A DNA stretch of 64,000 bases. Origin: Phycisphaerae bacterium (lineage in GTDB: Bacteria; Planctomycetota; Phycisphaerae; UBA1845; Fen-1342). Positions 1 to 64,000 of this stretch are shown here, piece by piece. Each line of letters starts with the position of its first letter. Position 1 is the first letter of the stretch. The stretch is from NCBI GenBank assembly GCA_050115495.1, contig JASFQK010000014.1:1-64000 (forward strand). The letters run 5' to 3'. The translations under genes were made by a program, and so were the position numbers. The notes beneath the pieces are model-generated. The model made no database searches and was not told where the DNA came from. It worked only from the letters and a program-made list of their open reading frames with translations.

Positions 1-125
1 GCGGACGCTGAATGGCGCGAAGCTTCTGCCGGACGTGATCGCCAGCGTCCGCTTCATCGACGGAGAAAAACCCGAGAAAGCCGCCGCCTGATCACGACGC
101 CATCAACGACTTTTGACAATAGCTC
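1..125 (+). mobile_element. Right end of an IS256-family insertion sequence (transposase C-terminus 2..91 plus terminal inverted repeat ending ~125)
   Basis: Frame 2..91 reads RTLNGAKLLPDVIASVRFIDGEKPEKAAA*, resembling the IS256 transposase C-terminus (xRLNG..LL..VI.GV.F.DG). It is followed by ...ACTTTTGACAATAGCTC, an IS256-like end. Partial at the window edge. Confidence 0.75.
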
Positions 126-126
126 G

Positions 127-1374
127 TACCTGCGGACCAACCGCCAATGCCAGGGGTACTGGACACAGCGATTGTGGCAGAATGTGCGCGACGCGCCACT
201 GCCTGTGCTGCGCGAACTCGCGACGAAGGCCTGGCTGCTGCTGTGTACGCGTGAGATCCCGCGCACATTTGACATGTACACGTACCACAACTGGTCCTGG
301 CTGCTGCGGGGGCTCGCTTTCCGCTGGGGCCCGGTCGGTTTTCCCATGGCGCTGCTCTTGCCACTCGCAGTTATCGGACTGATCGTGCAATGGAAGCGCA
401 TACCGGCGGTGATGAAGCTTTTCCTGCTGTGCTATGGCTTCTCCGTTGTGCTGGTTTTCTCCGCGGCGCGGTATCGGGCGCCGATGCTCCCGATACTGAT
501 CGTCGTGGCGATCGGCGGCGCCCAGTGGCTCGCCCAGGCCTGGCGGGGGCGGCGCTACCGTGCGCTGGGCGTTGCCGGATTGGCGGGTGGGCTCCTCGTC
601 GCCGTGGCGTCGCCGCCGTGGCGGCTGATTCCTGAGCGCACGAACTACCTGGTGGAGACGTACCTTTTTCTGGCAAACGATGGGACGGGCTCGACTGACG
701 AGCAGCCTGCGGAACAGAAGCTCACGTGGCTCGAGCGTGCCCGGGAGCTGGAGCCGGACAATCCAGAGGTGCAATTCCAGCTGGCGGCAGTGCTGCTCAG
801 CATGAACCGCGTGGACGAGGCGGTGGTAGCAGCGCGGAAGGCACTGCGCAGGGACCAACATCACGCCGGTGCCCATTACACGCTTGCGATGGCGCTCGCC
901 CGCCAGGGGCTCGCGGCCGAATCGCAGGAGAACCTGCGGGCCGCCGTCGCCATCCGGCCGGAGCGAACCGACTGGTCGGCCGTGCTCGCCCAGTGGCTGC
1001 TGCGAACGGACCGGCCACAGGAGGCCGTCGCCGTCCTGATCCAGTTCGCAGAATACGAGTGCCTCTCGCGCAGCAGCCTGGAGCAGGCGGCCCGCTGGGT
1101 CATGTCCTCTCCGGCCGGATCACGTGAGCTGCACGTCGCCATCCTGCTTGAGTTTGCCGAGGCCATCAGCACGCTCGGCAACGATCGGTCGGTGCCCGCC
1201 CTGGGCCTGCTCACGTCGGCGTATGCCCGCGCGGGGCGTTTCGAGGACGCGCTGGAAGCCGCCCACCGGGCGCAGCAGCTCGCCGAGTCGCTCGGCGACC
1301 GAGCCGCGGTCGAGGCGCTGCGTCGCCAGAGTGCGCAGTTGGCCGCCCGGGTGAATCGAGCGGGTTCTCCCTGA
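127..1374 (+). pseudogene. 3' part of a membrane glycosyltransferase (GT-C/PMT-like) with C-terminal TPR repeats, probably interrupted by the IS
   Basis: The frame is open from the IS boundary (YLRTNRQCQGYWTQRLWQNVRDAP...). It contains TM segments with the FSAARYRAP motif and then TPR-like helices, but no N-terminal GT region or clear RBS. Confidence 0.65.
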
Positions 1375-1471
1375 ATCGCCCACGTCGTCGCTCGGGTGGT
1401 GCTGGTCCCCCCGGTGCGGGCGCTGCCCCCGGCTGGAGGCAGCGCCCGGCGTCCGCCGGCCCAGCCGTGCT

Positions 1472-3283
1472 CTAGTCGGCCGAGGCTCCCCAATTGCCAA
1501 GCAGGACGCCCAAGTCGTCGTCGTTGACAACACCGTCGCCGGTGAGGTCGGCGACGGGATCCGCCGTGCCCCACGCCCCGAGCAGAATGCCCAGGTCGTC
1601 GTCGTTGACCACGCCGCTCAAATCGAGGTCGCCGTCGATGCCCACGTAGCCGTGCAGCTCGAGTGACAGACTCGTTCCCGGCATCGCGCCGAACAGGTCT
1701 GTATCATCCGATACGGCGATGGTCCACGTGGCCGAGAACCGGCCCGGGGCTCCATTCGTGTCCAGCGCCGCGAAATACGTCCGCGAGCCGCCGGGCGTGA
1801 TGGTGCCGGCCGCCACGTTCGTGTACAGGCGCGACACGTCGCCCACACCCGTCGCGCTCAGAATGTCCAGATCGGCCGTGTATCCCGGCGTATTCAGGAG
1901 GTTGTGGATGTCGAACTGCGCCTGCTGCAGTCCGCTCCCCGCGTGGAACGCACCCAGGTCGATCACGCGTGAATCGAGGTTGCTGTCAATCGCGAACGAC
2001 GCCTCGGAATGATCCAGCACCTGGTACTGCACGTCGTCCGTGACCTGATTGATCGGAACGCCCGGACTGCTGCTCGTGACGACAATCTGTCCGCTGTAAG
2101 ATCCCGTCGCGCCGGTGTCGTAGGCAATCGGATGCGTGACGCCGCCGCCCAGGGCGGCATCCACACCGGTCGCAGTGCCGCTGAGGTCGCCGGAGCCGAT
2201 CACGGCGTAGTCCAGCTCGTCCGCCCCGTTCGGCGCCACGACGTCGGCCGCGTTTTGCACGGTTACTTCGGCACAGGCGGCGGAACCGATCAGCACTCGC
2301 GCCGGCGCACTGATCGCCACGCCCAGCTTGGCCGGGACCTGGTAGTCGGCCACAACCGCGAAGTGGTCGCTGGCCGCCCAGCATTCCATCGGATCGGGCA
2401 GTCCGCCGACGTTGCCGAACACGCGGTACGTCCCGTCAATCAGATCGACGCCCGCGCCATCCGCGAACTCCAGGCTGGGGAACTGGAAGTCGATCCGCGA
2501 CCAGGCGTAGGATGAGCTGTACGTACAGTACGCCTCGTTCGGAGCCGGGAAACCGTTGCCGCCGCTGCCGTAGTAGCCCGGGGCGGTCTGCGGCCCGTGC
2601 GGATCGAAGGCCACGTGTGAGTGGCTGCCGGCGGTCACCTCGGTATAGGCACCCTCCTGTCCGGTGGTGGTGAGGTTGAAGTCGCCGACATACATGACGT
2701 GTGCGTCCGCCGGCAGCCGCACCATCGCGTCGGTCCAGATCGTCGTGTAGATCTCCATGTGCCGGGTGACTTCGTAGCTGGGATAGGCCTTCAGGTGCAC
2801 GTTGTAGACGTGGAAGTCGGCGTCGGCTCCATATCCGAGAGGCCGGAACCGACCGTACTGGGTCGGGCGATAGCCGGCCGGTGCTTCGCGCATCTCGACA
2901 AGCTGCACCTGCGTGGTGTCGTAGATGAACGCGTAGTCCTCGTAGCTGCCAGCATGGATCTGGCTCCGCACGTACGTACCGCCCCAGAGGTTGTCGCAGA
3001 TGGCCTCAATGTACGCGCCGCTCGGCGGATTGCTCTCCGGATCACGCGAGGTCCCCAGTTCGGTCAGGGCGAGGACTGCCGGGCGCTTCACGATGCCCTG
3101 GGCGTCCTCCGCGGCCATGGCCGACAGCACCGTGGTCCAGTTCGCGTCGGTGGACGAGTACGGCTTGTGGTACGTGTTCCAGGCCACCACACGCAACTGG
3201 CCCAGCGTGGGCACCGCCGCCAGGAGCAGCAGGACGCCGAGAGATGCGCAAACCGGCCAGGCTCCGTTCTGCGTACGATTCAT
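1472..3283 (-). CDS. Secreted endonuclease/exonuclease/phosphatase (DNase I-like) protein with Ig-like region and C-terminal dockerin-like domain
   Basis: Signal peptide; EEP motifs LRVVAWN, LALTE, YNVHLKA, VGDFN, RIDFQ, SDH; paired GDLxxxGVVNDDDLGxLLGxWG repeats. Confidence 0.85.
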   Translation of the reverse strand: MNRTQNGAWPVCASLGVLLLLAAVPTLGQLRVVAWNTYHKPYSSTDANWTTVLSAMAAEDAQGIVKRPAVLALTELGTSRDPESNPPSGAYIEAICDNLWGGTYVRSQIHAGSYEDYAFIYDTTQVQLVEMREAPAGYRPTQYGRFRPLGYGADADFHVYNVHLKAYPSYEVTRHMEIYTTIWTDAMVRLPADAHVMYVGDFNLTTTGQEGAYTEVTAGSHSHVAFDPHGPQTAPGYYGSGGNGFPAPNEAYCTYSSSYAWSRIDFQFPSLEFADGAGVDLIDGTYRVFGNVGGLPDPMECWAASDHFAVVADYQVPAKLGVAISAPARVLIGSAACAEVTVQNAADVVAPNGADELDYAVIGSGDLSGTATGVDAALGGGVTHPIAYDTGATGSYSGQIVVTSSSPGVPINQVTDDVQYQVLDHSEASFAIDSNLDSRVIDLGAFHAGSGLQQAQFDIHNLLNTPGYTADLDILSATGVGDVSRLYTNVAAGTITPGGSRTYFAALDTNGAPGRFSATWTIAVSDDTDLFGAMPGTSLSLELHGYVGIDGDLDLSGVVNDDDLGILLGAWGTADPVADLTGDGVVNDDDLGVLLGNWGASAD

Positions 3284-3508
3284 GTTCTTGTCCTTTCAGT
3301 CGAGATTGTGTGCGCTCCTTCGCTTCGGTCACGACCACGTGAGCCTAGTGCTGTTCGGAGAACGGAGCGCAGGCTTGTCTGTGGAAAACATTCGGGTAGG
3401 CAGACCCGAGTTCGCAGCAGGTCCACAGAGCCCGGCGAAACCGCCGCGCCCTGTGGACCCGTGCAGACCACGTGACCGTCACCGACGATCACGTTCCAGT
3501 GTCATGTG

Positions 3509-4951
3509 CTAGGGAACGTAGAGGTACCAGTCCAGCTCGGCTGGATCGCAATCCGGGCCGCTGCACTCGGTGCCCCAGGCGCCCAGCAGGATGCCGAGGT
3601 CGTCGTCGTTCACGATCCCGTCGTTATTGAGGTCGCCCACCGGACCGCTCGTGCCAAAACCGCCGAGCAACGCACCGAGGTCGTCATCGTTCACGACGCA
3701 GTCGTCGTTCAGGTCGCCCACGAGCGCGCCGCCGCCCAGCGGCATCGACCGGGCCACGTCCATGCCGGTCCACGGCGTGTACTGGGGATCACTGGCGCCC
3801 GGAACCACCGCGATGAGGCCGCCCATGAAATCGTCGATGGGATCCTCGTGACGGCTCACGAGCCAGCTGTTGCCGCTGCCGGCGTAGTTCGACCAGTACA
3901 GCTCGCAGCAACTGCTGAAGCCGATTTCACGTGGCTCGTGCGGCGCCGGCATCGAGCGCAGGCCGTCGAGGCGGAGCGTGATGTTCGAGCCGCTACGGTC
4001 GATCGTGAACCGCGCCAGGTAGCCGGCGTAGCCCAGCGTCGTAATGCCGCAGTACACGTGGTCCGGATCGCACTCCGGGCAGTACTCGATGTCCGAAACC
4101 TGGAGGCCGCCCGAGATCGCCGTAATCAACTGAGTGTTAACGACCATCCAGCCGCTGTCCACCGTCGGGGAGAACCACGTATCGCCGTCGTCATACGCAT
4201 CCTGCTCGGACGCGTCGGTCCCGGGGGGCACATCGCCGACGTACCACACGCCAACCTGCTTCGCGCTGTTCAGGAATAGGAGCGTGTTGTTGTCAAACCA
4301 CGCCGTGTTGGACGTGTTGCCGCCCGCCATCGGGAAGCCGCCGGTCACGCGCGGACCACCAACCCAGGCGCCCGCGCCGGTGCCCGGCGTGAGACCCGGA
4401 TCGTAGTCCAACACGTAGATCACGGCCGCGTCGTAGCTGGGCGACACCGCGATCTTGTCGTTGCACGGGCTGATCGACAGCCCCGTGCCGCGCTGGCTGT
4501 ACCAGTCGCCCGGCGCCGTGCCCATCTGCCCGTCCGTCTGGCCGACGAGGCCCCACAGCTCCTGGTAGTTCGCCGTGCCGTCGGTGGCGACGTTCACCAG
4601 GAACAGACCGTCCCAGGAACCGCCGAAATCGACGGCCAGCAGGTTGCCCGCGGCGTTGTGGCTGATGAAGCCGTAGTTGTCGAACTCGATGCCCTGGAGC
4701 CAGTCCGGGTCAGTCGGGTCGTAGGTGTACATCCGACCGTCGCCATCGCCCTGGTCCGCCCACGCACCCTGGACCGTGTACGCGGGGGGCCCCATCAGGC
4801 AGTCCGCGTCCGGCGTCAGGTGGAGCATGGTCGGGCCGTCGTAGCCCTCGTCGGTGCTCGTGCCCAGAACGATGTCGTTCTGCGCGATCTGGCTGAACGC
4901 GCAGGTCGCGCACAGTGTGATCATGCCCAGTGTCGCAATCAGTCTCATCAT
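3509..4951 (-). CDS. Secreted acidic protein (possible beta-propeller) with C-terminal dockerin-like domain
   Basis: Signal peptide MMRLIATLGMITLCATCAFS after a GGGAG RBS; two GDLNxDxxVNDDDLGxLLG repeats at the C-terminus. Confidence 0.8.
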   Translation of the reverse strand: MMRLIATLGMITLCATCAFSQIAQNDIVLGTSTDEGYDGPTMLHLTPDADCLMGPPAYTVQGAWADQGDGDGRMYTYDPTDPDWLQGIEFDNYGFISHNAAGNLLAVDFGGSWDGLFLVNVATDGTANYQELWGLVGQTDGQMGTAPGDWYSQRGTGLSISPCNDKIAVSPSYDAAVIYVLDYDPGLTPGTGAGAWVGGPRVTGGFPMAGGNTSNTAWFDNNTLLFLNSAKQVGVWYVGDVPPGTDASEQDAYDDGDTWFSPTVDSGWMVVNTQLITAISGGLQVSDIEYCPECDPDHVYCGITTLGYAGYLARFTIDRSGSNITLRLDGLRSMPAPHEPREIGFSSCCELYWSNYAGSGNSWLVSRHEDPIDDFMGGLIAVVPGASDPQYTPWTGMDVARSMPLGGGALVGDLNDDCVVNDDDLGALLGGFGTSGPVGDLNNDGIVNDDDLGILLGAWGTECSGPDCDPAELDWYLYVP

Positions 4952-7424
4952 GGTTTCAGTCTCCCGGTTGTTGGCAGTTAGTGCCCGGGTACGCACCCGG
5001 GCCACGTCCGAAGATTCGCCTTCGGACCCACACGCAGGTCACGCACTCTGCACCGGCTGCTTCGCCGCTGCCGGCCCTTCGCCAGGCTCATGCCTTGGCG
5101 ACCGACAGTGACGCCGGTGTACGTGGCCTTGGCCACGGCGCCCCAGCGAACGCCGCTGCCCCGTCGGCGGGATGCCCCTACGGTGTCTCTCGCCGACCTA
5201 CCTGGCAAACGTCTTACCACCTCCTTTCGTACGCAATGCAGCTTCTCGTTTGTGGCCATGGCAGTTTCACGAATGGCGGCCGTCGCCGCTTCGGGACGTC
5301 CAATCCGCCATCCCGTCATGTCGAGCCCGCAGCCTGCGGTCCACGGCAACGACGCGGCCACCGTGGCCTCACCCCACGCTGCGCGTCGGGATTCCCGCCA
5401 CCAATTGAGCACACCGACGGTCACCGCGCCGGCCTTGTCTGCGGTACGCGGCTGCCCGCATTCCCACGGCGAGTTCCTACAGCCACCGCCCGTCGTCCGA
5501 ACGCAGCATCCCACGCCCGCCCCCCTGCCCCCCGCAGCACGTACAACCCGACCACGACGCGCTCGCTCATTACCTGCACTCGACACCATATGCGTGTGCC
5601 TGACACCCATCCCATGCTACACGTCCACGTGAAGCACTCGTGCATGTTCAGGTGAATAATGCGTCATACCACTATTTCACCCAGCAGCGCCGCGCGGCGC
5701 TGCGCGGGCGGTTGCTGAGTGTTGCTGTGGTCTTTCTTGTAGTCATCATGGTCAGACGGCCGCCGCCTTGCAGCATACTCAACAGCTCCATTCGCAACGT
5801 CGCACGTCTGCCCATCGTCGCTCCGATTGAACTCCCAAAGGCCCGGGCAGCGAGTGGCGCTGCCCGGGCCCTGTGTGAGGGAGGAGGAGGAAGGAAGTGC
5901 TGGTCGGGTAATGCACGTGGCGTGCCGGGAGCGCCTCCAGTTCCCGCATCTTCTGCAACCCCTTGTACCGCAGCGCGATACGCGCATTCACCGCGTAGCA
6001 TGCCTGCGCGTCGTCGGCGTTCCACCGCGCCGCCGCGGCGCAGCGCGGCGCGCACGACACGAGGCCGCGACAGCAGTGCCGGCTTCTGCGGCAGCATGCG
6101 GAACGGCCCGATGTCAGCCGGGGGAGGACGCCGCGCCACCAGGCTGTGCCGTAGCATCGTGCTGTATCGCCAGATGCGTGGGCGGATCTTTGGTGCCCAA
6201 CACGCTTGGGCAGGCATGTGTGAACAAGTGATGAATTCGGCGCTACTTCGCGAACACGAACGGCCCACGCGGTCCGTGCTGTGGCGAGGAGCAGGGACCG
6301 GAGCGTCCGTAGCGCGGCAGTCCGTGGTGGATGTGCGCCTGTTTCAGCCGCGTGCCCGACAACGGTAGCGCGCGTGGCAAGAGGCTCTTGCAACAGCAGT
6401 TACGCGGTCTGCGGATGAGCTGAGCCATCGCCGCGAAACAACGGCGTGCTGCGCGCGGCGCCGCGCGCGACAGTTCGCTGCATACCCGCGCGACAACGGT
6501 CGCCAGGCGCGTTCAGCGCGGTACGCGGACAACGCAGGATGCGCGTGTGCTTGACCTAGGCAATCGTATCTTCCTACAACCGGATGTGCTGATCTTTGTC
6601 CTGACGGCAGCCCGGGGCTGTAGGGAACGGGAGGAGTGTTTGCATGTGCTCGCCATCTCCATCCGTCGAAAGTCGCTGCGGTGATACGCGCACAGCGTCC
6701 CGGACATGCATGGCCGCACGCTCCATTGCCGCACGGCGCGGCGTCCGTGCGGCTGGCGTACGAACAAAACAGGTATGGCTTCTTCGCGCAACCTTCAGAG
6801 AGTGTTGCTTGCGACGGCGCGCGGCGACGGCGCGACAGCATGCGAAATGACGGCGCCGACGAGCGGGCCGAGCGCTAAGTCGCTGCGCCATCACACGTTG
6901 CTCGGCAGATGCCGAAGGGACGCAAGCCCTGGCATGGCAGTTGCTGTAGCAGTCGTACGCTTCCCCCGCGCGGTTGCTTCGATGGTCATACGGGTCGCAT
7001 GCGATTGTGCTCTCCGGACCACGAGTCGTGGCTCCGGTTGACGGGACGTGCCGCGGTGTTGCTGTACCTTCGTTCGCATGAGTGCGACGTTATCGATGTC
7101 GTGCGGCTCCCTGGTGCGCAACGAGATGCAGCCACCCGCGGTGGCGGCCCGATTGCGAAATAGCGCAAGCGAGGCGCTGAGTAGTGCGGGATTGTGGCGG
7201 GCGCACCGCAGTGTGCCCGTCGGTGAGGAAAGTGGACAACACGTGCAGCCTGATGGCCGTGCAATATGTGGACTGAGGACAGAAGCTTCTCGATGTGGCA
7301 AGCAGAGCACGGCGCGTTGGCAACGTGACTGTTAGGACGGGAGATCGAGTAGCGTAATCTCGACCCGGGTACTTTCAGGTCGTAGGGTAGAAACCCTGAG
7401 CAAGCACAGGAAAGGACACGAAAC

Positions 7425-8081
7425 ATGAAGAAGGGACTGACGATTCTGGCAGTGCTGGCCCTGGCCAGCAGTGCATTTGCCGATGTCATCACGGTTACGC
7501 CGTACGAGGGCACGGTCACTGACGACGTGCTGCCGCAGCTCTACTACGAGTTCACACGCGTCAGTGCCGATGCCGAGTACTCGACGTGGCAGGTCAACGT
7601 GACCGGCGACCTCGACTGGACCAACGGCCGTCTGTCGAACATGGCCGATACGCCGGCGACCCCTGGCGTCACCGGCCCGGGCATCCCCGTGTACGATCCC
7701 GGCGACCAGCCGTTCGGTTACTGGGCCAATGGTTCGTTCGGCGGCAACGGCACGTTCTTCGGCGACCCGACCGGTGACTTCATGAGCACCGCCGGCTCGC
7801 CGGTGTGGCCGACCACGCCCGGTCAAGGGGACATCTCCCTGAGCTATTTCCACACGTCGACGGACGACACCGATCTGAATCAGGTCTTGACGGCCCAGCT
7901 CATGTTCCCGAACGAGTACACGGGTAACGTCTACATCGCCCAGTACTTCGGTGCGAACAAGCTGTCGAACGAGTGGGAAATCGGGTACTCCGAGGCCATG
8001 GGCGGCCACTACCTGGTGCCCGAGCCCAGCGCGCTGTCGCTGCTGGTGCTGGGTGCCTTCGCTGCCCTCCGCCGCCGCTAG
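7425..8081 (+). CDS. PEP-CTERM sorting domain protein
   Basis: Signal peptide; C-terminal VPEPSALSLLVLGAFAALRRR; AAGGA RBS. Confidence 0.92.
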   Translation: MKKGLTILAVLALASSAFADVITVTPYEGTVTDDVLPQLYYEFTRVSADAEYSTWQVNVTGDLDWTNGRLSNMADTPATPGVTGPGIPVYDPGDQPFGYWANGSFGGNGTFFGDPTGDFMSTAGSPVWPTTPGQGDISLSYFHTSTDDTDLNQVLTAQLMFPNEYTGNVYIAQYFGANKLSNEWEIGYSEAMGGHYLVPEPSALSLLVLGAFAALRRR

Positions 8082-8190
8082 GACCTGTGCGTAGGTTGAG
8101 TGCCCCACCCTGGAACGTCCAGATGAGCTCCGAAACGCCGCGTAACACTCCGCCGAGCGGCAAAGGCGAACGGGAGCGGCCGATGGCAAG

Positions 8191-8622
8191 TCACACGTCC
8201 AGCTCTCCGTGAGGCGCTCTTCCAGCGTGCAGCGCTTTGGATGAATACTTGAGAGGCGGGTCGAAAGGCCCGCCTCTTCTTCGTTGACGTACGGGTCCAG
8301 CGGGTCTCGCGCGGGGCGAGATGGGCCGTGATGCGTGGGCGTACAAGCCACCGTCCTCCTGTGAAGCCAGATCGGTGACGCGGCGCTTTGCGAGCCCGTC
8401 CGCAGGACGCGCTGGGCGTGTACAGTCTGGCGCCTGACAGCCGGCCCGTTCCCACTCGACGAGCAGCCGGGCGTACGCGGCCCGACTTTCGGCTGTCCCG
8501 TACGGTCCGAGCCAGTAGTCCCGCCGGCGGCCGGTGTCCCAGTCCCGAAGCGTTACGACGGCAATTTCACGGCCGCGGACCAAGCGTTTGCGGTGGGCGG
8601 GCGGCGTGGATTGACGGGGCAT
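8191..8622 (-). pseudogene. N-terminal remnant of a second tyrosine integrase (older element at the same tRNA site)
   Basis: MPRQSTPPAHRKRLVRGREIAVVTLRD..GRRRDYWLGPYGTAESRAAYARLLVEWE matches the N-terminus typical of planctomycete integrases (AVVTL..RDYYLGPYGS..S...Y.RL..EW). No catalytic domain follows. Confidence 0.7.
8252..8283 (+). terminator. Probable intrinsic terminator hairpin
   Basis: AGAGGCGGGTC-GAAA-GGCCCGCCTCT followed by TCTTCGTT, downstream of the PEP-CTERM gene. Confidence 0.5.
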
Positions 8623-8725
8623 TGCGCGGTCCTTTGCACGCTCCGCGCAATTGGCCTTGCTTTGCCACGCTCTGCCGCAAGGAGAGGTAAGCACAGGTCG
8701 CGCTTTCAGCGTGAATTACATCAAT

Positions 8726-8746
8726 TGGGCGGCACAGGACCCGAAC
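8726..8746. repeat. att direct repeat (copy of the tRNA-Val 3' end), left boundary of the integrated element
   Basis: TGGGCGGCACAGGACCCGAAC versus TGGGCGGCACAGGACTCGAAC at 20991-21011 (20/21 identical). Confidence 0.9.
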
Positions 8747-9690
8747 ACGTCTACCGATTCCGCGGGAAAAGGGCAAGCGGCGAGCACAGGCGCAGCAAAA
8801 AGCGCAGCAGAATCCGGCGGTTCGCCCGCCGGAACGGCTCCCGAGAACCCGCCCCGGGCCCCCGCCGACGCTGCTGGCGAGCCGGCCGCCGGGCCCATCG
8901 CCGACGAGACCGGCCAGCCCGCCCACGAGGCCGCCCCCGGGCCGGCGGGGACGAGCTTCACCGCGGCCCTGGACATGCTAGCCCGGCTCCCGCTGTCCGA
9001 CGCCGAACGGGCCGAAGCCGTCCGGCGGCTGCTGGCCGGGGTGGCGGCCCGCCAGCCGGAGTAGGCCGCCGACCGATCCCGAAGCCCCCGCAAACCGCCC
9101 ACAACCAACCCCCGCGACGCCACAACCGCCGCACGAGATAGCCGTCCCTGCCCAGAATCGACCCGTGGACGGACCTTCTCGCCGTCGGCTGTACCCCACG
9201 TCGGGTCGAACGCCGATCGGCGATTCTGCGCCCCCTAGTCCGTGTTCTCGACACACCGTGCGGGCGACCTGCGCAGTACCAGCGGAACCGCCCAAGGGGG
9301 CCCCACGAGCCGGCGGAAACGTCGCCAGCCCCCCGTCGCGCAGCCGGCCGGAACACGCACTTATCCCCTTCCTCGGACGCACCCCTCGCCGATTTCGGCG
9401 GTCCGGTCGGGCACGGGGGTTTGTATACTGGAGTTGCTCCCGGAAGCCGACGGGGCGGCGCAGGCGAGCCAGACCGTTCGGGGCACGCCGGACAAGGCAT
9501 ATCGAGGCGCACGCGGAGAGGTAAGCCACGTGTGGCTGGAACGTCAAGCGAAGCGGAAGGGGCTGACCGTGAAAGCCGCGGCGTCAAGCTGCGTGGTCCT
9601 GGTGGGTCCGGCGTCTGCGTGGCCCCTTGTTCTGATGGTCTTTGAGAACCCATCATTCACTGAGCCGTTCGACTTGAGTTTCAGTTGAGA

Positions 9691-10860
9691 TCAGCTCTCA
9701 TCCTCGAAGTCCTGTGGATGAATGTGTTCGCTGTGCCGCGTGACGCCCGCTGCGAAGAAGCCCCCGCATCGCGTGCGCACAGCACACTCAGCACAGATCG
9801 GTAGGTACTCTCGCTTCCAGTCAGAGATGCTCATACAGCAATAGCGCCAGAGCTCGTGGTCGAGCGTGCACAACTGGTGATTGTATATGACAACGCGCAT
9901 TCGTCTCTGAGTTAAGTACTCTACGGCGTCCCGCAGTGTCCGGCGATAGTCGTACGGGTCGACCCACAGCAGATCGAGATTGCGTCTCGCTAGACCGATC
10001 GACTCCATTCCCATCATTGCAACCTGCCGAACGAACGGCATGTTCCGAGCAATGAACTCGGCGATGCCCAACAGGCGGTTGACGTTGAGGTTGTGAATGA
10101 CAACGCGCACCTCAACATCAATACCGCAGCGTCTGAGATTCACTATGCCGCGCACGGTCTGGTAGAAAGCCCCGCAGCGCTGCGCGATCCAGTCATGCTG
10201 ATGCACGAGATCTGAATGCAGCGGCACTCCAACCACAAGATCCGGGTGCCGAATCGCGCCGAGGGCTCGCGCCAGGCTGAGATAGGCGAACATGCGCCCG
10301 TTCGACAAGACGTGTAGCGCGGTCTCCGGGAGAAACGCCTTCGAGGCTCTCACAATCGACAGCATGCCCTCTGGCTCTAGGGTCGGCTCCCCGCCGGTGA
10401 CTCCCAATGCAGCGGTCTCGCGATCGATCAGCGGAATCAACCGAAGACACTCTTCGATGCACCCGCCTTCATCGTTAACCTTGGGCGGCTGCGAGCACAT
10501 CAGACACCCGCAGTTGCAGCGATTCGTTAGGAAGAGCGCGTTATGCTGGGAGTTCCTTCGGTACAGGACGCGGATACGTCCGGTGGTCGGCGAGAAGTGC
10601 ACGACGTCCCCGTCCCTCAAGTACTGCAGCGCCCCGGGCACACTTACGACGGACAGCCCGGTCTCCGTGTCAGTTGCCGTCGAGTCGGGTCCCGGGCGGA
10701 AGTAGCAAAGGAAGCCCGGTGGAACATCGCTGTCACCTGGACTCATCCAGTACCCGTGACGTGCGCGGAGCGCCCGCGGCAGATGAGCATTCTCAGAGAG
10801 CCGAACGAGGATGTCTGGCCCCGACCAACGCGTCGGAGACGAAGCACTTAGGCTCAGCAC
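9691..10860 (-). CDS. hxsC: His-Xaa-Ser system radical SAM maturase HxsC
   Basis: LFLTNRCNCGCLMCSQPP (CxxxCxxC), GVTGGEPT, SISDWK and a C-terminal CAECAVRTRCGG; lies directly after hxsB. Confidence 0.9.
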   Translation of the reverse strand: MLSLSASSPTRWSGPDILVRLSENAHLPRALRARHGYWMSPGDSDVPPGFLCYFRPGPDSTATDTETGLSVVSVPGALQYLRDGDVVHFSPTTGRIRVLYRRNSQHNALFLTNRCNCGCLMCSQPPKVNDEGGCIEECLRLIPLIDRETAALGVTGGEPTLEPEGMLSIVRASKAFLPETALHVLSNGRMFAYLSLARALGAIRHPDLVVGVPLHSDLVHQHDWIAQRCGAFYQTVRGIVNLRRCGIDVEVRVVIHNLNVNRLLGIAEFIARNMPFVRQVAMMGMESIGLARRNLDLLWVDPYDYRRTLRDAVEYLTQRRMRVVIYNHQLCTLDHELWRYCCMSISDWKREYLPICAECAVRTRCGGFFAAGVTRHSEHIHPQDFEDES

Positions 10861-10880
10861 ATTCGTTCCTCAACACCTTC

Positions 10881-12344
10881 CTACGCCCAACTGCGCAGAA
10901 TCCGGCCACACTCGGAATCGTCTTCGAGCAGTCGCACGAGGTGCTTCATTACACCCATGTTCCGCTGACAGAACTCGCTGGTAGGCTTATAACCGACGTA
11001 GTCCCCTTGCAAGCGATAGTGTTTGACCGGGTCTGCTCCACAGAACGCCTGGAAAGCGCAGCGCTCGCAGCCGGGCACTCCCACAGTCATGGTTGAATCC
11101 AGCATCGCCAAGAGCCGATCATTGAGCATCAGGGCCTCATATGTGTCCCCTACGACGCTGCCCAGGCGGAAGTGCCGGTCGCCCATCTCGGCGAGCATCC
11201 GAGCCTCGTCCGACAGGTAGACCCCGCCATCGTAGTTGTATACCAAGACGCCGATGCCAATACCGGCCGGCGAGCGCAGGTCTACGAATCCAGTCTCGAA
11301 CGGCGTGAGCATCTTCCGGAGAATAATGGCGGAAAAGTCCTCTCGGAATCGTACACCGCGGTTGTTCACGTCGAAGATGTAGGCGAGAGTGTCCTTGTAG
11401 AAGCTCAACCACTCGTCGACTGAGTACTCGTAGGCGTCATTCCGTTCGACAGCACGGCCGTAGGGATTGATAGGACGAAGGAAGACGGAGCGAAACCCCT
11501 GGCGAAGGTACTCGTCGATGATATCTGGGCCGCGAGACAGACTGCCCCGGGTGGTGGTCATCAAAGCTGAGACGCGGTCTGGCCCTAGGGCCGCCCGTGC
11601 CCGTGAGATTCCTTGAATTGTTGAATCGTAGCTATCCCCCCGCAGAAAGTGGCGGTGCTGGTTGTGTAGGTCGCGCGGCCCGTCCAGAGACGTAGAGATG
11701 CACACATCATGTAGCTGACAGAATTCGAGCATGTCGTCGGTCAGCGGGGACAGGTTCGTGCATATGACGAAGTCGACGCTGCGATGTTCGTATGCCGGAT
11801 GGTCCTTGACCTTGTGAACGATGTGTTTAACGAGGTCAAAGCGCAACAGTGGCTCGCCTCCCTGAAACTCGACCTTCAAGTACGGAGACGGGCTACGGAA
11901 CATGAAATCGACGCTCGCATCCGCGACCTCGCCACTCATGTCGTAGGCGCAGAGATCCTCGGTTTGCTGAGAGACTTGGCAGTAGCTGCAACCGTGCGTA
12001 CAGCGAAGCGTCGGTACGAAGATATGGAGCCCCGTGAAATCTGCGAACACGGCATGCTTCGTCCGGACTTGAGTCGAGAGCAGGTCGATTGCCGTTGAGG
12101 CAGAATCGTCGATCAGAAAATGGCGAGCCTTCAAGTGCTCGTAGATGGGCGAGCGGTGGTCAACGCGGTGCCTGATGAGGCTGTGAAGCAGATCGGTCGG
12201 AGCAACCACATGCTCACCAGCCACATTTGTTAATATGTAGCGGTCTTTGTCGAGCTTCGTGAAGTCGAATGGAAGCAGTTGGTATCCCCTGCCGTCAGTT
12301 GGGCGGAATCGGTCAGCATCGAGCAAGGGCGATTGAGCGGACAT
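10881..12344 (-). CDS. hxsB: His-Xaa-Ser system radical SAM/SPASM maturase HxsB
   Basis: YQLLPF N-terminus, LHIFVPTLRCTHGCSYCQVS, EFQGGEP, VDLRSPAG, SDEARML and C-terminal CERCAFQAFCGADPV. Confidence 0.92.
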   Translation of the reverse strand: MSAQSPLLDADRFRPTDGRGYQLLPFDFTKLDKDRYILTNVAGEHVVAPTDLLHSLIRHRVDHRSPIYEHLKARHFLIDDSASTAIDLLSTQVRTKHAVFADFTGLHIFVPTLRCTHGCSYCQVSQQTEDLCAYDMSGEVADASVDFMFRSPSPYLKVEFQGGEPLLRFDLVKHIVHKVKDHPAYEHRSVDFVICTNLSPLTDDMLEFCQLHDVCISTSLDGPRDLHNQHRHFLRGDSYDSTIQGISRARAALGPDRVSALMTTTRGSLSRGPDIIDEYLRQGFRSVFLRPINPYGRAVERNDAYEYSVDEWLSFYKDTLAYIFDVNNRGVRFREDFSAIILRKMLTPFETGFVDLRSPAGIGIGVLVYNYDGGVYLSDEARMLAEMGDRHFRLGSVVGDTYEALMLNDRLLAMLDSTMTVGVPGCERCAFQAFCGADPVKHYRLQGDYVGYKPTSEFCQRNMGVMKHLVRLLEDDSECGRILRSWA

Positions 12345-12429
12345 TGAGCTTGCCCTACGAGAACTAGTCTGCGCGGCGCCAGAATACGTCGCTCGGCAGT
12401 CGACGGCGTCGCGGCCGCGCGAAGCGGGG

Positions 12430-12822
12430 TCAGGCGGTCGGCTCCGATATTCCGTGCGGATCGTCTCGATAGTCGGCGGAGTCGAGTCCGTTGTCGACTA
12501 GCGACGTCTTGGAGAACGCGTTTGCGAGTATGAGGCTTCGCAGCGAGCGTGTTTCATCGGCAACGACTTCGCGCAGCTCGTAATCCAGCGCTACATTGCA
12601 GAATTCCTCTGCTGCCAACGCGGGATCGGTCAAAGTGCCCTTCGGTCGGAGCAGAGCGCGGATTGTGTTTTCCCCAGCGGGCTCCAGCAGGACGTAGAAG
12701 CGCCCGCCGAAGGCGTAGGCCGCCTTCTTTACTGCAAGCTCTCTATAGAGGGACGTGCTCAGTCGGAGGCACAGCCCGGCTTCGGTTGCCTGAACAATCT
12801 CACAGCCAGTCGGCACCGTCAT
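12430..12822 (-). CDS. hxsD: His-Xaa-Ser system protein HxsD
   Basis: LYRELAVKKAAY...EEFCNVALDYELREVVADETRSLRSLILANAFS pattern, positioned between the precursor and hxsB. Confidence 0.85.
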   Translation of the reverse strand: MTVPTGCEIVQATEAGLCLRLSTSLYRELAVKKAAYAFGGRFYVLLEPAGENTIRALLRPKGTLTDPALAAEEFCNVALDYELREVVADETRSLRSLILANAFSKTSLVDNGLDSADYRDDPHGISEPTA

Positions 12823-12833
12823 ACCAAACGGGC

Positions 12834-13166
12834 CTAGCCTGAGTAATGAGACCTGTGCGAGCTGTGACTTGAGTGGCTTTGATGGCTGCTGTGAGACGAA
12901 TGGCTTTGATGAGAACCGTGGTTCGCATGGTTGAACTGCGTATCGTCTCCAGCGGGCGGCTGTAGCACCAACGGCGCCGGCGTCGCATGGTCGACTACGC
13001 CCTGAGCCACCCTCGTCATCTGAGCCTTGGCTTTGTCGAGTGCCGTTTGCGCGAGCGATCCCGCCGAGGCGCTAGTTGTCCCAAGCAACGCAGCTACGGC
13101 AACCGCAACCGTTGCCAGTCCTCGAACGAAGCCACCGTGGCCCTCATGCTTCGCGTCATCGCCCAT
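12834..13166 (-). CDS. hxsA: His-Xaa-Ser repeat precursor peptide HxsA (110 aa)
   Basis: AAGGAG RBS 7 nt before ATG 13166; hydrophobic leader; C-terminal HAN plus nine H-x-S triplets (HGS HQS HSS HSS HQS HSS HSS HRS HYS) and G. Confidence 0.92.
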   Translation of the reverse strand: MGDDAKHEGHGGFVRGLATVAVAVAALLGTTSASAGSLAQTALDKAKAQMTRVAQGVVDHATPAPLVLQPPAGDDTQFNHANHGSHQSHSSHSSHQSHSSHSSHRSHYSG

Positions 13167-13559
13167 CACGCATCTCCTTCTGACCGCCCGCCCGGGCACG
13201 GGGCCCCAGCCCGATATCGTCAAATCGATGTGCCCCATAAAAGTATTAAATACCATTAAGGCCTGACACTGTCAAGGCGGGACTTGACATCTCTGCCCGC
13301 GGCCGGCTTGGCGGATGATTGCATGGACATGCCGGTAACATCTGGTCGCAGAACAACTTACCGTTCCGCTTCCTCAAGACGCACTCTGTCGGGACGCAAA
13401 GGGACAGGAGTTGGTCTGACGCACGGCGCCGGCCGGAGCGTCGCTTCTTCAGGACCGAGAGCGGACCCCGGCGCGGCCCCGGGATTGCTTTACCCTGGTG
13501 GCAGCAACAGGATGAGGCAGCCGGCGAACACCCGCTCTGACGCAGGGGCGCGGCGGCCG

Positions 13560-13960
13560 GGGGGGATAACTCCGCCGTCGGGCGTGACGAACTCGACGTG
13601 GACGGGGACGAGTGCCTCACGGAGCTACTGCCGATCGACCTGGACGGCAACGCCCGGTTCTGTGACGACCCAGGGACGCCGGACACGGGGTACGGCGGGG
13701 CACCAATCATCGACATGGGTGCCTACGAGTACGGTGCGTGCCCGCCACCGGGGGACGAACTGTGCCCATTGCCCGGCGACCTGAATTGCGACGGGGTCGT
13801 GGACAACTTCGACATCAGCCCGTTCGTGCTGGCCCTGACCAACCCGGCCGGCTACGCGGCGGCCTACCCGGACTGCACGCCCGCCAACGCAGACATCAAC
13901 GCCGACAGCATGGTGAACAACTTCGACATCTCGCCGTTCGTGGCGTTGCTGACGGACTAA
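13560..13960 (+). pseudogene. C-terminal fragment of a secreted protein (choice-of-anchor-Q-like motif plus dockerin-like domain)
   Basis: GDNSAV...[26 protein letters not shown] followed by [21 protein letters not shown]...[21 protein letters not shown]; no signal peptide or N-terminal body. Confidence 0.7.
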
Positions 13961-14416
13961 CCACCGAAGAAACCAACCGAGCGGCGCCGGCGGCCGACAT
14001 CCGCGCGCCAGCATGCCCGAGAAGGCCGTTTTTCGGCTCGCTGAGCGACCATCTCGCCTTCGGCTGTACGCCGGGGCGGGCCCAGCTTACCTGACGGCCT
14101 TGCCAGACCCCGACCCCGCCGATATGCGCCCACAAGCCGGCGGGGACCGCACGAGGCACATCCTGGCAGCCGGCGCGCCCCCGGCGAGACAACCCTGCGC
14201 TGGAGGGCCCCTTTAGCGCAGGGCCGCGGCGGTTTGATTTCGGACCCAAAAGGTATAGGGCGCGACGGCGGACGTTCCGGGGAGAACATTTGTACGCGCA
14301 GATGGGATGATTCACCTTTTGGGTCTTTTGGGGGTGACAATTGACCCGGCACGATTGGTACTTGACCGTCAGACATGTTGTGGCATGCTTGAGGTAGCGG
14401 GGTCACGAGCTGGCAT

Positions 14417-15397
14417 GTGAACACCTGGTTCACGATCCGGCCCACTGGCCCCGAAGCGAAAGGACATGCACACATGAGTCCCCTGGATGTCCTCGAACGG
14501 CAGGAAGGCGTTGCCGTCCGTGTCGATGAGCTGGTTCGCGATCGGCACATAATGGACTATTTCCGCCGACAAATCCGTCAATGGAGGGCGGAAGTTGACG
14601 CACGCGCGGCGGAGTATTGTGAGCCGGTCACCGACGCAGACGAGACTGCCCGGCCCAAGTGGATGCGCGGTAAGTCCGGGTATCAGAATTACGTTGCGAT
14701 AGAGCGTGATGGTGATCCGTATCGACGCTGCATGCGCGACCCGCTCAACCCATTGTCGATCCAGGCTATGACGCCTGCGGAGAAGTGTGCTTGGCTGGCG
14801 GCGGTCCACGATGTCCGTTGCTACGTGGAGGTGGAGCGCATCGACCCGTGGCACGACTGGGAAGACGACCGTGATTACGGGAGGTCGGACCGGCATTACG
14901 CCTGCCTGTGTGGGTGGGTCGAGGACTTGACTGTGTGGACGGAAACAGACTGCGATCGAATCGAAAGCATCCTGTGCGATGTGCAGGCTGATATCGCCAC
15001 CGCCATGCAGAAGGGCCCCGGGGCGGATAAGAAGAGTAGCGGTCCGGCGGAGGAGGCGAGCGAAGCCGACGCACCGAAGATCCCTGACCGTGCCTTGAAG
15101 GCTTGGCAGCAGTACGAGGAAGGTCTCCGACTGCTGGACGGGCATGTCGAGAAGCCAACGGACCAGCAGGTGTACAGAACGCTTGAGAGCAAGTACAGGT
15201 TGACGGACGAGGTTGGGAATCTGCTGCCATTCGAAAGATGGACCCGATACCTGAGGACATACCGCAGCCTGACGGGCCAGCAGAAGAACAAGCCGCGGGC
15301 TGGACGTGAGCAACCCGTCGGGTCGTGCGTCCGTTACGACCAAGTGGACGCAAAGGAACTGCCTACTCGCATTCGGCGCAAATCGGCCGACGAATAG
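14417..15397 (+). CDS. Hypothetical protein of the integrative element (possible C-terminal DNA-binding region)
   Basis: 326-aa ORF with protein-like composition upstream of alpA; no family recognised; start uncertain (14417 or 14474). Confidence 0.6.
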   Translation: MNTWFTIRPTGPEAKGHAHMSPLDVLERQEGVAVRVDELVRDRHIMDYFRRQIRQWRAEVDARAAEYCEPVTDADETARPKWMRGKSGYQNYVAIERDGDPYRRCMRDPLNPLSIQAMTPAEKCAWLAAVHDVRCYVEVERIDPWHDWEDDRDYGRSDRHYACLCGWVEDLTVWTETDCDRIESILCDVQADIATAMQKGPGADKKSSGPAEEASEADAPKIPDRALKAWQQYEEGLRLLDGHVEKPTDQQVYRTLESKYRLTDEVGNLLPFERWTRYLRTYRSLTGQQKNKPRAGREQPVGSCVRYDQVDAKELPTRIRRKSADE

Positions 15398-15603
15398 CGG
15401 AAGCAAAGCGGAAGGGAAACCGGAAATCTGAATTTCCGGTTTTGGCACGCATGGCCTGTAGCTGGCCGCAGGGGGCGTTTCCCATTGCGCATGGACGGAA
15501 ATCCTGGGGGTCCCACGCTTCCGGTTTGCGTAAAGGGTGTGGCGTGTGTGGTCAGCGGGTTCGACCTGCGGGCACGCCCGGCGACGACCAGGAGCATAGT
15601 GGA

Positions 15604-15855
15604 ATGACGAGACACACAGAAGTTGCGGGCGAGCCAATCGGTGGAGTGGCCGTGACACCGGAGCTGTTGGACGTTCACGACGTGGCCGCGGTGCTCGGTT
15701 GCAGCACACGTAGCGTCTGCCGGCTGGCCGGGGCCGGCAAGCTACCGTCGCCCGTCAAGTTGGGCCGGTTGAGCCGCTGGCGACGAGCCGAGTTGCTCAC
15801 CTGGCTTGCCGAAGGCTGCCCCGCGATGCACGCGGCGAAGGCTGGCGGTCGATGA
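15604..15855 (+). CDS. AlpA/excisionase-like HTH DNA-binding protein
   Basis: LLDVHDVAAVLGCSTRSVCRLAGAGKLPSPVKLGRLSRWRRAELLTWL; stop overlaps the primase start (ATGA). Confidence 0.85.
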   Translation: MTRHTEVAGEPIGGVAVTPELLDVHDVAAVLGCSTRSVCRLAGAGKLPSPVKLGRLSRWRRAELLTWLAEGCPAMHAAKAGGR

Positions 15856-17996
15856 CGCCAGTTGAGACGGTCCTGGCCCGGCTGCCCGACGCTAGGCGTG
15901 CCGGCGACGGCTGGCAGGCAAGATGCCCAGCGCACAATGACCGGCGGCCGAGCTTGACGGTCTCCGAGGGTGAAGACGGGCGCGCGCTGCTGCATTGTCA
16001 CGCTGGCTGCACGCCCCAGGCAATCGTCGCGGCACTCGGCCTGACGCTCGCGGACCTGATGGCCCCGGCGTCACAGTCACCGGTACCCGCGTCGCGAGGG
16101 AGCAGCGGGGGAAATGGTAACCGGAGCACCCGACAGACCTTCGGCACCGCTGAGCATGCTGTAGCCGAGCTGGAGCGGCGACACGGCCCATGCTGCGCGC
16201 GATGGCACTACCACAACGCAATGGGCGATGTCGTGGGTATGGTGCTTCGGTGGGACACGCCACACGGCAAGGACATTCGGCCCGTCGCGCGCGTCGGCGA
16301 CGGTTGGATCATCGGTGGCATGCCAAAGCCACGACCGCTGCTCAACCTGCCGGAGTTGCAAGGCCGACCTGATGAACGAGTCTACGTCACTGAGGGCGAG
16401 CCGGCGGCCGACGCTATCCGGTCGCTCGGGCTATTGGTCACGACTTCCGCCGGTGGATCGGCGGCGCCGAGGATGACCGATTGGAGCGCGCTACGTGGCC
16501 GACGGATCGTCCTGTTGCCGGACGCCGACGATGCCGGCTGCAAGTACGCGACGGAAGTCGTTCGCATCCTGGCGGCGTTGCAGCCGCGACCCGAGGTGCG
16601 CGTTGTCGAGCTGCCTGGCTTGCCGCCCAAGGGCGACGCCGTTCAGTTCGTCGGGGCGAGAGACGGTCGGCCACGTGACGGGATCATCGCGGAGCTTGAC
16701 AACCTAATCGCCGCGGTCGAGCCAGTAGTGTTCGAGCCCGTCATCCACGGAACCGCCCCCGTGTTGCGGCGTCTCTCTGACGTGCGTCCCGAGCCCGTGC
16801 AGTGGCTCTGGCCCGGGCGAGTCGCACGCGGCAAGTTAACGTTGCTGGTGGGCGACCCGGGTTTGGGTAAGAGCTTCCTCACGCTGGACATGGCGGCCCG
16901 CGTTTCGCGTGGCACACTTTGGCCGGATGGAACCACCGGGTGTTCTGGGGACGTGGTGTTGCTTTCGGCCGAAGACGATCTCGCGGACACAATCCGTCCG
17001 CGGTTGGACGCGGCCGGCGCGGACGTGGCGCGCATCGTGGCGCTTCAGGCGGTGCGCACACCCGCCCCCGATACAGGTGGAACGCGTGATGTGCCATTCA
17101 ACCTATCGGCCGATCTGGTCGCACTTGAGGCCACCGTCGCCGAGGTCGGTGAGTGCAAGCTCATCATCATCGACCCCATCAGCGCCTACATGGGCGGCGG
17201 CCCGCGTTTTGATTCGCACCGCAACACGGACGTTCGGGCAGTCCTCGGCCCGCTGGCCGATCTCGCTGGTCGGCACCGCGTCGCCGTGGTCGCGGTGACA
17301 CACCTGCGGAAGTCCGACGGCCCGGCTCTCTATCGCGCTATGGGCTCCCTCGCGTTTGTGGCGGCGGCCCGGGCGGCGTGGGCGGTGGTCCAGGACAAGG
17401 ACGATGCGACGAACCGCCGGCGGCTATTCCTGCCCGTGAAGAGCAACCTCGCGGCCGAAGCAACCGGCTTGGCGTTCCAGGTTGAGCCCCGCACACCGGG
17501 GGAGGCGCCGTGCGTGGCGTGGGACCCTGAGCCGGTGACGGTCTCGGCGGACGAGGCCCTCGCCGGCCGGCCGACCAAGGGCGGCGGTGGCGCCGTCGAA
17601 GAGGCGGTTGCATGGCTGGAGGATGCACTAGCAGAAGGTCCAGAGCCAGCAGCAGATATTAAGGCGCGGTCAAGAGCTGACGGCATCAGCCCCCGGACGC
17701 TGGACCGGGCGAAGGCCGAGTTGAATGTCGTGGCAGCCCCCGACGGTTTCCGCGGGCCGTGGGTCTGGCGCTTACCCAAAGAGGGCCCGGCCGCTCAGAG
17801 TGCGCCAACCGCGCCAGAGTACGCCAAGCTCAATGCCTTGGCGCACTCTGAGGATCTTGGCGCACTGTGGCCACCAGACGAGGCGGATTCATCGTCCGGA
17901 GGTAGTGACCAGACCGGCTGCCCCGCCGGCGAGCAGACGCCGGCCGCCGTCCTGGCGAGTTACCCCGAGGCCGACGAAGGGTGGGGCGAATTATGA
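15852..17996 (+). CDS. Primase-helicase (zinc-binding + Toprim + RepA/AAA_25-type helicase)
   Basis: CPAHNDRRPSL..CHAGC zinc motif; Toprim VTEGE..D and LPDADDAG; Walker A GDPGLGKS; LLSAEDD; IIIDPISAY; VTHLRK. Confidence 0.9.
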   Translation: MTPVETVLARLPDARRAGDGWQARCPAHNDRRPSLTVSEGEDGRALLHCHAGCTPQAIVAALGLTLADLMAPASQSPVPASRGSSGGNGNRSTRQTFGTAEHAVAELERRHGPCCARWHYHNAMGDVVGMVLRWDTPHGKDIRPVARVGDGWIIGGMPKPRPLLNLPELQGRPDERVYVTEGEPAADAIRSLGLLVTTSAGGSAAPRMTDWSALRGRRIVLLPDADDAGCKYATEVVRILAALQPRPEVRVVELPGLPPKGDAVQFVGARDGRPRDGIIAELDNLIAAVEPVVFEPVIHGTAPVLRRLSDVRPEPVQWLWPGRVARGKLTLLVGDPGLGKSFLTLDMAARVSRGTLWPDGTTGCSGDVVLLSAEDDLADTIRPRLDAAGADVARIVALQAVRTPAPDTGGTRDVPFNLSADLVALEATVAEVGECKLIIIDPISAYMGGGPRFDSHRNTDVRAVLGPLADLAGRHRVAVVAVTHLRKSDGPALYRAMGSLAFVAAARAAWAVVQDKDDATNRRRLFLPVKSNLAAEATGLAFQVEPRTPGEAPCVAWDPEPVTVSADEALAGRPTKGGGGAVEEAVAWLEDALAEGPEPAADIKARSRADGISPRTLDRAKAELNVVAAPDGFRGPWVWRLPKEGPAAQSAPTAPEYAKLNALAHSEDLGALWPPDEADSSSGGSDQTGCPAGEQTPAAVLASYPEADEGWGEL
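17796..17869. promoter_or_regulatory. Candidate replication origin: four 13-bp iterons inside the primase 3' region
   Basis: CAGAGTGCGCCAA (17796) and CAGAGTACGCCAA (17815), then inverted TTGGCGCACTCTG (17838) and TTGGCGCACTGTG (17857). Confidence 0.65.
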
Positions 17997-18349
17997 GTGC
18001 CACGTTAATCCTCGCCGAGCTACAGGAGCGTCATATCGAGCTACGGGTCCACGGCGACCGCCTGCGGTATCGGCCCCGGTGCGCGATGACGCCGGACTTG
18101 GCTGAGCAAGTGAAGGCCCACAAGGCGGAACTCCTGCGGTTGCTTCGGCAAACCGACACGCCCCACGAGCTGTCCCTCGCCGAGCGTGTCGAAACTGGCT
18201 ACGTCAATCCGGGCTGGCAGCCGGCGGCATGGGCGGAGCGCCTGCGCCAACTCGCCGACGCCTGCGAGAAGATGCACCCGGACACGGCAACGCGGTACCG
18301 AGCGTGGGCGGCGAACGTCACAAGGGGCACGGCGCACAGGACAAGATGA
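17993..18349 (+). CDS. Small protein with TubC-N-docking-like N-terminus, often found downstream of such primases
   Basis: MSATLILAELQERHIELRVHGDRLRYRP...LAEQVKAHKAELLRLL; ATGA coupling to the primase. Confidence 0.7.
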   Translation: MSATLILAELQERHIELRVHGDRLRYRPRCAMTPDLAEQVKAHKAELLRLLRQTDTPHELSLAERVETGYVNPGWQPAAWAERLRQLADACEKMHPDTATRYRAWAANVTRGTAHRTR

Positions 18350-18450
18350 CATGGACCGCCGAGGACCCGGCGCCGCCCGCCGTCGAGAACGCGCAGGCTC
18401 GTGGTCTGCCGCTGGCCGGGGGTCCGCGGCCGACCTGATTCGGGCTGAAG

Positions 18451-18479
18451 TTGACAACCTGTCGGACATGTGCAATACT
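18451..18479 (+). promoter_or_regulatory. Sigma70-like promoter, probably leaderless, for the HTH gene
   Basis: TTGACA-17 nt-AATACT with TG extension; ATG at 18486 lies 7 nt after the -10; the spacer holds the imperfect palindrome ACCTGTCGGACATGT. Confidence 0.55.
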
Positions 18480-18485
18480 TATTGC

Positions 18486-18689
18486 ATGACACGCAAACAA
18501 CAGCCCACGATGACGAAGCTCTTGCGGGAGGCGCTGGCCGAGGCTGAATCGCTTATCGCGGTTCAGCGGGCAACCGGCGTCAAGCGGCAGAGCCTCGCGA
18601 AATTCGTCCGGGGCGAGCAATCGCTCCGGTTGGACATGGCCGACAAACTGGCGGTGTACTTCGGCATCGTCGTAAGGCGTGGTGATTAG
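18486..18689 (+). CDS. XRE/Cro-like HTH transcriptional regulator
   Basis: LLREALAEAESLIAVQRATGVKRQSLAKFVRGEQSLRLDMADKLAVYFGI. Confidence 0.8.
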   Translation: MTRKQQPTMTKLLREALAEAESLIAVQRATGVKRQSLAKFVRGEQSLRLDMADKLAVYFGIVVRRGD

Positions 18690-18706
18690 AACACGGGAGA
18701 GGACCT

Positions 18707-19600
18707 ATGTGTGCGCTTGAACGCGACAACTTGGACGAGCGGCTCGGCCGCATTGAATCTCAGAACCGCTGGCTGCGCGGGGGCCTTGCGGCAACGTGGC
18801 TGGCAATCGTGCTGGTCTGCGTCGCGGGGCAGTCCAGACCGGCGCAGTCTGGCCCCGCCGCGTCGATCGAAGCGCAGCGGTTTGTTCTCGTGGGACCCGA
18901 TGGGAAGACGCGCGCTGTGTTGGGGTTCGAGAAAGCGCTCCTGTTGAATCTAGGTGCAGGCAACCTCGGCGCGAAAGTCCCCGGATTATTCTTGTATGAC
19001 TCCGAGGGCAATAACGTTGCACATATCGCAGTCGGTCAGCATGTGGGCCAAGAAGTGCCCGGGGTGTGCCTTTTTGCCCACGGCGGCGAGAAGAGACACT
19101 TCACGTACACGCTGCTTCAGGCCGGTGACGACGGACAGCTCGACATCTCCAACGGCGAGAGGGACATATCACTTAACACAGGCAACCCCGGCGGGCCCGT
19201 GCTGACCATGAGGCGCGAATCCGGCCAATTCGACTGTGTGACATTGGGGGCTCTGGACACCGGGGAAATCGGACTGCGACTGTGCGCTCCGGACAGAGTA
19301 CCGCGGAAGACAGTGAAGTTCGCCGACCACGAGGATATGGAGCTTCCGGTAGATGCCCTGGCGAGTGCCGAGGACATGGCGCGCTACACACAAGCTCTCC
19401 GCGTCGCCGAGCGCCTTCGCATGTTTGTCACGGACCAAGGGGCTGCGGGAATTCACTTGAAGGACGACAAAGGGCAACTGCGCACGGGCATCGGTTGTGT
19501 TGATCTGGTGAGTGAGCGCACGGGAATGACCCAACAGCAACCGCCGTCGTCGTTGACCCTGTTCGGCACAGACGGCGCGGTGCTCTGGAGGGTGCCGTGA
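18707..19600 (+). CDS. Hypothetical membrane-anchored beta-rich protein
   Basis: N-terminal coiled coil (LDERLGRIESQNRWLR) plus TM, then IEAQRFVLVGPDGKTRAVLG and C-terminal LFGTDGAVLWRVP; GGAGAGG RBS. Confidence 0.75.
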   Translation: MCALERDNLDERLGRIESQNRWLRGGLAATWLAIVLVCVAGQSRPAQSGPAASIEAQRFVLVGPDGKTRAVLGFEKALLLNLGAGNLGAKVPGLFLYDSEGNNVAHIAVGQHVGQEVPGVCLFAHGGEKRHFTYTLLQAGDDGQLDISNGERDISLNTGNPGGPVLTMRRESGQFDCVTLGALDTGEIGLRLCAPDRVPRKTVKFADHEDMELPVDALASAEDMARYTQALRVAERLRMFVTDQGAAGIHLKDDKGQLRTGIGCVDLVSERTGMTQQQPPSSLTLFGTDGAVLWRVP

Positions 19601-19706
19601 CGATGGACGCGGGCCGTACTTCCGGTTCCTGGCCGGCTTGGCCCGAAAAGCCGAGGGGCGATGAATGCATGCTCGGGCAGCAATCCGGCAGCAGAGAAGG
19701 TGACTT

Positions 19707-21053
19707 ATGGCAGCGCTCGTGACCTACGGCGGTGGTCTGCGGCGGATCGAATTCTCGATGACACCGAACGGCCGGCGGCGGGTGATTCGGCTCGGCCGGA
19801 TGAACGCGAAGACGGCGAAGAGCTTCCATGCCCATATCGAGACCATGATCGGCGACCTGCTCGCCAACCGCGCCCACGACGCCGATACCGCGGCGTGGCT
19901 CGGCGGACTCGACGAGGCGGTTCTCCGCAAGCTGCGGGCCGTGGGGCTCGCCGACGGCGTGGGGTTGTCGCGGACCACGCTGGGGGCGTTCCTGGAGCGA
20001 TGCTTCGCCACCATGAGCATGAAGGCATCGACGAAGACGTTCTACGGCCACACCCGCCGCAACCTGGAAGAGCACTTCGGCAAGGCCCGACCGCTGCGGG
20101 AAATCTCGGCGGCCGACGCCGATGCGTGGCGGGCGTGGCTCGTCGAGCATGAGGGGCTTTCGGCCGCCACCGTCGCCCGCCGCGTCATCGCGGCCCGCAC
20201 GATCTGGCGGACAGCGGTTCGCTGGAAGCTTGCCGCAGAGAACCCCTTCGACGGCGTAAAGGGTGGGCACCAGCAGAACGAGAGCCGCAAGCGGTTCATC
20301 CCGCAGGCGGATATCGACCGGCTGCTGGCCGAGACGCCGGACGCTGAATGGCACGTCATCATCGCCCTGGCCCGCTACGGCGGTCTGCGGACGCCAAGCG
20401 AGACGTTCGCCCTGCGCTGGGGGGATATCAACTGGGAGCGGGCGACCGTGCACGTGACCTGCCCGAAGCTCGCCCACCGGGAGAACCACGCTTCGCGCAT
20501 CATCCCGCTGTTCCCGGAGTTGCGGGAGCCGCTGCTGGCGCTGTTCGACGAGGCCGAGCCGGGGACGGAGTACGTCATCGTCCGCAACCGGCTGGGGTGT
20601 GCCAACCTGCGGACGCAATTCGAGCGGATCATCAAGCGGGCGGGGCTGACCGCGTGGCCCCGGCTGTTCCACAACCTGCGGGCGAGCCGGGAGAGCGAGC
20701 TTATGCGGGAGTACGATCTGGCGACGGTCTGCCGCTGGATCGGCAACTCGCCGGCGGTGGCGGCCCAGCATTACGCCACGAGCATCGACCTGGACGCGGA
20801 CTTCCGCCGGGCGGCCGGACTGGAGCCGGCGGAGGCGCAGCAGAAAGCGCAGCAAAAGGCGCAGCAGCCACGATCCGCCGGGAGTTTTCAGGACGAGCCA
20901 GAAGAGCCGGCGGAGTGCAGCAACCCCAGTGAAAACGGTGCTTCTGGCGCCCCCTGTCCAGTAATGGCTATTTCGGACAAAGATATCGGATGGGCGGCAC
21001 AGGACTCGAACCTGCGACCTTCTCGGTGTAAGCGAGACGCTCTAGCCAATTGA
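19707..21053 (+). CDS. int: Tyrosine recombinase/integrase; reading frame runs through the att site and antisense into the tRNA
   Basis: Catalytic motifs GGLRTPSE (R), FHNLR (HxxR), WIGNS and QHY (Y); adjacent to the tRNA att site. Confidence 0.92.
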   Translation: MAALVTYGGGLRRIEFSMTPNGRRRVIRLGRMNAKTAKSFHAHIETMIGDLLANRAHDADTAAWLGGLDEAVLRKLRAVGLADGVGLSRTTLGAFLERCFATMSMKASTKTFYGHTRRNLEEHFGKARPLREISAADADAWRAWLVEHEGLSAATVARRVIAARTIWRTAVRWKLAAENPFDGVKGGHQQNESRKRFIPQADIDRLLAETPDAEWHVIIALARYGGLRTPSETFALRWGDINWERATVHVTCPKLAHRENHASRIIPLFPELREPLLALFDEAEPGTEYVIVRNRLGCANLRTQFERIIKRAGLTAWPRLFHNLRASRESELMREYDLATVCRWIGNSPAVAAQHYATSIDLDADFRRAAGLEPAEAQQKAQQKAQQPRSAGSFQDEPEEPAECSNPSENGASGAPCPVMAISDKDIGWAAQDSNLRPSRCKRDALAN

Positions 21054-21064
21054 GCTAGCCGCCC
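20991..21064 (-). tRNA. tRNA-Val (anticodon TAC), CCA not encoded
   Basis: Reverse complement GGGCGGCTAGCTCAATTGGCTAGAGCGTCTCGCTTACACCGAGAAGGTCGCAGGTTCGAGTCCTGTGCCGCCCA folds as a cloverleaf with anticodon arm TCTCG-CTTACAC-CGAGA. Confidence 0.95.
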
Positions 21065-21541
21065 AAACCGCCGACGAGCAGCGGCCTCGCCAGCGTATGC
21101 ATCATACGCGCCTGTCGGCGTCGGGAAAACCGCCGACGAGCATTCCCAACCGCCTTATCGGCCGCCCGCCCGGCCCGCAGCACACAACCGTAACTCCCGC
21201 CCCATAACAGCTTTCCGGACGTTCAGCCCCTTCATTTTTGTCAACTCGGACGCCCAAACACGTCCTATTCCAGGAACTTCGCGTTACCTCTCCCGATTTC
21301 CCACAATGCATTTGAATTCGCCCCATCCCTGGCCTATGACTTCTGTGAGAGACGGTTGTTGCAGTCCGCCAGATGGGACCCGTGCATTCGTGTTGCCGGG
21401 CGCCGAACGTCTCCCTTCCTGGCGGCGAACCGATTCCATCACTTGAGGGTGCGCCTACCCGGTGTCCGCAGTGATCGCCGCACGCGGACCGGGCCCGGGG
21501 AACGTGCACGCTCGCAGACGGACGGGCAGAGGAGCCAAAGT

Positions 21542-22309
21542 ATGCGTAGTCTGATCACTACTATCGCGATTCTCCTGACGTGTTCCGTGGCGGCGCAGGC
21601 TGATCTTCTCTGGGACAACTACTTACCCGGCGGCCAAAGCTACCTGGGTGAGGAAGGTCCCGGCTTCGACGGCCTGAGTGTCAAGAGTTCTGAGCGCAAC
21701 ACGCGCATTGACGACTCCTGGACCGGCGACGACGCCTTCTTCACCGACATGGTCGAGCTCCAACAGATCAAGTGGATCGGTGCTCTCGCCGCCGAGGCCG
21801 GCTCAGAGTTCACCGCCGCCGACGTGATCATTTTCGAGGCCCCCGGCCAGTTCCCGATCGACCCCGACAATCTCGGCAGCCTGATCAAGTACCAGGCGTC
21901 GAACCTGCCCGTGAACATGGACATGGGCGTCTGGGAGCAGTTCGACGGCAACTGGCGGCACATGTACGAGGGCGCGGTCGACGTGCCGGACGTCCAGCTC
22001 GAGGCCGGCCATTACTTCATCGCCGTGCGCCTGGTCGGCAACTACTACGGCCAGAACTACATCGCCACTACCGGCAACGGCTCGACGCACTCCGAGTTTT
22101 ACCCGGACACGCCGACCGACTCGATGGGCGTGTTCCAGAGCTACTCGTTCCTGTACCCGCCCTACGAGCCGCAGTGGGTGTTGGTCGACGAGGTGCCCGG
22201 CACGGCGCCCAGCGACTACGCCTATCAGATTTACGGCAACATCGTCCCCGAGCCGGCCAGCATCGGCCTGTTGGCCCTGGGTCTCGTGGCCCTGCTCCGG
22301 CGACGCTAG
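21542..22309 (+). CDS. PEP-CTERM sorting domain protein
   Basis: AGGAG RBS, signal peptide MRSLITTIAILLTCSVAAQA, C-terminal VPEPASIGLLALGLVALLRRR. Confidence 0.92.
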   Translation: MRSLITTIAILLTCSVAAQADLLWDNYLPGGQSYLGEEGPGFDGLSVKSSERNTRIDDSWTGDDAFFTDMVELQQIKWIGALAAEAGSEFTAADVIIFEAPGQFPIDPDNLGSLIKYQASNLPVNMDMGVWEQFDGNWRHMYEGAVDVPDVQLEAGHYFIAVRLVGNYYGQNYIATTGNGSTHSEFYPDTPTDSMGVFQSYSFLYPPYEPQWVLVDEVPGTAPSDYAYQIYGNIVPEPASIGLLALGLVALLRRR

Positions 22310-22356
22310 GACTTCCCCTCCCGCCGCGAGGCGAATTCTTGAACTACGCGGGAAGC

Positions 22357-22390
22357 GCGGGCCGGTCGAAAGACCGGCCCGTCTTTTTTT
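22357..22390 (+). terminator. Intrinsic terminator
   Basis: GCGGGCCGGTC-GAAA-GACCGGCCCGT followed by a T-run. Confidence 0.8.
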
Positions 22391-22687
22391 CCTGCCGTCC
22401 GCCGCCCCGAGCGGCAGCGACGGCTCTTTCCTCTGCCTACTCACCATTCGCCCACCAGCGCGTAGGGCGGGTTCGGCCCGCCGATCGTGTTACGCGCAAA
22501 CTCACCGATCTTCCATAGTGCCGCCACACCGGAGAGCTCGGCGGGTGAGACCCGCCCTACACTCCCGCCGTCGCCGGGTCTTCTGCGCGTTCGGCCGACT
22601 GGATCAGGCATCTGGGAGGCCGAACAATGCCGTGGGTCGCCCGCCACGCCGTGGGCAGGCAGGCCAGCATGTTCCGGGAGGACCGTC

Positions 22688-23569
22688 ATGAGAACCGTCG
22701 TGGTCGCCGTGCTTATCGGACTGCTTGCCGCCGACACCTGTGCCCAGACGCCACCGGCCGCAACACACAAACCCGACCCCGCCCGCCGTGACGTCCAGCC
22801 CGCCCGGACGCCCACGCCGACCACCGCTCCCGCTCGCCCCACCGTCGCCCCCGCGAGACCCGTCCTGCGGTCCGCGGACGCCATCCTGGCCACGCCCCTG
22901 CCCGTCATCGCCTTCGATGAGACCCCCTTCGACGCCGCTCTCGACAAGCTCGCCCGCCTCGCCGACACGAACGTCGTCGTGCGTTGGGCGCTGGTCGAAG
23001 CCGCCGGCGTCGCCCGTGACGCGCCCGTCACGCTCGGCCTGCGCAATGCCAGCTTCGGCCTGACGCTCGAGCTGCTCCTCCAGCAGATCGCCACAGACGA
23101 CGCCCCCCTCGCCTACCGCGCCAGCGACAATCTCATCGTCATCGCGACGGCAGCAGCCTTCGCCGACCAGCTCGTCACCCGCGTCTACGACGTTCGCGAC
23201 CTGATCACCCCCGAGCCGATCGGCGGCAGCATCTTCCTCGGCCGCTACCACGACGTCCCCATCACCACCACGCCCATCGTCGGCCGTGGCGTCGTCGCCC
23301 AGCGCCCCGTCATCGAGACTTACGGCAGCGGTACCTTCCTCCGGCTCAACGAGGACGAGCGCGATCGCCAGGACCGCAACCGCGAGCTCTCCGAGCGCAC
23401 CCTCCGCGAGCTCATCGCCGCCATCACCGGCACGGTCGACCCGGAAACCTGGGACGTCAACGGCGGCCCCGGCTCGATCCGCATCTTCAACGGCCTGCTG
23501 ATCGTGCGCAACTCCCCCCTCGTGCACCAGAAGCTGGCCCACCCTCTGCTGAACCCGCCGCAACCGTAG
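22688..23569 (+). CDS. Secreted protein with secretin-N/STN-like domains
   Basis: Signal peptide; FDETPFDAALDKL..., LVTRVYDVRDL and TVDPETWDVNGGPGSI...LIVRNS..VH motifs. Confidence 0.75.
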   Translation: MRTVVVAVLIGLLAADTCAQTPPAATHKPDPARRDVQPARTPTPTTAPARPTVAPARPVLRSADAILATPLPVIAFDETPFDAALDKLARLADTNVVVRWALVEAAGVARDAPVTLGLRNASFGLTLELLLQQIATDDAPLAYRASDNLIVIATAAAFADQLVTRVYDVRDLITPEPIGGSIFLGRYHDVPITTTPIVGRGVVAQRPVIETYGSGTFLRLNEDERDRQDRNRELSERTLRELIAAITGTVDPETWDVNGGPGSIRIFNGLLIVRNSPLVHQKLAHPLLNPPQP

Positions 23570-23684
23570 GGCCGACACCGCCCGCCGACCGCGTGAACGG
23601 CGGACTCACCAATCGTCCACGGCGGCGCCGCGCCCGACAGACCGGTGCGTGAAGACCGCCCTACAGCCACGGCCGGCCCAGCCC

Positions 23685-25517
23685 TTACGGCTGGATCAGG
23701 TACCCCTCGAACTCGATCTTCGAGCCGCCCTGGTTGGACACTTCGGTGATCATCGTGCCCGGACGGACGAAGAACAGCAAACCGATGATGCTGTCCTCGC
23801 GACGCAGCTCCTGGATGTCGATGTCCTTGAAATCGAGCATGCCCCGGAACGCCGGTGCGTCGATTTCCCCGACCAGGTAGAGCTCGATGTAGTCCTTCCC
23901 GTCGCGCTTCACGATCCCGTAGTAGCCCGCCAGGGGATACTCCGCCCCGTTCCCGTCGCGGGCCTGGTACTGGTTCGTCACGCCGGAGACGAAGTTGAAC
24001 ACTTGCCCGGCGAGCGTCCGGGCCCGCCGCGCCCGGCAGCGCAACTGGAACAGTCGCTGATCCTGCGGGACGGCGATTTCACGGATCGTGCCCGGCCCTA
24101 CGCCGCGCAAGCTATCGACCGGGCCGGCGATGCGCCCCGACTGGAACCGATCGCCGACGAACTCCGCCTCGGCCCCCATCGCCGTGCGGTTCATCGGGAA
24201 CGGCAGTGTGGTCAGCTCGCCGCTGCCCTCGGGGATCACCGCGTCGATGAACCGGCTCCAACCGGTCGCCCGCGGCCTGCCGCCGCGCTCGGCGACGTAG
24301 AGCGTCTCGGACGGCGCCGCCTCGGCTCGGAGGTCCGCCGGCAGCGTCGTCCGGGCGAAGCGCCGGTATTCGACGAAATGCGGCTGGAAGCCCTCGTCCA
24401 CCTCGAAGTACGCGTCGACTTCCGGGTCCTCCGCCGCGGGGATGGCGAAATTATTGTCGATGTCGGCCAGGCGCAGCATGTCGGTGCCCGGGTCCACGCC
24501 ACCGAGAATCAGGGCGTGGTACTGCCGGGGTTCGCCGCGCACCTCACCGACCACGCGGAACATCGTGCTGCGGAAGCGGTGCATCGGCGTCCCGTCCTCC
24601 GCCCGGTCGGCGACGCCCATGTGCAGCTTCAGCCGCATGCCGAGCAATTGACGCTCGCCGGTGTCCTTCCCGCCGACGCGGTCGGTGTTCTCACCGGGCT
24701 CGTAGTCGTACCGGGGGAAGATGCGCTCGGTGTCGCTGTCCAGTTTCTGCTGCCGCGTGGGCAGCTTCCACCGATAGCGGCAGTTGACCGGGTCCTTCTG
24801 CCACCACCACGACGTGATCGTGATGCCCTTGTCGCCCCAGCCGTCGGCCTTGTCGTCGCGGTACGGCGAGATGGCGCTCTCGTCCTGCACCGTGTTGCCG
24901 GTCCAGAAAACCCACTCGGAGTAGTCCGGGTACACGCTGGCGAACGTCGTCTCCCCCTTCAGGCTGCCGTTGCTCAGCAGATTAAACAGACCGATCGTGA
25001 ACTCGTCCGGCCGCAGGAAGAACCCCACGTTGTTCCGTTGGAAGCGGACAAAATGGCCCTCGGCCGGGACCTCGTTCGGCTCGTCGGTCCGCTGGTAGCG
25101 CGAATATCCGGCCACGCGGCTGTCGCCCGACTCGAACGGCCCGCCCCACGGCAGCATCAGGAAGCCCAGCACCAACACGCCCACGGAGATCATGCCGATG
25201 AGGAAGCCGCAGACCGCCCCGCCGACCCAGTCCACGTACATCGGCAGCCGCACGTTGCCACGCAGCAGGTTGTCCGCCGCCAGCCGCAGCACCGTGTGCG
25301 TCACGGCGAAGAGCAGCACGAAACACACCGGCAGCGTGTACGAGGGCGCCAGCCCCTGCTGCGTCGCCAGGTCGTTCACCTGGTCAACCAGGCCGAACGC
25401 CACGACCATGGCGCTCACGCAGCAGAGCAGGTCGATCAGCCCGCTGAACAGCCCGAAGATCGAGTGCATGAAGGTGATGCCCAGGACGAGCAGCACCACG
25501 AAGATACTCAGGGCCAT
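23685..25517 (-). CDS. CvpA-family membrane protein with a large extracytoplasmic C-terminal region
   Basis: N-terminal four-TM CvpA-like pattern (GLFSGLI...VAFG...DWVGGAVCG) followed by ~480 aa of soluble sequence. Confidence 0.75.
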   Translation of the reverse strand: MALSIFVVLLVLGITFMHSIFGLFSGLIDLLCCVSAMVVAFGLVDQVNDLATQQGLAPSYTLPVCFVLLFAVTHTVLRLAADNLLRGNVRLPMYVDWVGGAVCGFLIGMISVGVLVLGFLMLPWGGPFESGDSRVAGYSRYQRTDEPNEVPAEGHFVRFQRNNVGFFLRPDEFTIGLFNLLSNGSLKGETTFASVYPDYSEWVFWTGNTVQDESAISPYRDDKADGWGDKGITITSWWWQKDPVNCRYRWKLPTRQQKLDSDTERIFPRYDYEPGENTDRVGGKDTGERQLLGMRLKLHMGVADRAEDGTPMHRFRSTMFRVVGEVRGEPRQYHALILGGVDPGTDMLRLADIDNNFAIPAAEDPEVDAYFEVDEGFQPHFVEYRRFARTTLPADLRAEAAPSETLYVAERGGRPRATGWSRFIDAVIPEGSGELTTLPFPMNRTAMGAEAEFVGDRFQSGRIAGPVDSLRGVGPGTIREIAVPQDQRLFQLRCRARRARTLAGQVFNFVSGVTNQYQARDGNGAEYPLAGYYGIVKRDGKDYIELYLVGEIDAPAFRGMLDFKDIDIQELRREDSIIGLLFFVRPGTMITEVSNQGGSKIEFEGYLIQP

Positions 25518-25561
25518 GACTCACCTCTGCGTTCGCCCGCCCGGCCGGCCCGGGCCCCGGT

Positions 25562-27259
25562 TTACGCTTTCGCTTTCGGCCGCGGTTGTGGCTTGGCTTC
25601 CGGAGACGGCTGCTTCTGCCCGCGGATCACGCGGACGACTTCCTGAATGCTCGTGGTCCCGTCGAGAACCTTCTGCAGGGCCTGCGTCTGGATGCCCAGC
25701 CCGCCGCGCTTCATCGCAAAGGTCTGCACCTCGCTCAGCGACGACGCTGACCGGATCACCTCGCGCAGCTCCGCATCCACCATCAGCACGTCGAACACGC
25801 CCACCCGGCCCACGTACCCCGTGCCCTGGCACGCCTGGCAGATGATCGGGTTGCCGTGCTTGTCGTATTCCGGCGCCGGCTGACGATGCAGCACCGTATC
25901 CGCCGGCATGTTCAGCTTCTTCAGCATCGCTGCTTCGGGCTTGTACGGCTGCTTGCACTCGCCGCACAGCCGGCGCACCAGCCGCTGGCTGGTGACCATC
26001 CACAGCGCCTTCGCCACGGCCCCCTTGTCGCCGACCAGGGCGATCCACTTTCGCAGGGCGTCGAAGACGTCCTCGGCCACCAGGCCGACGTACATACGGA
26101 TCTTCTCGCCGCCGCCCTTGCAGATCACCGCTGCCGCCTCGCGCTCGCGCACCTCGGGGAAGACCAGGATATCCGGGTCGCTCCGGACCATGCGCTGCAC
26201 TTCCTCGGTGAAGGTCCGCTCGCCCTCCGGCGCAAACGCCTTCTGCGTCACGTTGTTGACGTCGATCTCGTGATCGTACTCGAGCATCTGGATGTTCTGG
26301 AGGAAAGCGTCGTGCGTCCGGACGAAGCTGTAGACCGTCGTGGTCAGCCCGGCGCCCCGCGGAGCGCTCAACAGCACCACGCCCTTTTCCCGCTGCATCA
26401 CCGCCGGCAAGGCCGCCAGTTGCTTCTCGGTGAAGCCCAGGTTCTCCGTCTTGCCGGTGTTCTCCAGGCCGAGCACCCGCACCCGCAGCGTCTCGCCGGC
26501 GGTCGAGCCCGCCGTTTCCACCACCAGGTCGTAGCGGTTCTCGCCGATGGCCGCCAGAATCCGCCCACGCTGCGGCTTGCGCCGCTCCTCCGGGTTGAGG
26601 TTCGTAATGCCCTTGAGGAAGGCGATCGTTGCGTCACCTTCCGGACGGGTCAGCGGCTCACGCTCCTTGGTGATCCCGTCGATCTCGTAGGTGATCTTGG
26701 TGCCCTGGCCGGCCGGCGTCACGTTGACCAGCGTCGCCCGCTGCCAGAGCAAGTCGAAAACCAGGTCTTGCGTCAGCCGGTATTGCTCACGCTCCTCTTC
26801 TTCCTCGGGAATTGGCACCACCTTGCGGTTCGCTCCCGTCAGCCGCACCCGCTCCTTGACTTCCTTGACCTGTTTCTTCTTCTTGCCGAACAGCCCCTCC
26901 GCCTGCATCCGGCGGATGTGCGCCATCGTGCAGACCGTGTCCTCCGGGTTGACCAGGCCGTTCCGGTGCAACACGTAGGCGATCATCACGCCCAGCACCA
27001 GCCCGATCATCACCAGGAACCCGATCAGGAAGTTCGTGACCAGGAACCCGACGAACAGCCCCGCCGTCCCGCCGGCCATCACCACCAGGTTCCACAGCTC
27101 CCGGTAGGTGTTGACCGCGATCGTGTCCTTGTCCACCCACTGGGCGTAGAGCGTCCAGATCACGAAGACGGCGACCAGCCCGACCAGCTTCAACGGGTTG
27201 AAATACACCTCGCCCTGTGGAAGCTGTGCGAGCAGATCCAGATACGCGACCACTGCCAT
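25562..27259 (-). CDS. GspE/PilB-like ATPase-fold protein with N-terminal TM helices and a degenerate Walker A
   Basis: ERRKPQRG, RSDPDIL, SQRLVRRLCGEC...CQACQGTGYVGRVGVFD and GTTSIQEVVRV; Walker A reads APRGAGLTTT. Confidence 0.85.
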   Translation of the reverse strand: MAVVAYLDLLAQLPQGEVYFNPLKLVGLVAVFVIWTLYAQWVDKDTIAVNTYRELWNLVVMAGGTAGLFVGFLVTNFLIGFLVMIGLVLGVMIAYVLHRNGLVNPEDTVCTMAHIRRMQAEGLFGKKKKQVKEVKERVRLTGANRKVVPIPEEEEEREQYRLTQDLVFDLLWQRATLVNVTPAGQGTKITYEIDGITKEREPLTRPEGDATIAFLKGITNLNPEERRKPQRGRILAAIGENRYDLVVETAGSTAGETLRVRVLGLENTGKTENLGFTEKQLAALPAVMQREKGVVLLSAPRGAGLTTTVYSFVRTHDAFLQNIQMLEYDHEIDVNNVTQKAFAPEGERTFTEEVQRMVRSDPDILVFPEVREREAAAVICKGGGEKIRMYVGLVAEDVFDALRKWIALVGDKGAVAKALWMVTSQRLVRRLCGECKQPYKPEAAMLKKLNMPADTVLHRQPAPEYDKHGNPIICQACQGTGYVGRVGVFDVLMVDAELREVIRSASSLSEVQTFAMKRGGLGIQTQALQKVLDGTTSIQEVVRVIRGQKQPSPEAKPQPRPKAKA

Positions 27260-27296
27260 GACCGCTCCTGCTGCCGGTTGTCCGCCGCGGCCCCGG

Positions 27297-28451
27297 CTAA
27301 CCGAGGATGCCGTGCCCCGCGGACTTGATACCCTTCAGCGCCATTCGCAGCTCGTCCGCGTTCGGCGCCGCCTCGTACGCGGTCGGGTGATCGATGTGGC
27401 CTCGTTCGACCATCCGCCGCAGGTGTTCCGTGAAGTCCACCATCCCATCGTCGTACGAAGCCCGGATCACGTCAATAATCTCGTTGTCCCGTTCCTCCCG
27501 CACCAGCTTCCGGATCGACGGGTTCGAGATCATGATCTCCACCGCCGGCATGACCGGCACGTCCGGCAGCACGCTCGGGATCAGCTTCTGGCAGATGATG
27601 GCCCGCAGGTTGAACTCCAGCGACTGACGCACCAGCCGCCGCGAGCCCTCCGGGAACAGGTCCAGCAGACGCGAGATCGTCTGTGACGCGCTCGAGGCGT
27701 GGATCGTCCCGAACACCAGGTGGCCCGTTTCCGCGGCGTGCAGGCCGGCCTGGAACGTGTCGATGTCACGCATCTCGCCGATCAGCACCACGTCCGGATC
27801 TTCACGCATCAGGTACTTCAGCGCCTGATGGAAATCCGCCACGTCGATCCCGATCTCCCGCTGATTGATGCACGCCTTGTCGTCGCTGAACAGGTACTCG
27901 ATCGGGTCCTCGATCGTCACGATGTGCACGGGGAACCGCTGGTTGATGTAGTTGATCATCGCCGCGATCGTCGTGCTCTTGCCCGAACCGGTGATACCGG
28001 CCAGCAGCACCAGACCCTGGTTCATCTCGGCGATCCGCGCCATCGACTGCGGCAGGTACAGGTCCTCGAAGTTGCGCACGTCGCGCGACACCCGCCGGGC
28101 CGCCACCGACATCTGCCCCCGCTGCTGGAAGGCGTTCACGCGGAACCGGTCGGCGTCGCCCGGCGGCCCCACGTCGTAGGCGAAGTCGACCGCCCCGTGG
28201 TCGTCGTAGTACGCCTGCTGTTTCTCCGAGAGCAGCTCGAAGATCCCGTCGTGGATCTGATCCGCCGTCAGCGGACCGCCCGTCAGGGCCCGCAGGTCGC
28301 CCTTGACCCGCACGCGGGCGGGCGCGCCGGCCTTCAGATGAAGGTCCGAGACCTTCATCTTGATCGTTACCTTGAAGTACTTGTTAAGGGCCGGTTCCCT
28401 GGCTTTCCCGTCACCCTGGGAGGGCGTCTCCTCGATCAGTTCATCCGCCAT
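27297..28451 (-). CDS. pilT: PilT/PilU family pilus-retraction ATPase
   Basis: SDLHLK, GITGSGKSTT, TIEDPIE, QREIG, REDPDVVLIGEMRD, AAETGHLVFGTIH. Confidence 0.92.
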   Translation of the reverse strand: MADELIEETPSQGDGKAREPALNKYFKVTIKMKVSDLHLKAGAPARVRVKGDLRALTGGPLTADQIHDGIFELLSEKQQAYYDDHGAVDFAYDVGPPGDADRFRVNAFQQRGQMSVAARRVSRDVRNFEDLYLPQSMARIAEMNQGLVLLAGITGSGKSTTIAAMINYINQRFPVHIVTIEDPIEYLFSDDKACINQREIGIDVADFHQALKYLMREDPDVVLIGEMRDIDTFQAGLHAAETGHLVFGTIHASSASQTISRLLDLFPEGSRRLVRQSLEFNLRAIICQKLIPSVLPDVPVMPAVEIMISNPSIRKLVREERDNEIIDVIRASYDDGMVDFTEHLRRMVERGHIDHPTAYEAAPNADELRMALKGIKSAGHGILG

Positions 28452-28971
28452 CGCCTGGCCTACCTCCGCACTGCGTATAGAGCTCCGCCGCTGAGCGTCG
28501 CGCCAGTCTACCCAGCCAGCGCCCCAGCTCCCCCGTCTGCGCCCTCACGATTCGGGGACCGTCTGACCGCGGGTGCCGCCTGCGCGACCCGCCACCGGCG
28601 AGCACGCGGAACAGCATAGACGTTGCAGTATACACCCACCCACCAGCAGCATCCAGCACCCCCGCCCCCTTTCACCGCCCCGCTCACCTCAGTCCGAGCC
28701 CCGAGCGGTAGCGAGCGGGTCACTCCGGCCACGGCGCGTCGTTGCGCAACGGACCTCTCCCTACCGGTCGTGGCTCGGACAGACCGTCCATCTGCGTCAA
28801 TCCGAGCCCCGAGCGGCAGCGAGCGGGCCCTCCCCCGCAACGCCCCGGTCTGCGCAGACCGCCCCCGGCGCCCAATCTGAAATCTCAAATCTGTAATCTC
28901 AAATCCCCCGCCCCCCACCCAAGCCGCGTCTCCGGCTCAAAGCTCACGGCTCAGGGCTCAAGGCTTCCTGC

Positions 28972-29682
28972 TTACGCATGCGGCCGCCCGTGCATCGGTG
29001 CGAAAAACGCATACCCCGCGTTCGGAACCGCCTGGATGCAGCCCCCCGCCGGCCCCATCTTCCGTCGCAGCACGCCTATCGGTCCTTCCAGGGCGTCCTC
29101 CGGCGGCCGGCGTTCCTTCCCAAACACCAGTGCCGCCAGTTGCTGCTGTCCGAACACTTGCCCCTGAGCCGCCATCAGCGTCGCCAGGATCTTGTACTCG
29201 GTGCTCGTCAGCGAGACCGGGATCCCGTCCACCAGCACGCGCGGCTGTGTGCGGTCCAGCTCGACCATCCGCGGCAGCGGCTCTTCCTCGACCTCCTCGG
29301 CCCGCTCCCGCCGGCGGAGGTTCGCCTCGATCCGCGCCAGCAGCAGCCTTCCCGAGAACGGCTTGCTGACGTAGTCGTCCGCCCCGAGCGCGAGCCCCAC
29401 CAACTCGTCGCTCTCCTCCGCCTTGCCGGTCAGCATGATGACCGGGATGTTCTGCGTCCGCGGGTCCGAGCGCAGTTGCCGGAGCACATCGTCCCCCGAG
29501 ATCCCCGGCAGCACGCGATCCAGAAGAATCAAATCCGGCGTGTGCATGCGCACTTCCTGAAGCGCCGACTCGCCGTTCCCCACGCGCTCACACCAGTACC
29601 CCTCGTTTTCGAGGTGTTGCTCGATGACGCGGGCTACCCCGTCGTCATCCTCGACAACGAGAATGAATCTCCGTGTGGACAT
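28972..29682 (-). CDS. OmpR/PhoB-family response regulator
   Basis: ILVVEDD, PDLILLD, IPVIMLTGK, GADDYVSKPF and a winged-helix region (LTSTEYKIL). Confidence 0.9.
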   Translation of the reverse strand: MSTRRFILVVEDDDGVARVIEQHLENEGYWCERVGNGESALQEVRMHTPDLILLDRVLPGISGDDVLRQLRSDPRTQNIPVIMLTGKAEESDELVGLALGADDYVSKPFSGRLLLARIEANLRRRERAEEVEEEPLPRMVELDRTQPRVLVDGIPVSLTSTEYKILATLMAAQGQVFGQQQLAALVFGKERRPPEDALEGPIGVLRRKMGPAGGCIQAVPNAGYAFFAPMHGRPHA

Positions 29683-29868
29683 TATGGCACTCCTGAACCA
29701 CGCTCAGGACGGACCAACCGGCGGCAGCAGTCGCAAGAAGGTTCGCTCGCGATAAGGGCCCGACACTTCCATTATCGGTTCGCGGACCGCCGACGGCAAA
29801 CTCTTTGCCAGCGGCTTCCTGCGTCCCCCGTCGGTCCGACAGACTGCGTTGTGGTACACTGCGAGACT

Positions 29869-31800
29869 ATGGGTCTGATCCGTCTCCAGAACGTAACCAA
29901 GCAATTCGGCGACCGTGTCGTCCTCGACGACGTTTCGCTCGAACTGCACACGAACCAGACCGTCGGTCTCATCGGAGCCAACGGCTCGGGAAAAACGACC
30001 ATTCTCCGTCTCATCGCCGGCCTGCTGACCCCCGACACCGGCTCGGTCACCATCTCCCGCGGCCTCGACGTCGGCTACCTGCCGCAGGAGCCCGTCGCCG
30101 CCGGCGATCTCACCTTGCACGACGAAGTCCTCAGCGCCTTTGCCGACGTCCTCGCTCTCGAACAGAAGCTGCATGCTCTGTCCGAGAAAATGGCCGCTCA
30201 ACCCCCCGGACCAGCGCTCGACGACCTCATGGCTCAGTACGACCGCACCAACGCCCGGTTCGAGGCTGCCGGCGGCTACTCCTTTGAGCAACGCCTCGGC
30301 GAGATCCTCGGCGGTCTCGGCTTCCAGGCTGCCGACTATCAGCTCCCCGTATCCGTCCTTTCCGGCGGGCAGAAGTGCCGCGCCGCGCTGGCCAAGCTCC
30401 TCCTGCGCGATGCGCAGTTCCTCCTGCTCGACGAGCCGACCAACCACCTGGACATCGACGCCGTTCGCTGGCTCGAGAAATTCCTCGCCGGCCACCACGG
30501 CGGCGCCGTCATTATCTCGCACGATCGGTACCTGCTGGACCGCCTGGCCGACCGCATCGTCGAGGTCGCCGGCAGCCACACACGCTCCTTCCCTGGCAAT
30601 TATTCCAATTATGTCCATACGCGGGAGGTACGCGATCTGACGCAACGCCGTCAGTTCCAGCAGGACAAGGCCTTCATCGAGAAAGAACGAGCGTTCATCG
30701 CCAAGCACATGGGCAAGCAGCGTACCGCCGAGGCCAAAGGCCGCCTCGCCCGCCTCGAACGCCGCCTCAAAGCCGGCGAATTCACGCTCGAAAGGCCCGA
30801 GCATCAGGAACGTGTCCACCTCCGCTTCGGCAAGGACGCCGACCGCCTCCGCACCGGCCGCCCCGTCCTCGACGTCCAGGCCCTCAGCAAACGCTACGAC
30901 GAGAAGGTTCTCTTCGAGAATCTCACGTTCGATGTCGGCCCCGGCCAGCGCTTCGGCATTACCGGTCCCAACGGCACCGGCAAAACCACGCTGCTCCGCA
31001 TCGTCCTGGGCCAGACCCCGTCCGACACCGGCGAATTCCACTTCGCCCCCCAGGCCGCGGTCGGCTACTACGCCCAGGAGACCACCGAACTCGACCCCGA
31101 TCACTCCATCGTCCAGAGCATCCTCGCCACGCGCCCCGACATGCTCGAAAGCCAGGCCCGCAACTTCGCCGCCCGCTTTCTCTTCCGCGGTGAGGACGCC
31201 TTCAAGCTCGTGGGCAATCTCTCCGGCGGCGAGCAGTCCCGTGTCCGGCTAATGAAGATCATTCTCAGTTCGCCGAATGTGCTGATCCTCGACGAACCGA
31301 CCAACCACCTGGACATCCCCTCGCGCGAGGCCCTCGAAGACGCCCTCACCGAGTTCCCCGGCACGATCATCGCCGTCAGCCACGACCGCTACTTCCTCGA
31401 CCGGCTCTGCGAGCGGTTGCTCGTCATCCGCCACGCCGAGCACACCCTCTACGACGGCAACTACTCCTTCTACATCGGCCGTGTCGAGCAGCAGCGAGCC
31501 GCCGCCGAGGCCGCCGCAGCGGAGAAGCAGCCCCCCACCAAGGGCAAGGCCGCCCGCCAGGCCCGTGCCGCCCAGGCCACCGGCCCCGTCTCTCGTCTGG
31601 CCCACCTCAAGCTCGACCAGCTCGAGGACCTCATCATGAAGCTCGAGGTCGACGTGATGCATCTCCAGGAACGTTTCGGCGACCCGGCCCTCTACCATGA
31701 CGTCGAGGCTCTCGACGAGCTCAAGGACGAGTTCGAGGAAAAGAAAACCGACCTCGCCGAAGCCGAAGACGAATGGAACCGCCGCGCCGAAAAAGAGTAG
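29869..31800 (+). CDS. ABC-F family ATPase (Uup/YheS-like)
   Basis: Two ABC domains (GANGSGKTT, LSGGQ, LLLDEPTNHLD; GPNGTGKTT, LSGGE, ILDEPTNHLD), linker and C-terminal coiled coil; no TM. Confidence 0.93.
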   Translation: MGLIRLQNVTKQFGDRVVLDDVSLELHTNQTVGLIGANGSGKTTILRLIAGLLTPDTGSVTISRGLDVGYLPQEPVAAGDLTLHDEVLSAFADVLALEQKLHALSEKMAAQPPGPALDDLMAQYDRTNARFEAAGGYSFEQRLGEILGGLGFQAADYQLPVSVLSGGQKCRAALAKLLLRDAQFLLLDEPTNHLDIDAVRWLEKFLAGHHGGAVIISHDRYLLDRLADRIVEVAGSHTRSFPGNYSNYVHTREVRDLTQRRQFQQDKAFIEKERAFIAKHMGKQRTAEAKGRLARLERRLKAGEFTLERPEHQERVHLRFGKDADRLRTGRPVLDVQALSKRYDEKVLFENLTFDVGPGQRFGITGPNGTGKTTLLRIVLGQTPSDTGEFHFAPQAAVGYYAQETTELDPDHSIVQSILATRPDMLESQARNFAARFLFRGEDAFKLVGNLSGGEQSRVRLMKIILSSPNVLILDEPTNHLDIPSREALEDALTEFPGTIIAVSHDRYFLDRLCERLLVIRHAEHTLYDGNYSFYIGRVEQQRAAAEAAAAEKQPPTKGKAARQARAAQATGPVSRLAHLKLDQLEDLIMKLEVDVMHLQERFGDPALYHDVEALDELKDEFEEKKTDLAEAEDEWNRRAEKE

Positions 31801-31805
31801 CGTCG

Positions 31806-31880
31806 AAAAAGGGGACTGGCTCCGCCCCAACAACTCGGGTCTCTGCGACAGCTCTCCGCCGGCGGTGCCTGTCCCCTTTT
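31806..31880. repeat. REP-like family B (other copies ~33510-33620, ~43644-43720, degenerate ~44622-44696)
   Basis: AAAAGGGGACTGGCTCCG...GGTGCCTGTCCCCTTTT with inverted ends and a variable middle. Confidence 0.8.
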
Positions 31881-32131
31881 CCGACGCGCCAGCAACGCCC
31901 CATCGTCCCAACCGACCTCCGTGTCGGCCTTCGTCCGCCAACAACCACCCCCTCCCCCGACGAATCCCCGAGCGTAATCCCCCTTTGCCCCTCTGTTCCT
32001 TTGCTCCTTTGCCCCTTCCCCCACAATTCCCGACACACCCCCGCCCGCCACAATTGAATTCCCCCACCCCTCCCCCGTCCTCCCAGCAGAGACCCCGGCG
32101 AATGGTTCGACCGGCGGCCAAGGAGAACGCC

Positions 32132-32332
32132 ATGAACACCTACCTGCTGCCCCTGGATTTGGCGGTGCTGAGCTCGAGGCTCTCCCACGCCCTCGGCTGC
32201 CGGGTGACGGTGGCCGACGTGCGTGGCATCCTCCGCGGGCTTGGCCTGGTCGAGGGCCCGTTTGGTTGGCTCACCGAAGACGTCCGGCCGCTGATGTTGG
32301 CCTGTGTCGAACACGCCCGGGCCTCGGTATGA
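32132..32332 (+). CDS. Small hypothetical protein (66 aa)
   Basis: AAGGAG RBS before ATG; protein-like composition. Confidence 0.55.
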   Translation: MNTYLLPLDLAVLSSRLSHALGCRVTVADVRGILRGLGLVEGPFGWLTEDVRPLMLACVEHARASV

Positions 32333-32444
32333 CTCCTCCCCTCGCTCCGCCTTTGCCGCGCGGGTCGCCGGTCGCTATGCTCTAAGCGACGTGATCGGCG
32401 ACCTGCGTCGGCCTCCCGCCGGCGCCCCAACCTGAGGGCGAAGA

Positions 32445-33482
32445 ATGCTCACGCGTACCACGTTGCGTCTGCTGTGCACCGCCATTGCGGTGCTGGCTGT
32501 CTCGACCGCCGCCGGCGAGGACCGCTGGTGGGACACGGGCCACGCCCACATGACGGCCGGCGCCATCCCTCACCTGCCCCAGCCGTTGCGGGCCTTCTTC
32601 GAGGCCAACGCCGAGCGTATCGCCACCTTCTCCGGCGTCGAGCCCGCCGGCAGCCACTGGATCGACATCGACTACTACCCGGAGTTCTTCGCCGGCACGC
32701 TGCCCCACGACTACGACGAGCTCGTCGCCCTGTACAACGAGCACATCGTCCAGAACAACGGCACCGCCCCGTGGAACACGGCCTACTACATGGACATCCT
32801 GACGACGAACATGGCCGCCGCCGACAACGACTCCCGCTGGCTCGCCCTGCGCGGCCCGATCGCCATCGTCGCCCACTACGTCGAGGACATGCACAATCCG
32901 CTGCACATGACCCTCAACTACAACGGCCAGCTCACGGGCAACACCGGCATCCACGCCCGCTACGAGGGCAACATGGTCGTCCGCCATCTCGCCGGCGACC
33001 TGCCCATCACGCCGAACCCCACTTCCTGCCATTACCTGCCCTGGATCGTCGACAGCATCTTCGACGAGATCGACGTCAACTACTGGTACGTCAACGACAT
33101 CATGGCCGCCGACGACCTCGCCCGCGCCGCCGATCCCTCTTACGGCGAGACCTACTACGACGTCCTCTGGGCCGAGACCGGCGGCTTCACGCACCAGCTC
33201 TTCCAGGATGCCTCCGAGATGGTCGCCTGTGCCTGGTACACCGCCTGGATCGACGCCGGCGCCCCCATGCCGCTACCGGCTCCGTTCACCCGCGGCGACG
33301 TCAACTGCGACGGTGTCGTGAACAACTTCGACATCCCGCCCTTCGTCATGGCGTTGACCGACCCCGACGGCTACCAAGCCGCCTACCCCGCCTGTGGCCA
33401 CATGCTCGCCGACGTGGACGCCGACGGCCTCGTCACCAACTTCGACGTCGCCCCGTTCCTCGCCCTCCTAACCGGCGACTAG
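32445..33482 (+). CDS. Secreted S1/P1 nuclease / zinc phospholipase C-fold protein with dockerin-like domain
   Basis: WWDTGH, HWIDID, HYVEDMHNPLH and GIHARYE zinc-ligand motifs; C-terminal RGDVNCDGVVNNFDI...ADVDADGLVTNFDV. Confidence 0.85.
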   Translation: MLTRTTLRLLCTAIAVLAVSTAAGEDRWWDTGHAHMTAGAIPHLPQPLRAFFEANAERIATFSGVEPAGSHWIDIDYYPEFFAGTLPHDYDELVALYNEHIVQNNGTAPWNTAYYMDILTTNMAAADNDSRWLALRGPIAIVAHYVEDMHNPLHMTLNYNGQLTGNTGIHARYEGNMVVRHLAGDLPITPNPTSCHYLPWIVDSIFDEIDVNYWYVNDIMAADDLARAADPSYGETYYDVLWAETGGFTHQLFQDASEMVACAWYTAWIDAGAPMPLPAPFTRGDVNCDGVVNNFDIPPFVMALTDPDGYQAAYPACGHMLADVDADGLVTNFDVAPFLALLTGD

Positions 33483-34149
33483 TCCGAACGGTAGGTCGGG
33501 TCCAACGCCGAAAACGGGGACTGGCTCCGCCCCAACAACTTCGGTCTTTGCGACAACCCTCCGCCCGGAGAACTCGCCTTTCCGTCACAACCGTCCGCCG
33601 GCGGTGCCTGTCCCCTTTTTCGGCGCGCCAGCAACGCCCCCTCTGCCGCGTCATCCGCCATTCGAGTGTCGTTTCCGCCACAAGCAACCGGCGGCCACAG
33701 ACTGCACCACACTCGCTCGCCAGGAAATCACGCCAGACTTAATCCGATTTCCGCCCCTCAATCATCAAACGCTAATCCAACCCGCTTACATACCCCTCTC
33801 AAGATGTAGATAGTGTCTGGCTACCGTGCCTGAGACATGCCGTCGCACGCGTAGCGAGGGGAGTGATACCGGGAGGCGTCCTCACACCCCACCTGACACG
33901 AATCTCCTGCCGTTTACCGGAGGAGCAGTGGCTCTACACCGCACGCCGGTAGTGCGGTTGTCTCGCCACAGTCTGATGAGAGAGGCTTGGGCGCTGGAGG
34001 TGCCCACGAGAGAGGAAGGAGGCTACGCACAAGGTCTGAGTCTGGAGGAGGACTATTCGAGTCCTGTAGTGTTTGTTTGTCTGCTTACCTGGCGACCGGC
34101 GGAATCAAGCAGTTCAGCGCCGGCTCCGCCACGGAGGATGGAGTCAGAA

Positions 34150-35007
34150 ATGAAGAGAAGTATCTTTGCAGCAGTCTGCGTCGCCCTGTTCGCCGCCACG
34201 ACCTTCGGCGACATCATCGAAACCGGCAGCGTCCACTGGGACAGCGCCTCGATCGTGTACATCGGCTACGACGACGATGGCAGCATCGTCATCAATGATG
34301 ATAGCGACCTCGTCGGGATGGCAAACGCCTATCTCGGCCGCACCACCAGCCCCATCACCGCCGAACTGACCGTCACCGGCGCCGGCTCAACCTACAGCGG
34401 CGGCGTGTTGCAGGTCAGCTACTACTCGTTCACCCACGGCGTGCTGAATGTCACCGATGGCGGCAGTGTCGCCATCGCCAGCGCGGTTTTCGGCGCCGGT
34501 ACCGGCACCGACACCACCGTGAACATCACCGGCGGCGGCACAGTGACGGCCACCGGGGCCGTGAACATCGGCCGGGAGAGGAACTGCACGACCAATGTCC
34601 TGGTCAGCGGCGCCGGCTCGCTTCTGGATACGCCCACTCGCTTCATGATCGTCGGCTCGACCACCGCCACCGACACCGTCCTGACCGTCGAGAACGGCGG
34701 CCTGGTTCGCGCCAGGTCCCTGTACGTCTACGGCAACAACTACATCCGCGTCGGTCTCGGCGGCATGGTCGCCATGCTCGGCGACGTCGACAACTACGAC
34801 GACTTCGCCGCGCTCATGGGCGGCGATGAGACGATGTATTACTGGTCTTCCAGCGCCAACGACTGGGCGAACCTCGCCGACGCCACCCTCGGCGTCGACT
34901 ACACGCTGACGGTCGACGGCGGCTTCACGACCCTGACGGTCGTTCCCGAGCCGACGACGCTGGGCCTGCTGCTCGCAGCCGGCCTCGCCCTGCTCCGCCG
35001 TCGCTAG
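34150..35007 (+). CDS. PEP-CTERM protein with autotransporter-like beta-helix (T5SS/PEP-CTERM-associated) repeats
   Basis: Signal peptide; repeated G..LxVTGAGS / LNVTDGG units; VPEPTTLGLLLAAGLALLRRR. Confidence 0.9.
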   Translation: MKRSIFAAVCVALFAATTFGDIIETGSVHWDSASIVYIGYDDDGSIVINDDSDLVGMANAYLGRTTSPITAELTVTGAGSTYSGGVLQVSYYSFTHGVLNVTDGGSVAIASAVFGAGTGTDTTVNITGGGTVTATGAVNIGRERNCTTNVLVSGAGSLLDTPTRFMIVGSTTATDTVLTVENGGLVRARSLYVYGNNYIRVGLGGMVAMLGDVDNYDDFAALMGGDETMYYWSSSANDWANLADATLGVDYTLTVDGGFTTLTVVPEPTTLGLLLAAGLALLRRR

Positions 35008-35254
35008 GCCGCAGCGCTGCCCCTTCCTCAAACGTTGTGACGTGCCATTCGCAGGGGGCGGCTCCCCACCGGAGCCGCCCCGTGCGTCGGCTGTCGTTCG
35101 CCGCGCCAGCAACGCCCACCGTAGCGGCCGACCTCCGTGTCGGCCGTCGTCTGTCGACCAGCGCTGACTCCGCCAACCCACCCCCCGACCGCAGTGCCCC
35201 CCTGCCTCGGTACCCTGAGCGCAGTCGAAGGGGTTGCCTTCTTCCCTTCCCCCC

Positions 35255-38131
35255 TCACCCCACAACGATCGTCCGTCCATCCGCCAACGTCCACGCCCGC
35301 GCCGCCGCCACCGATCCCCCCTGCCGGAACCACCGGAACAACCGCACGTGCATCGCGTACGCCTCGCGCCGATCCAGCGCCCGCCGTGCCGCCTCGCTCA
35401 GCACCGGCGGCGTCGGATTCGCGCACACCCGTTGCATCGCGGCTGCCAGGTTCGCCACCACCTGCGGATGCTCCCGCCGCACGTACTGCCCGACATTGTC
35501 GGCGTCCACGTTGGCGATCGTCTCGTATACCGCCGGCACGAGCTGCGCCCCCACCATCGGCAGTACGTCCCGCGCCGACCCCACATCCGTCGCCACAATC
35601 CGCAAGCCCATGTACAGCGCCTCGGCCAGCGCCAGGCTCCACCCCTCCCAGAACGACGGCAGCACAAACGCATCCGCCGCCGCGTAGTAGCTCGCCACAT
35701 CGTCCGCGTACTCGGCGAAGATCACCGCCCCCTCGACATCGCCCCGCCGCATCTCCGCCCGAATCTCCTCCAGGTAATCCTCCTCCATCGCCTGCCCGAG
35801 GAAGACCACCTTCGCCGCCGGGTGAGCGCGCCGCACTTCGGCCAACGCCGCCACCACCAGCTTCTGCCCCTTGTCCCGGTAAATCGAACCTACGTTCAGG
35901 AAGGCGAAATCACCGTCGGCCAGGCCCAGTTTCGCCCGCACCCGCCGCCGCGCCGCCTCCCGGTCCGCCAGCGCCAGCCGCTCCGTGTCGATCCCGTTCG
36001 GCACGATGAGCATCCGCCGCACGTCGAGCCCGAGCCGCAGATCGCTGTACAGCGCCGTATTCCCCGACGTGCACAGGTACGCCGTCGTCGCCGCATCTGC
36101 CGCCCGGAACGCCGCCTGCTTCGCCGCCGGCAGCGACACATAGCTCGTATGCACCGTCTGCACGAACGGCAGCCCCATCTCCCGCGCGATGTCCGCTCCG
36201 AACGGCGTGAAATGCGCGTTGACCAATTCGATCCGCTCGTTGCTCAGCAGCCGCCGATACGCCGCCTCCCGCCCCGTCTCCGGCAACGAGAGAATCTCCA
36301 ACCCGAGCGCCCGTGCCTGCTGCACCGCGTGTCCCCGCCGACCTAGTACCAGCAACCGCGGCTCGAACCCCTCCTCGCGGAGAGTTTTCGCCACATCGAG
36401 CACCACCTGCTCGTAACCCCCCTGCACAAAGTGCTCCGCCTGCAACAGCACCCGCCGCCGACTACCCGGCACATCAAACGGCTCAGGAAGCTGCCGCCTC
36501 CGCTGCTCCGCCGGCACCGTCTCCTCATAGGACCCGCGGCTCCGCGCGAACGCCACCGCCAGGTCAAACAACGTCTGTCCCGGCGGCGACCGGAACACCG
36601 CCCGGTGCAGCAGCTTCAACCGCTCGACCACCTCGATCTGCCCCGCGAAACAGACGTCCACGAGCCCGCGCAATTCCCGCCGGCACAGATACGGCGACAA
36701 CGTCCGCTCATCGAACCACGCCGCTACGCACGCCCCCGCCGGCCGCGGCCGCTCGGCCAGCGCCGCGAGGCTATCCGCATGCACCAGCACCAGCGGCCGC
36801 TCGCCTTCCGCCGCCTCCATCCGCTCCAGCCGGCGAATCTCGTCTCCCGTCGTATCCACCTTCGCCAGCCACCGTCTTGTCCGCTCGTCGGCGTAGATCA
36901 CCGCCGGCTGTACCAGCGCCTCCCGCCGCCGCCGATCGCACGCCATCAGCCGCTGCACGCCTTCCAGGATGCGCAGCTCCACCGCCCGCGCGCTCAGCGT
37001 GTTATCGTGCACCCGGTACTGGTACACGCACTCGTCCGTATCCAGATGCGCGATCTCCACCAGCGAGTTCATCCGCATCCAGTAGTCGTAATCCTCCAGT
37101 CCCATTGTCGGTGTGTACTCCCCCGCCAGGCACCCCGCCCAGTCGCGGTACACGAACGCCGGCCCGATGAAGTTATCTTCGACCGTGTTCAACGGCGTCG
37201 GATCGTGCGGCAGGTGAATCGCCGGACTGTCCGCCACCGGCCGATTGTGCGGGCGGAACGATGGATCGTGCAGCGGCGCCCCGCGATCGTCGATCGCCAG
37301 GTAATTCCCGTAGACCATCGCCGTCTGCGGATGCCGCCGCAAATAGTCCACTTCGAGCGAAAGCTGCGACGGTTCCATCAGATTGTCGGCGGACGTCCAG
37401 CAACGGTACTGCCCGCTGGCGAATTCGAACCCGTTACTCAACGCTTTCGGCAGCCGCTGGTTCCGCTGTCGTAGCACGCGCACCCGCGGATCATCGACGT
37501 ACCGGGCGAGCACCGTCGCCACGTCGTCCGTCGATCCGTCGTCGAGCACGATCAACTCGAACTCGCCGTACGTCTGTTTCAGCACGCTCTCGATCGCGTC
37601 GCCCAGCAGGTTCGCCTGGTTGTAAACCGGCAGCACAACGCTCACCAGCCCCGGCGTTTCGACGTTCGGATCCTCACCCGGCCGGATGCGCGTCCGTTGC
37701 CGCTTGCCGCCCCGTTTCACCGCCGCCAGCCAGTCGTCCGGCCGCGTCCCCCGCCACCGCAACGGCCGCAGCACCGCCCGCCCGCCCGCCTGTAACAAGG
37801 CCCCCACGCCCTGTCGCGAGTGATAGCGCACCCGCCGCAGCTTATGCACCACCCACCGCGCCGCCGCCTCCCGCCGGCTCCCTCGCGGAAACGCAGTATG
37901 CCGAACGCGATACAGGACTTGCAGCAGCTTCCACCCCGTACCACCGGTGATCTCGCTCAGTTGCCCGCGCAGCACTTCCGCCTCATTGGCCCGCTCGTCG
38001 ACCTGCCGTTGCAGCCGCTCCACCTCCGCGCGCAATTCCTGCACCCGGTCGCGCAGCGCCTCGACCTCACGCGCCGTCGGCGATACCTCGCCGGCCTCCA
38101 ACTCGACCTGCTCTGTCGGCATCTCGTCCAC
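35255..38131 (-). CDS. Two-domain glycosyltransferase (GT2 + GT4) with N-terminal coiled coil
   Basis: VSVVLPVYNQ...LDDGSTD...SAD (GT-A) and FLNVGSIYRDKG...DAFVLPSFWEGWSLALAEA (GT-B). Confidence 0.9.
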   Translation of the reverse strand: MDEMPTEQVELEAGEVSPTAREVEALRDRVQELRAEVERLQRQVDERANEAEVLRGQLSEITGGTGWKLLQVLYRVRHTAFPRGSRREAAARWVVHKLRRVRYHSRQGVGALLQAGGRAVLRPLRWRGTRPDDWLAAVKRGGKRQRTRIRPGEDPNVETPGLVSVVLPVYNQANLLGDAIESVLKQTYGEFELIVLDDGSTDDVATVLARYVDDPRVRVLRQRNQRLPKALSNGFEFASGQYRCWTSADNLMEPSQLSLEVDYLRRHPQTAMVYGNYLAIDDRGAPLHDPSFRPHNRPVADSPAIHLPHDPTPLNTVEDNFIGPAFVYRDWAGCLAGEYTPTMGLEDYDYWMRMNSLVEIAHLDTDECVYQYRVHDNTLSARAVELRILEGVQRLMACDRRRREALVQPAVIYADERTRRWLAKVDTTGDEIRRLERMEAAEGERPLVLVHADSLAALAERPRPAGACVAAWFDERTLSPYLCRRELRGLVDVCFAGQIEVVERLKLLHRAVFRSPPGQTLFDLAVAFARSRGSYEETVPAEQRRRQLPEPFDVPGSRRRVLLQAEHFVQGGYEQVVLDVAKTLREEGFEPRLLVLGRRGHAVQQARALGLEILSLPETGREAAYRRLLSNERIELVNAHFTPFGADIAREMGLPFVQTVHTSYVSLPAAKQAAFRAADAATTAYLCTSGNTALYSDLRLGLDVRRMLIVPNGIDTERLALADREAARRRVRAKLGLADGDFAFLNVGSIYRDKGQKLVVAALAEVRRAHPAAKVVFLGQAMEEDYLEEIRAEMRRGDVEGAVIFAEYADDVASYYAAADAFVLPSFWEGWSLALAEALYMGLRIVATDVGSARDVLPMVGAQLVPAVYETIANVDADNVGQYVRREHPQVVANLAAAMQRVCANPTPPVLSEAARRALDRREAYAMHVRLFRWFRQGGSVAAARAWTLADGRTIVVG

Positions 38132-38359
38132 GAACCAGCCTCATCCACCCAGCATACTACCCGGCACCACGCCGTGCCCCGCACTATAGCCGCTACGAAC
38201 CCCCCGCTAAAGCACCCCCAGCCACCTCCAGCGCAGTCCGCCAAGGCGGCTCGCGCATGTGAGTTGTCGTGAGTCGGTCCGCGTGGGCCGGGCGTCCGAG
38301 CTTGTGACGCGATCCTCAACACTGGGTGGGGCAGGCGTCTCGCCTGCCGTCTTTGCCGA

Positions 38360-38857
38360 TCACGGCGGCGTGGGCGGCTCCCCCCGCGGATCATGACGCA
38401 GCGCCTGCCCGACCACCACCGCCGGCGTCTGCGTCGTGTCCAGTTCGAACGCCAGCGTCACACCCTTCCAGTACAGCGCCGGCGGCTGGCTCAGCATGAT
38501 CCCCGACTCCGGCGTCGGGCACCGCTCCCAGTAAATGAACGACAGCGTCGGGTCCGGCCAGCTTCCTTGCTCGACCGCCACGACGTCGTACCGCGCTACC
38601 CGCCACGTGTACTCCCAGTCGCCGCGTGTCTTCTTCCAGAACGCATCGCAGCTCCGGCACAGCGCCACCACCCGCGTATCCCCCGCCGCCACGGAGCCCT
38701 CGTACGGCAGCTCGTCGGCCAGCACCACGTTCACTTTCGGCAGCGGTCCCGGCGGCCGCGGCGGCCCACTGGAATAGCACCCGCCAGCCGCCACCAACGC
38801 GCCCACAACCAGCAACACCGCCAGCCGCTTCTGTCCGTTCAGAGACCCGCCGCGCAT
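38360..38857 (-). CDS. Hypothetical lipoprotein
   Basis: Hydrophobic signal ending AAGGC; GGGAGG RBS. Confidence 0.65.
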   Translation of the reverse strand: MRGGSLNGQKRLAVLLVVGALVAAGGCYSSGPPRPPGPLPKVNVVLADELPYEGSVAAGDTRVVALCRSCDAFWKKTRGDWEYTWRVARYDVVAVEQGSWPDPTLSFIYWERCPTPESGIMLSQPPALYWKGVTLAFELDTTQTPAVVVGQALRHDPRGEPPTPP

Positions 38858-39153
38858 CACCATCCTCCCACACTGTCGCCACCCCCGGCTCCACCGTTGG
38901 ACGCCCAACTCCCCCACCAGTTCCCGAGCCGGAGTCACCCCAATTGTAGGGCGGGCTCAGCCCGCCGACCGCTCCACCGCCCAAGCACGCCACTTCACTC
39001 AGAACCCGCCCGCTCGCCTCTTTGCCTCGTTACCTTGAGCGTAGTCGAAGGGGTTACCTCGTTACCTGCCCCACCTCTCCACCACCCAGTCCCACGCCAC
39101 CCACAACAACAGCCCGATCCCCCCGCACCAGTCCCGCAGCATGCTGACCGACG

Positions 39154-39555
39154 TCATCTCTGCTTCTCCGCTCCCTCCTCCCGAGTAAGCTCCGTCGCCT
39201 GCACCGCAATTCGCCGCGCCGCCGCCCGCCGTTCCTCCTCGCCGGCCTTCGCCTCGGCCTCGCGCTGCTCCCGGATCCGCTTCCCCTCGGCGATCGCCCG
39301 CAACTCCGCCTCCGCCGCAAGCTTGATCGCCACCCGGCGCCTGGCCTCCGCCTCCGGCGTCCACGGCAGCAACAGCGCCGCGATCAGCCCGATCGGCCCG
39401 AACAGCACACAGAGCCACGTGCAGGCCGGCCCGCGACCGGTCAGATTGTCCAGCCAGTTGCCGACAATCAACCATCCGACAATCCAGCCAACGCCCGCGA
39501 ACACGACCAACAGCACAATCGTCTGGATGTCCCGCGCCTCGCTTGCGATACACAC
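39154..39555 (-). CDS. Small membrane protein (2 TM + coiled coil)
   Basis: TM-GRG-TM (LFGPIGLIAALLLP) pattern followed by a charged helix. Confidence 0.6.
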   Translation of the reverse strand: MCIASEARDIQTIVLLVVFAGVGWIVGWLIVGNWLDNLTGRGPACTWLCVLFGPIGLIAALLLPWTPEAEARRRVAIKLAAEAELRAIAEGKRIREQREAEAKAGEEERRAAARRIAVQATELTREEGAEKQR

Positions 39556-39608
39556 GGCTCATCTCCCTGCCCCGGGTGCCATTGGTGGCTCGCCCACCAG
39601 TCCCCACC

Positions 39609-40121
39609 TCACATCCCAAACCGCGGCCGCGTCTGCACCTGCACGTATACGATCCTCCGCGCCTCCGCCGGCAGCATCAGCACCGACCCGCCCAGCATGC
39701 GCTTTTCCCGCGGCTGCAGTTGCTCGCCCCATAGATGATCCGTCGCCACCTCAAACTCGTGCTCGTCCAGCAACCGCACGTGCAGATCCGCGGTCACCAT
39801 TGCGTCCGTGACGTTGGTGACCTCCATCCGCCAGGAGACACGATAGACGTTGGGGTTGTCGTCCAATACGACGAACGTTGGATCGCTCCCCTCTACAAGA
39901 CTGCGCGACACCGTCATCGGCACGTGATCCGGGGCCGCCGATGGCTCATCCAACAACTGCGCCAACAACTCGAGCTCGTGCTGATACTCTCGCCCCTCTT
40001 CCACCCCGGCCGCATGCCCCACGTGCCAGCAGATGTACCCCGTCAGTGACAGCAGCGCTCCGATGACCAGAATCCACCGCCAGCGCCGCCACACCCAAAA
40101 TCGCAGGAAATCCACGTCCAT
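39609..40121 (-). CDS. Membrane-anchored protein with an Ig-like (FxLYD-like) domain
   Basis: N-terminal TM; VTNVTD...VRLLDEHEFEVATD...LQPRE pattern. Confidence 0.6.
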   Translation of the reverse strand: MDVDFLRFWVWRRWRWILVIGALLSLTGYICWHVGHAAGVEEGREYQHELELLAQLLDEPSAAPDHVPMTVSRSLVEGSDPTFVVLDDNPNVYRVSWRMEVTNVTDAMVTADLHVRLLDEHEFEVATDHLWGEQLQPREKRMLGGSVLMLPAEARRIVYVQVQTRPRFGM

Positions 40122-40394
40122 CCGTCACCCCGTCGGCGCATAATGTGGCATCACCAGCGGTCGGCGGCTCTGCCACGGAGGGTCACATCATGCACGTGTA
40201 CCGCGCCCAGGCCCATCAGTCCATCCCCACTGCCGAGACGGTCCTCGAGCCCTGAGCGCAGTCGAGGGGGTTGTTTTTTCAACACAACGGCCCCCGTCGT
40301 CGGCGTCACCCTCCGGCCGGACGCTGCCTCTCTGGAGGGGTTCACCTTGACGGGGGCCGAGCGTGCTCCGCCCATCGCTATATCCTTGTCGGCG

Positions 40395-40610
40395 TTACGG
40401 CAGGCGAGCCCTACCTCGCCCTGAATCCTCGTGTGCGATGCCCAGAATCAGCGCCACCCCCACCGCCAGCATGGCCAGCAGCGTGTCTTCCTTGACGGCC
40501 AGACCCACCTCCGCCGCGTACGCCGTCACGACCGTCGCCACCGCCACCTGCACCTTCCGACTCGCCAGCGGCCACAGCCACCGACGCCAGCCCGTCACCT
40601 TCGGCTCCAT
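40395..40610 (-). CDS. Small two-TM holin-like protein
   Basis: LASRKVQVAVATVVTAYA...LLAMLAVGVALILGIAHED (SRK-TM-TM-acidic pattern of small holins); GGGAG RBS. Confidence 0.6.
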   Translation of the reverse strand: MEPKVTGWRRWLWPLASRKVQVAVATVVTAYAAEVGLAVKEDTLLAMLAVGVALILGIAHEDSGRGRARLP

Positions 40611-40624
40611 CGCGTTCTCCCGTT

Positions 40625-41110
40625 TCAATCCTGCCGCACCGAAGTAGCCGCCTCTTCGGCGACGCACTTCCCCGCCTCGGCGGCGACGCCCTCACGCACC
40701 CGATCCACACGCCGCAGCACGTCCTTCAGCAGCAGGTCCACCACCGCCTGGTCGCTGGCCAGCTTCGCATCGACGCCAACTACGCGCAGCGCCCGCGCTC
40801 GCTCATGCTGCACCGTCCAGAACTCCAGCAGGTCCCGCTCGTTCCACGCCGCACTTAGCGCCGCCTGACCGGCCGCCCCTATCGGCGTACCGGCCTCGGC
40901 GAGCCGCGCGACCAGATCGCGGAACAGCAGCACGCGCAGCGCTTCCTGCTGCTGTTCGAAGACGGCCTGCGACACTTCGTCCGCCCGCTGCTGCGCCGCC
41001 ATGGCGATGCGCAACGACTCGCGCGTGCACCCGCCGGCCAGCCCGCCGAGCAGAACCAGAACCACCAGCAATCCGCCGGCACCGCACCTCGACCGCTCGC
41101 ATCGGTTCAT
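40625..41110 (-). CDS. Helical lipoprotein in the capsid operon
   Basis: Lipobox LAGGC then an all-helical body; GGAGGTG RBS; start overlaps the upstream stop (ATGA). Confidence 0.7.
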   Translation of the reverse strand: MNRCERSRCGAGGLLVVLVLLGGLAGGCTRESLRIAMAAQQRADEVSQAVFEQQQEALRVLLFRDLVARLAEAGTPIGAAGQAALSAAWNERDLLEFWTVQHERARALRVVGVDAKLASDQAVVDLLLKDVLRRVDRVREGVAAEAGKCVAEEAATSVRQD

Positions 41111-41421
41111 CCCACACCTCCCACCAGGCTCAGCAACCGCACGGCGCACACCACACCGTCGCGCCACTTCTCCGCCGCCACCGCTTCCGCCAGCCGCTGG
41201 GCCGTATCCCGCACCTCTTCGTGCGCAAGCCACCCTCCGGCCGGCGTATCCCGCGGCAGCTCCGCCGTCGTGTAATCCCGTGTCGTCGGCGTCTGCGCCG
41301 CCTGCCACCGCTGCCCCTCAATGAGCAGCGCATCGATCACATGCCGCGCCGCCGTCACGAACGCCCGCGCCGTCCCCGCGTCCACATTCTTCACCAACGT
41401 CTCAAGATCCATCACCGCCAT
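41107..41421 (-). CDS. Hypothetical protein in the capsid operon
   Basis: GGAGG RBS; 104 aa; translationally coupled to the lipoprotein. Confidence 0.7.
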   Translation of the reverse strand: MAVMDLETLVKNVDAGTARAFVTAARHVIDALLIEGQRWQAAQTPTTRDYTTAELPRDTPAGGWLAHEEVRDTAQRLAEAVAAEKWRDGVVCAVRLLSLVGGVG

Positions 41422-41481
41422 CCTCCGCCGAAAACGCCGCCCCTATGTCCCTTTGTTCCTTGACCCCTTTGCCCCTCCCAC

Positions 41482-41769
41482 CTAGACCAGCTCCAGATTC
41501 TCCACCTGCCTCGACAACCGCCCAAACCACTCCATCTCCGTCTGCCGATGCGAGCGCAGCTCTTCACGCAGCGCGACCAGCGCCTCCGTGTTATGCCGAA
41601 TCACGTCCAGCAGGTGATCGTTCAGCTCCACCACCTGGCTCGCCCGGCTGACCGCTTCACGCAGCGTGGTGGCCCCGCGCATCCGTTCCTGTCGCTCGAT
41701 CCACCACATGACGAAGAGCAATCCCGCCACGCCCAGCGACGGCAAATGTGCCAGAACGTCGCTGAGCAT
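41482..41769 (-). CDS. Single-TM coiled-coil protein (BhlA/UviB holin-like)
   Basis: SLGVAGLLFVMWW TM followed by a coiled coil (LLDVIRHNTEAL). Confidence 0.65.
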   Translation of the reverse strand: MLSDVLAHLPSLGVAGLLFVMWWIERQERMRGATTLREAVSRASQVVELNDHLLDVIRHNTEALVALREELRSHRQTEMEWFGRLSRQVENLELV

Positions 41770-42095
41770 CAGTCCACCAGCTCATACCAGACCGTGATCG
41801 TGTGCGCGCCGCTCGGCAGACCGAACGAATCCGTCAGCGCCAGCGCCTTGCCCCGGTCGGCGGACAGCCCGTAGCGCCGCCCGAACACGAGGTCGAGCGT
41901 GGTGTTCGCGGCCATCTGCATGTTCTTCAGCACGTCGCGCTCGTCGGGCCCGCTTGGGTCGCTGAGCAGCTTGAACGTCCCGCTCCCGCCCGTCGCCACG
42001 CACACCCGGGTGACCACGATGATCTTCCCCGGCACGCCCGGCACGAGCGTTTCCCTGAGCCTCGAACTCAAGTATTCGGCCATGAATACGGCCAT
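41769..42095 (-). CDS. Small beta-rich hypothetical (possible virion-type structural) protein
   Basis: GAAGGAG RBS; 108 aa with beta-strand pattern ending ITVWYELVD; stop overlaps the next start. Confidence 0.65.
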   Translation of the reverse strand: MAVFMAEYLSSRLRETLVPGVPGKIIVVTRVCVATGGSGTFKLLSDPSGPDERDVLKNMQMAANTTLDLVFGRRYGLSADRGKALALTDSFGLPSGAHTITVWYELVD

Positions 42096-42129
42096 CGTCC
42101 GTTCTCCTTCCTGCGGGCCGGGGCGTCGC

Positions 42130-42567
42130 CTACAGCCCGTCCAGCTCCTGCGTCGCGAAACCCTGTCGCCCGCTGCGGTAGCGAGGCGTGTCCTCCGCCG
42201 GCGTGCTGCCCGTGGGCAGCTCCACAGCCCCGCTGGCCACCCGCTGCAACCACCGCCGCGCTTCATCACCCAGCACGCGCACCCGTCCCGGCAGGTCGTT
42301 CACAAACGGCGACGCCTGCCACGCCAGGAACTCCGCCAGGTCCAGCACGCGCGACCGCAGCAACGTCGCCAGCTCCGGATGTGCCACCAGGTCCACCGGC
42401 GTCGTGTACTGCCGGCAGAGATAGCTGTCCGCCTCGGCCTCGGCCTCCGCACAGATCTCGCCGGCGACGGTCGAGTTCGGCGTCGTCCCGTTGACCCGGT
42501 CGGTCAGCCGCCCGTACAGCGTCGCCCCGAGGCGGGCGTTCAAATCCGATGCGCTGATGTACGCCAT
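42130..42567 (-). CDS. Mu gp36-like (DUF1320) head-tail adaptor
   Basis: MAYISASDL..R.G...LTDR...AEAEADSYL..QY..P...EARRWLQRVASGAVEL. Confidence 0.88.
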   Translation of the reverse strand: MAYISASDLNARLGATLYGRLTDRVNGTTPNSTVAGEICAEAEAEADSYLCRQYTTPVDLVAHPELATLLRSRVLDLAEFLAWQASPFVNDLPGRVRVLGDEARRWLQRVASGAVELPTGSTPAEDTPRYRSGRQGFATQELDGL

Positions 42568-42685
42568 CGCCCTCGTCCTCCATCAGAGCCCGCCCGATGA
42601 GGCGGGGCGGCCGGACGTCGCTTGCAGCAGACGAACGTCACGGCCGGCCCTCGCCTCCGGCGCGGCTCCCGGTCTCGATCGGGGA

Positions 42686-43609
42686 TCAACTGAAGGTTAC
42701 GAGGCAGGCGTCCTGCCAGAAGCCATACCCGGCCTCGTGGATCGCCTTCACCCCGTACTGGTGCTGGTTCTCGTTGATTTCGAGTTCGCTGCCCTCGGCC
42801 AGGGCCTGGACCTGCACGGGCAGCTCTTCCTGGAAGATGAACGGCCGCGACTCTCCGTCGGTGCGGAACACGGCGAACTGCGTCGTCCACGTCAGCCGCG
42901 GGTTTGCGGCCCACTCGACCTGGAACGGCTCGCCGACCTTCAGCGGGTTCGCCGTCCGATCGGTGCGGTCGGCCAGGGCCATCATCGTCGCCGCCCAGAA
43001 CGGCATCGGCACCATGACGAGGAAGCTCCGCGCCGCCTCGTTCATCGGCTCGCCCTGGTCATCGCGGAAGCTCAGGACCTGCCCGATCGCCGCCACGATC
43101 CCCGCGAACATCTCCTCGTCGGTCGGCGCCGTCGCGGTGGCAGCGTCGCAGCTCAGCGAGTTGCTCTGCGAACCCGAGTCGCCTTCGCTGTGCGTCGTGT
43201 CGAAGAACGCATTCCCGTCGTAGCAGGCCTCGCTCTCCCCGCTCAGCAGGAGAGCCGTCAGCAGCTTGTTCGGATGCGTGGCCACCCGGCGGGCCATCTC
43301 GTTCACCCGCACCATGATCTGGCCGGTCTTGTCCCGCCGCTGCTCGTCGGCGTCGACGCGAATGGTCGACTCCCACACCTTGTTCACGATGGTCACGCCG
43401 CTGGCCCGCAGCGGGCGCACCTTGCGACCGCCCTGCCACTCCCGCACCTGCGGCACCATGCCCAGCCAGCGGTACGTCTCCGCTTCCTGCGTGCTCACGA
43501 AATGCATCGCGAGCTTCGTCCACCACGCGCTCTGGGCGTATTCCTCGAGCCGCCGATAGAAGCGCCCGATGATCGCCCGAGACGTCAGCCCCGTATCCAC
43601 AATCGCCAT
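42686..43609 (-). CDS. Mu-like major capsid protein (gpT family)
   Basis: ETYRWLGMVPQVREWQGGRK...NKVWESTIRV...DKTG...CYDGNAFFDTTH...AGYGFWQ; intact 307 aa; AGGAG RBS. Confidence 0.93.
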   Translation of the reverse strand: MAIVDTGLTSRAIIGRFYRRLEEYAQSAWWTKLAMHFVSTQEAETYRWLGMVPQVREWQGGRKVRPLRASGVTIVNKVWESTIRVDADEQRRDKTGQIMVRVNEMARRVATHPNKLLTALLLSGESEACYDGNAFFDTTHSEGDSGSQSNSLSCDAATATAPTDEEMFAGIVAAIGQVLSFRDDQGEPMNEAARSFLVMVPMPFWAATMMALADRTDRTANPLKVGEPFQVEWAANPRLTWTTQFAVFRTDGESRPFIFQEELPVQVQALAEGSELEINENQHQYGVKAIHEAGYGFWQDACLVTFS

Positions 43610-43802
43610 CTGTCTCTCCTTGCACCCCTGAAAAGCCCCGTCGAAAAAGGGGACTGGCTCCGAGCCCCCAGGTTCCTAGTGCCGCCAAGACCGCCCGCGG
43701 CGAGGTGCCTGTCCCCTCTTTCGCGCCGGCAACGCAACGGCTGCCGAGCTGAAGGCACTCTGTCATCCCTCGTCCGCCACAGGGGGCGGACGCTACGGCG
43801 TC

Positions 43803-44543
43803 CTACGCCGCGATGTCCCGACTCAGAATGATCCACTCGCTCCCCGTGCACAGCAGGTGCACGCAGTCGTAGCGGGCGTCCATCGCCGCGTACGTGGCCG
43901 AGTTGTCGATCGTCTCGGCGGCGTTGCCGTCGAGCGTGATCGCCGCGGCGTCGGCCGATGTCTTCACCACGCGCAGCCAGCCTCCGGCCCGCACCGTGGC
44001 GACCGGCGGCAGGGTCAGCGTCCGCGCCACCGTGTTCCCCATCAGCAGCACGCGGTTCATGTGGTCCAGCGTCAGCGTGTGGTTGGCGTCGCTCAGCACG
44101 AGCGCCGGCCGCCCTTCCAGCACGCCGCTGAGCGCCGCGATCGGCTGGCAGCGGACGCGGGCCACGCCGCTACCGTCCGTGCCGACGATGCGCCCGACGC
44201 GCGAGTTCCCCGCCGGCGTGAGCGTCAGCGTCTCGTCGTCGCTGGCGTAGATGTCCTTGCCGACGTCGCCGAGGACGACGCCCGTCAAGGTGTGCACGAC
44301 ATCGATGCCCTGGTGCAGGCGAACCGACACGCCGCCGGCGGTGTGGCCGGTTGCGGTGTTGTCCGCCGCCCGATAGGCGATGCCCAGAAACTCATCCCCG
44401 GCGACGAGCGGCCGGGCGTACCCGGTCGACCGATTCCGGCCCACGAAGGCGTTCCGGTAGATCTTCACGTCGTCATCCACCGGGACGTCGATCAACTCCG
44501 CCGACGCGTAATACGCCACATCCCGATCCGCACTGAGTGCCAT
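43803..44543 (-). CDS. Capsid decoration/cement protein fused to a fibre-tip-like C-terminal domain
   Basis: N-terminal MALSADR...KIY...G...FLGIA...ADNT...DVGKDIYASDDET...RVGRIV (Mu-like head decoration type), then TLTLPP...VVKT.....ITLDGNAAETID...L.CTGSEW. Confidence 0.75.
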   Translation of the reverse strand: MALSADRDVAYYASAELIDVPVDDDVKIYRNAFVGRNRSTGYARPLVAGDEFLGIAYRAADNTATGHTAGGVSVRLHQGIDVVHTLTGVVLGDVGKDIYASDDETLTLTPAGNSRVGRIVGTDGSGVARVRCQPIAALSGVLEGRPALVLSDANHTLTLDHMNRVLLMGNTVARTLTLPPVATVRAGGWLRVVKTSADAAAITLDGNAAETIDNSATYAAMDARYDCVHLLCTGSEWIILSRDIAA

Positions 44544-44708
44544 GCCCGTTCTCCTGTGTCCTGCGATCCTCGTCCGGCCGGCAGTTCCGGCCGCACGCTT
44601 CCGTTCTGATTGCCGGCGGAGAAAGGGGACCGACGCCGCGCCCGACCGCCCTCGCCGTGGCCCACGCCAGACGCCCAGCGAGGGCCTGTCCCCTTCCTCA
44701 GCCGCCCG

Positions 44709-45848
44709 CTAGCGAATTCCGCTCAGCAGCACGCGGCCGCCCGCTACCGCCCGTGAGTACGCCGCCAAGTCTTCCGGCGTGACGCCCCACCGGCGAAACG
44801 TCTCGTCCTCGCGCCGCTGCTCGCGCGCCGTGTTTGCCACCGCCCCGCCGCGATCCCGCCGATCGAGAGCCTGCACGCGTCCCGGCGGCAGGATGACCGG
44901 CGCCCGCGTGAGGCGCTCTTCCGTCGCCGCCGCGTCGCGCAGGTAGTCCTCGCGCCAGTCCATGCTGGTGCTGTCGAGGATCTTGCCCTGCCGCAAGCCG
45001 CGTTCGACGAACGTGTCCGCCTCCTGCGTCGCGAGCCGCCGCCGCAGACGCGTGATTTCGGCTTCGGCCTCGGCCAGCGCCGGCGACAAGTCGTCTGCCG
45101 GCTCTTCCGCGCTGTCGTCCTCGTCGTCGAGGACGCTCTCGTCCGCGCCGCGGGCCGAGGCCGCCAACGGCGGAACGGCGCGCATCGCCGGATCGTTCGT
45201 CAGCGCCACGGGGCCGAGAGCGGCGAGGTCGCTGTGCTCCTCGTCCGTCCAGAAGATGACCGGCGAGAAGTAGCGGTACTCACCGCTGCGGAGCAGTTCG
45301 GCGGCGCGCTCGGTCCAGGTGACATCGATGGCCCAGAGGCCGTCGTCGCGGACTTCGAGTCCGCCGATCCAGCCCGCCGCCGGCCGCAACCCGTCGGCCC
45401 GCGTGTTGAAGCGATCGAAGCTCTGGTGTTCGTAGTCGATGGCGAGCTTTCGCCCGATGGATTCGAGCCAGCACTGGGCCGACTCGGCGTGGCGGCGCGT
45501 AAAGGTGAAATCGCCGCCGGCGCTGGCCCGTTCGACCTGCACCTGGCCGAACGGGATCAGCAGGAATTCGCGCACCGGCTCGCCGCCGGCCGCGGCCAGA
45601 CGCGTACATGCCAACAGCGAGCACGGACCGGCGGGCTGCTCGTCACTACCGACTTCCTGCGCGACTTCGAGCGCCGCGGCGCGGTCGGCGAGATCCGCCA
45701 GCACTTCACGCACGCGGCCCAGTTGCCCGGCCACGTCCTCCTGCACCAGCCCGGCCGCTTCGCGCAAACGCGTCAGAAGCTGCTCCCGCGCCACGTGCAC
45801 CAGCGGACTTGCCGTCTGCGTCCTGTCCTCGTTCACGGTTTGCTCCAC
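44709..45848 (-). CDS. Mu-like prohead protease/scaffold (gpI family)
   Basis: IDYEHQ, PAAGWI, GLWA.DVTWT.RA..L..GEYRYFSPV and ALTNDPAM, with a scaffold-like C-terminal helix. Confidence 0.9.
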   Translation of the reverse strand: MEQTVNEDRTQTASPLVHVAREQLLTRLREAAGLVQEDVAGQLGRVREVLADLADRAAALEVAQEVGSDEQPAGPCSLLACTRLAAAGGEPVREFLLIPFGQVQVERASAGGDFTFTRRHAESAQCWLESIGRKLAIDYEHQSFDRFNTRADGLRPAAGWIGGLEVRDDGLWAIDVTWTERAAELLRSGEYRYFSPVIFWTDEEHSDLAALGPVALTNDPAMRAVPPLAASARGADESVLDDEDDSAEEPADDLSPALAEAEAEITRLRRRLATQEADTFVERGLRQGKILDSTSMDWREDYLRDAAATEERLTRAPVILPPGRVQALDRRDRGGAVANTAREQRREDETFRRWGVTPEDLAAYSRAVAGGRVLLSGIR

Positions 45849-45869
45849 GGCTGAAACCTCACTTTCTAC

Positions 45870-46394
45870 TCAGGCGGCCCCGCTCTGCCGGGCTTGCGAC
45901 CGCCCCGCCCGACCACCGGCGCCGTTTCCGTTCCCATTCCCGTTCACGCCCGGCGACAGGCGCAGCGTCTCCACGTTCCCCTTGCCGTTGACCTGTCCTG
46001 TGCTGATGAACCCGTTCGCCTGGTAGAACCCGCGCGGATCGCCGGAGGTGATGTCCACCTTGGCTCGCACTTCGGTCGCCCGGCTGATTTGCAGCAGCAT
46101 GCTGCCGATGTGCAGGCCGCGATACGCCGGATGAACCAGCAGATTCACGAGCCGATGCCCGCGGGTCGTCACCGCCGCCCCGACGAGCACGCCGTCGAGC
46201 TCGGCGACGTACACCTGGTGGTACGGCCCACCGACGATCTCCGCCAACTGACCACGGCGGAAGAAGTAATCCCGCCGCAGGAAGACGTCGTAGAAGAACT
46301 GGAGCGGGGAGACGTCGCTCGACTCCGCCCGGCGGAGCACCAATCGCGCCGGACCGTCCGTTTCGTGAGCGTGCTGCGGATCGTCATGATTCAT
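45870..46394 (-). CDS. GNAT-family N-acetyltransferase
   Basis: VYVAELDGVLVG, LLVHPAYRGLHIGSMLL (motif A) and GFYQANGF; ATGA-coupled to the portal. Confidence 0.85.
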   Translation of the reverse strand: MNHDDPQHAHETDGPARLVLRRAESSDVSPLQFFYDVFLRRDYFFRRGQLAEIVGGPYHQVYVAELDGVLVGAAVTTRGHRLVNLLVHPAYRGLHIGSMLLQISRATEVRAKVDITSGDPRGFYQANGFISTGQVNGKGNVETLRLSPGVNGNGNGNGAGGRAGRSQARQSGAA

Positions 46395-47671
46395 GACTGA
46401 CGCCCCCCGTTCAGAACCGGCTCATCGCCGCGGGCTTCGGGGATGCCGAGCGCCCGGTGCACCCACTGCCGCGGCACGGCGAGGCCGAGATCGTTCACGG
46501 CCACCGCCAGCACATCCGCGAGCACCTTCGTGTCCACCGATTGCACCAGCGACCGCCGCAAGGTCGGCACTGCCACGCCCTCGCCGAAACGAGCCCGCAC
46601 CAACGGCGTGAGCAGATCACGGCGAATCGTGCGGCTCTCGGCAGCGATGTCGTTGACGAGCAGATCCTCGCGAACACGGTCGTGCACCTCGGCCGCCGCC
46701 CGCGAGCCCGATTGCCGTAGATCGGTAGTCAGGTGCTGGCCGAGCCAGAGGATGGTGACTTCGGTGTTACAGTATTCCTGAAGCGGTTCGTACGGCCGCT
46801 CGCCCTTGCTGCCGTCGACAAAGTGGAGTTCGACGTTCTTGGAGAACGCCGCCACGGCGTCGCTGCTGAGGGCGTCGAGCATCCGCAGCAGCTCCTGCTT
46901 GTCGGCCTCGGGCAGACCGGGCTCGAAGCGGGCGACGCGCAGGGGCATGCCGGCGATCTGCGAGAACGTCAGCCAGTCCTTAAAGCTCAGGTTCTGGGCG
47001 AGGAAGAGCACCGCCGACGCTCGCAGCAGACCGCCTTCGAAGTGACGGCCGGCGACGGGCTGCGGCTGGTGAACGATCCACTTGTTGGGCTGTTCGTCGA
47101 GGGCGACGCCGACGTCCGGTCGCTCGGCCGTGAGGACGCGCAGGCGCCAGGGCTCCTGCGGATCGCCGACGAGGCGGCCGTGCGGGACGGGCACGAGGTC
47201 GACGAGTTGGCCGGCCTCCCAGATGAGCTCGACCGCCGCGACGCCGGTCGCAATGGCGGACGCGAGGTGATCGAGGATTTCGGTGAAGTTGTCTAGTTGG
47301 GCGAGCGTCTCGCGGCAGAAGTCGGGGGCGCCGGTGGCGTCGGGTGACGCGTCCGCCGACGGCAGGATTTCCCAGTCGAGGCCGGTGAGGGCGAGTCGGC
47401 GGGTCTGCTCGACGGCGGCGAGGCGCGGCCACTTCTGCAGCATCTCGCGGAAGATCTCGAATTGGGCCTGGGGCCAGCCGGCGTCGGCGGCCTGGAGGCA
47501 GGCGACGAGGCGCTGGGGCGTGAGGCCGCGGGAGGGATACGTGTGCTGATTGTCGGCCCGCCAGGGACGGATCACGCGGCCGGGGCTGTCCGCCTCGCGG
47601 GGTCCGCGGGGCAGGAGCGAGCCGAGGGCCCGGAACAGGCCGGCGAGGACGTGCTGTGCGGGGTGTGCCAC
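46391..47671 (-). CDS. Mu gp29-like (DUF935) portal protein
   Basis: PSRGLTPQRL...ADAG...RRLALTGLDWEI...GLLR...KDW..F....GMPLR...ILWLGQHLTT...GSRAAAEVHDRVREDL; GTG start after AGGAG. Confidence 0.92.
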   Translation of the reverse strand: MAHPAQHVLAGLFRALGSLLPRGPREADSPGRVIRPWRADNQHTYPSRGLTPQRLVACLQAADAGWPQAQFEIFREMLQKWPRLAAVEQTRRLALTGLDWEILPSADASPDATGAPDFCRETLAQLDNFTEILDHLASAIATGVAAVELIWEAGQLVDLVPVPHGRLVGDPQEPWRLRVLTAERPDVGVALDEQPNKWIVHQPQPVAGRHFEGGLLRASAVLFLAQNLSFKDWLTFSQIAGMPLRVARFEPGLPEADKQELLRMLDALSSDAVAAFSKNVELHFVDGSKGERPYEPLQEYCNTEVTILWLGQHLTTDLRQSGSRAAAEVHDRVREDLLVNDIAAESRTIRRDLLTPLVRARFGEGVAVPTLRRSLVQSVDTKVLADVLAVAVNDLGLAVPRQWVHRALGIPEARGDEPVLNGGRQS

Positions 47672-47991
47672 GGTCGTCTCTCCTGGTGGGCCAGTCGGCG
47701 GCGTGCCGCGGCCTCACACGAGAAAGGATAGCACGAGAAGATAGGAATGCTAGGATACCCGGTTGGTTTGTCGTGGGCTGGCGTGGATTGCGCTGTTCTG
47801 GCGGGGATTGGTTGGGGGGAAGGAGCAGAGGGGCAGAGGAACAAAGGAGCAAAGGGGACTGCGGTCGGGAGCGGGTTGGCGGAGGGGGCGGTTGTTGGCG
47901 ATCGACGGCCGACACGGAGGTCGGCCGCTACGTTGCGCGGCGAGCGTCGCTCGGTATTCGACGTCGGCCACGGGGGGCCGACGCTACGGGG

Positions 47992-48074
47992 TGTGGCATG
48001 CCGAAGCGTAGCGCCGGCATGTCCTTCGCTCGCGTCAAGGAAGACATGCCGGCGCTACGCTTCGGCATGCCACA
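47992..48074. repeat. REP-like palindrome family A (other copies 52202-52285, 56443-56527, 60000-60087)
   Basis: TGTGGCATGCCGAAGCGTAGCGCCGGCATGTC ... GACATGCCGGCGCTACGCTTCGGCATGCCACA; long inverted arms; intergenic only. Confidence 0.85.
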
Positions 48075-48120
48075 TACCCACCGGATGCAATCCGGTGCCA
48101 CAATGTGCAGAGGTCGGCCG

Positions 48121-48927
48121 CTACGGGAAGTAGATCCACCAGGGAGGTTCGAGGGATTCGGGCAGGGACCAGCCGGCGAGCGCCATCGCGGCCAGGGTGC
48201 ACACCAGCGCGATGGCCAGGACGCCGAACGTTGGCGCTGTATTTGTTACCTGGGTACGGGCGAAGGTCCGCCATAACAGGAGCGCGTGGATCAACGGCAC
48301 AGCCGGCCAGGCGAAGGGCACGCCCACCGCGAAGTGAGGCACCAACAGGAGCAGCACGACCGACGGCCGAATCCCCTTCGCCGTCAGCATCGGCAACATG
48401 TAGAGCCACGCCCGCAGGCGCTGGTGCCAGCTTGGACGGGCAACGTGGAGGACTTCCGGCAAGGTGAGTAGTGGCATCGCTCCCGCCGCCGACAGGAGGA
48501 TGGTTCCGACGAAGCGTGGCGTCCAGACGTAGAGGGCGCAGCGGGCTGCCGCCGCCGGCGAGGCCCCCGTCCAGACAGCGACCGCGACGGCGAGGAGCGC
48601 CGCGGCGGCGAGGCAGTTCCACAGTGTCCCCACGACGGCCATGAGAATCGCGGCAGACAGAGGGCCGTTGACGTCCAAACGTTTCAGCAGCCGCGTCGCG
48701 GACACTGACCCGAAGGCGAGCACCGCGAGGCTGCGGATGAGGACCTGGTGCGGTTGCCAGAGGTCGGCGCGGTCGAGCCAGGTCGGGATGTTCTCGCGGA
48801 GCATGCCGCTGGCGTATTCTTCTGCAGTGAACTGGAAGCCGCATTCGGGACAACGCGGCTCGGCGAGGCCGCGCAGGCAGTAGCGGCAGCGTGGGCAGAG
48901 CACTTCGCGTTCGACGGCGTCGGCCAT
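48121..48927 (-). CDS. Membrane protein with an N-terminal zinc ribbon
   Basis: CPRCRYCLRGLAEPRCPECG followed by several TM segments. Confidence 0.75.
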   Translation of the reverse strand: MADAVEREVLCPRCRYCLRGLAEPRCPECGFQFTAEEYASGMLRENIPTWLDRADLWQPHQVLIRSLAVLAFGSVSATRLLKRLDVNGPLSAAILMAVVGTLWNCLAAAALLAVAVAVWTGASPAAAARCALYVWTPRFVGTILLSAAGAMPLLTLPEVLHVARPSWHQRLRAWLYMLPMLTAKGIRPSVVLLLLVPHFAVGVPFAWPAVPLIHALLLWRTFARTQVTNTAPTFGVLAIALVCTLAAMALAGWSLPESLEPPWWIYFP

Positions 48928-48954
48928 GCGGGAATGGTACGGGCGGCCGAGCGG

Positions 48955-49878
48955 TCAGGCGAGCGGGTCGGGCGTGCCGGGGTGACCCTCGGGGTGGGCG
49001 CGGGCGTGGTCGGCCGGTTCGAGGTGCGAGGTGATGTGCACCGTCTCGCCGGGGAAGAGGGCTCGCATCGCGTCCTCAAGCTGGGTGACCCGGCGATGCG
49101 CCGTCACCATCGGAAGTTCGCCGGGGACGAGGACGTGGACGTCAATCCAGAGCTCGTCGTTGACGCGGCGGCAACGTAACTGGTGGTGGTCGGCGATGAG
49201 GCCGTCGTTCACGCAGCGCTGGAGACCAGCCTGCAACTTAGCGATCAGCTCGGGTTCGACCGCATCCATCAGGCCGGCGACGGAGCGGCGCACGAGGGCC
49301 CCGCCGCTGTACATGATCCACGCGCCGACAAGCAGCGCCGCCAGCGGGTCGAGCCAGGGGATGCCCGTGAGCATGACGAGGCCGACGCCGGCGATGGCTC
49401 CGGCCGTCGTCCACATGTCGGAGAGGACGTGCTGGCCGTTGGCGACGAGGATGAGGGTGTTGTATCGCCGGCCGACGCGAATGAGCGCGAGTCCGAGGGC
49501 GAGGTTGATCGCCGCCAGAACGGCGGAGATGGCCAGTCCGGCGCCGAGGTGGCGCAGCTCGGGCCCGCGGATGAGGCCGATGATGGCGCTGGCGATCACG
49601 GCCAGCGAGGCGGCGAAGACCAGGGCTCCCTCGAAACCTGCGGAGAAGTAGGCGACGCGGCCGTGGCCGTAGGGGTGGCGGCGATCCGCCGGCTGGGCGG
49701 CGTACCAGAAGCTGAACGCGGCCAGGATGGTGGCGACACCGTGGACGACGGACTCGGCGGCGTCGGAAAGAATGGCGGTGCTGTGCGTGATGGAGTAGGC
49801 GGTGACCTTGCCGACCAGCATGACCATGGCGGCCAGCAGGCTGATCGTCATGGCGGTCTTTCGCGGGTCAGCAGACAT
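48955..49878 (-). CDS. Cation diffusion facilitator (FieF-like) transporter
   Basis: SDAAES, PADRRHPYGHGR, HVLSD, LDP and C-terminal IDVHV...H...HLEP. Confidence 0.92.
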   Translation of the reverse strand: MSADPRKTAMTISLLAAMVMLVGKVTAYSITHSTAILSDAAESVVHGVATILAAFSFWYAAQPADRRHPYGHGRVAYFSAGFEGALVFAASLAVIASAIIGLIRGPELRHLGAGLAISAVLAAINLALGLALIRVGRRYNTLILVANGQHVLSDMWTTAGAIAGVGLVMLTGIPWLDPLAALLVGAWIMYSGGALVRRSVAGLMDAVEPELIAKLQAGLQRCVNDGLIADHHQLRCRRVNDELWIDVHVLVPGELPMVTAHRRVTQLEDAMRALFPGETVHITSHLEPADHARAHPEGHPGTPDPLA

Positions 49879-49904
49879 GGCGGAGCCTCACTCGGCCGAC
49901 CGGC

Positions 49905-51305
49905 TCAGGCGAACAGACGCCAGCCGGCGGCCACTGCGGCGCAAACGACGAGGGCCAGTGCGAGCGGCATGAGGTTCGACCATAACGTCCACTTCACGCT
50001 GCGCGTCTCGCGGTAGATGGTCCACGTCGCCGTGGCGCAAGGGAAATGCAGCAGCGAGAAGAGCATCATGCAGAAGGCGGTGAGGAGTGTCCAGCCGTGC
50101 TCGCGGAAGAGCGCGCCGGCTTCGGCCGCGTCGAGCTCGGTCATCTGGCCGCCGGCCAGGTAGGCCATGATGATCGTGGGGAGGACGATCTCGTTGGCGG
50201 GCAAGGCGATGAAGAAGGCGAGCAGGAGCACACCGTCGAGGCCGAACCACCAGGCAACCGGATCGAGCCAGCCGGTGAGGTGGGCCATGATGCTGGCGCC
50301 GCCGACGTGGACGTTGCCGAGCAGCCAGATCACGCCGCCGGCGGGTGCGGCCGTTACGCAGGCCCGTGCGAGCACGAAGATGGTGCGGTCCATGATCGAG
50401 CGGTGGATCACGCGGAGGATGGCCGGTCGGCGATAAGGCGGTAATTCGAGGTAGAAGTGGCTCGCTTCGCCGCGAAGGACGGTGCCGGACAGCGCGCGGC
50501 AGGCCAGGAACGTGACGATCACGCCGAGCAGGCAGACGCCGGCGACGCAGGCTGTGGCGAGGACGCTGCGCCAGGCGGGTGGGGCGAGCGGGGCGACGAA
50601 GACGGTCGCAATGAGGATGACCGTCGGCCAGCGGCCGTTGCAGAGGACGAAGTTGTTGGTGACGATCGCGAGCAGGCGTTCGCGCGGCGATTCGATGATG
50701 CGGCACGCCGTCACACCCGCCGCATTGCAGCCGAAACCCATGGCCATGGTCAGGGATTGCTTGCCGTGGGCGCCGGCCCAGCGGTACAGGCGGTCGAGGT
50801 TGAAGGCGATACGCGGCAGGTAGCCGACGTCCTCCAGCAGCGTGAAGATCGGGAAGAAGATCGCCATCGGCGGCAACATCACGGAGATGACCCAGGCCAG
50901 GCCGCGGAATACGCCGTGCACCAGGAAGCCGGTCAGCCACCAGGGTGCGCCGACGGCGTTCATTCCCGCGGCAAGCTGGTCGTGGACCCAGAAGAGGCCG
51001 GTCGCCAGCCACTGGCTCGGCACGTTGGCACCAGTGATCGTCATCCAGAGGACGCCGGCGAGGAGCAGCAGCATCGTCGGGAAGCCGGCCCAGCGGCTGG
51101 TGAGGATCTTGTCGGCGAGGAGGTCCCAGTCGATGTGGCCCTTGCCGGTGACGTGGATGGAGGCGCCGGCGATTTCCTCGGCGCGGGTGTAGAGCGAGGC
51201 GGCGATGCGGTCGTGCACGCCGGTGCCGAGCTTGTCGCGCAGCTCGTCAGCGCGGGTCACGACGGCGGGCCAGCCACCGTCGGGTGGGGTCGGCGTGCGG
51301 GTCAT
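49905..51305 (-). CDS. feoB: FeoB membrane (Gate) domain, C-terminal half of a split FeoB
   Basis: LLEDVGYLPRIAF, MGFGCNAA, CNGR, ELPPYRRP, PANE and HFPC; ATG overlaps the stop of the GTPase gene. Confidence 0.9.
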   Translation of the reverse strand: MTRTPTPPDGGWPAVVTRADELRDKLGTGVHDRIAASLYTRAEEIAGASIHVTGKGHIDWDLLADKILTSRWAGFPTMLLLLAGVLWMTITGANVPSQWLATGLFWVHDQLAAGMNAVGAPWWLTGFLVHGVFRGLAWVISVMLPPMAIFFPIFTLLEDVGYLPRIAFNLDRLYRWAGAHGKQSLTMAMGFGCNAAGVTACRIIESPRERLLAIVTNNFVLCNGRWPTVILIATVFVAPLAPPAWRSVLATACVAGVCLLGVIVTFLACRALSGTVLRGEASHFYLELPPYRRPAILRVIHRSIMDRTIFVLARACVTAAPAGGVIWLLGNVHVGGASIMAHLTGWLDPVAWWFGLDGVLLLAFFIALPANEIVLPTIIMAYLAGGQMTELDAAEAGALFREHGWTLLTAFCMMLFSLLHFPCATATWTIYRETRSVKWTLWSNLMPLALALVVCAAVAAGWRLFA

Positions 51306-52099
51306 GTGTACTCCCCCCGGCCGCCCGTCGCGATGAGCTGCCGCAGTTCGCCCGTTGCGACCATCTCGCGCATGCGTTCGTCGCCGGCGAGGAGGCGGAG
51401 GGCGATCCAGCGGGCGCACTTCAGGCCGGGCAGCGATGCGGTCAGCATGGCGGCGAGTTCGGCGACGGCGGGTTCGAGCTCATTGTCGAACTCGAGGCGG
51501 ATCGGTTGGGGCGTGCTGCGGCCGGCGGCAATCTCGTGCACGTGGTTGATCAGGTGATCGAGCCCCTGCCCCCGGCGAGCGGCCGTCGGCACGACCGGCA
51601 CGCCGAGCTCCTCTTCGAGCACGCGGGCTTCGAGAGCGATCTTCTTGCGGTTCGCCTCGTCGATGAGATTGGCGCAGACGACGACGCGGTCTGTGATTTG
51701 CAGGATTTGCAGGGCGAGGCCGAGGTTGCGTTCGAGGACGGTCGCGTCGCAGACGACGATCGTGCAGTCGGGGTTGCCGAAGAGGATGAAGTCGCGGGCG
51801 ACCTGCTCGTCGATGCTGTCGGCCAGGAGCGAATATGTGCCGGGAAGGTCGACGAGCTTGAACGTGGAGCCGGCGTGCTCGAAGGAGCCCTCGGCGCGGG
51901 CGACGGTCTTGCCGGGCCAATTGCCGGTGTGCTGGCGGAGGCCGGTGAGGTGGTTGAAGACGGTGCTCTTGCCCGTGTTGGGGTTGCCGGCGAGGGCGAC
52001 GACGAAATCGTGCCGTCCGCCGATCGTCAGGGCGACGGCTGACGGAGACTCCGCCGAGGGACGACCACTGCACGAACCGCAATCGGGCACGCCTGGCAC
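51302..52099 (-). CDS. feoB: FeoB GTPase domain, N-terminal half of a split FeoB
   Basis: GNPNTGKST, GNWPGKTV, DLPGTYSL and NLIDE. Confidence 0.92.
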   Translation of the reverse strand: MPGVPDCGSCSGRPSAESPSAVALTIGGRHDFVVALAGNPNTGKSTVFNHLTGLRQHTGNWPGKTVARAEGSFEHAGSTFKLVDLPGTYSLLADSIDEQVARDFILFGNPDCTIVVCDATVLERNLGLALQILQITDRVVVCANLIDEANRKKIALEARVLEEELGVPVVPTAARRGQGLDHLINHVHEIAAGRSTPQPIRLEFDNELEPAVAELAAMLTASLPGLKCARWIALRLLAGDERMREMVATGELRQLIATGGRGEYT

Positions 52100-52666
52100 C
52101 TTCCTTTGCGCTCAGGAGACCGCGAGATCAACCGCGAAGCATACCATGTCCCCGCTGGGCGGGGCGACCGGTCACAGGTGTGCTATTGCCAGTGAACTTG
52201 CGTGGCATATTGAAGCCTCAGGCGCCGGCACGTCTTCTTCTCGCGCTGGGGCGACATGCCGGCGCTGCGCTTCGGCATGCCACACGCCGAATGGCGCCCG
52301 ACGCGCGCTTCTGTCCGAGCCGCAACCGGCAGGGAGCGGTGTACGCAGACGGCACCGTTATTGGCGGCGACCCGTCGCTGCCGCTCAGGGCTCGGATCGG
52401 GGGCGGCGGCGCGTCCTTGGGGGTATCGAACGTGTGCCGGGGTCAAGAGACGTTGCTCAAGAGCAGTGGCACACCGTGGCGTTTGTTGGCGATCGACGTC
52501 GGCCACGGGGGGCCGGCGCTACGGAGATCGCCACGACGGACGCTCGCCGACAACCGACGTCCGACACGGAGGCGGACGCTACATGCCACGCAACTCGCAC
52601 AGCCAGAACATCAATGGACGACGGCCGCGCCCGGCAACCCGGGGCGGCCGTCGGCACGCCCGAACA

Positions 52667-52894
52667 TCACACCATTACCGAAATCTGTCCCGCATCGTCG
52701 GCTCGGAGGGCGATCATGGCACCGCGGAAGCGGTAGCAGGCCGTGTCGCCGATTGGGCTGTCCATCACCCGCTCCACGACCGTTCCGGGAAGAAGGCCGA
52801 GGTCGAAGAGGCGCTGACGGAGGGAGCCACTGGCGGAAACGGAAAGGACGCGACCGGCATTGCCGCGTTTCAGGTTGCTCATCGGCATACTCAT
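52667..52894 (-). CDS. feoA: FeoA family protein
   Basis: LRQRLFDLGLLPGT.V...SPIGD...RGAMIALR; AGGAG RBS. Confidence 0.9.
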   Translation of the reverse strand: MSMPMSNLKRGNAGRVLSVSASGSLRQRLFDLGLLPGTVVERVMDSPIGDTACYRFRGAMIALRADDAGQISVMV

Positions 52895-53036
52895 CGGATT
52901 CACTCCTGCGGGCGGGAGCGTTGGTCGTAACCCGCATCACCGCCGTTGGTTGCTATCGTCTCGCGGCCGATTCGATCTCAGGTGTCCAGCGGCCGCGTCG
53001 ATTCACCCCACATGGTGAATCGTAGCACACCCTTAG

Positions 53037-53058
53037 AAACGTAGCCACGGTTACATTT
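53037..53058. promoter_or_regulatory. Palindromic operator upstream of feoA (DtxR/MntR-type metal repressor site by inference)
   Basis: AAACGTAGCCACGGTTACATTT is an imperfect 22-bp palindrome in an AT-rich patch ~140 bp upstream of feoA. Confidence 0.55.
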
Positions 53059-53357
53059 ATTCCCTGAGGGGGTATTTTTCTTGCGGTGTCTGGGGAGTCT
53101 CTCAGGTCGGGTGACGTAACTGGTTGTTATGACATGTGTTAGCGAATGTTGGCCGATAACCTGCGCGCCCGCTTTCCGCGACGCAGACGTGCCGCGGCCC
53201 CTGTCGCGACATGCGGGGCGAGCGTGGTTTAGCTCGCCCGATAAGCGGGCCCTGGTTGTGCAATCCGCACCCGCAATGGATCGATTAACGGCTCCCCTGG
53301 AACCTGTCCGGCGGACGGTCTCCCAGGGCGGTTGGTGTCCCGCTAAGGGCCGCCGGG

Positions 53358-55079
53358 CTACATGTTACCCCAGCCGACAGGGGAGGCCCCCGCGCCGGTG
53401 TTGATCGTGTAACCCCGCTCATGCGCCCAACGCCTAGCCGCTGCGCTGAGCTTCCGTTGCCCGCAGTTCAGGAATACCTCGGCCATCTCCCGGTTGCCGC
53501 GCTCGTTGAGCGTTTGCGCAAGCTCCGCCAACACCTCGTCTTTGCCGCAGCCGATCAACGCGTAGAGCGCGTTGTGCATCGCCCGTGTCGAGTCGCCGAT
53601 GACGTCCTGCATCAGAACCGCCCTGGTGGTGGGCCAGCGATCGAGGAGTGCCTGACGCTGCCGCCTGGCCACGAGGTAGTGAATGCGGTCGGATTCGGTG
53701 GTAGGAATCCACCGGAGCCTCTCGAGTGCCAACGCCGCATCCGGCCCTGTCCCCCAGTCGAGCAGGCAATCGACGAGGACTCCGGCGGCATCCTCGCCGC
53801 CCAAGCGGAAGATCGTACGAATGGCCACAGTGCGCTGGTCCGATTCCAGCTCGGGGAGCTTCCGGACGATTGCGACCAGAGCTGTCCGGTCGCCAATCAA
53901 GCCCAGTGCCTCGATCGACGCTTCGCGCAGGTCCCGGAGCCGGTACCAGTCTTGGGATCCCTGCTCCCTGTTCAGAATCGTCACCAGCGGGACTACGGCC
54001 TGTTTCGCACGCAGCTTGCCAAGAGCCTCGGCAGCAGCCTCCTGCACCTCCATGTCCTCATCACTGAGTGCGGTGAGCAGAGGCCCGATCGCTTCGCGGT
54101 CGCCTAGCTGGCCCAGTGCGCGGGCGGCTGCTACCTGGAGTTCGCTGTCCTCGGCACGCAACGTCTCGATCAACGCTCCCACATCACGCCGACCACCCAG
54201 CGGCTGCGTGTCACGGTAGTTCTCCAGCCACCGCGCCCAGCGGTAACGGGGACTACCCAGTTTCATAAGCGTTCTCGCTATGTCGTGCGTCGCGTCGGCG
54301 CTGGCGTCGCAGAGTCGGGCTTCCAGCGGTTCGATGGCCGGCTCGCCTATGTGAACAAGAATAGTCATCGCCAAGTCGCTGACGCTGGTTGACGAGAAAC
54401 TCCCGAGGACGGGATCCGCTATGAACTGCGACTCGCCTCGGCGCCTGGACAGAAAGCGGAAGGTGCCGAGGACACGAGAAAGTGGGTCGACCGCAGCCGG
54501 GCCGATCTCGGCCAGAGCGACTGCTGCAGCAACCCGGACCTGGCTGTGTTCATCCTCCAACAACTCGATGAGCGGTTCGACCGCTGTGGCCTCACGAAGC
54601 CATCCCAAGCTGTTGGCCGCTGATAGCCGCATCGGCCAGGCGTCGTCCTTCAACGCCGCGATCAACCGCTCCGCGGTGTCAGGACCGCCTACCTGAGCCA
54701 ACGCCCGAGCGGCAGCGGCCCGAACGAACTCATCTTCGTCATCGAGGGCAGCGGTCACCGCCTGCCCAGCGTCCGGGCCGCCCACATGGCTGAGGCCCAC
54801 CGCTGCGGATGCACGCTCCTCCCAGCTTGCGGCGCCCAAACGCGCGATCTCCTCCGCCTCTGTCCGGGTCTCTTCGGTCTTGGCGGGCGGCATGCTCGTG
54901 TCGGGGATCGCCGCCGCGGACTCGGGATTGGGCGTAGGTTCACTTCGCGGCGTGCCAGCCGGCTCGTACCGCCCCAACGGCCCGGCGGTCCGGGGTCTTT
55001 GCGGCCCGCAGCCACCCACACCCGCTATCACAAACACGACCGACAAGCGTAAGGCGAGTAGTACTGTCTGATGCTTCAC
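53358..55079 (-). CDS. HEAT/PBS-lyase repeat lipoprotein
   Basis: Lipobox VGGC, Pro-rich linker and many LxDxxxxVRxxAAxALG repeats. Confidence 0.85.
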   Translation of the reverse strand: MKHQTVLLALRLSVVFVIAGVGGCGPQRPRTAGPLGRYEPAGTPRSEPTPNPESAAAIPDTSMPPAKTEETRTEAEEIARLGAASWEERASAAVGLSHVGGPDAGQAVTAALDDEDEFVRAAAARALAQVGGPDTAERLIAALKDDAWPMRLSAANSLGWLREATAVEPLIELLEDEHSQVRVAAAVALAEIGPAAVDPLSRVLGTFRFLSRRRGESQFIADPVLGSFSSTSVSDLAMTILVHIGEPAIEPLEARLCDASADATHDIARTLMKLGSPRYRWARWLENYRDTQPLGGRRDVGALIETLRAEDSELQVAAARALGQLGDREAIGPLLTALSDEDMEVQEAAAEALGKLRAKQAVVPLVTILNREQGSQDWYRLRDLREASIEALGLIGDRTALVAIVRKLPELESDQRTVAIRTIFRLGGEDAAGVLVDCLLDWGTGPDAALALERLRWIPTTESDRIHYLVARRQRQALLDRWPTTRAVLMQDVIGDSTRAMHNALYALIGCGKDEVLAELAQTLNERGNREMAEVFLNCGQRKLSAAARRWAHERGYTINTGAGASPVGWGNM

Positions 55080-55390
55080 CGCCCAGGTCCTCCACAAGAC
55101 AATCCGCCACCCAATGCAAACCGCCCTGCTGAGACTGATCACCTTTCCGACCTTTCCCAACGGACGTCCACCCGGCTACGCGGTCAGGTGAGGTTCTGTC
55201 ATTGTAAGACCACGCTTGGCCTCGCCACAATCCGGCGGCTGACGGGCCGGGGAGAAGCCGCGCTCCAGCTTGCTGCTCGTGATCGTTGGCACGCTACGTC
55301 GTCCCCGGTAGTGAGTATACTCCGTTGCGTAATCGCCTGAGGCGTGCGCCTGCAGGTTCGGCGAGCCGCCGAGGTGGCGGAGGTGAGCGC

Positions 55391-56395
55391 GTGGCACGAG
55401 ATGACCGAACGAATGACGGTGCCCGGGCGCGAAGCCCTGCGAACCGGTTGGGGCTGGACTACCGGGCCGCTGCCCCCCACCGACTCGTCGGTTGCTCGCC
55501 TATCGACGTCCACACGCACGTACATCGTTGCCCGACCACGGCGGCGTTCTTTGAGGCCGCCGACACGTACGGGATCGGGCGGATCGTTTCGATGTCGCCG
55601 CTGGCGGATGTGCCGGGGTTGCTCACGGACTGGCCGGGGCGGCTGGAGTTCATTGCTGTCCCGCGCTGGCGGGAGTTGGCCAACGCGGCCCACTTTCAGC
55701 GGCAGTGGCTCGCCGATCTGGAGACGTTCCGGACGCACGGGGCCCGGGTGATGAAGTTCTGGGCGGCGCCGCGGCTGCGCGGGGACCTCGGGCTTACGAT
55801 CGATCACGACTTCTTCGGCCCGCTCATCCGAGAAGGGCTCGAGCTCGGCTACGACTTCATGGTGCACGTCGGCGATCCGAGCCCGTGGTTCGCGCCGGGC
55901 GGGCAGTACGCCGACGCGAGCCGGTACGGGACGAAGCTGCGGCAGTACGAGCAGCTCGAGTTTCTTCTGGAAGCGGTCGCGCCGCGGTTCGTCATCGCGG
56001 CGCATCTTGGCGGGAGCGTCGAGGAGCCGGACTTCCTCCAGGGGCTGCTCGATCGCTATTCGCACCTGTACCTCGATTGCAGTGCGACAAAGTGGATCGT
56101 TCGCGGCGTCGCGGACCAACCGGAGTGGCTGCGGGCGTTCTTCGTGCAGAACGCGGATCGCATCTTGTTCGGGACGGACATCGTCGTGGATGGGCGGTTT
56201 GACTTCGAGCATTACGCCAGCCGGTACTGGGCGCATCAGACGATGTGGGAGACGGCGTATCGCGGCGAGAGTCCGATCGATGACCCGGACGCGGACGGGG
56301 CGCCGCGGCTCGCAGGGATTGATCTGCCGATGAAGGTGCTGGAGAAGCTGTACGTCGGGAATGCGCGGCGGTTGGGGTTTGGGGAGGGGGCGTAG
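55391..56395 (+). CDS. Amidohydrolase (TIM-barrel) family protein
   Basis: IDVHTH, MVHVGDP, IAAHLGG, YLDCSA and DRILFGTD; GGAGGTG RBS before GTG 55391. Confidence 0.88.
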   Translation: MARDDRTNDGARARSPANRLGLDYRAAAPHRLVGCSPIDVHTHVHRCPTTAAFFEAADTYGIGRIVSMSPLADVPGLLTDWPGRLEFIAVPRWRELANAAHFQRQWLADLETFRTHGARVMKFWAAPRLRGDLGLTIDHDFFGPLIREGLELGYDFMVHVGDPSPWFAPGGQYADASRYGTKLRQYEQLEFLLEAVAPRFVIAAHLGGSVEEPDFLQGLLDRYSHLYLDCSATKWIVRGVADQPEWLRAFFVQNADRILFGTDIVVDGRFDFEHYASRYWAHQTMWETAYRGESPIDDPDADGAPRLAGIDLPMKVLEKLYVGNARRLGFGEGA

Positions 56396-56575
56396 CGTTT
56401 GTCGGCGTTCGACGTCGGCCACGGGGGGCCGACGCTACGGGGGTGTGGCATGCTGAAGCGCAGCGCCGGCATGTCTTCTGCTCGCGTCAGGGACCATATG
56501 CCGGCGCTGCGCTTCGGCATGCCACACTGATCCGACGGCTACACAATGGTGGGGATGGGCGGGTAGCATCTGGGC

Positions 56576-58246
56576 ATGACGGATGTGGCGGGTCAGGATC
56601 GTTCTTCGCACGCGAGCAGGTTGGTGCTCGTGCTCATCCTGCTGGTGGCGGCGGGGCTGCGGCTTGTGGATCAGCCGGGAACTCCGCCGGGGATGAACCA
56701 TGATGCGGCGGCGAATGCATGGAACGCGTGGTGTCTGCTGAAGACGGGCACGGATCAGGAAGGCTGCGCGTGGCCGATCTTCTACTTCCGCGCGCATGGT
56801 GAGAACCGGAGCACGCTCTTCCTCTACCTGCTGCTGCCGTTTGAGGCGATCGGCGGGCTGAGCGTGTACACCAGCCGGCTGCCGGCGATTGTCGGCGGGC
56901 TGGCCACAGTGCTGCTCGTGTACTGGGTTGCGCGGTGGCTGTTCGATCAGCCAACCGCGCTGGCCGCCGCCGGCTTGCTGGCGATTAATCCGACGCACAT
57001 ACAGATGAGCCGTTGGGGGCACGAGGCGTCGGTGGCGCCGCTATTGACGCTGCTGCCGCTGGCGGCGTTGTTGTGGGCCGGTCTGCCACCGACGCAGGGG
57101 CAGGTTCGGCCGCGCCCCGGGCGGGCGCTGCTCGCCGGGCTGCTCGCGGGCGTGTGCTGCTACGGCTATCCGGCGGTTCGGCTGTTCCTGCCGCCGCTGG
57201 CCGTGGCCATCGTGCTGGTGGATGTGCGGGGCTGGTGGAGATTGCTGAACGATTGGCGCGGGCGGTTGGCCGTTGCCGGGCTCGCGCTCGGGTTGCTGGT
57301 TACGTTCACACCGCTGGCGTGGCAGCACGTCGTCGATCACGAGCACATCGGCAAACGGGCCGCGACAACGTGGATCTGGCAGGCCGACGATCCGCCGGCG
57401 ACGAAGGCCACGCGCGTATTGGAGCGCTACGCGGAACACTTCTCGCCCAAGTTCCTCCTGCGCGCGGGCGATGCGGACGAGGTGCTCTGGACGACCGGAT
57501 TCGGGTTTCTGCCGTGGTACTGCGTGCCGCTGCTGGCCGCGGGGCTGGTGGTCGTCGTGCCGCGCTTGCGAGATTCTGTCGCCGCCCGGCTCATTCCGGC
57601 GGGGATTGTGCTCTTTCCAGTCGGTGACATGCTCAACCGGCACATCAGCATGCACGGCCTACGCAGCTCGGCGGGGCTGATCTTCCTCATCCTGCCGGCG
57701 GCCGTGGGAGTGGGGCAAGGACTGGCGTACCTTGCGACGCGGCGCAAACGGGCGGCACTCGTGGCGGCGACGGTAGCGCTCGTCGCCCTGATCGTGCCCG
57801 AGACGGCCCGCTTCCTGCACGCATACTTCGTCGAGCGTCCGCCGCGCAGCGCGGTCTACAACGGCACGCAGGTCGACGTGCTCGAAGCGTGCCGCTATCT
57901 GAAGCCGCGGTTCGACGACGTCGACGCGGTCGTCTGCACGGCGTACGACACGAATCAGCCGTACCTGCTGATGCTGGTGAGCCTGGGCTACGACCCGCAG
58001 CGCTGGTTCGCCGAGCCGCGGGAGATCGAGCGCGGCCTGTGGGATCGGTACCTGCGCGTGGGCAAGATGTACTTCACGTTCGCCGACGAGCGCGACGCGC
58101 TCATCGCCCGCTGGCGAGAGAACGGGCGACCCGACCGCGTCTTTCTCATCCTCAACCCGGACGAGCCGGCGCCGGGACCGGCCGTGCATCGCATCATCCG
58201 CCCGGACGGTTCGACGGCCCGCGTGCTGTACGACGTGACGCTCTGA
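56576..58246 (+). CDS. ArnT/PMT-like (GT-C) membrane glycosyltransferase, paralog 1
   Basis: LRL...PPGMNHDAA.NAWNA..LLKTG.D..G..WP, SRLPA and AINPTHIQMSR; multiple TMs. Confidence 0.88.
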   Translation: MTDVAGQDRSSHASRLVLVLILLVAAGLRLVDQPGTPPGMNHDAAANAWNAWCLLKTGTDQEGCAWPIFYFRAHGENRSTLFLYLLLPFEAIGGLSVYTSRLPAIVGGLATVLLVYWVARWLFDQPTALAAAGLLAINPTHIQMSRWGHEASVAPLLTLLPLAALLWAGLPPTQGQVRPRPGRALLAGLLAGVCCYGYPAVRLFLPPLAVAIVLVDVRGWWRLLNDWRGRLAVAGLALGLLVTFTPLAWQHVVDHEHIGKRAATTWIWQADDPPATKATRVLERYAEHFSPKFLLRAGDADEVLWTTGFGFLPWYCVPLLAAGLVVVVPRLRDSVAARLIPAGIVLFPVGDMLNRHISMHGLRSSAGLIFLILPAAVGVGQGLAYLATRRKRAALVAATVALVALIVPETARFLHAYFVERPPRSAVYNGTQVDVLEACRYLKPRFDDVDAVVCTAYDTNQPYLLMLVSLGYDPQRWFAEPREIERGLWDRYLRVGKMYFTFADERDALIARWRENGRPDRVFLILNPDEPAPGPAVHRIIRPDGSTARVLYDVTL

Positions 58247-58293
58247 CGGCGGCGCATCTTTCTGCCCGTCACGCCGGCGGGTAGCATCCGTTC

Positions 58294-59982
58294 ATGCAAG
58301 CCGGCGCTAACGCTATTCCGCCAGAGCCAACGACCACGCCGAGCCGCCGGTCGCTGGTGGCGCTGGCCGTCATTCTGGCCGTCGCGGCGGCGTTGCGGCT
58401 GCCGACGCTGGACAGCGTGCCGCCGGGGCTCAATCAGGACGAGGCGGCGAACGCGTGGAATGCGTGGTGCCTGCTGAAGACGGGCACCGACCAGACCGGG
58501 GCACCGTGGCCGATCTTCTACTACCGCGCCCTCGGCGAGAACCGCAGCGCCCTGTTCCTCTACTTTCTGCTGCCGTTCCAGGCAGTCGGCGGGCTGAACA
58601 TCTGGACGACGCGATTGCCGGCGGCGTGCGCGGGGGTGCTCACGATCTTGCTCGTGTACTGGGTCATGCGGCGGCTGTTCGATCGGCCGGCGGGACTCGC
58701 CGCCGCGGCCTTGCTCGCGATCAACCCGGCGTTTATCCAGATGGGCCGCTGGGGGCACGAAGGTTGCGTTACCCCCCTGCTCACGCTGGCGCCGCTGGCG
58801 CTGCTGCTGTGGGCCGGATTGCCGCTGTCCGATCGGCCGGCTACGCCGCGGCCGTGGCGGGCACTCGTTGCCGGTCTGCTCATCGGGATTTGCTGCTACG
58901 GCTATCCGGCGGTGCGGCTGTTCGTGCCGATCTACCTCGTCGGAGCGGTGCTGGTGACGGCGCCGGGCTGGTGGGGATTGCTGCGGACCGTCGCCGGCCG
59001 GCAGACGCTGCTCACGCTGGCGATCGGCGTGGCGGCGACGTTCGGCCCGCTGGCGTACATGCACATGACCGACGACGCCATCGGCAAACGTGGCAGCATG
59101 ACGTGGCTGTGGAAGCCCGACGACCCGCTCGCCACCCGCGTCGAGAAAGTCGCCGATCGGTACGAGCAGCATTTCACCGCCGAATTCCTCTTTCGGCGCG
59201 GCGACGCCGACGCGATCGCCTGGACGCCGGGCTTCGGGCTACTGCCGAGGTACCTGCTGCCGCTCCAGGTTGCCGGGCTGATTCTGCTGCTGCCGCAGCT
59301 GCATCGACGGCGGGCGGCGCGGCTCGTTGCGCTCGGCGTGCTACTCTATCCGGCGGGGGATCTGCTCAACTGGCATACGAGCCTGCACGCGTTGCGCAGC
59401 TCGGCGGGGCTCGTGGCGTTGATACTGCCGGCGGCGATCGGCGTGGCGGTTCCGCTGTCGTACGCGGTGAGCCGGCGACTGCCGGCGGTGTTGCTGGCGT
59501 TCAGCGTTCTGCTGGCGGGGTTGATCTTGCCGGAGGAAGGCCGATTTCTGCACGCGTCGTTCGTCGAGCGGCAGACGCTGCATGAGACGTACGTGGGGAA
59601 TGCGGTGCCGCTACGGGCGGCGTGTGAATGGGTGCGGCCACGGTTGGCGGACGTCGACGCGGTCATCTGCACGACGCTCGATATGAACCAGCCGTATATC
59701 GTTACGCTGGTGACGCTCGGGCACGATCCGCGCAACTGGTTTGCCGAGCCGCGCGAGTTCCACAACGACGGGAAGTGGGATGTGTACACACGGTATGGGC
59801 GGTTTCATTTCCTGCCCGAAGTCGAGCGGGCGGCGTTGCTGGAGAGCTTCGCCGGCAACGGTCGGCCGGACCGCGTTGTGCTCTTTCTGAACCCTGCGGA
59901 GCCGCTGCCGATTCCGCCGGCGGCGACGATCGTGGGGCCGGATCGGCAGCCGGCGTTGCTGATTTACGACGTCGTGCGGTGA
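58294..59982 (+). CDS. ArnT/PMT-like (GT-C) membrane glycosyltransferase, paralog 2
   Basis: LRL...PPGLNQDEAANAWNAWCLLKTGTDQTGAPWP; collinear with paralog 1 over its whole length. Confidence 0.88.
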   Translation: MQAGANAIPPEPTTTPSRRSLVALAVILAVAAALRLPTLDSVPPGLNQDEAANAWNAWCLLKTGTDQTGAPWPIFYYRALGENRSALFLYFLLPFQAVGGLNIWTTRLPAACAGVLTILLVYWVMRRLFDRPAGLAAAALLAINPAFIQMGRWGHEGCVTPLLTLAPLALLLWAGLPLSDRPATPRPWRALVAGLLIGICCYGYPAVRLFVPIYLVGAVLVTAPGWWGLLRTVAGRQTLLTLAIGVAATFGPLAYMHMTDDAIGKRGSMTWLWKPDDPLATRVEKVADRYEQHFTAEFLFRRGDADAIAWTPGFGLLPRYLLPLQVAGLILLLPQLHRRRAARLVALGVLLYPAGDLLNWHTSLHALRSSAGLVALILPAAIGVAVPLSYAVSRRLPAVLLAFSVLLAGLILPEEGRFLHASFVERQTLHETYVGNAVPLRAACEWVRPRLADVDAVICTTLDMNQPYIVTLVTLGHDPRNWFAEPREFHNDGKWDVYTRYGRFHFLPEVERAALLESFAGNGRPDRVVLFLNPAEPLPIPPAATIVGPDRQPALLIYDVVR

Positions 59983-60270
59983 TGCTGCTGTCGGGCGCTG
60001 TGTGGCATGTCGAAGCGCAGCGCCGGCATGTTGTTCGTGTCGCGAACGGAAGACATGCCGGCGCCTGAGAGCTTCGGCATGCCACACTCCGTGGCGGACG
60101 TCTTCCGCAGCACGACGCCACCTGTTCGAGCTGCGACTGGCGGAGAGTGGTTTGCGCAGACGGCGCGGTTGTACGCTACGACCCGCTCGCTGCTGCTCGG
60201 GGCTCGGATTGGCGTTGACACGCCTCATCCATCGCTGCCGCTCAGGGCTCGGATCCGGGGCGGCGCGGGG

Positions 60271-61095
60271 TTAGGTCTCGTCGTCCTCTTCTTCTTCCTC
60301 GTCCGCGGCCATGGCGGCGGTGATGGCCGTCTTCTCCAGGATGCTGTTCAGACGCTTGCGCACGAGGGGGAGGAACATCACGTGCGGGATGCGGCGAAGC
60401 TCCTTTGTTCCGGTGGCGTTGTAGACGATCAGCGTGCCGGCCAGGCCGAGCAGCAGCTCGAGCACGTCGGGGAAGCTGCTGCGAATGGTCTTCGCCCCGC
60501 GGCCGAGGGAATCGTCCATCTTGCCGAAGGCGTAGTGCTCGAACTCGTTGTGCGTGATCCGCCAGCGGTCATTCAAGCGGGCGTAGACCAGCATGATGAG
60601 ATACGGCACCAGCAGGATCACGCTGATCGACAGCCCCAGGCTGCGGTTGTACTGCACGTCCCGGTTGGCGAACCAGCGGTAGATGTCGCCGAAGAAGGTG
60701 TAGTTGCGGTCCTGGAGCCATAGCCCGAGAAACCAGAAGGCGGCGATCACCACGAGCCAGAAGACGGCGTGGTTGCGGTCGATGTCCACGCCGAGCGTGA
60801 GCACCACGATGATGGCGACCCAGATGTAGATCCAGCCGACCCATTCGAGCCGGCCCAGCACGGGGGCGGTCTCGGGCGTTGTCGCCGCCGGTGCGGTGCT
60901 CGTCTCGGCCACGGTGGCCTGGCCGGCGGCCGGCAGCGTCGCCGGTGCACCGAACGGCCACAGCACGAAGCCCGCGAGGATGAGCGGCCAGATGAACAGC
61001 AGCTTCGGATAGGTGATGAAAGTCACCTCGTGCCGTTTCTTGTCAGCGGACGGCCTGCTTGGCTTCGATGGCTGGGGACTGGTCGCGTTCTCCAC
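60271..61095 (-). CDS. Hypothetical membrane protein
   Basis: About four TMs plus a C-terminal soluble domain and acidic tail; GGAAGGAG RBS before GTG 61095. Confidence 0.75.
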   Translation of the reverse strand: MENATSPQPSKPSRPSADKKRHEVTFITYPKLLFIWPLILAGFVLWPFGAPATLPAAGQATVAETSTAPAATTPETAPVLGRLEWVGWIYIWVAIIVVLTLGVDIDRNHAVFWLVVIAAFWFLGLWLQDRNYTFFGDIYRWFANRDVQYNRSLGLSISVILLVPYLIMLVYARLNDRWRITHNEFEHYAFGKMDDSLGRGAKTIRSSFPDVLELLLGLAGTLIVYNATGTKELRRIPHVMFLPLVRKRLNSILEKTAITAAMAADEEEEEDDET

Positions 61096-61139
61096 TATCG
61101 GCTCCTTCCTCATCACCGGCCACGCCGGCGAGCGGCTGA

Positions 61140-63209
61140 CTATCGTTCGACGCTGATCCGCGGCGCCACGCCGGAGTCGATGTCGGCCAAGCCGGCGGGC
61201 TGCGGCGAGCGTGCCCCGCCATTGCCGCCGGCGTTCACGGCCCACAACGCCAGGACGCCCGGCAGCAGCCAGACGAGGTTCGTCACGGCGCCGCCGTCAC
61301 TGGCGAGCATGACGGCACAGATGACCATGACCAGACCGCCGACCAGGTGGTGCACCTGCGGCCGCTGTCCGGCCATGATCACGATGGCCACCAGCAGGGC
61401 CACGATGCCCGCCAGCAGCTTGATGAGCTTGCGCATGAGGGCCCACCGGCTGCTGTCGGCGTGCTCGGTCGTGCTCCACAGGGTCCAGACGCCCGGCTCG
61501 GTGGGTTCCGCGACCGTGGTCGACAGCCAGGTCTGCTCGAGCACGGTGCGGAGCGTCACCCACATCCGCGTGACCGGAGGCTGGGCGGCGAGGGCGGCGT
61601 CGTACCGGCGATTCAGCTCGTCGGCGGTGTCGGCGGTCGGCACGAGGCGCTGGAACAGCAGCTTGCGGGTGTCGATATCACCATGGTCCACCGCGCTACG
61701 TCCAGTGCCGGTCACCGACGGGTTGAGCGTCAGGGCCTCGCTGTTGACCAGGAAGCGCCAGAACCAGCGCAGCCAGCCGCGCGGGGTTTCCTTCTCCTCG
61801 GTGACGTACGGGGTGACGAGGAGGGTCGTGCCGTCATCGCCGCGGGCGACGGTGTACGTCGGCGGTAGCCCGGCTCGCGCGAGGGCGGCGTCGGCCCGTG
61901 GCAACGCCGGCGCCGCCAGCCAGACCAGGCCGGCCACGCCGAGAGCCAAGCCGCCAATCACGCCGACGAGCCCGCCGATCGCCTCCCAGCCGTGCCGGAA
62001 GAAGTACGCCAGGAAGAGCGGCAGAGCCAGCCACGCCCACGGCCAGGCGAAGCCGGCCATGACGATCAGCAGGCCGGACAGCAGGCCGCCGATGCCGGGA
62101 ATCAGGGCGAACGCCAAGCTCCAGCAGAGCAGCACGGCGGGCAGCATGATTTCGGGCCGAGAGAGGCACTCCAGCGCGCCCGGGAACACACAGAACAGGA
62201 TAACCATTGTCAGGCCCATGCCCGGCGAGTGCAGTCGTCGCCCGATGGTCGACAGGCCCAGCACCATGAGCAGGAACAGCAGGCCGTTGGCCAACCGTGC
62301 TCCGGAGAAGTCGCCGGCCTGCCACCAGTCGGTGTCCTGCCATTTCGCCCGGTCGGCCCAGGTCATCGTGACGAAGTTGTCCTCGTCGGCCATGGACGTC
62401 ACGGGCGGCCGGACGCGGGCCGCACCAGCGTGCAGCAGGTACAGCAGCGGGCTGCGGGCGTCGTGGCCCTCCACGTGGGCATAGGGCAACTCGCCCGTTT
62501 CGTTGAAGTACGCGGCGCCGACGATGCCGTCACACGTGCCCGGCGTCAGCGGCGACGTCGCCACGTCGTGCACGCCGATCACGAGGCCGGCCAGCATCAG
62601 TACGAACAGCGCCCCGTTCGAGACGTTGACCTCGCAGCGAACGATCTTCGTCGAGCCGAGGCAGCGCCAGCCGCGCAAGAGCCAGTACAGGCCGGCGAGG
62701 GTCAGTAGCAGGTAGGACCACCATTGGCCCGTTTGTCCCAGGTAGCACCTCGGCAGGCCCAGGCGGCTCGTATCGCCGCGCATGAGGAGCAACAGACAGG
62801 TCGCCGCCAGAATCAGGGCGTCGAAGTTGCGCAGCGACAGCAGTGGTCGCATGCGGAAACTCAGCGCCAGAATCACGACGACGGCAAACCAGGTGAGTGT
62901 CGCGCCCGACAGCGGCGGCATGAGGCAGACGCGCCGTGCCGTAGGCGCGGTACGCTGGCTGGTCGGCATGGTGCTCGGTGGCCGGTCATGGTAGCCCGCA
63001 GCCGTCTCGCCCACGTCGAACATGGTGGTAACGTCCGACTCTTCCACGTTCGCCGGGGCGCTGGTGGGCTGTTCTGCCTGCGCCGTCGCGTACGACGACG
63101 AGGCGCCCAGGGCGGAAACGGTCAGCGCCGACAGACACCAGGCGGCCAGCAGTAGGGACAGCCGGCCGCGTTGCAGCAGCGAAAGATGCATCACCTGATA
63201 CTCCCTCAA
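61140..63209 (-). CDS. Large polytopic membrane protein, possibly GT-C (GT87-like)
   Basis: Signal-like N-terminus, many TMs, DGIVGA...GELPY...PLLYLLH motif. Confidence 0.65.
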   Translation of the reverse strand: MREYQVMHLSLLQRGRLSLLLAAWCLSALTVSALGASSSYATAQAEQPTSAPANVEESDVTTMFDVGETAAGYHDRPPSTMPTSQRTAPTARRVCLMPPLSGATLTWFAVVVILALSFRMRPLLSLRNFDALILAATCLLLLMRGDTSRLGLPRCYLGQTGQWWSYLLLTLAGLYWLLRGWRCLGSTKIVRCEVNVSNGALFVLMLAGLVIGVHDVATSPLTPGTCDGIVGAAYFNETGELPYAHVEGHDARSPLLYLLHAGAARVRPPVTSMADEDNFVTMTWADRAKWQDTDWWQAGDFSGARLANGLLFLLMVLGLSTIGRRLHSPGMGLTMVILFCVFPGALECLSRPEIMLPAVLLCWSLAFALIPGIGGLLSGLLIVMAGFAWPWAWLALPLFLAYFFRHGWEAIGGLVGVIGGLALGVAGLVWLAAPALPRADAALARAGLPPTYTVARGDDGTTLLVTPYVTEEKETPRGWLRWFWRFLVNSEALTLNPSVTGTGRSAVDHGDIDTRKLLFQRLVPTADTADELNRRYDAALAAQPPVTRMWVTLRTVLEQTWLSTTVAEPTEPGVWTLWSTTEHADSSRWALMRKLIKLLAGIVALLVAIVIMAGQRPQVHHLVGGLVMVICAVMLASDGGAVTNLVWLLPGVLALWAVNAGGNGGARSPQPAGLADIDSGVAPRISVER

Positions 63210-64000
63210 GGACCCGCTCAGATTGCGACGGGCCGGAGAAAATCCGCGCCAATAAACCCACGCTCATCCTACCACGCGCCCGATGGGCGGGACACCCCGC
63301 CTCGTCGTCTGACACGGCGCGTCGCCCTCGGTCAGCATACTAACCGACAACGCCGCCGCGTTCCGTTCGCACCCCTAGCCTGCGGCCCCCGCCGCACGGT
63401 TTTATACAAGTCGGCGCGCGGACGGACGCAAGCCGCGGGCCTGTGCCGCGAGAGTATTCGTTTGCCGGCGGTGATTCTTCCGTCGAGTGCGGCGCGCTGC
63501 TGGCCGCGCAGACACGTCAGAACTTCGCCGCTTGTTGACGGCATCCTTGCGCGACGCAGGTGTGATGCGCGAACGTGGTGTCGCGAAGCCTCCTTGGGCA
63601 ATCGTGCGCCGGTGGTGAACCGCCGAGGCAGCGCTCCTTCGCTCGGCGGCGTTCGCCGGGCAGAGCCGGAACCGGTCCCGGACATTGAGTTATCAGACTG
63701 AGGCGTTCTGATGCGGGCACTACGGGCCCTAACCGGGAACATCTGTACCCATAATGGGTTGGAGAACGCGGTGGGGACTGCTACGATGAAGGTGTCCGGA
63801 TTGTAGCCGACCGTTGAGCAGGTACGTGGGAGTTGCGGGCTTCGATTTCCACGTCGCCAGGGCCGATGGCCGATGACGCTCACGAGAGGCGAGTCGAGCT
63901 GGGATGCGGTTGGATGCTGCGCCGGGAATTCCAAGACGCCCGTCCCATTTTCATTATGTGGACTATGTCCGCGCGGCGATCAGGACACGTGTCCAGGTCA

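Follow-up and report, generated by a model that had tools for sequence, protein, structure and literature searches.

What becomes of an integrase gene when the site at which its product recombines lies within its own coding sequence? The question is raised by an insertion in the window, by which we mean the whole 64,000-nucleotide stretch analyzed here (positions 1 to 64,000 of contig JASFQK010000014.1 of a Phycisphaerae bacterium). Its boundaries and recombination gene are as follows.

About 12 kb, bounded by att copies at 8726 and 20991: mobile element, with a valine tRNA gene as target.
20988..21065, minus strand: tRNA-Val(TAC), intact, the integration target (ARAGORN).
20991..21011, plus strand: tRNA-side att core, within int and starting at codon 429; exact identity over 20991-21005.
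8726..8746, plus strand: distal att core, a displaced tRNA 3' fragment; exact identity over 8726-8740, mismatch at 8741.
19707..21053, plus strand: tyrosine integrase gene in its short, integrated form, 448 aa (PF00589, phrog_1), ending in DIGWAAQDSNLRPSRCKRDALAN and a stop codon.

The 15-nt att word has exactly two copies in the window (8726 and 20991), extending to 21 nt with one mismatch, and the target is the single Val(TAC) gene listed for the genome. The block of identity on the tRNA side ends immediately 3' of the T-loop, and many relatives share this boundary (in that comparison the row for L041 is misplaced and L035 has no loop call). The mismatch at 8741 was considered as a defect and rejected, because in many relatives, too, identity ends at the T-loop or short of it. 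The distal att showed neither a promoter nor a terminator pattern.

The att core enters int at the tryptophan of codon 429, and integrase residues 429-448 are the antisense of tRNA-Val; the folded part spans about residues 1-389. R228, K254, H322, R325, W344 and Y356, which we take from family motifs to be the six catalytic residues, all precede att, which lies 73 codons beyond the catalytic tyrosine; the catalytic domain is therefore whole in the integrated form and integration does not split the enzyme. The structural model of P0012, a homologue sharing 67% identity with the integrase of the window, matches lambda Int (E 2.3e-11), aligns with it over its full length and has three N-terminal strands and a helix; together with PF00589 it points to the arm-binding tyrosine integrase architecture, with N-terminal arm-binding, core-binding and catalytic domains. 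The layout is general, as the tRNA 3' end falls within the integrase ORF in 125 of 129 tRNA-linked relatives. Integrated-form tails in the family have a median of 13 aa and a range of 7-151 aa (n=122). A degron common to the C-termini of the integrated enzymes was rejected, since these tails differ in both length and ending.

Since att lies inside int, the free circle would encode a longer integrase: joining 20990 to 8726 yields, by computation, 540 aa as opposed to 448 aa in the integrated form, which trades 112 tail residues for 20 derived from the tRNA. The arms carry the following features.

8726..9064, plus strand: 112-codon tail, which circularization would turn into integrase residues 429-540; a low-complexity linker leads to the hairpin.
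8945..9052, plus strand: conserved two-helix hairpin (predicted), FTAALDMLARLPLSDAERAEAVRRLLA, a few codons before the stop.
20835..20866, plus strand: three GCGCAGCA repeats of 12-bp period, candidate arm-type sites inside int, read as AQQKAQQKAQQ.
8790..8809, plus strand: two GCGCAGCA repeats on the opposite arm, inside the tail frame and 64 nt past the core.

An earlier note on this DNA had given int as 448 aa, with a distal frame at 8726-9064 whose 112-aa tail would be joined to codon 428 for an integrase of about 540 aa, and all of these values hold. Its two central claims, that att lies inside int and that recombination exchanges the C-terminus, also stand, the second being further documented by long forms and two circles in relatives. 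It had stressed in addition that the distal frame continues in the integrase register at the core, which is true but has no evidential weight, as it follows from the identity of the two core sequences.

The GCGCAGCA repeats on both arms are missing from the earlier note. Judged by their sequence, they are probable arm-type sites to which the integrase may bind. A repeat of 11-13-bp period is common to both arms in 13 of 27 complete elements, and the distal-arm repeat lies at an offset of about +51 to +75 in most relatives with a detected repeat, a range that the window's offset matches.

How much can be read into the open frame of the tail? A frame is open for at least 112 codons at 29% of 20,000 random genome positions, 35% of 10,000 local shuffles reach 105 open codons, and the remaining two frames at the distal att are open for 84 and 137 codons. 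By itself the open frame is at chance level; it is the terminal hairpin and its frame lock in relatives that, on sequence comparison, go beyond chance. The isolated hairpin was modelled by AlphaFold2 with a mean pLDDT of 83 (helices at 2-15 and 20-37 of a 40-mer), and at the end of the P0012 model it has pLDDT 76-84 behind about 115 low-confidence residues; the tether is predicted to be disordered and the hairpin folded.

Relatives comprise 235 loci, among them 27 complete elements, and were scored with a profile of the hairpin drawn from 10 naturally long integrases: P0012, P0085 and those 8 of 14 long candidates that passed a motif rule, which had been written after the tails had been seen. 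In 26 of the 27 its highest score falls in the frame of the integrase, as it does in 23 of 24 when the window and two loci fetched for the hairpin are set aside, so that the relatives come from the integrase search alone; 19 of these 24 exceed 10 bits, off-frame scores never exceed 0.9 bits, L024 fails at the script-found core and four others stay below 10 bits. The binomial p of 7e-12 for this test is overstated, the elements being kin. Three reading phases of the integrase across the tRNA are represented (14, 8 and 3 of the 25 elements that could be placed), and in each the hairpin tracks the integrase frame. Identity by codon position is 0.69/0.81/0.47 among 26 copies of the LPL type and 0.50/0.59/0.40 among 33 copies of the W type, with leucine exchanged among CTG, TTG and TTA and arginine between CGG and AGG; pN/pS values of 0.41 and 0.72 are biased down because the codon sets were collected in that frame. 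To judge from its codons, the hairpin is conserved as protein. That related elements keep the distal frame open and conserve the terminal helix, a check that the earlier note had proposed, is borne out by a frame that is locked and not random, by the 23 of 24 relatives and by the protein-level codon signature.

A stop follows within 8 codons of the hairpin end in 24 of 26 complete elements, the tether varies from 59 to 129 aa, and no conservation is seen beyond the hairpin. On the tree of the first integrase family (a quick tree of 34 rows, used for this count only) the LPL type requires at least three changes. At 30 fresh hairpin loci a T-loop-like tRNA word lies upstream in the same open frame in 21 cases, as against 4.3% of random windows. 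A second integrase family, which has no BLAST similarity to P0001, carries the hairpin in frame in all 6 recovered cases. The tail is absent from most of 75 integrase matches that have a stop and no nearby tRNA, and many distant viral relatives stop soon after the catalytic domain. A PF00589 search across 33 genomes, with 150 of 356 matches listed, gave no pairing of tails with integrases. Searches with the hairpin gave nothing in Pfam (57 members; best E 0.004, any family common to at most 2 members), no match in PHROGs, NCBIfam or PDB sequences (best E 0.12 in the last), nothing with Foldseek at E<=0.001, and only unnamed clusters under 0.9 in the ESM Atlas, a lead at most. The tail is almost certainly a real, selected part of the free-form integrase.

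Long forms also occur naturally. Among 120 listed homologues P0012 (544 aa) and P0085 end in the hairpin, and 8 further distinct long integrases with it were found in MAG and viral contigs, two of them adjoining terminase genes. In L152 and L154, contigs of 7.4 kb with terminal repeats of 69 and 123 nt, the integrase continues into the hairpin; by their sequence these are assembled circles encoding the full-length integrase. Circular forms, whose absence the earlier note had named as a refutation, exist in relatives. Long forms off circles could be tandem-array junctions or relics; P0074, P0119 and P0120 read past an att-like word without a hairpin. For the copy in the window, the one run with this DNA, which is kept in contig form alone and may be what the assembly was made from, gave no 20990/8726 joint and a flat depth, a result compatible both with excision and with its absence. 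Single-sequence region searches for long forms, which are too insensitive for a short motif, returned the query alone.

The remaining genes of the element are as follows.

15325..15855, plus strand: ORF with AlpA/excisionase-like HTH, candidate directionality factor (PF12728 at residues 114-163; phrog_66); its true start is probably later than annotated.
15852..17996, plus strand: primase-helicase (zinc ribbon and AAA_25), the element's replication gene.
17981..18689, plus strand: small TubC_N-like ORF and HTH_3 regulator.
9691..13256, minus strand: cargo, a His-Xaa-Ser system (HxsC, HxsB, HxsD and HxsA-like repeat peptide).

In the cargo TIGR03977, TIGR03978 and TIGR03976 score above cut-off and the HxsA4 model below it. 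No capsid, terminase or tail match was found among the larger ORFs scanned.

We propose the following model. With the crossover site inside the 3' end of the element's own tyrosine integrase gene, the excised circle would encode a 540-aa integrase bearing the predicted two-helix hairpin on a long flexible tether, and the integrated copy a 448-aa integrase without it. The hairpin would serve for self-association on its tether and thereby give the long form the advantage in integration, and excision would fall to the short form together with the excisionase-like HTH protein. Removal of the tail on insertion is likely to tune the enzyme. The hairpin probably mediates a protein-protein contact, and it seems somewhat more plausible than otherwise that its loss lowers or redirects activity and so stabilizes the inserted state, as reported for phage Mx8. 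Taken as a whole, the explanation by self-association favouring integration is the one we prefer, with moderate confidence.

The effect may instead have the reversed sign, or be exerted via stability, the hairpin restraining or marking the free-form integrase (by autoinhibition, or by docking of a protease or adaptor) and delaying re-insertion of the replicating circle, with the short form being long-lived. The long, variable tether and the place of the hairpin at the extreme C-terminus, where terminal tags act, are in keeping with this, and in some mycobacteriophages a protease controls the integrase via a C-terminal tag. Nevertheless, residues after the hairpin are unconserved, the integrated tails carry no common tag, and in the single bacterial case tested, as far as the relevant part of PMC4701971 describes it, the long form is the more active; we regard the reversed sign as unlikely. 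A rather more doubtful proposal is that the hairpin docks another partner, such as the excisionase-like protein, a DNA-bending host factor, a helper-phage protein or the primase-helicase, and in that way links the integrase of the free form with replication or packaging. Its occurrence in two unrelated integrase families and the repeated changes of the LPL type would suit a portable docking tag, but portability is equally compatible with self-association, and gene sets differ between the small elements and the terminase-bearing phages that have the hairpin, which argues against a single element-encoded partner.

Translation of the hairpin from its own start near the distal att, with the fusion incidental, might be suspected because every one of the best 150 of 5,867 profile matches is a short protein as called (32-237 aa, median 73), because a second hairpin directly follows the first in another frame at two loci of one genome, and because an in-frame ATG, GTG or TTG lies between core and hairpin in 11 of 26 complete elements. 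However, short calls are the expected annotation of a stranded half, the other 15 of 26, the window's copy included, lack such a start, and a Shine-Dalgarno-like word precedes one in 1 of 26; moreover, a free gene would not follow the integrase frame through three tRNA phases, and natural integrase-hairpin fusions exist. A separate protein is thus very improbable. It is harder still to credit that the frame is a by-product of GC-rich DNA and conserved att-arm signals, with no selection on protein: chance often yields frames of such length (29-35%), and the tail does overlap the core and arm repeats over its first 25-30 codons, but the hairpin lies beyond those repeats, varies most at third codon positions, keeps its leucines and arginines across codon families, is followed by a stop and shifts relative to the core in whole codons. 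The frame test, three-phase tracking and codon signature largely refute this account.

On a wider view, which we offer tentatively and rate at slightly below even, the hairpin would be a regulatory module not described before, portable between integrases, which Planctomycetota elements have joined to unrelated members of the tyrosine class via the attP arm: a phylum-wide directionality switch within the recombination site, present in the free form only, removed by its own reaction, re-attached in tandem arrays and exchanged between lineages. If so, the Mx8 curiosity would become a common bacterial means of integration control, thousands of short 'hypothetical proteins' would be stranded tail halves, and most annotated integrases of these families would be the truncated form. 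In practice, whoever mines integrated copies for genome engineering would obtain the short form as a clone. Bacterial integrase genes that edit themselves have been called rare (the pertinent passage of PMC4701971 speaks of 'very few integrative elements'); in this large planctomycete family they are the norm. The exchanged piece reduces to a hairpin of about 30 residues that can be deleted, mutated or purified, which makes the function of a swapped tail directly testable.

Among known systems, PICI-like satellites resemble the element in size (about 12 kb) and gene set (integrase, AlpA/Xis-like HTH, primase-helicase and cargo, without structural genes in the larger ORFs); the gene set fits the term satellite that the earlier note had used, and a small terminase was not found here. 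Lambda Int gives the best structural match (about 370 columns), and the element has arm-like repeats flanking the core and an excisionase-like HTH gene, in the manner of lambda-type integrases. In lambda attP lies outside int, whereas in the element the coding sequence takes in the core, one arm and a portion of the other. In the streptococcal ICE serine integrases targeting rumA, att likewise lies inside the integrase gene and integration alters length and C-terminus, according to the section of PMC4701971 concerned; they differ in belonging to the serine family, in their protein-coding target and in that no hairpin is reported. The archaeal integrases of SSV1, pTN3 and pT26-2 share att inside the integrase gene and tRNA targets, and the part of PMC7253208 devoted to them describes att as read in alternate frames, after which the downstream frame is regained. 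They are, however, divided into int(N) and int(C); int(C) carries the catalytic domain, and neither fragment is active. Here only the tail beyond the catalytic domain is exchanged; the parallel to SSV1 drawn in the earlier note finds no support, all catalytic residues preceding att.

The note's parallel to Mx8 is supported, and from its sequence the element is a Mx8-type tail swap, not a suicidal integrase of the SSV type. Mx8 (and Mx9) likewise combine a tyrosine integrase, attP in the 3' part of int, a tRNA-type target and a whole catalytic domain, and a long tail gives way to a short tRNA-derived end: the account of Mx8 in PMC4701971 gives 112 residues exchanged for 13, with a less active short form, against 112 for 20 here and a family median of 13. 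In the review PMC6070905, where it touches on this phage, the swap alters site specificity rather than inactivating the enzyme, so that the direction of the effect is unsettled even in Mx8. The Mx8 protein, which has the word GLEP about 120 residues before its end, belongs to another integrase lineage (hhalign probability 8%; a tblastn search with P0012 in 50,697 phage records gave no match), no domain of its tail reaches 0 bits against the profile of the hairpin, and neither a structure nor homologues of that tail were found. The tail-swap principle is thus known from Mx8; what is new is the same tail recurring across many planctomycete elements, in a family-wide layout that persists when elements switch to other tRNAs, many in number and in three phases, and that shares its module with a second integrase family.

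The earlier note had placed the att site inside the integrase gene, and this holds: a 15-nt word occurs only twice in the window, at 20991 and 8726, 12,265 bp apart, and its first copy starts at codon 429 of the integrase. The features concerned are:

19707-21053, integrase ORF, its end falling within the antisense of tRNA-Val(TAC)
20988-21065, tRNA-Val(TAC), antisense to the end of the integrase ORF
both att arms of the element, GCGCAGCA repeats with a 12-bp period

A 112-codon frame opens at the distal word (8726) and, joined after codon 428 in the predicted circle, would give an integrase of 540 aa (the long form, against the 448-aa short form of the integrated element), the length the earlier note had foreseen. 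Its claim that this frame continues in the same register is correct, but the register follows automatically, and an open frame of this size is at chance level, since 29% of random genome positions have one at least as long. The block of att identity ends at the T-loop, as in about half of the complete relatives, which lose identity at or before it; this makes strand exchange between the T-loop and the tRNA 3' end likely, in which case the integrase of the circle would read WAAQDPN. All six catalytic residues lie upstream of att, so the active site is retained in the integrated form.

Most of the best 120 of 1,643 integrase homologues stop a few residues into a tRNA-like word; two of these 120, P0012 (67% identical to the window's integrase, 544 aa) and P0085, extend well beyond it, by way of a linker, to the helix motif of the window's tail. 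The motif was matched in 38 of 401 genomes of the class, the weakest rows of which may be chance. This conserved end is a predicted two-helix hairpin of two types (LPL and W), and in profile form it matched 63 of 301 genomes of the phylum and 5,867 protein clusters. In a set of 235 loci, window included, 217 integrase matches were found in 214 loci; an antisense tRNA lay within 450 nt of the integrase in 129 of these matches, and in 125 of the 129 the integrase ORF contains the 3' end of the tRNA.

A distal core of at least 12 nt was found in 27 elements, here called complete, and the integrase frame gave the best score in 26 of them with a hairpin profile for which 10 natural long integrases served as the training set. 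If the window is left out, along with two loci that had been retrieved because of their hairpin, the figure is 23 of 24, with 19 in-frame scores above 10 bits and off-frame scores never above 0.9; the profile training set was picked by a motif rule composed after the tails had been seen, and the frame was set independently by each integrase. Locus L024 failed at its 12-nt core and has a hairpin in another part of the locus. Integrases cross the tRNA in three phases (14, 8 and 3 of 25 placed), and their targets are tRNAs for nine amino acids; the hairpin tracks the integrase frame every time. Third codon positions of the hairpin are least conserved, and its invariant Leu and Arg are encoded by different codon families. 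A T-loop-like word stands upstream in the same open frame in 21 of 30 fresh hairpin loci (L278, an indexing artefact, left out) compared with 4.3% of random windows. The expectation that relatives keep the distal frame and the terminal helix is thus borne out.

Natural long forms also occur. Among 14 integrases with at least 105 residues past the catalytic domain, eight distinct ones, in MAG and viral contigs, carry the hairpin and have no nearby tRNA. Terminase genes are present on loci L140 and L155. In L152 and L154 the two ends repeat each other over 69 and 123 nt, which identifies both as assembled circles of ~7.3 kb; their integrases read across a tRNA-like word and on to the hairpin, so that a circular form with a long-form integrase is detectable in relatives. 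In the contigs available for the window's own element, no junction of 20990 with 8726 was seen. The tail is absent from most of 75 integrase matches without a tRNA, many distant viral relatives included, which counts against generality. The L152 circle (7,355 bp) also encodes a head maturation protease-like protein and a DnaB-like helicase beside its long-form integrase, and is a candidate capsid-related satellite.

The hairpin is common to two integrase families. Twenty regions were fetched downstream of hairpin matches, and six contained an integrase of 513-626 codons before att, from a second family without BLAST similarity to integrase P0001 in any of the six. The hairpin lies in the frame of this integrase in all six, as shown by script for five and by peptide matches for L125, and the att cores mostly extend to the anticodon arm (n = 6). 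Two other regions have first-family integrases in frame, one has a broken integrase, and the others either lacked length or could not be resolved. A quick tree built from 34 first-family rows requires four changes for the LPL-type hairpin, three of them forced by well-supported branches.

The window's own genome (G000) holds four further hairpin copies. Contig C29 (~430-670 and 7267-8924) has a complete second-family element in tRNA-Ser(TGA), whose integrase enters the tRNA from the 5' end in the sense direction and whose distal tRNA copy leads in frame into a W-type hairpin; in the integrase frame, a TAA of the distal half corresponds to CAA in the tRNA 5' half on the integrase side, as if altered to keep the frame open. 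The pair of sites L001:5556-5890 (contig C41) and C15:114886-115020 shows a 44-nt piece of tRNA-Gly(TCC) with arm-like repeats behind it and then an LPL-type hairpin, which shares 85% identity with that of the window, and, at the tRNA-Gly gene itself, a short duplicate of the gene's 3' end directly adjoining it, possibly a collapsed island. At C15:124473-124565 (-) a second-family integrase ORF runs directly into a W-type hairpin and then 90 further residues, with the tRNA-Gly word reduced to 11-nt remnants; this is either a chromosomal long form or a decayed tandem junction. Among the collected loci, tandem hairpins, LPL type first and W type ~130 nt on in a different frame, occur at L083:1492-1741 and L116:617-869; one module may have been replacing another there, leaving a relic, or the second copy may be a free one.

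Between the att copies the window's element encodes:

primase-helicase
AlpA/excisionase-like HTH protein
HTH_3 regulator
TubC_N-like ORF
9691-13256 (-), complete His-Xaa-Ser radical SAM cluster, low-GC cargo

The GC content is ~58-62% across the cargo and 65-70% outside, and no structural phage gene was matched among the element ORFs scanned. Named close homologues are from Phycisphaerae and other Planctomycetota. Inside the element, an ORF fragment at 13598-13960 (+), which we take to be a dockerin-like repeat, resembles a host copy near 33297-33476 and appears to be a captured gene end. Just outside the distal att, the middle of an ORF at 8191-8694 (-) resembles what is presumably the arm-binding N-terminal segment of an integrase; the ORF has no Pfam match and is perhaps left over from an older element. 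The two host genes that flank the element each finish with a PEP-CTERM-like sorting motif (7425-8081, by eye; 21356-22309, Pfam match), and several families of short intergenic palindromic REP-like repeats are spread over 28689-60265 (e.g. 47988-48074, 56440-56526 and 59997-60083).

Modelled alone, the hairpin forms two helices (mean pLDDT 83). In the P0012 model the integrase domains are confident, and this body has lambda Int as a match; pLDDT stays mostly below 50 over residues 391-507 and reaches 76-84 in the terminal helices, 509-522 and 527-542. The hairpin had no significant match to Pfam, PHROGs, NCBIfam or PDB sequences, or by Foldseek. Its amphipathic pattern, as a small tethered hairpin, and the analogy with phage Mx8 suggest that it may self-associate. 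Most likely, the free circle would make the long integrase, whose hairpins would help to bring protomers together on attP and to capture the target tRNA gene. The hairpin's coding sequence would then be lost by recombination, the short integrase would recombine less well unless the excisionase-like protein is present, and excision would restore the long form. The tail swap itself can be read from the sequence; the steps of activity are proposed.

An effect of the opposite sign, or control through protein stability, is a less probable account of the same swap, though one to be taken seriously, and it is rather unlikely that the hairpin binds a partner other than itself. That it acts as a free peptide is very improbable, since a start codon before the hairpin is absent in 15 of 26 complete elements, the window's included. 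A chance open frame, which the frame length in the window would allow and the frame test across relatives speaks against, is the least credible of all. Assembly and target capture by the hairpin remain the preferred reading.

In PMC12884075 and PMC8138268 a term look-up found no mention of planctomycetes, and no published description of the integrase family or the hairpin was found in listings of largely open-access literature; the elements may already be present in island databases without having drawn comment. PMC4701971 speaks of "very few" elements of this design and describes Mx8, with attP in int, 112 residues swapped for 13 and a less active short form; PMC6070905 adds that the swap changes specificity and that Mx9 is similar, and for Islander (PMC4383910) the cases on record are Mx8 and SSV. 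SSV-type integrases are described as split and inactive (PMC7253208, PMC8371274), whereas the window's integrated form keeps all six catalytic residues ahead of att. Of the two parallels drawn in the note, that with Mx8 stands, with attP in int and a like C-terminal exchange, and that with SSV1 does not. The tail of Mx8, however, has no match to the planctomycete hairpin. The tail swap is real and probably works like that of Mx8, and the element belongs neither to the Mx8 lineage nor to the SSV type.

Follow-up and report, generated by a model that had tools for sequence, protein, structure and literature searches.

What does a bacterial lineage do with the genes for a phage head when neither DNA-packaging genes nor tail genes stand beside them? 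This question is raised by eleven co-oriented ORFs on the minus strand (40395-47671) of a 64,000-nt stretch of contig JASFQK010000014.1 from a Phycisphaerae bacterium (hereafter the window). A first-pass annotation regarded them as a retained module rather than a decaying prophage, and offered three options: a gene transfer agent (GTA)-like particle with partners encoded elsewhere, a protein nanocompartment or a phage-interference device.

Gene content of the locus

The eleven genes proved to be real. They encode a portal protein, a GNAT acetyltransferase, a protease/scaffold protein, a decoration protein with cement and spike parts, a major capsid protein, a gp36 adaptor, s1 and four more small proteins, of which three are membrane proteins or lipoproteins and one is soluble. 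The features of the locus are listed below.

47906..47992, no strand assigned: two REP-like hairpins (47906, 47962) upstream of the promoter-like element
47721..47756, minus strand: promoter-like element, tandem CCTAG-N5-CCTAT followed by a TATCCT -10-like box (alignment of upstream regions)
46391..47671, minus strand: Mu-type portal protein, 426 aa (PF06074, E 1.5e-72; phrog_113)
45870..46394, minus strand: GNAT acetyltransferase, 174 aa (PF13508)
44709..45848, minus strand: Mu gpI-type head maturation protease with C-terminal scaffold region, 379 aa (PF10123, E 3e-35; phrog_328)
43803..44543, minus strand: decoration protein, 246 aa, with N-terminal capsid-cement and C-terminal spike domains (phrog_1731)
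43771..43801, no strand assigned: host REP-like hairpin within the operon, in the gap separating decoration and capsid genes
42686..43609, minus strand: Mu gpT-type major capsid protein, 307 aa (PF10124, E 6e-43; phrog_371)
42130..42567, minus strand: Mu gp36-type head-tail adaptor, 145 aa (PF07030; phrog_195)
41769..42095, minus strand: s1, small all-beta jelly-roll virion-type protein, 108 aa (AF2 pLDDT 94.5)
41482..41769, minus strand: s2, 95 aa, N-terminal hydrophobic helix and predicted coiled coil, conserved in 28 loci
41107..41421, minus strand: s3, 104-aa soluble helical protein, conserved, in the separable s3-s5 module
40625..41110, minus strand: s4, lipoprotein, 161 aa, lipobox cysteine invariant in the alignment
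40395..40667, minus strand: s5, small membrane protein with a conserved core of ~70 aa, holin-like by size and topology only

The six head genes had family matches in Pfam and PHROG scans, and PF06074, PF10123, PF10124 and PF07030 occur in the canonical order of a Mu-like head module, the gene order being compared with those of Mushuvirus and JBD30. The REP-like repeats noticed at first pass, one inside the operon and two ahead of the portal gene, are genuine as well and belong to a hairpin family with 128 copies genome-wide.

The upstream flank carries host genes (for a 268-aa double-zinc-ribbon-like protein, a cation-efflux protein and FeoB) and, as originally stated, no terminase gene among the ORFs scanned there; small unknown ORFs and a GT2/GT4 glycosyltransferase gene lie downstream. 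Tail, transposase and endolysin genes had also been described as absent nearby, and indeed no match to these families or to terminases was obtained with Pfam and PHROG for 18 minus-strand ORFs (35255-52099). Among these scanned ORFs, none adjoining the head genes encoded transposase A/B, a repressor, a lysis function or a tail protein, and PADLOC defence models assigned none of 15 proteins to a family.

Head proteins and small proteins

The portal gene, present as one copy in the genome of the window, is followed by the GNAT gene, of which the start overlaps the portal stop as ATGA, confirming the translational coupling noted earlier. The GNAT gene adjoins the portal gene in 46/46 loci and occupies the position of MuF in Mu-like phages. 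It is specific to the Phycisphaerae family of the window (33/36 genomes), only weak generic matches being found elsewhere, and searches for a phage homologue found none. The acetyl-CoA motif R-G-x-G-I-G is conserved; RimI-like neighbours of this protein are a lead only. In the protease, the motifs DYEHQ (His141) and YxSPV (Ser195) are at least 95% conserved among 46 sequences including sister families and Mushuvirus.

The decoration protein is a fusion of capsid-cement and spike domains, as the "decoration-fibre fusion" of the first-pass annotation had anticipated. In structure comparisons of its AF2 model (pLDDT 86), residues 7-141 resemble phage cement proteins (Z 7-10), and residues 145-245 match the XD domain of CBA120 TSP4 and the C-terminus of the Pa223 capsid spike (Z 11.7-13.8, rmsd 1.6-2.5 A). 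Among 45 extracted copies, 32 are long (243-246 aa) and 13 are short (135-146 aa). The major capsid protein was found in 33 of the 36 family genomes (66-82% identity within the family), and the orthologues of the gp36 adaptor are 150 aa long in nearly all cases.

The labels "small beta protein", "lipoprotein" and "holin-like" had been drawn from sequence features only. The s1 model is a jelly roll that resembles phage virion or uncharacterised proteins of 105-120 aa in BFVD (TM 0.6-0.78) and the KHP40 cement protein (TMq 0.57); s1 stays with the capsid genes in one family genome (G022). The invariant lipobox cysteine agrees with the label of s4, which is family-specific (33/36 family genomes versus 0/24 others). 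For s5, Pfam and PHROG gave no match to a holin family; no family match was found for s2, and an atlas search gave no lead for s3. The genes s3-s5 persist in a genome without capsid genes (G030), and are missing from some loci and from one genome retaining capsid genes. They are thus separable from the capsid genes and may not belong to the head system.

Conservation and inheritance of the operon

We compared 60 genomes, 36 from one Phycisphaerae family and 24 from ten sister families; all are metagenome-assembled genomes of uncultured bacteria, and relatives are non-independent samples. The portal gene is single-copy in 34/36 family genomes (59-71% identity) and in 18/24 sister-family genomes. 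All eleven genes are collinear in the family loci, and frames are intact with near-constant gene lengths in about 50 species-level genomes. Median NG86 dN/dS values, which are rough with dS near saturation, were 0.22-0.43 for ten of the eleven genes (capsid 0.22, gp36 adaptor 0.37, s2 0.37, s5 0.24), s1 being weakly constrained at 0.71. The capsid protein diverges at the pace of the host, its mean within-family identity being 75.4% versus 75.3% for GyrA, and the identities of portal and capsid proteins correlate with that of GyrA (Spearman rho 0.56 and 0.65, respectively).

In the portal tree, all 21 Phycisphaerales portals formed one clade against two phages (support 100) and family clades were recovered; the branch to the Phycisphaerae family is long (1.04 versus 0.30 for GyrA). 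Two clades of the GyrA tree were not rejected on the portal data in AU tests (p 0.32 and 0.28). The operon is under purifying selection and shows host-like divergence, and it looks to be inherited vertically with the host; judging from the sequences compared, it has probably been retained throughout the history of the family. The proposal of a retained module rather than a decaying prophage is borne out by the synteny, uniform gene lengths, dN/dS below 1, host-like divergence and GyrA-compatible portal tree, and the synteny and inheritance checks that it called for gave a collinear locus, in nearly all family genomes, diverging at the host rate.

An unlinked large terminase

The statement that the system has no terminase holds locally, for the 18 ORFs scanned, but fails genome-wide. 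The genome-wide search suggested at first pass located an unlinked large terminase, conserved across the family:

G000:C22:19146-20615 (genome of the window, another contig): Mu-type large terminase (TerL; phrog_38, E 1.2e-94)

Pfam terminase models miss this gene, whereas PHROG finds it. It is the best match in the genome to TerL of two Mu-like phages, and its closest phages, like those of the portal, are of the Casadabanvirus type. The terminase was found in 36/36 family genomes (E <= 0.001); the best piece reaches E <= 1e-148 with 57-72% identity in 35 of them, fragments only being found in the other (G028). Its Walker A and B motifs are invariant in 12/12. In two genomes (G021 and G035) the gene adjoins the portal gene, directly upstream. 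One genome that is 99% complete (G030) keeps the terminase and s3-s5 without a portal, capsid or GNAT gene, a surprising pattern if the enzyme is dedicated to packaging. Since a small terminase was not recognised, packaging probably lacks specificity, like that of gene transfer agents.

The two loci also share a promoter-like element. The tandem-CTAG motif, which lies 50-85 nt ahead of the portal start, pointed to another site, located on the other contig and preceding the large terminase, and the composite motif has just these two sites in the whole genome. Its strict tandem form was detected in 26/50 portal upstream regions and 6/12 unlinked-terminase upstream regions, against 0 of 21-50 upstream regions for each other operon gene and a background of 0.010 per 300 nt. 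The terminase and the head operon are thus apparently co-regulated on the strength of this motif. Nevertheless, with the strict form at about half of the promoters, the motif might represent a general type of promoter and not the mark of a dedicated regulon. A motif like it also stands at the head of an unrelated non-coding repeat present in five copies.

Search for tail genes and other partners

Neither the flanks of the terminase nor the 18 ORFs around the operon yielded replication, integration or lysogeny genes in Pfam and PHROG scans, and scanning next to the top candidate sites that the motif indicated (C1, C47, C82, C6 and C19) revealed no additional phage-like gene. The Pfam families for sheath, Baseplate_J and MuF (PF04233) were detected in 0/5 genomes, tape-measure families revealed no tail, and the MuF proteins of two phages had no match in the genome. 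With 40 proteins of two Mu-like phages as phmmer queries, no tail, MuF, neck or endolysin gene was found; the adaptor, serving as a control, was missed too. Divergent tail genes could easily be missed by searches of such low sensitivity. The delivery device is thus either missing or unrecognised.

Other phage elements are present. The genome of the window carries a separate siphovirus-type prophage (contig C34) and a separate Mu-like transposable element with MuA/MuB and its own protease (contig C3); Mu transposase is patchy in the family (11/36 genomes, 25-32% identity).

Possible function of the capsid system

On balance, we favour as the probable reading that the locus encodes head morphogenesis for a domesticated, vertically inherited, Mu-type GTA-like head-plus-packaging system split over at least two loci. 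Among the three options of the first-pass annotation, a GTA-like particle with partners elsewhere fits best, in the light of the unlinked, conserved terminase. Particles are inferred to assemble, to contain DNA and to be released from the cell. A common signal would turn on both the operon and the terminase locus. The portal would nucleate a procapsid, in which the gpT-type capsid protein assembles around the scaffold part of the gpI-type protease, and the protease would then mature the shell. The terminase would pack DNA through the portal, and the gp36 adaptor would complete the portal vertex. Cement trimers with an outward spike domain, possibly also s1, would decorate the shell and could mediate binding, while the GNAT, portal-coupled and in the MuF slot, might acetylate some component of the particle or its cargo. 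The membrane and lipoprotein genes among s3-s5 may serve release; being separable, they are possibly unrelated.

How such particles would deliver DNA invites a more tentative proposal, which we hold as possible but on the improbable side: tail-less, spike-coated, DNA-filled capsids might be a host-controlled vehicle, packed by the unlinked terminase, bound to target cells or matrix by the spike domain of each cement trimer and taken up through the recipient's own means (e.g., natural competence) instead of a tail, with the GNAT as a new head protein replacing the MuF DNA-pilot. If true, it would represent a previously undescribed design of gene-transfer particle.

Alternatively, DNA-filled heads could borrow the tails of infecting or resident phages, in the manner of capsid-forming phage-inducible chromosomal islands (cf-PICIs) but in immobilised form, or act as dead-end decoys soaking up the packaging or tail supply of a phage. 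A packaging enzyme and a complete head with adaptor but no tail recall cf-PICI content, purifying selection on the gp36 adaptor (dN/dS 0.37, dS near saturation) suggests that its joining surface still matters, and both Mu-like transposable phages and siphovirus-type prophages circulate in the family. Nevertheless, the integrase, replication and regulatory genes of an island were not found in the scanned flanks of the operon and the terminase, the system is near-universal and looks vertical whereas candidate helpers are patchy (11/36), PADLOC gave no defence match, and the spike-bearing decoration protein suggests that the heads themselves bind something. We consider tail piracy or interference rather unlikely.

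The head-only appearance could also be an annotation artefact of a complete GTA, with its tail genes elsewhere and too divergent to recognise. The failures of Pfam with a real terminase and of phmmer with an adaptor known to be present speak for such a possibility, and the four to six unknown conserved genes that follow gp36 in sister families could encode a novel short tail. Those genes, however, lack homologues in the loci of the family, and tblastn against the genome of the window gave just two matches, both weak and partial (C33, 4e-9; C15, 2e-4); moreover, the motif-guided sites scanned offered no phage-like neighbour, and sheath and baseplate families had no match in the five genomes searched. 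A complete GTA seems unlikely.

The protein-nanocompartment option is weakened because the genome encodes a terminase. A DNA-free compartment with the GNAT as cargo would suit the portal-coupled, family-specific GNAT and the failure to find MuF, but it is very improbable in view of a terminase with invariant ATPase motifs in 36/36 genomes, the promoter motif in common, and the retained portal and adaptor. An inert, as yet undecayed prophage remnant, as the lack of most phage functions and the invasion by host repeats might suggest, is scarcely credible against the constant-length intact frames in about 50 species-level genomes, dN/dS well below 1, a capsid protein conserved like GyrA and a conserved promoter element.

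Comparison with known systems

Encapsulins share with the present system an HK97-fold shell domesticated by cells, but have none of the portal, protease/scaffold, adaptor and terminase found here. The cf-PICIs encode head and packaging proteins and no tail, and in this respect they resemble the family's system; they are mobile, carry genes for an integrase, regulation and replication, and need a helper phage, whereas the operon is flanked by host genes and no integrase, regulatory or replication module was found there.

The Mu-like phages Mushuvirus mushu and JBD30 (Casadabanvirus) share the gene order TerL-portal-[MuF]-protease-decoration-capsid-adaptor, and the best phage matches are to Mu-like phages (32-36% identity for the portal and 28-29% for TerL). 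The operon differs from them in lacking transposase A/B, MuF, Neck1, tail, lysis and regulatory genes; TerL is usually unlinked, the GNAT replaces MuF, and the locus is fixed in the host lineage.

A related cluster, with collinear portal, protease, cement, capsid and gp36 genes (33-48% identity), occurs in sister families within the order. It is present as a single copy among host genes, and its portals fall into one clade with those of the family. After gp36 it carries a gp37-like gene and several unknown genes. In contrast, its TerL belongs to a different lineage (Terminase_6N/6C; hhalign probability 1.2% versus the family's TerL) and lies directly beside the portal, and the GNAT, s1-s5 and the CTAG motif are absent. 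If the proposal of a tail-less vehicle is true, it would, together with this second form, amount to the ancient domestication of a Mu-type head across an order of Planctomycetota.

Gene transfer agents such as RcGTA of Rhodobacter capsulatus resemble the system in their phage-derived structural and packaging set without replication, integration or lysogeny genes, and in vertical inheritance, purifying selection, distribution over more than one locus and near-universal presence in the host clade. The capsid head of RcGTA bears spikes. The family's system differs in that head and TerL are of the Mu type, not the HK97/RcGTA type, that tail genes, a small terminase and a lysis enzyme were not recognised, and that the GNAT lies inside the head operon. 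Taken together, the capsid system of this family looks like a new kind of gene-transfer-agent-like particle.

The head operon and its surroundings

The high G+C content of the region (68%) makes ORF lists crowded, and genes were picked by their third-position G+C. With this filter, a single run of minus-strand genes was recovered from 47671 down to 40395, and six of its eleven genes were assigned by Pfam and PHROG.

Genes of the head operon in the window
46391-47671, minus strand: portal (PF06074, E 1.5e-72)
45870-46394, minus strand: GNAT acetyltransferase (Pfam/PHROG)
44709-45848, minus strand: Mu gpI-type protease/scaffold (Pfam/PHROG)
43803-44543, minus strand: virion structural/decoration protein (phrog_1731)
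42686-43609, minus strand: Mu gpT-type major capsid protein (Pfam/PHROG)
42130-42567, minus strand: gp36 head-tail adaptor (Pfam/PHROG)
41769-42095, minus strand: s1, small ORF without family match
41482-41769, minus strand: s2, small ORF without family match
41107-41421, minus strand: s3, small ORF without family match
40625-41110, minus strand: s4, small ORF without family match
40395-40667, minus strand: s5, small ORF without family match

The co-oriented eleven-gene list of the first-pass annotation was thus recovered in full. An ATGA joins the portal stop to the GNAT start, and PADLOC and NCBIfam scans returned no informative match. On the same strand, the upstream neighbours are a 268-aa double-zinc-ribbon-like protein, a cation-efflux protein and FeoB; downstream lie three small ORFs of no assigned family, followed by a GT2/GT4 glycosyltransferase. 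FeoB (49905-52099, minus strand) is read as two overlapping ORFs, an N-terminal GTPase (51302-52099) and a Gate/FeoB_C part (49905-51419), owing to a frameshift or because the gene is split. REP-like hairpins of a family that numbers 128 copies genome-wide lie upstream of the portal (two copies) and in the gap separating the decoration and capsid genes (one copy). The genome is 5.97 Mb in 85 contigs and 92% complete, and the operon lies away from a contig edge, as its contig is 145.6 kb long and the window covers the first 64 kb.

Conservation, selection and vertical inheritance

The portal was found in 34 of the 36 genomes of the host's family (59-71% identity) and in 18 of the 24 genomes representing ten sister families (42-50%), and was single-copy in both. 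The capsid protein was distributed likewise (33/36 at 66-82%; 18/24 at 37-42%). GNAT was present in 33/36 family genomes, with weak generic matches only in 4/24 sister-family genomes, and the s4 lipoprotein in 33/36 and 0/24, respectively. In a class-level sample of 150 genomes, the portal occurred in 19 of the 20 genomes of the host order; outside the order, the sample held only a distant Mu-type portal in six of the seven genomes of one family (f20), which shares 23-29% identity with the sister-family portal and may represent a further conserved phage-derived element.

The operon genes were collinear in two extractions of nine and 46 family loci. GNAT adjoins the portal in all 46 of the latter, and the remaining genes were present wherever the contig extends far enough, the exceptions being loci L055, L074 and L078. 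Gene lengths hardly vary (capsid, 309 aa; adaptor, 150 aa; s3, ~101 aa). Median pairwise NG86 dN/dS over 51 non-redundant loci, which is rough because dS was ~1 and close to saturation, was 0.22 for the capsid, 0.24 for s5, 0.29 for the portal, 0.31 for the decoration protein, 0.37 each for GNAT, the adaptor and s2, 0.39 for s3, 0.40 for the protease, 0.43 for s4 and 0.71 for s1.

Divergence of the head genes is close to that of the host: mean identity to the window within the family was 75.4% for the capsid and 75.3% for GyrA, and identities correlated with those of GyrA (Spearman 0.56 for the portal and 0.65 for the capsid, albeit related genomes are not independent). In the portal tree, all 21 Phycisphaerales portals formed one clade apart from Mushuvirus and a Casadabanvirus, both Mu-like phages (support 100), families were recovered, and AU tests with the portal data did not reject two clades of the GyrA tree (p 0.32 and 0.28). 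The branch leading to the family is long, at 1.04 changes per site in the portal tree versus 0.30 for GyrA. Flanking genes are partly shared between families: a TPR gene adjoins the cluster in three sister families and, in one family locus, is 4 kb away from the portal, and gyrA is found within 10 kb of the cluster in two family genomes (G023 and G032) and ~2.6 kb upstream of the terminase in a sister-family genome (G056). These results fit long vertical residence. Synteny, fixed lengths, dN/dS, host-like divergence, the portal tree and the shared flanks together rule out a decaying remnant, as the operon had originally been judged not to be a decaying prophage.

A promoter motif shared with an unlinked terminase

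The portal upstream regions have in common an A+T-rich element, tTCTAGAcaTtCTAG and GCTATGCTT separated by 10-12 nt, which lies ~60-110 nt before the start codon. CTAG is ten-fold under-represented in the genome of the window (G000), and the composite motif has only two sites in 5.97 Mb, the portal promoter and position 19076 of contig C22. The strict tandem motif was present within 300 nt upstream of the portal in 26 of 50 loci and upstream of the terminase in 6 of 12, against a background of 0.010 per 300 nt in family loci; none of the other ten operon genes carried it within 300 nt upstream (0 of 21-50 each), nor did sister-family loci L022-L032.

The second site led us to the terminase, as it stands ahead of a 489-aa ORF (C22:19146-20615) that starts 70 nt after it and is a large terminase (TerL) by PHROG (phrog_38, E 1.2e-94, residues 13-476). 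The ORF is solitary, with dprA/cysS on one side and an Lcl_C/Ig-domain gene on the other; a competence link through dprA/cysS was dismissed, because the adjacency was not seen in 11 other loci, most of which reach only ~1.5 kb past the terminase. Searches of the genome with Pfam PF03237, PF03354, PF17289 and PF04466, and with an HMM built from sister-family TerL, gave no match, and in the family these models matched only 2/36 genomes, both weakly or on other elements. They are blind to the real TerL (Terminase_6N barely detects it, E 0.007), which PHROG and phmmer find easily. The terminase was detected in 36/36 family genomes at E <= 0.001, the best piece reaching E <= 1e-148 at 57-72% identity in 35 of them, with G028 holding fragments only; sister families gave only weak matches (24-31% identity, 7/24). 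Its Walker A (APRGHAKST) and Walker B (LIICDDIEKDE) motifs were invariant in 12/12 orthologues. By phmmer, it is the best match in the genome for the TerL of Mushuvirus (E 4e-37) and of the Mu-like phage JBD30 (2e-41), and among phages it is closest to Mu-like Casadabanvirus and Burkholderia phages (28-29%), which are also the groups matching the portal. In two family genomes (G021 and G035), the terminase lies immediately upstream of the portal, the canonical phage order. The claim that the system lacks a terminase therefore fails at the genome level: with a conserved, unlinked TerL and a motif common to the portal and terminase upstream regions, the system is split rather than terminase-less.

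Scanning the five top motif-guided candidate sites (on C1, C47, C82, C6 and C19) revealed no further phage-like gene. A motif-like TTTCTATATAATCTAGA site at C1:143105 (locus L120) adjoins a 337-aa sigma-70-family gene (C1:144854-145867; Sigma70_r2 and r4), along with a methyltransferase and an acetyltransferase; this sigma factor is a candidate for regulating the CTAG promoters. Each copy of a five-copy, ~450-nt non-coding repeat (C7:62205(+), C30:178(+), C32:80399(-), C36:498(+) and C25:1881(+)) is headed by the tandem CCTAGCATTCCTAG motif of the portal promoter, and several of the copies lie close to contig ends. The repeat is followed by G/A-rich GGGGCAAAGGGGCAGAGG tracts, matched no Rfam family and folded no better than shuffles (z -1.3). 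Resembling these tracts are two A+T-richer, purine- or pyrimidine-biased 43-nt segments of the window, one in the s2-s3 spacer (41440-41482) and one upstream of the portal promoter (47815-47857), which are 77% complementary. Contig C25 (locus L117) also matches the Rfam Acido-Lenti-1 RNA motif at ~1563-1608(-) and 1750-1795(+) (57.6 and 46.9 bits, above the gathering score).

Tail genes and other phage elements

The search for an unlinked terminase or tail cluster proposed in the first-pass annotation thus yielded the terminase on C22, and no tail gene with Pfam families or phmmer. Pfam sheath, Baseplate_J and MuF matched none of five well-assembled family genomes, and the only tape measure, in a single genome, belongs to a separate siphovirus-type prophage of contig C34. 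phmmer with 40 JBD30 and Mushuvirus proteins recovered the terminase and four head proteins (portal, protease, capsid and decoration protein). It gave no tail, neck, MuF, TerS, endolysin or holin, and as it also missed the adaptor known to be present, proteins that are small or evolve fast go unseen by it.

The C34 prophage or remnant (46000-66000; L118) encodes a 766-aa TerL (phrog_38/15), a portal (phrog_21), a protease-capsid fusion (phrog_4523), a major tail protein and the 783-aa tape measure, with a DNA methyltransferase and an Abi-alpha-like gene adjoining. TerL ORFs of ~760 aa like that of C34 occur in several copies in some relatives. A Mu-like transposable element at C3:181393-191200 (L127) carries MuA (858 aa), MuB, four unassigned ORFs and a second Mu-like protease (386 aa). 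MuA transposase is patchy (11/36 family genomes at 25-32% identity; 0/24 elsewhere), the picture that a mobile Mu-like phage presents here, in contrast to that of the operon.

Decoration protein, s1 and GNAT

The structure of the decoration protein, modelled from 28 orthologues (pLDDT 86), has two domains. Residues 7-141 match capsid cement proteins of phages HFTV1, phiCD508, Pam3, FCWL1 and XM1 (Z 7-10), and residues 145-245 find their matches in two tailspikes, CBA120 TSP4 (XD domain) and one of an Acinetobacter phage, and in the capsid spike of Pseudomonas phage Pa223, at its C-terminal end (overall Z 11.7-13.8, rmsd 1.6-2.5 A over 92-96 residues). The gene had been described as a decoration-fibre fusion, and the model, a cement domain joined to a spike domain, agrees. 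The spike domain is missing from 13 of the 45 extracted copies (135-146 aa), and the other 32 are long (243-246 aa).

The model of s1 (pLDDT 94.5) is an eight-stranded jelly roll resembling the KHP40 cement protein and numerous phage proteins of 105-120 aa, either virion or uncharacterised (TM 0.6-0.78). The idea of s1 as a Neck1 analogue or portal stopper was rejected, because its fold is like that of small virion/cement proteins and unlike a neck or stopper protein. GNAT, an addition specific to the family, occupies the slot after the portal where Mu-like phages carry MuF. It is generic in the protein atlas, its nearest structural neighbours being RimI-type N-terminal acetyltransferases, a kinship to be taken only as a lead to its role. 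No lead emerged for s3 in the atlas.

Limits of the eleven-gene unit

One family genome (G030; 99% complete, seven contigs) is without the portal, capsid and GNAT genes. It keeps s3-s4-s5 between host genes (C1:2527000-2528300; L081 9166-10227), together with an intact terminase with Walker motifs (C5:13621-14994; L125). Another, G022, keeps the capsid genes and s1 and is without s2-s5, and loci L055 and L078 are without s1-s5 within the 10 kb fetched downstream. Since s3-s5 are kept in G030 without head genes and are absent from G022, L055 and L078, they can be separated from the head genes and may form a neighbouring operon with no relation to them. They would be 'holin/spanin-like' only by size, hydrophobic segments and a lipobox.

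The sister-family form and the origin of the operon

In the sister families, the order is TerL (430-520 aa, Terminase_6N and 6C), portal, protease, cement, capsid, gp36 and a gp37-like protein, after which stand four to six mutually conserved genes of no assigned family; host genes border the cluster directly. Single-contig genomes (G104 and G150) are among those of the sister families. In some cases, the TerL-portal pair and the capsid genes occupy different contigs. The pair stands apart from the protease-capsid genes in loci L025, L029 and L031 and genomes G037, G041, G043 and G058, and the TerL of L031 is fused to an N-terminal extension of ~560 aa (1007-aa ORF). The downstream genes have no counterpart in family loci, and gave two weak partial matches only (on C33 and C15) in the genome of the window. 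GNAT and s1-s5 were considered as their diverged forms and rejected, as no HMM match was obtained.

The family terminase has no detectable kinship with sister-family TerL (hhalign probability 1.2%). One family genome (G014:C89:22078-32419) carries a sister-family-type TerL (E 8e-52); because it lies ~8 kb from a Mu-type transposase, that lineage looks to be present also in an apparent true Mu-like prophage. The family form could have arisen from the order-wide cluster by a terminase swap with fast change along the stem, or by a second domestication of a related phage.

Interpretation and comparison with known systems

The best-supported reading of these sequence data is a GTA-like, vertically inherited, Mu-type particle system, comprising a head operon and an unlinked, apparently co-regulated terminase, whose heads are likely to contain DNA and to bear spikes facing outward. 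Tail piracy or interference is the first rival: no tail gene was found with the adaptor-bearing head operon, but inheritance looks vertical. Alternatively, a tail may be encoded elsewhere and have gone unrecognised; the tail searches were empty, and the phmmer test passes over small or fast-evolving proteins. A DNA-free compartment is at odds with a TerL conserved throughout the family. An inert relic agrees poorly with the dN/dS values and near-constant lengths.

The loci form a natural series, an order-wide cluster with TerL beside the portal versus one family in which the TerL lineage would have been swapped and moved away, GNAT and the spike gained and the downstream genes lost; G030 and G022 can serve as natural 'knock-outs'. 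The system is a possible case of DNA-filled capsids working without a tail. It also carries a warning: the packaging enzyme escaped the Pfam terminase models, so a 'head-only' verdict drawn from domain scans can mislead. Judged from the record titles of related loci and the run label, wetlands and wastewater/anammox reactors commonly hold these bacteria, and a DNA-exchange particle would bear on gene flow in these communities.

In the titles and abstracts searched, no GTA or domesticated capsid was described in Phycisphaerae or Planctomycetes. The known independent gene-transfer-agent lineages number only a handful, with none known from Planctomycetota. Of these agents, RcGTA bears head spikes on its capsid, the kind of structure that the spike domain of the decoration protein would probably form here.
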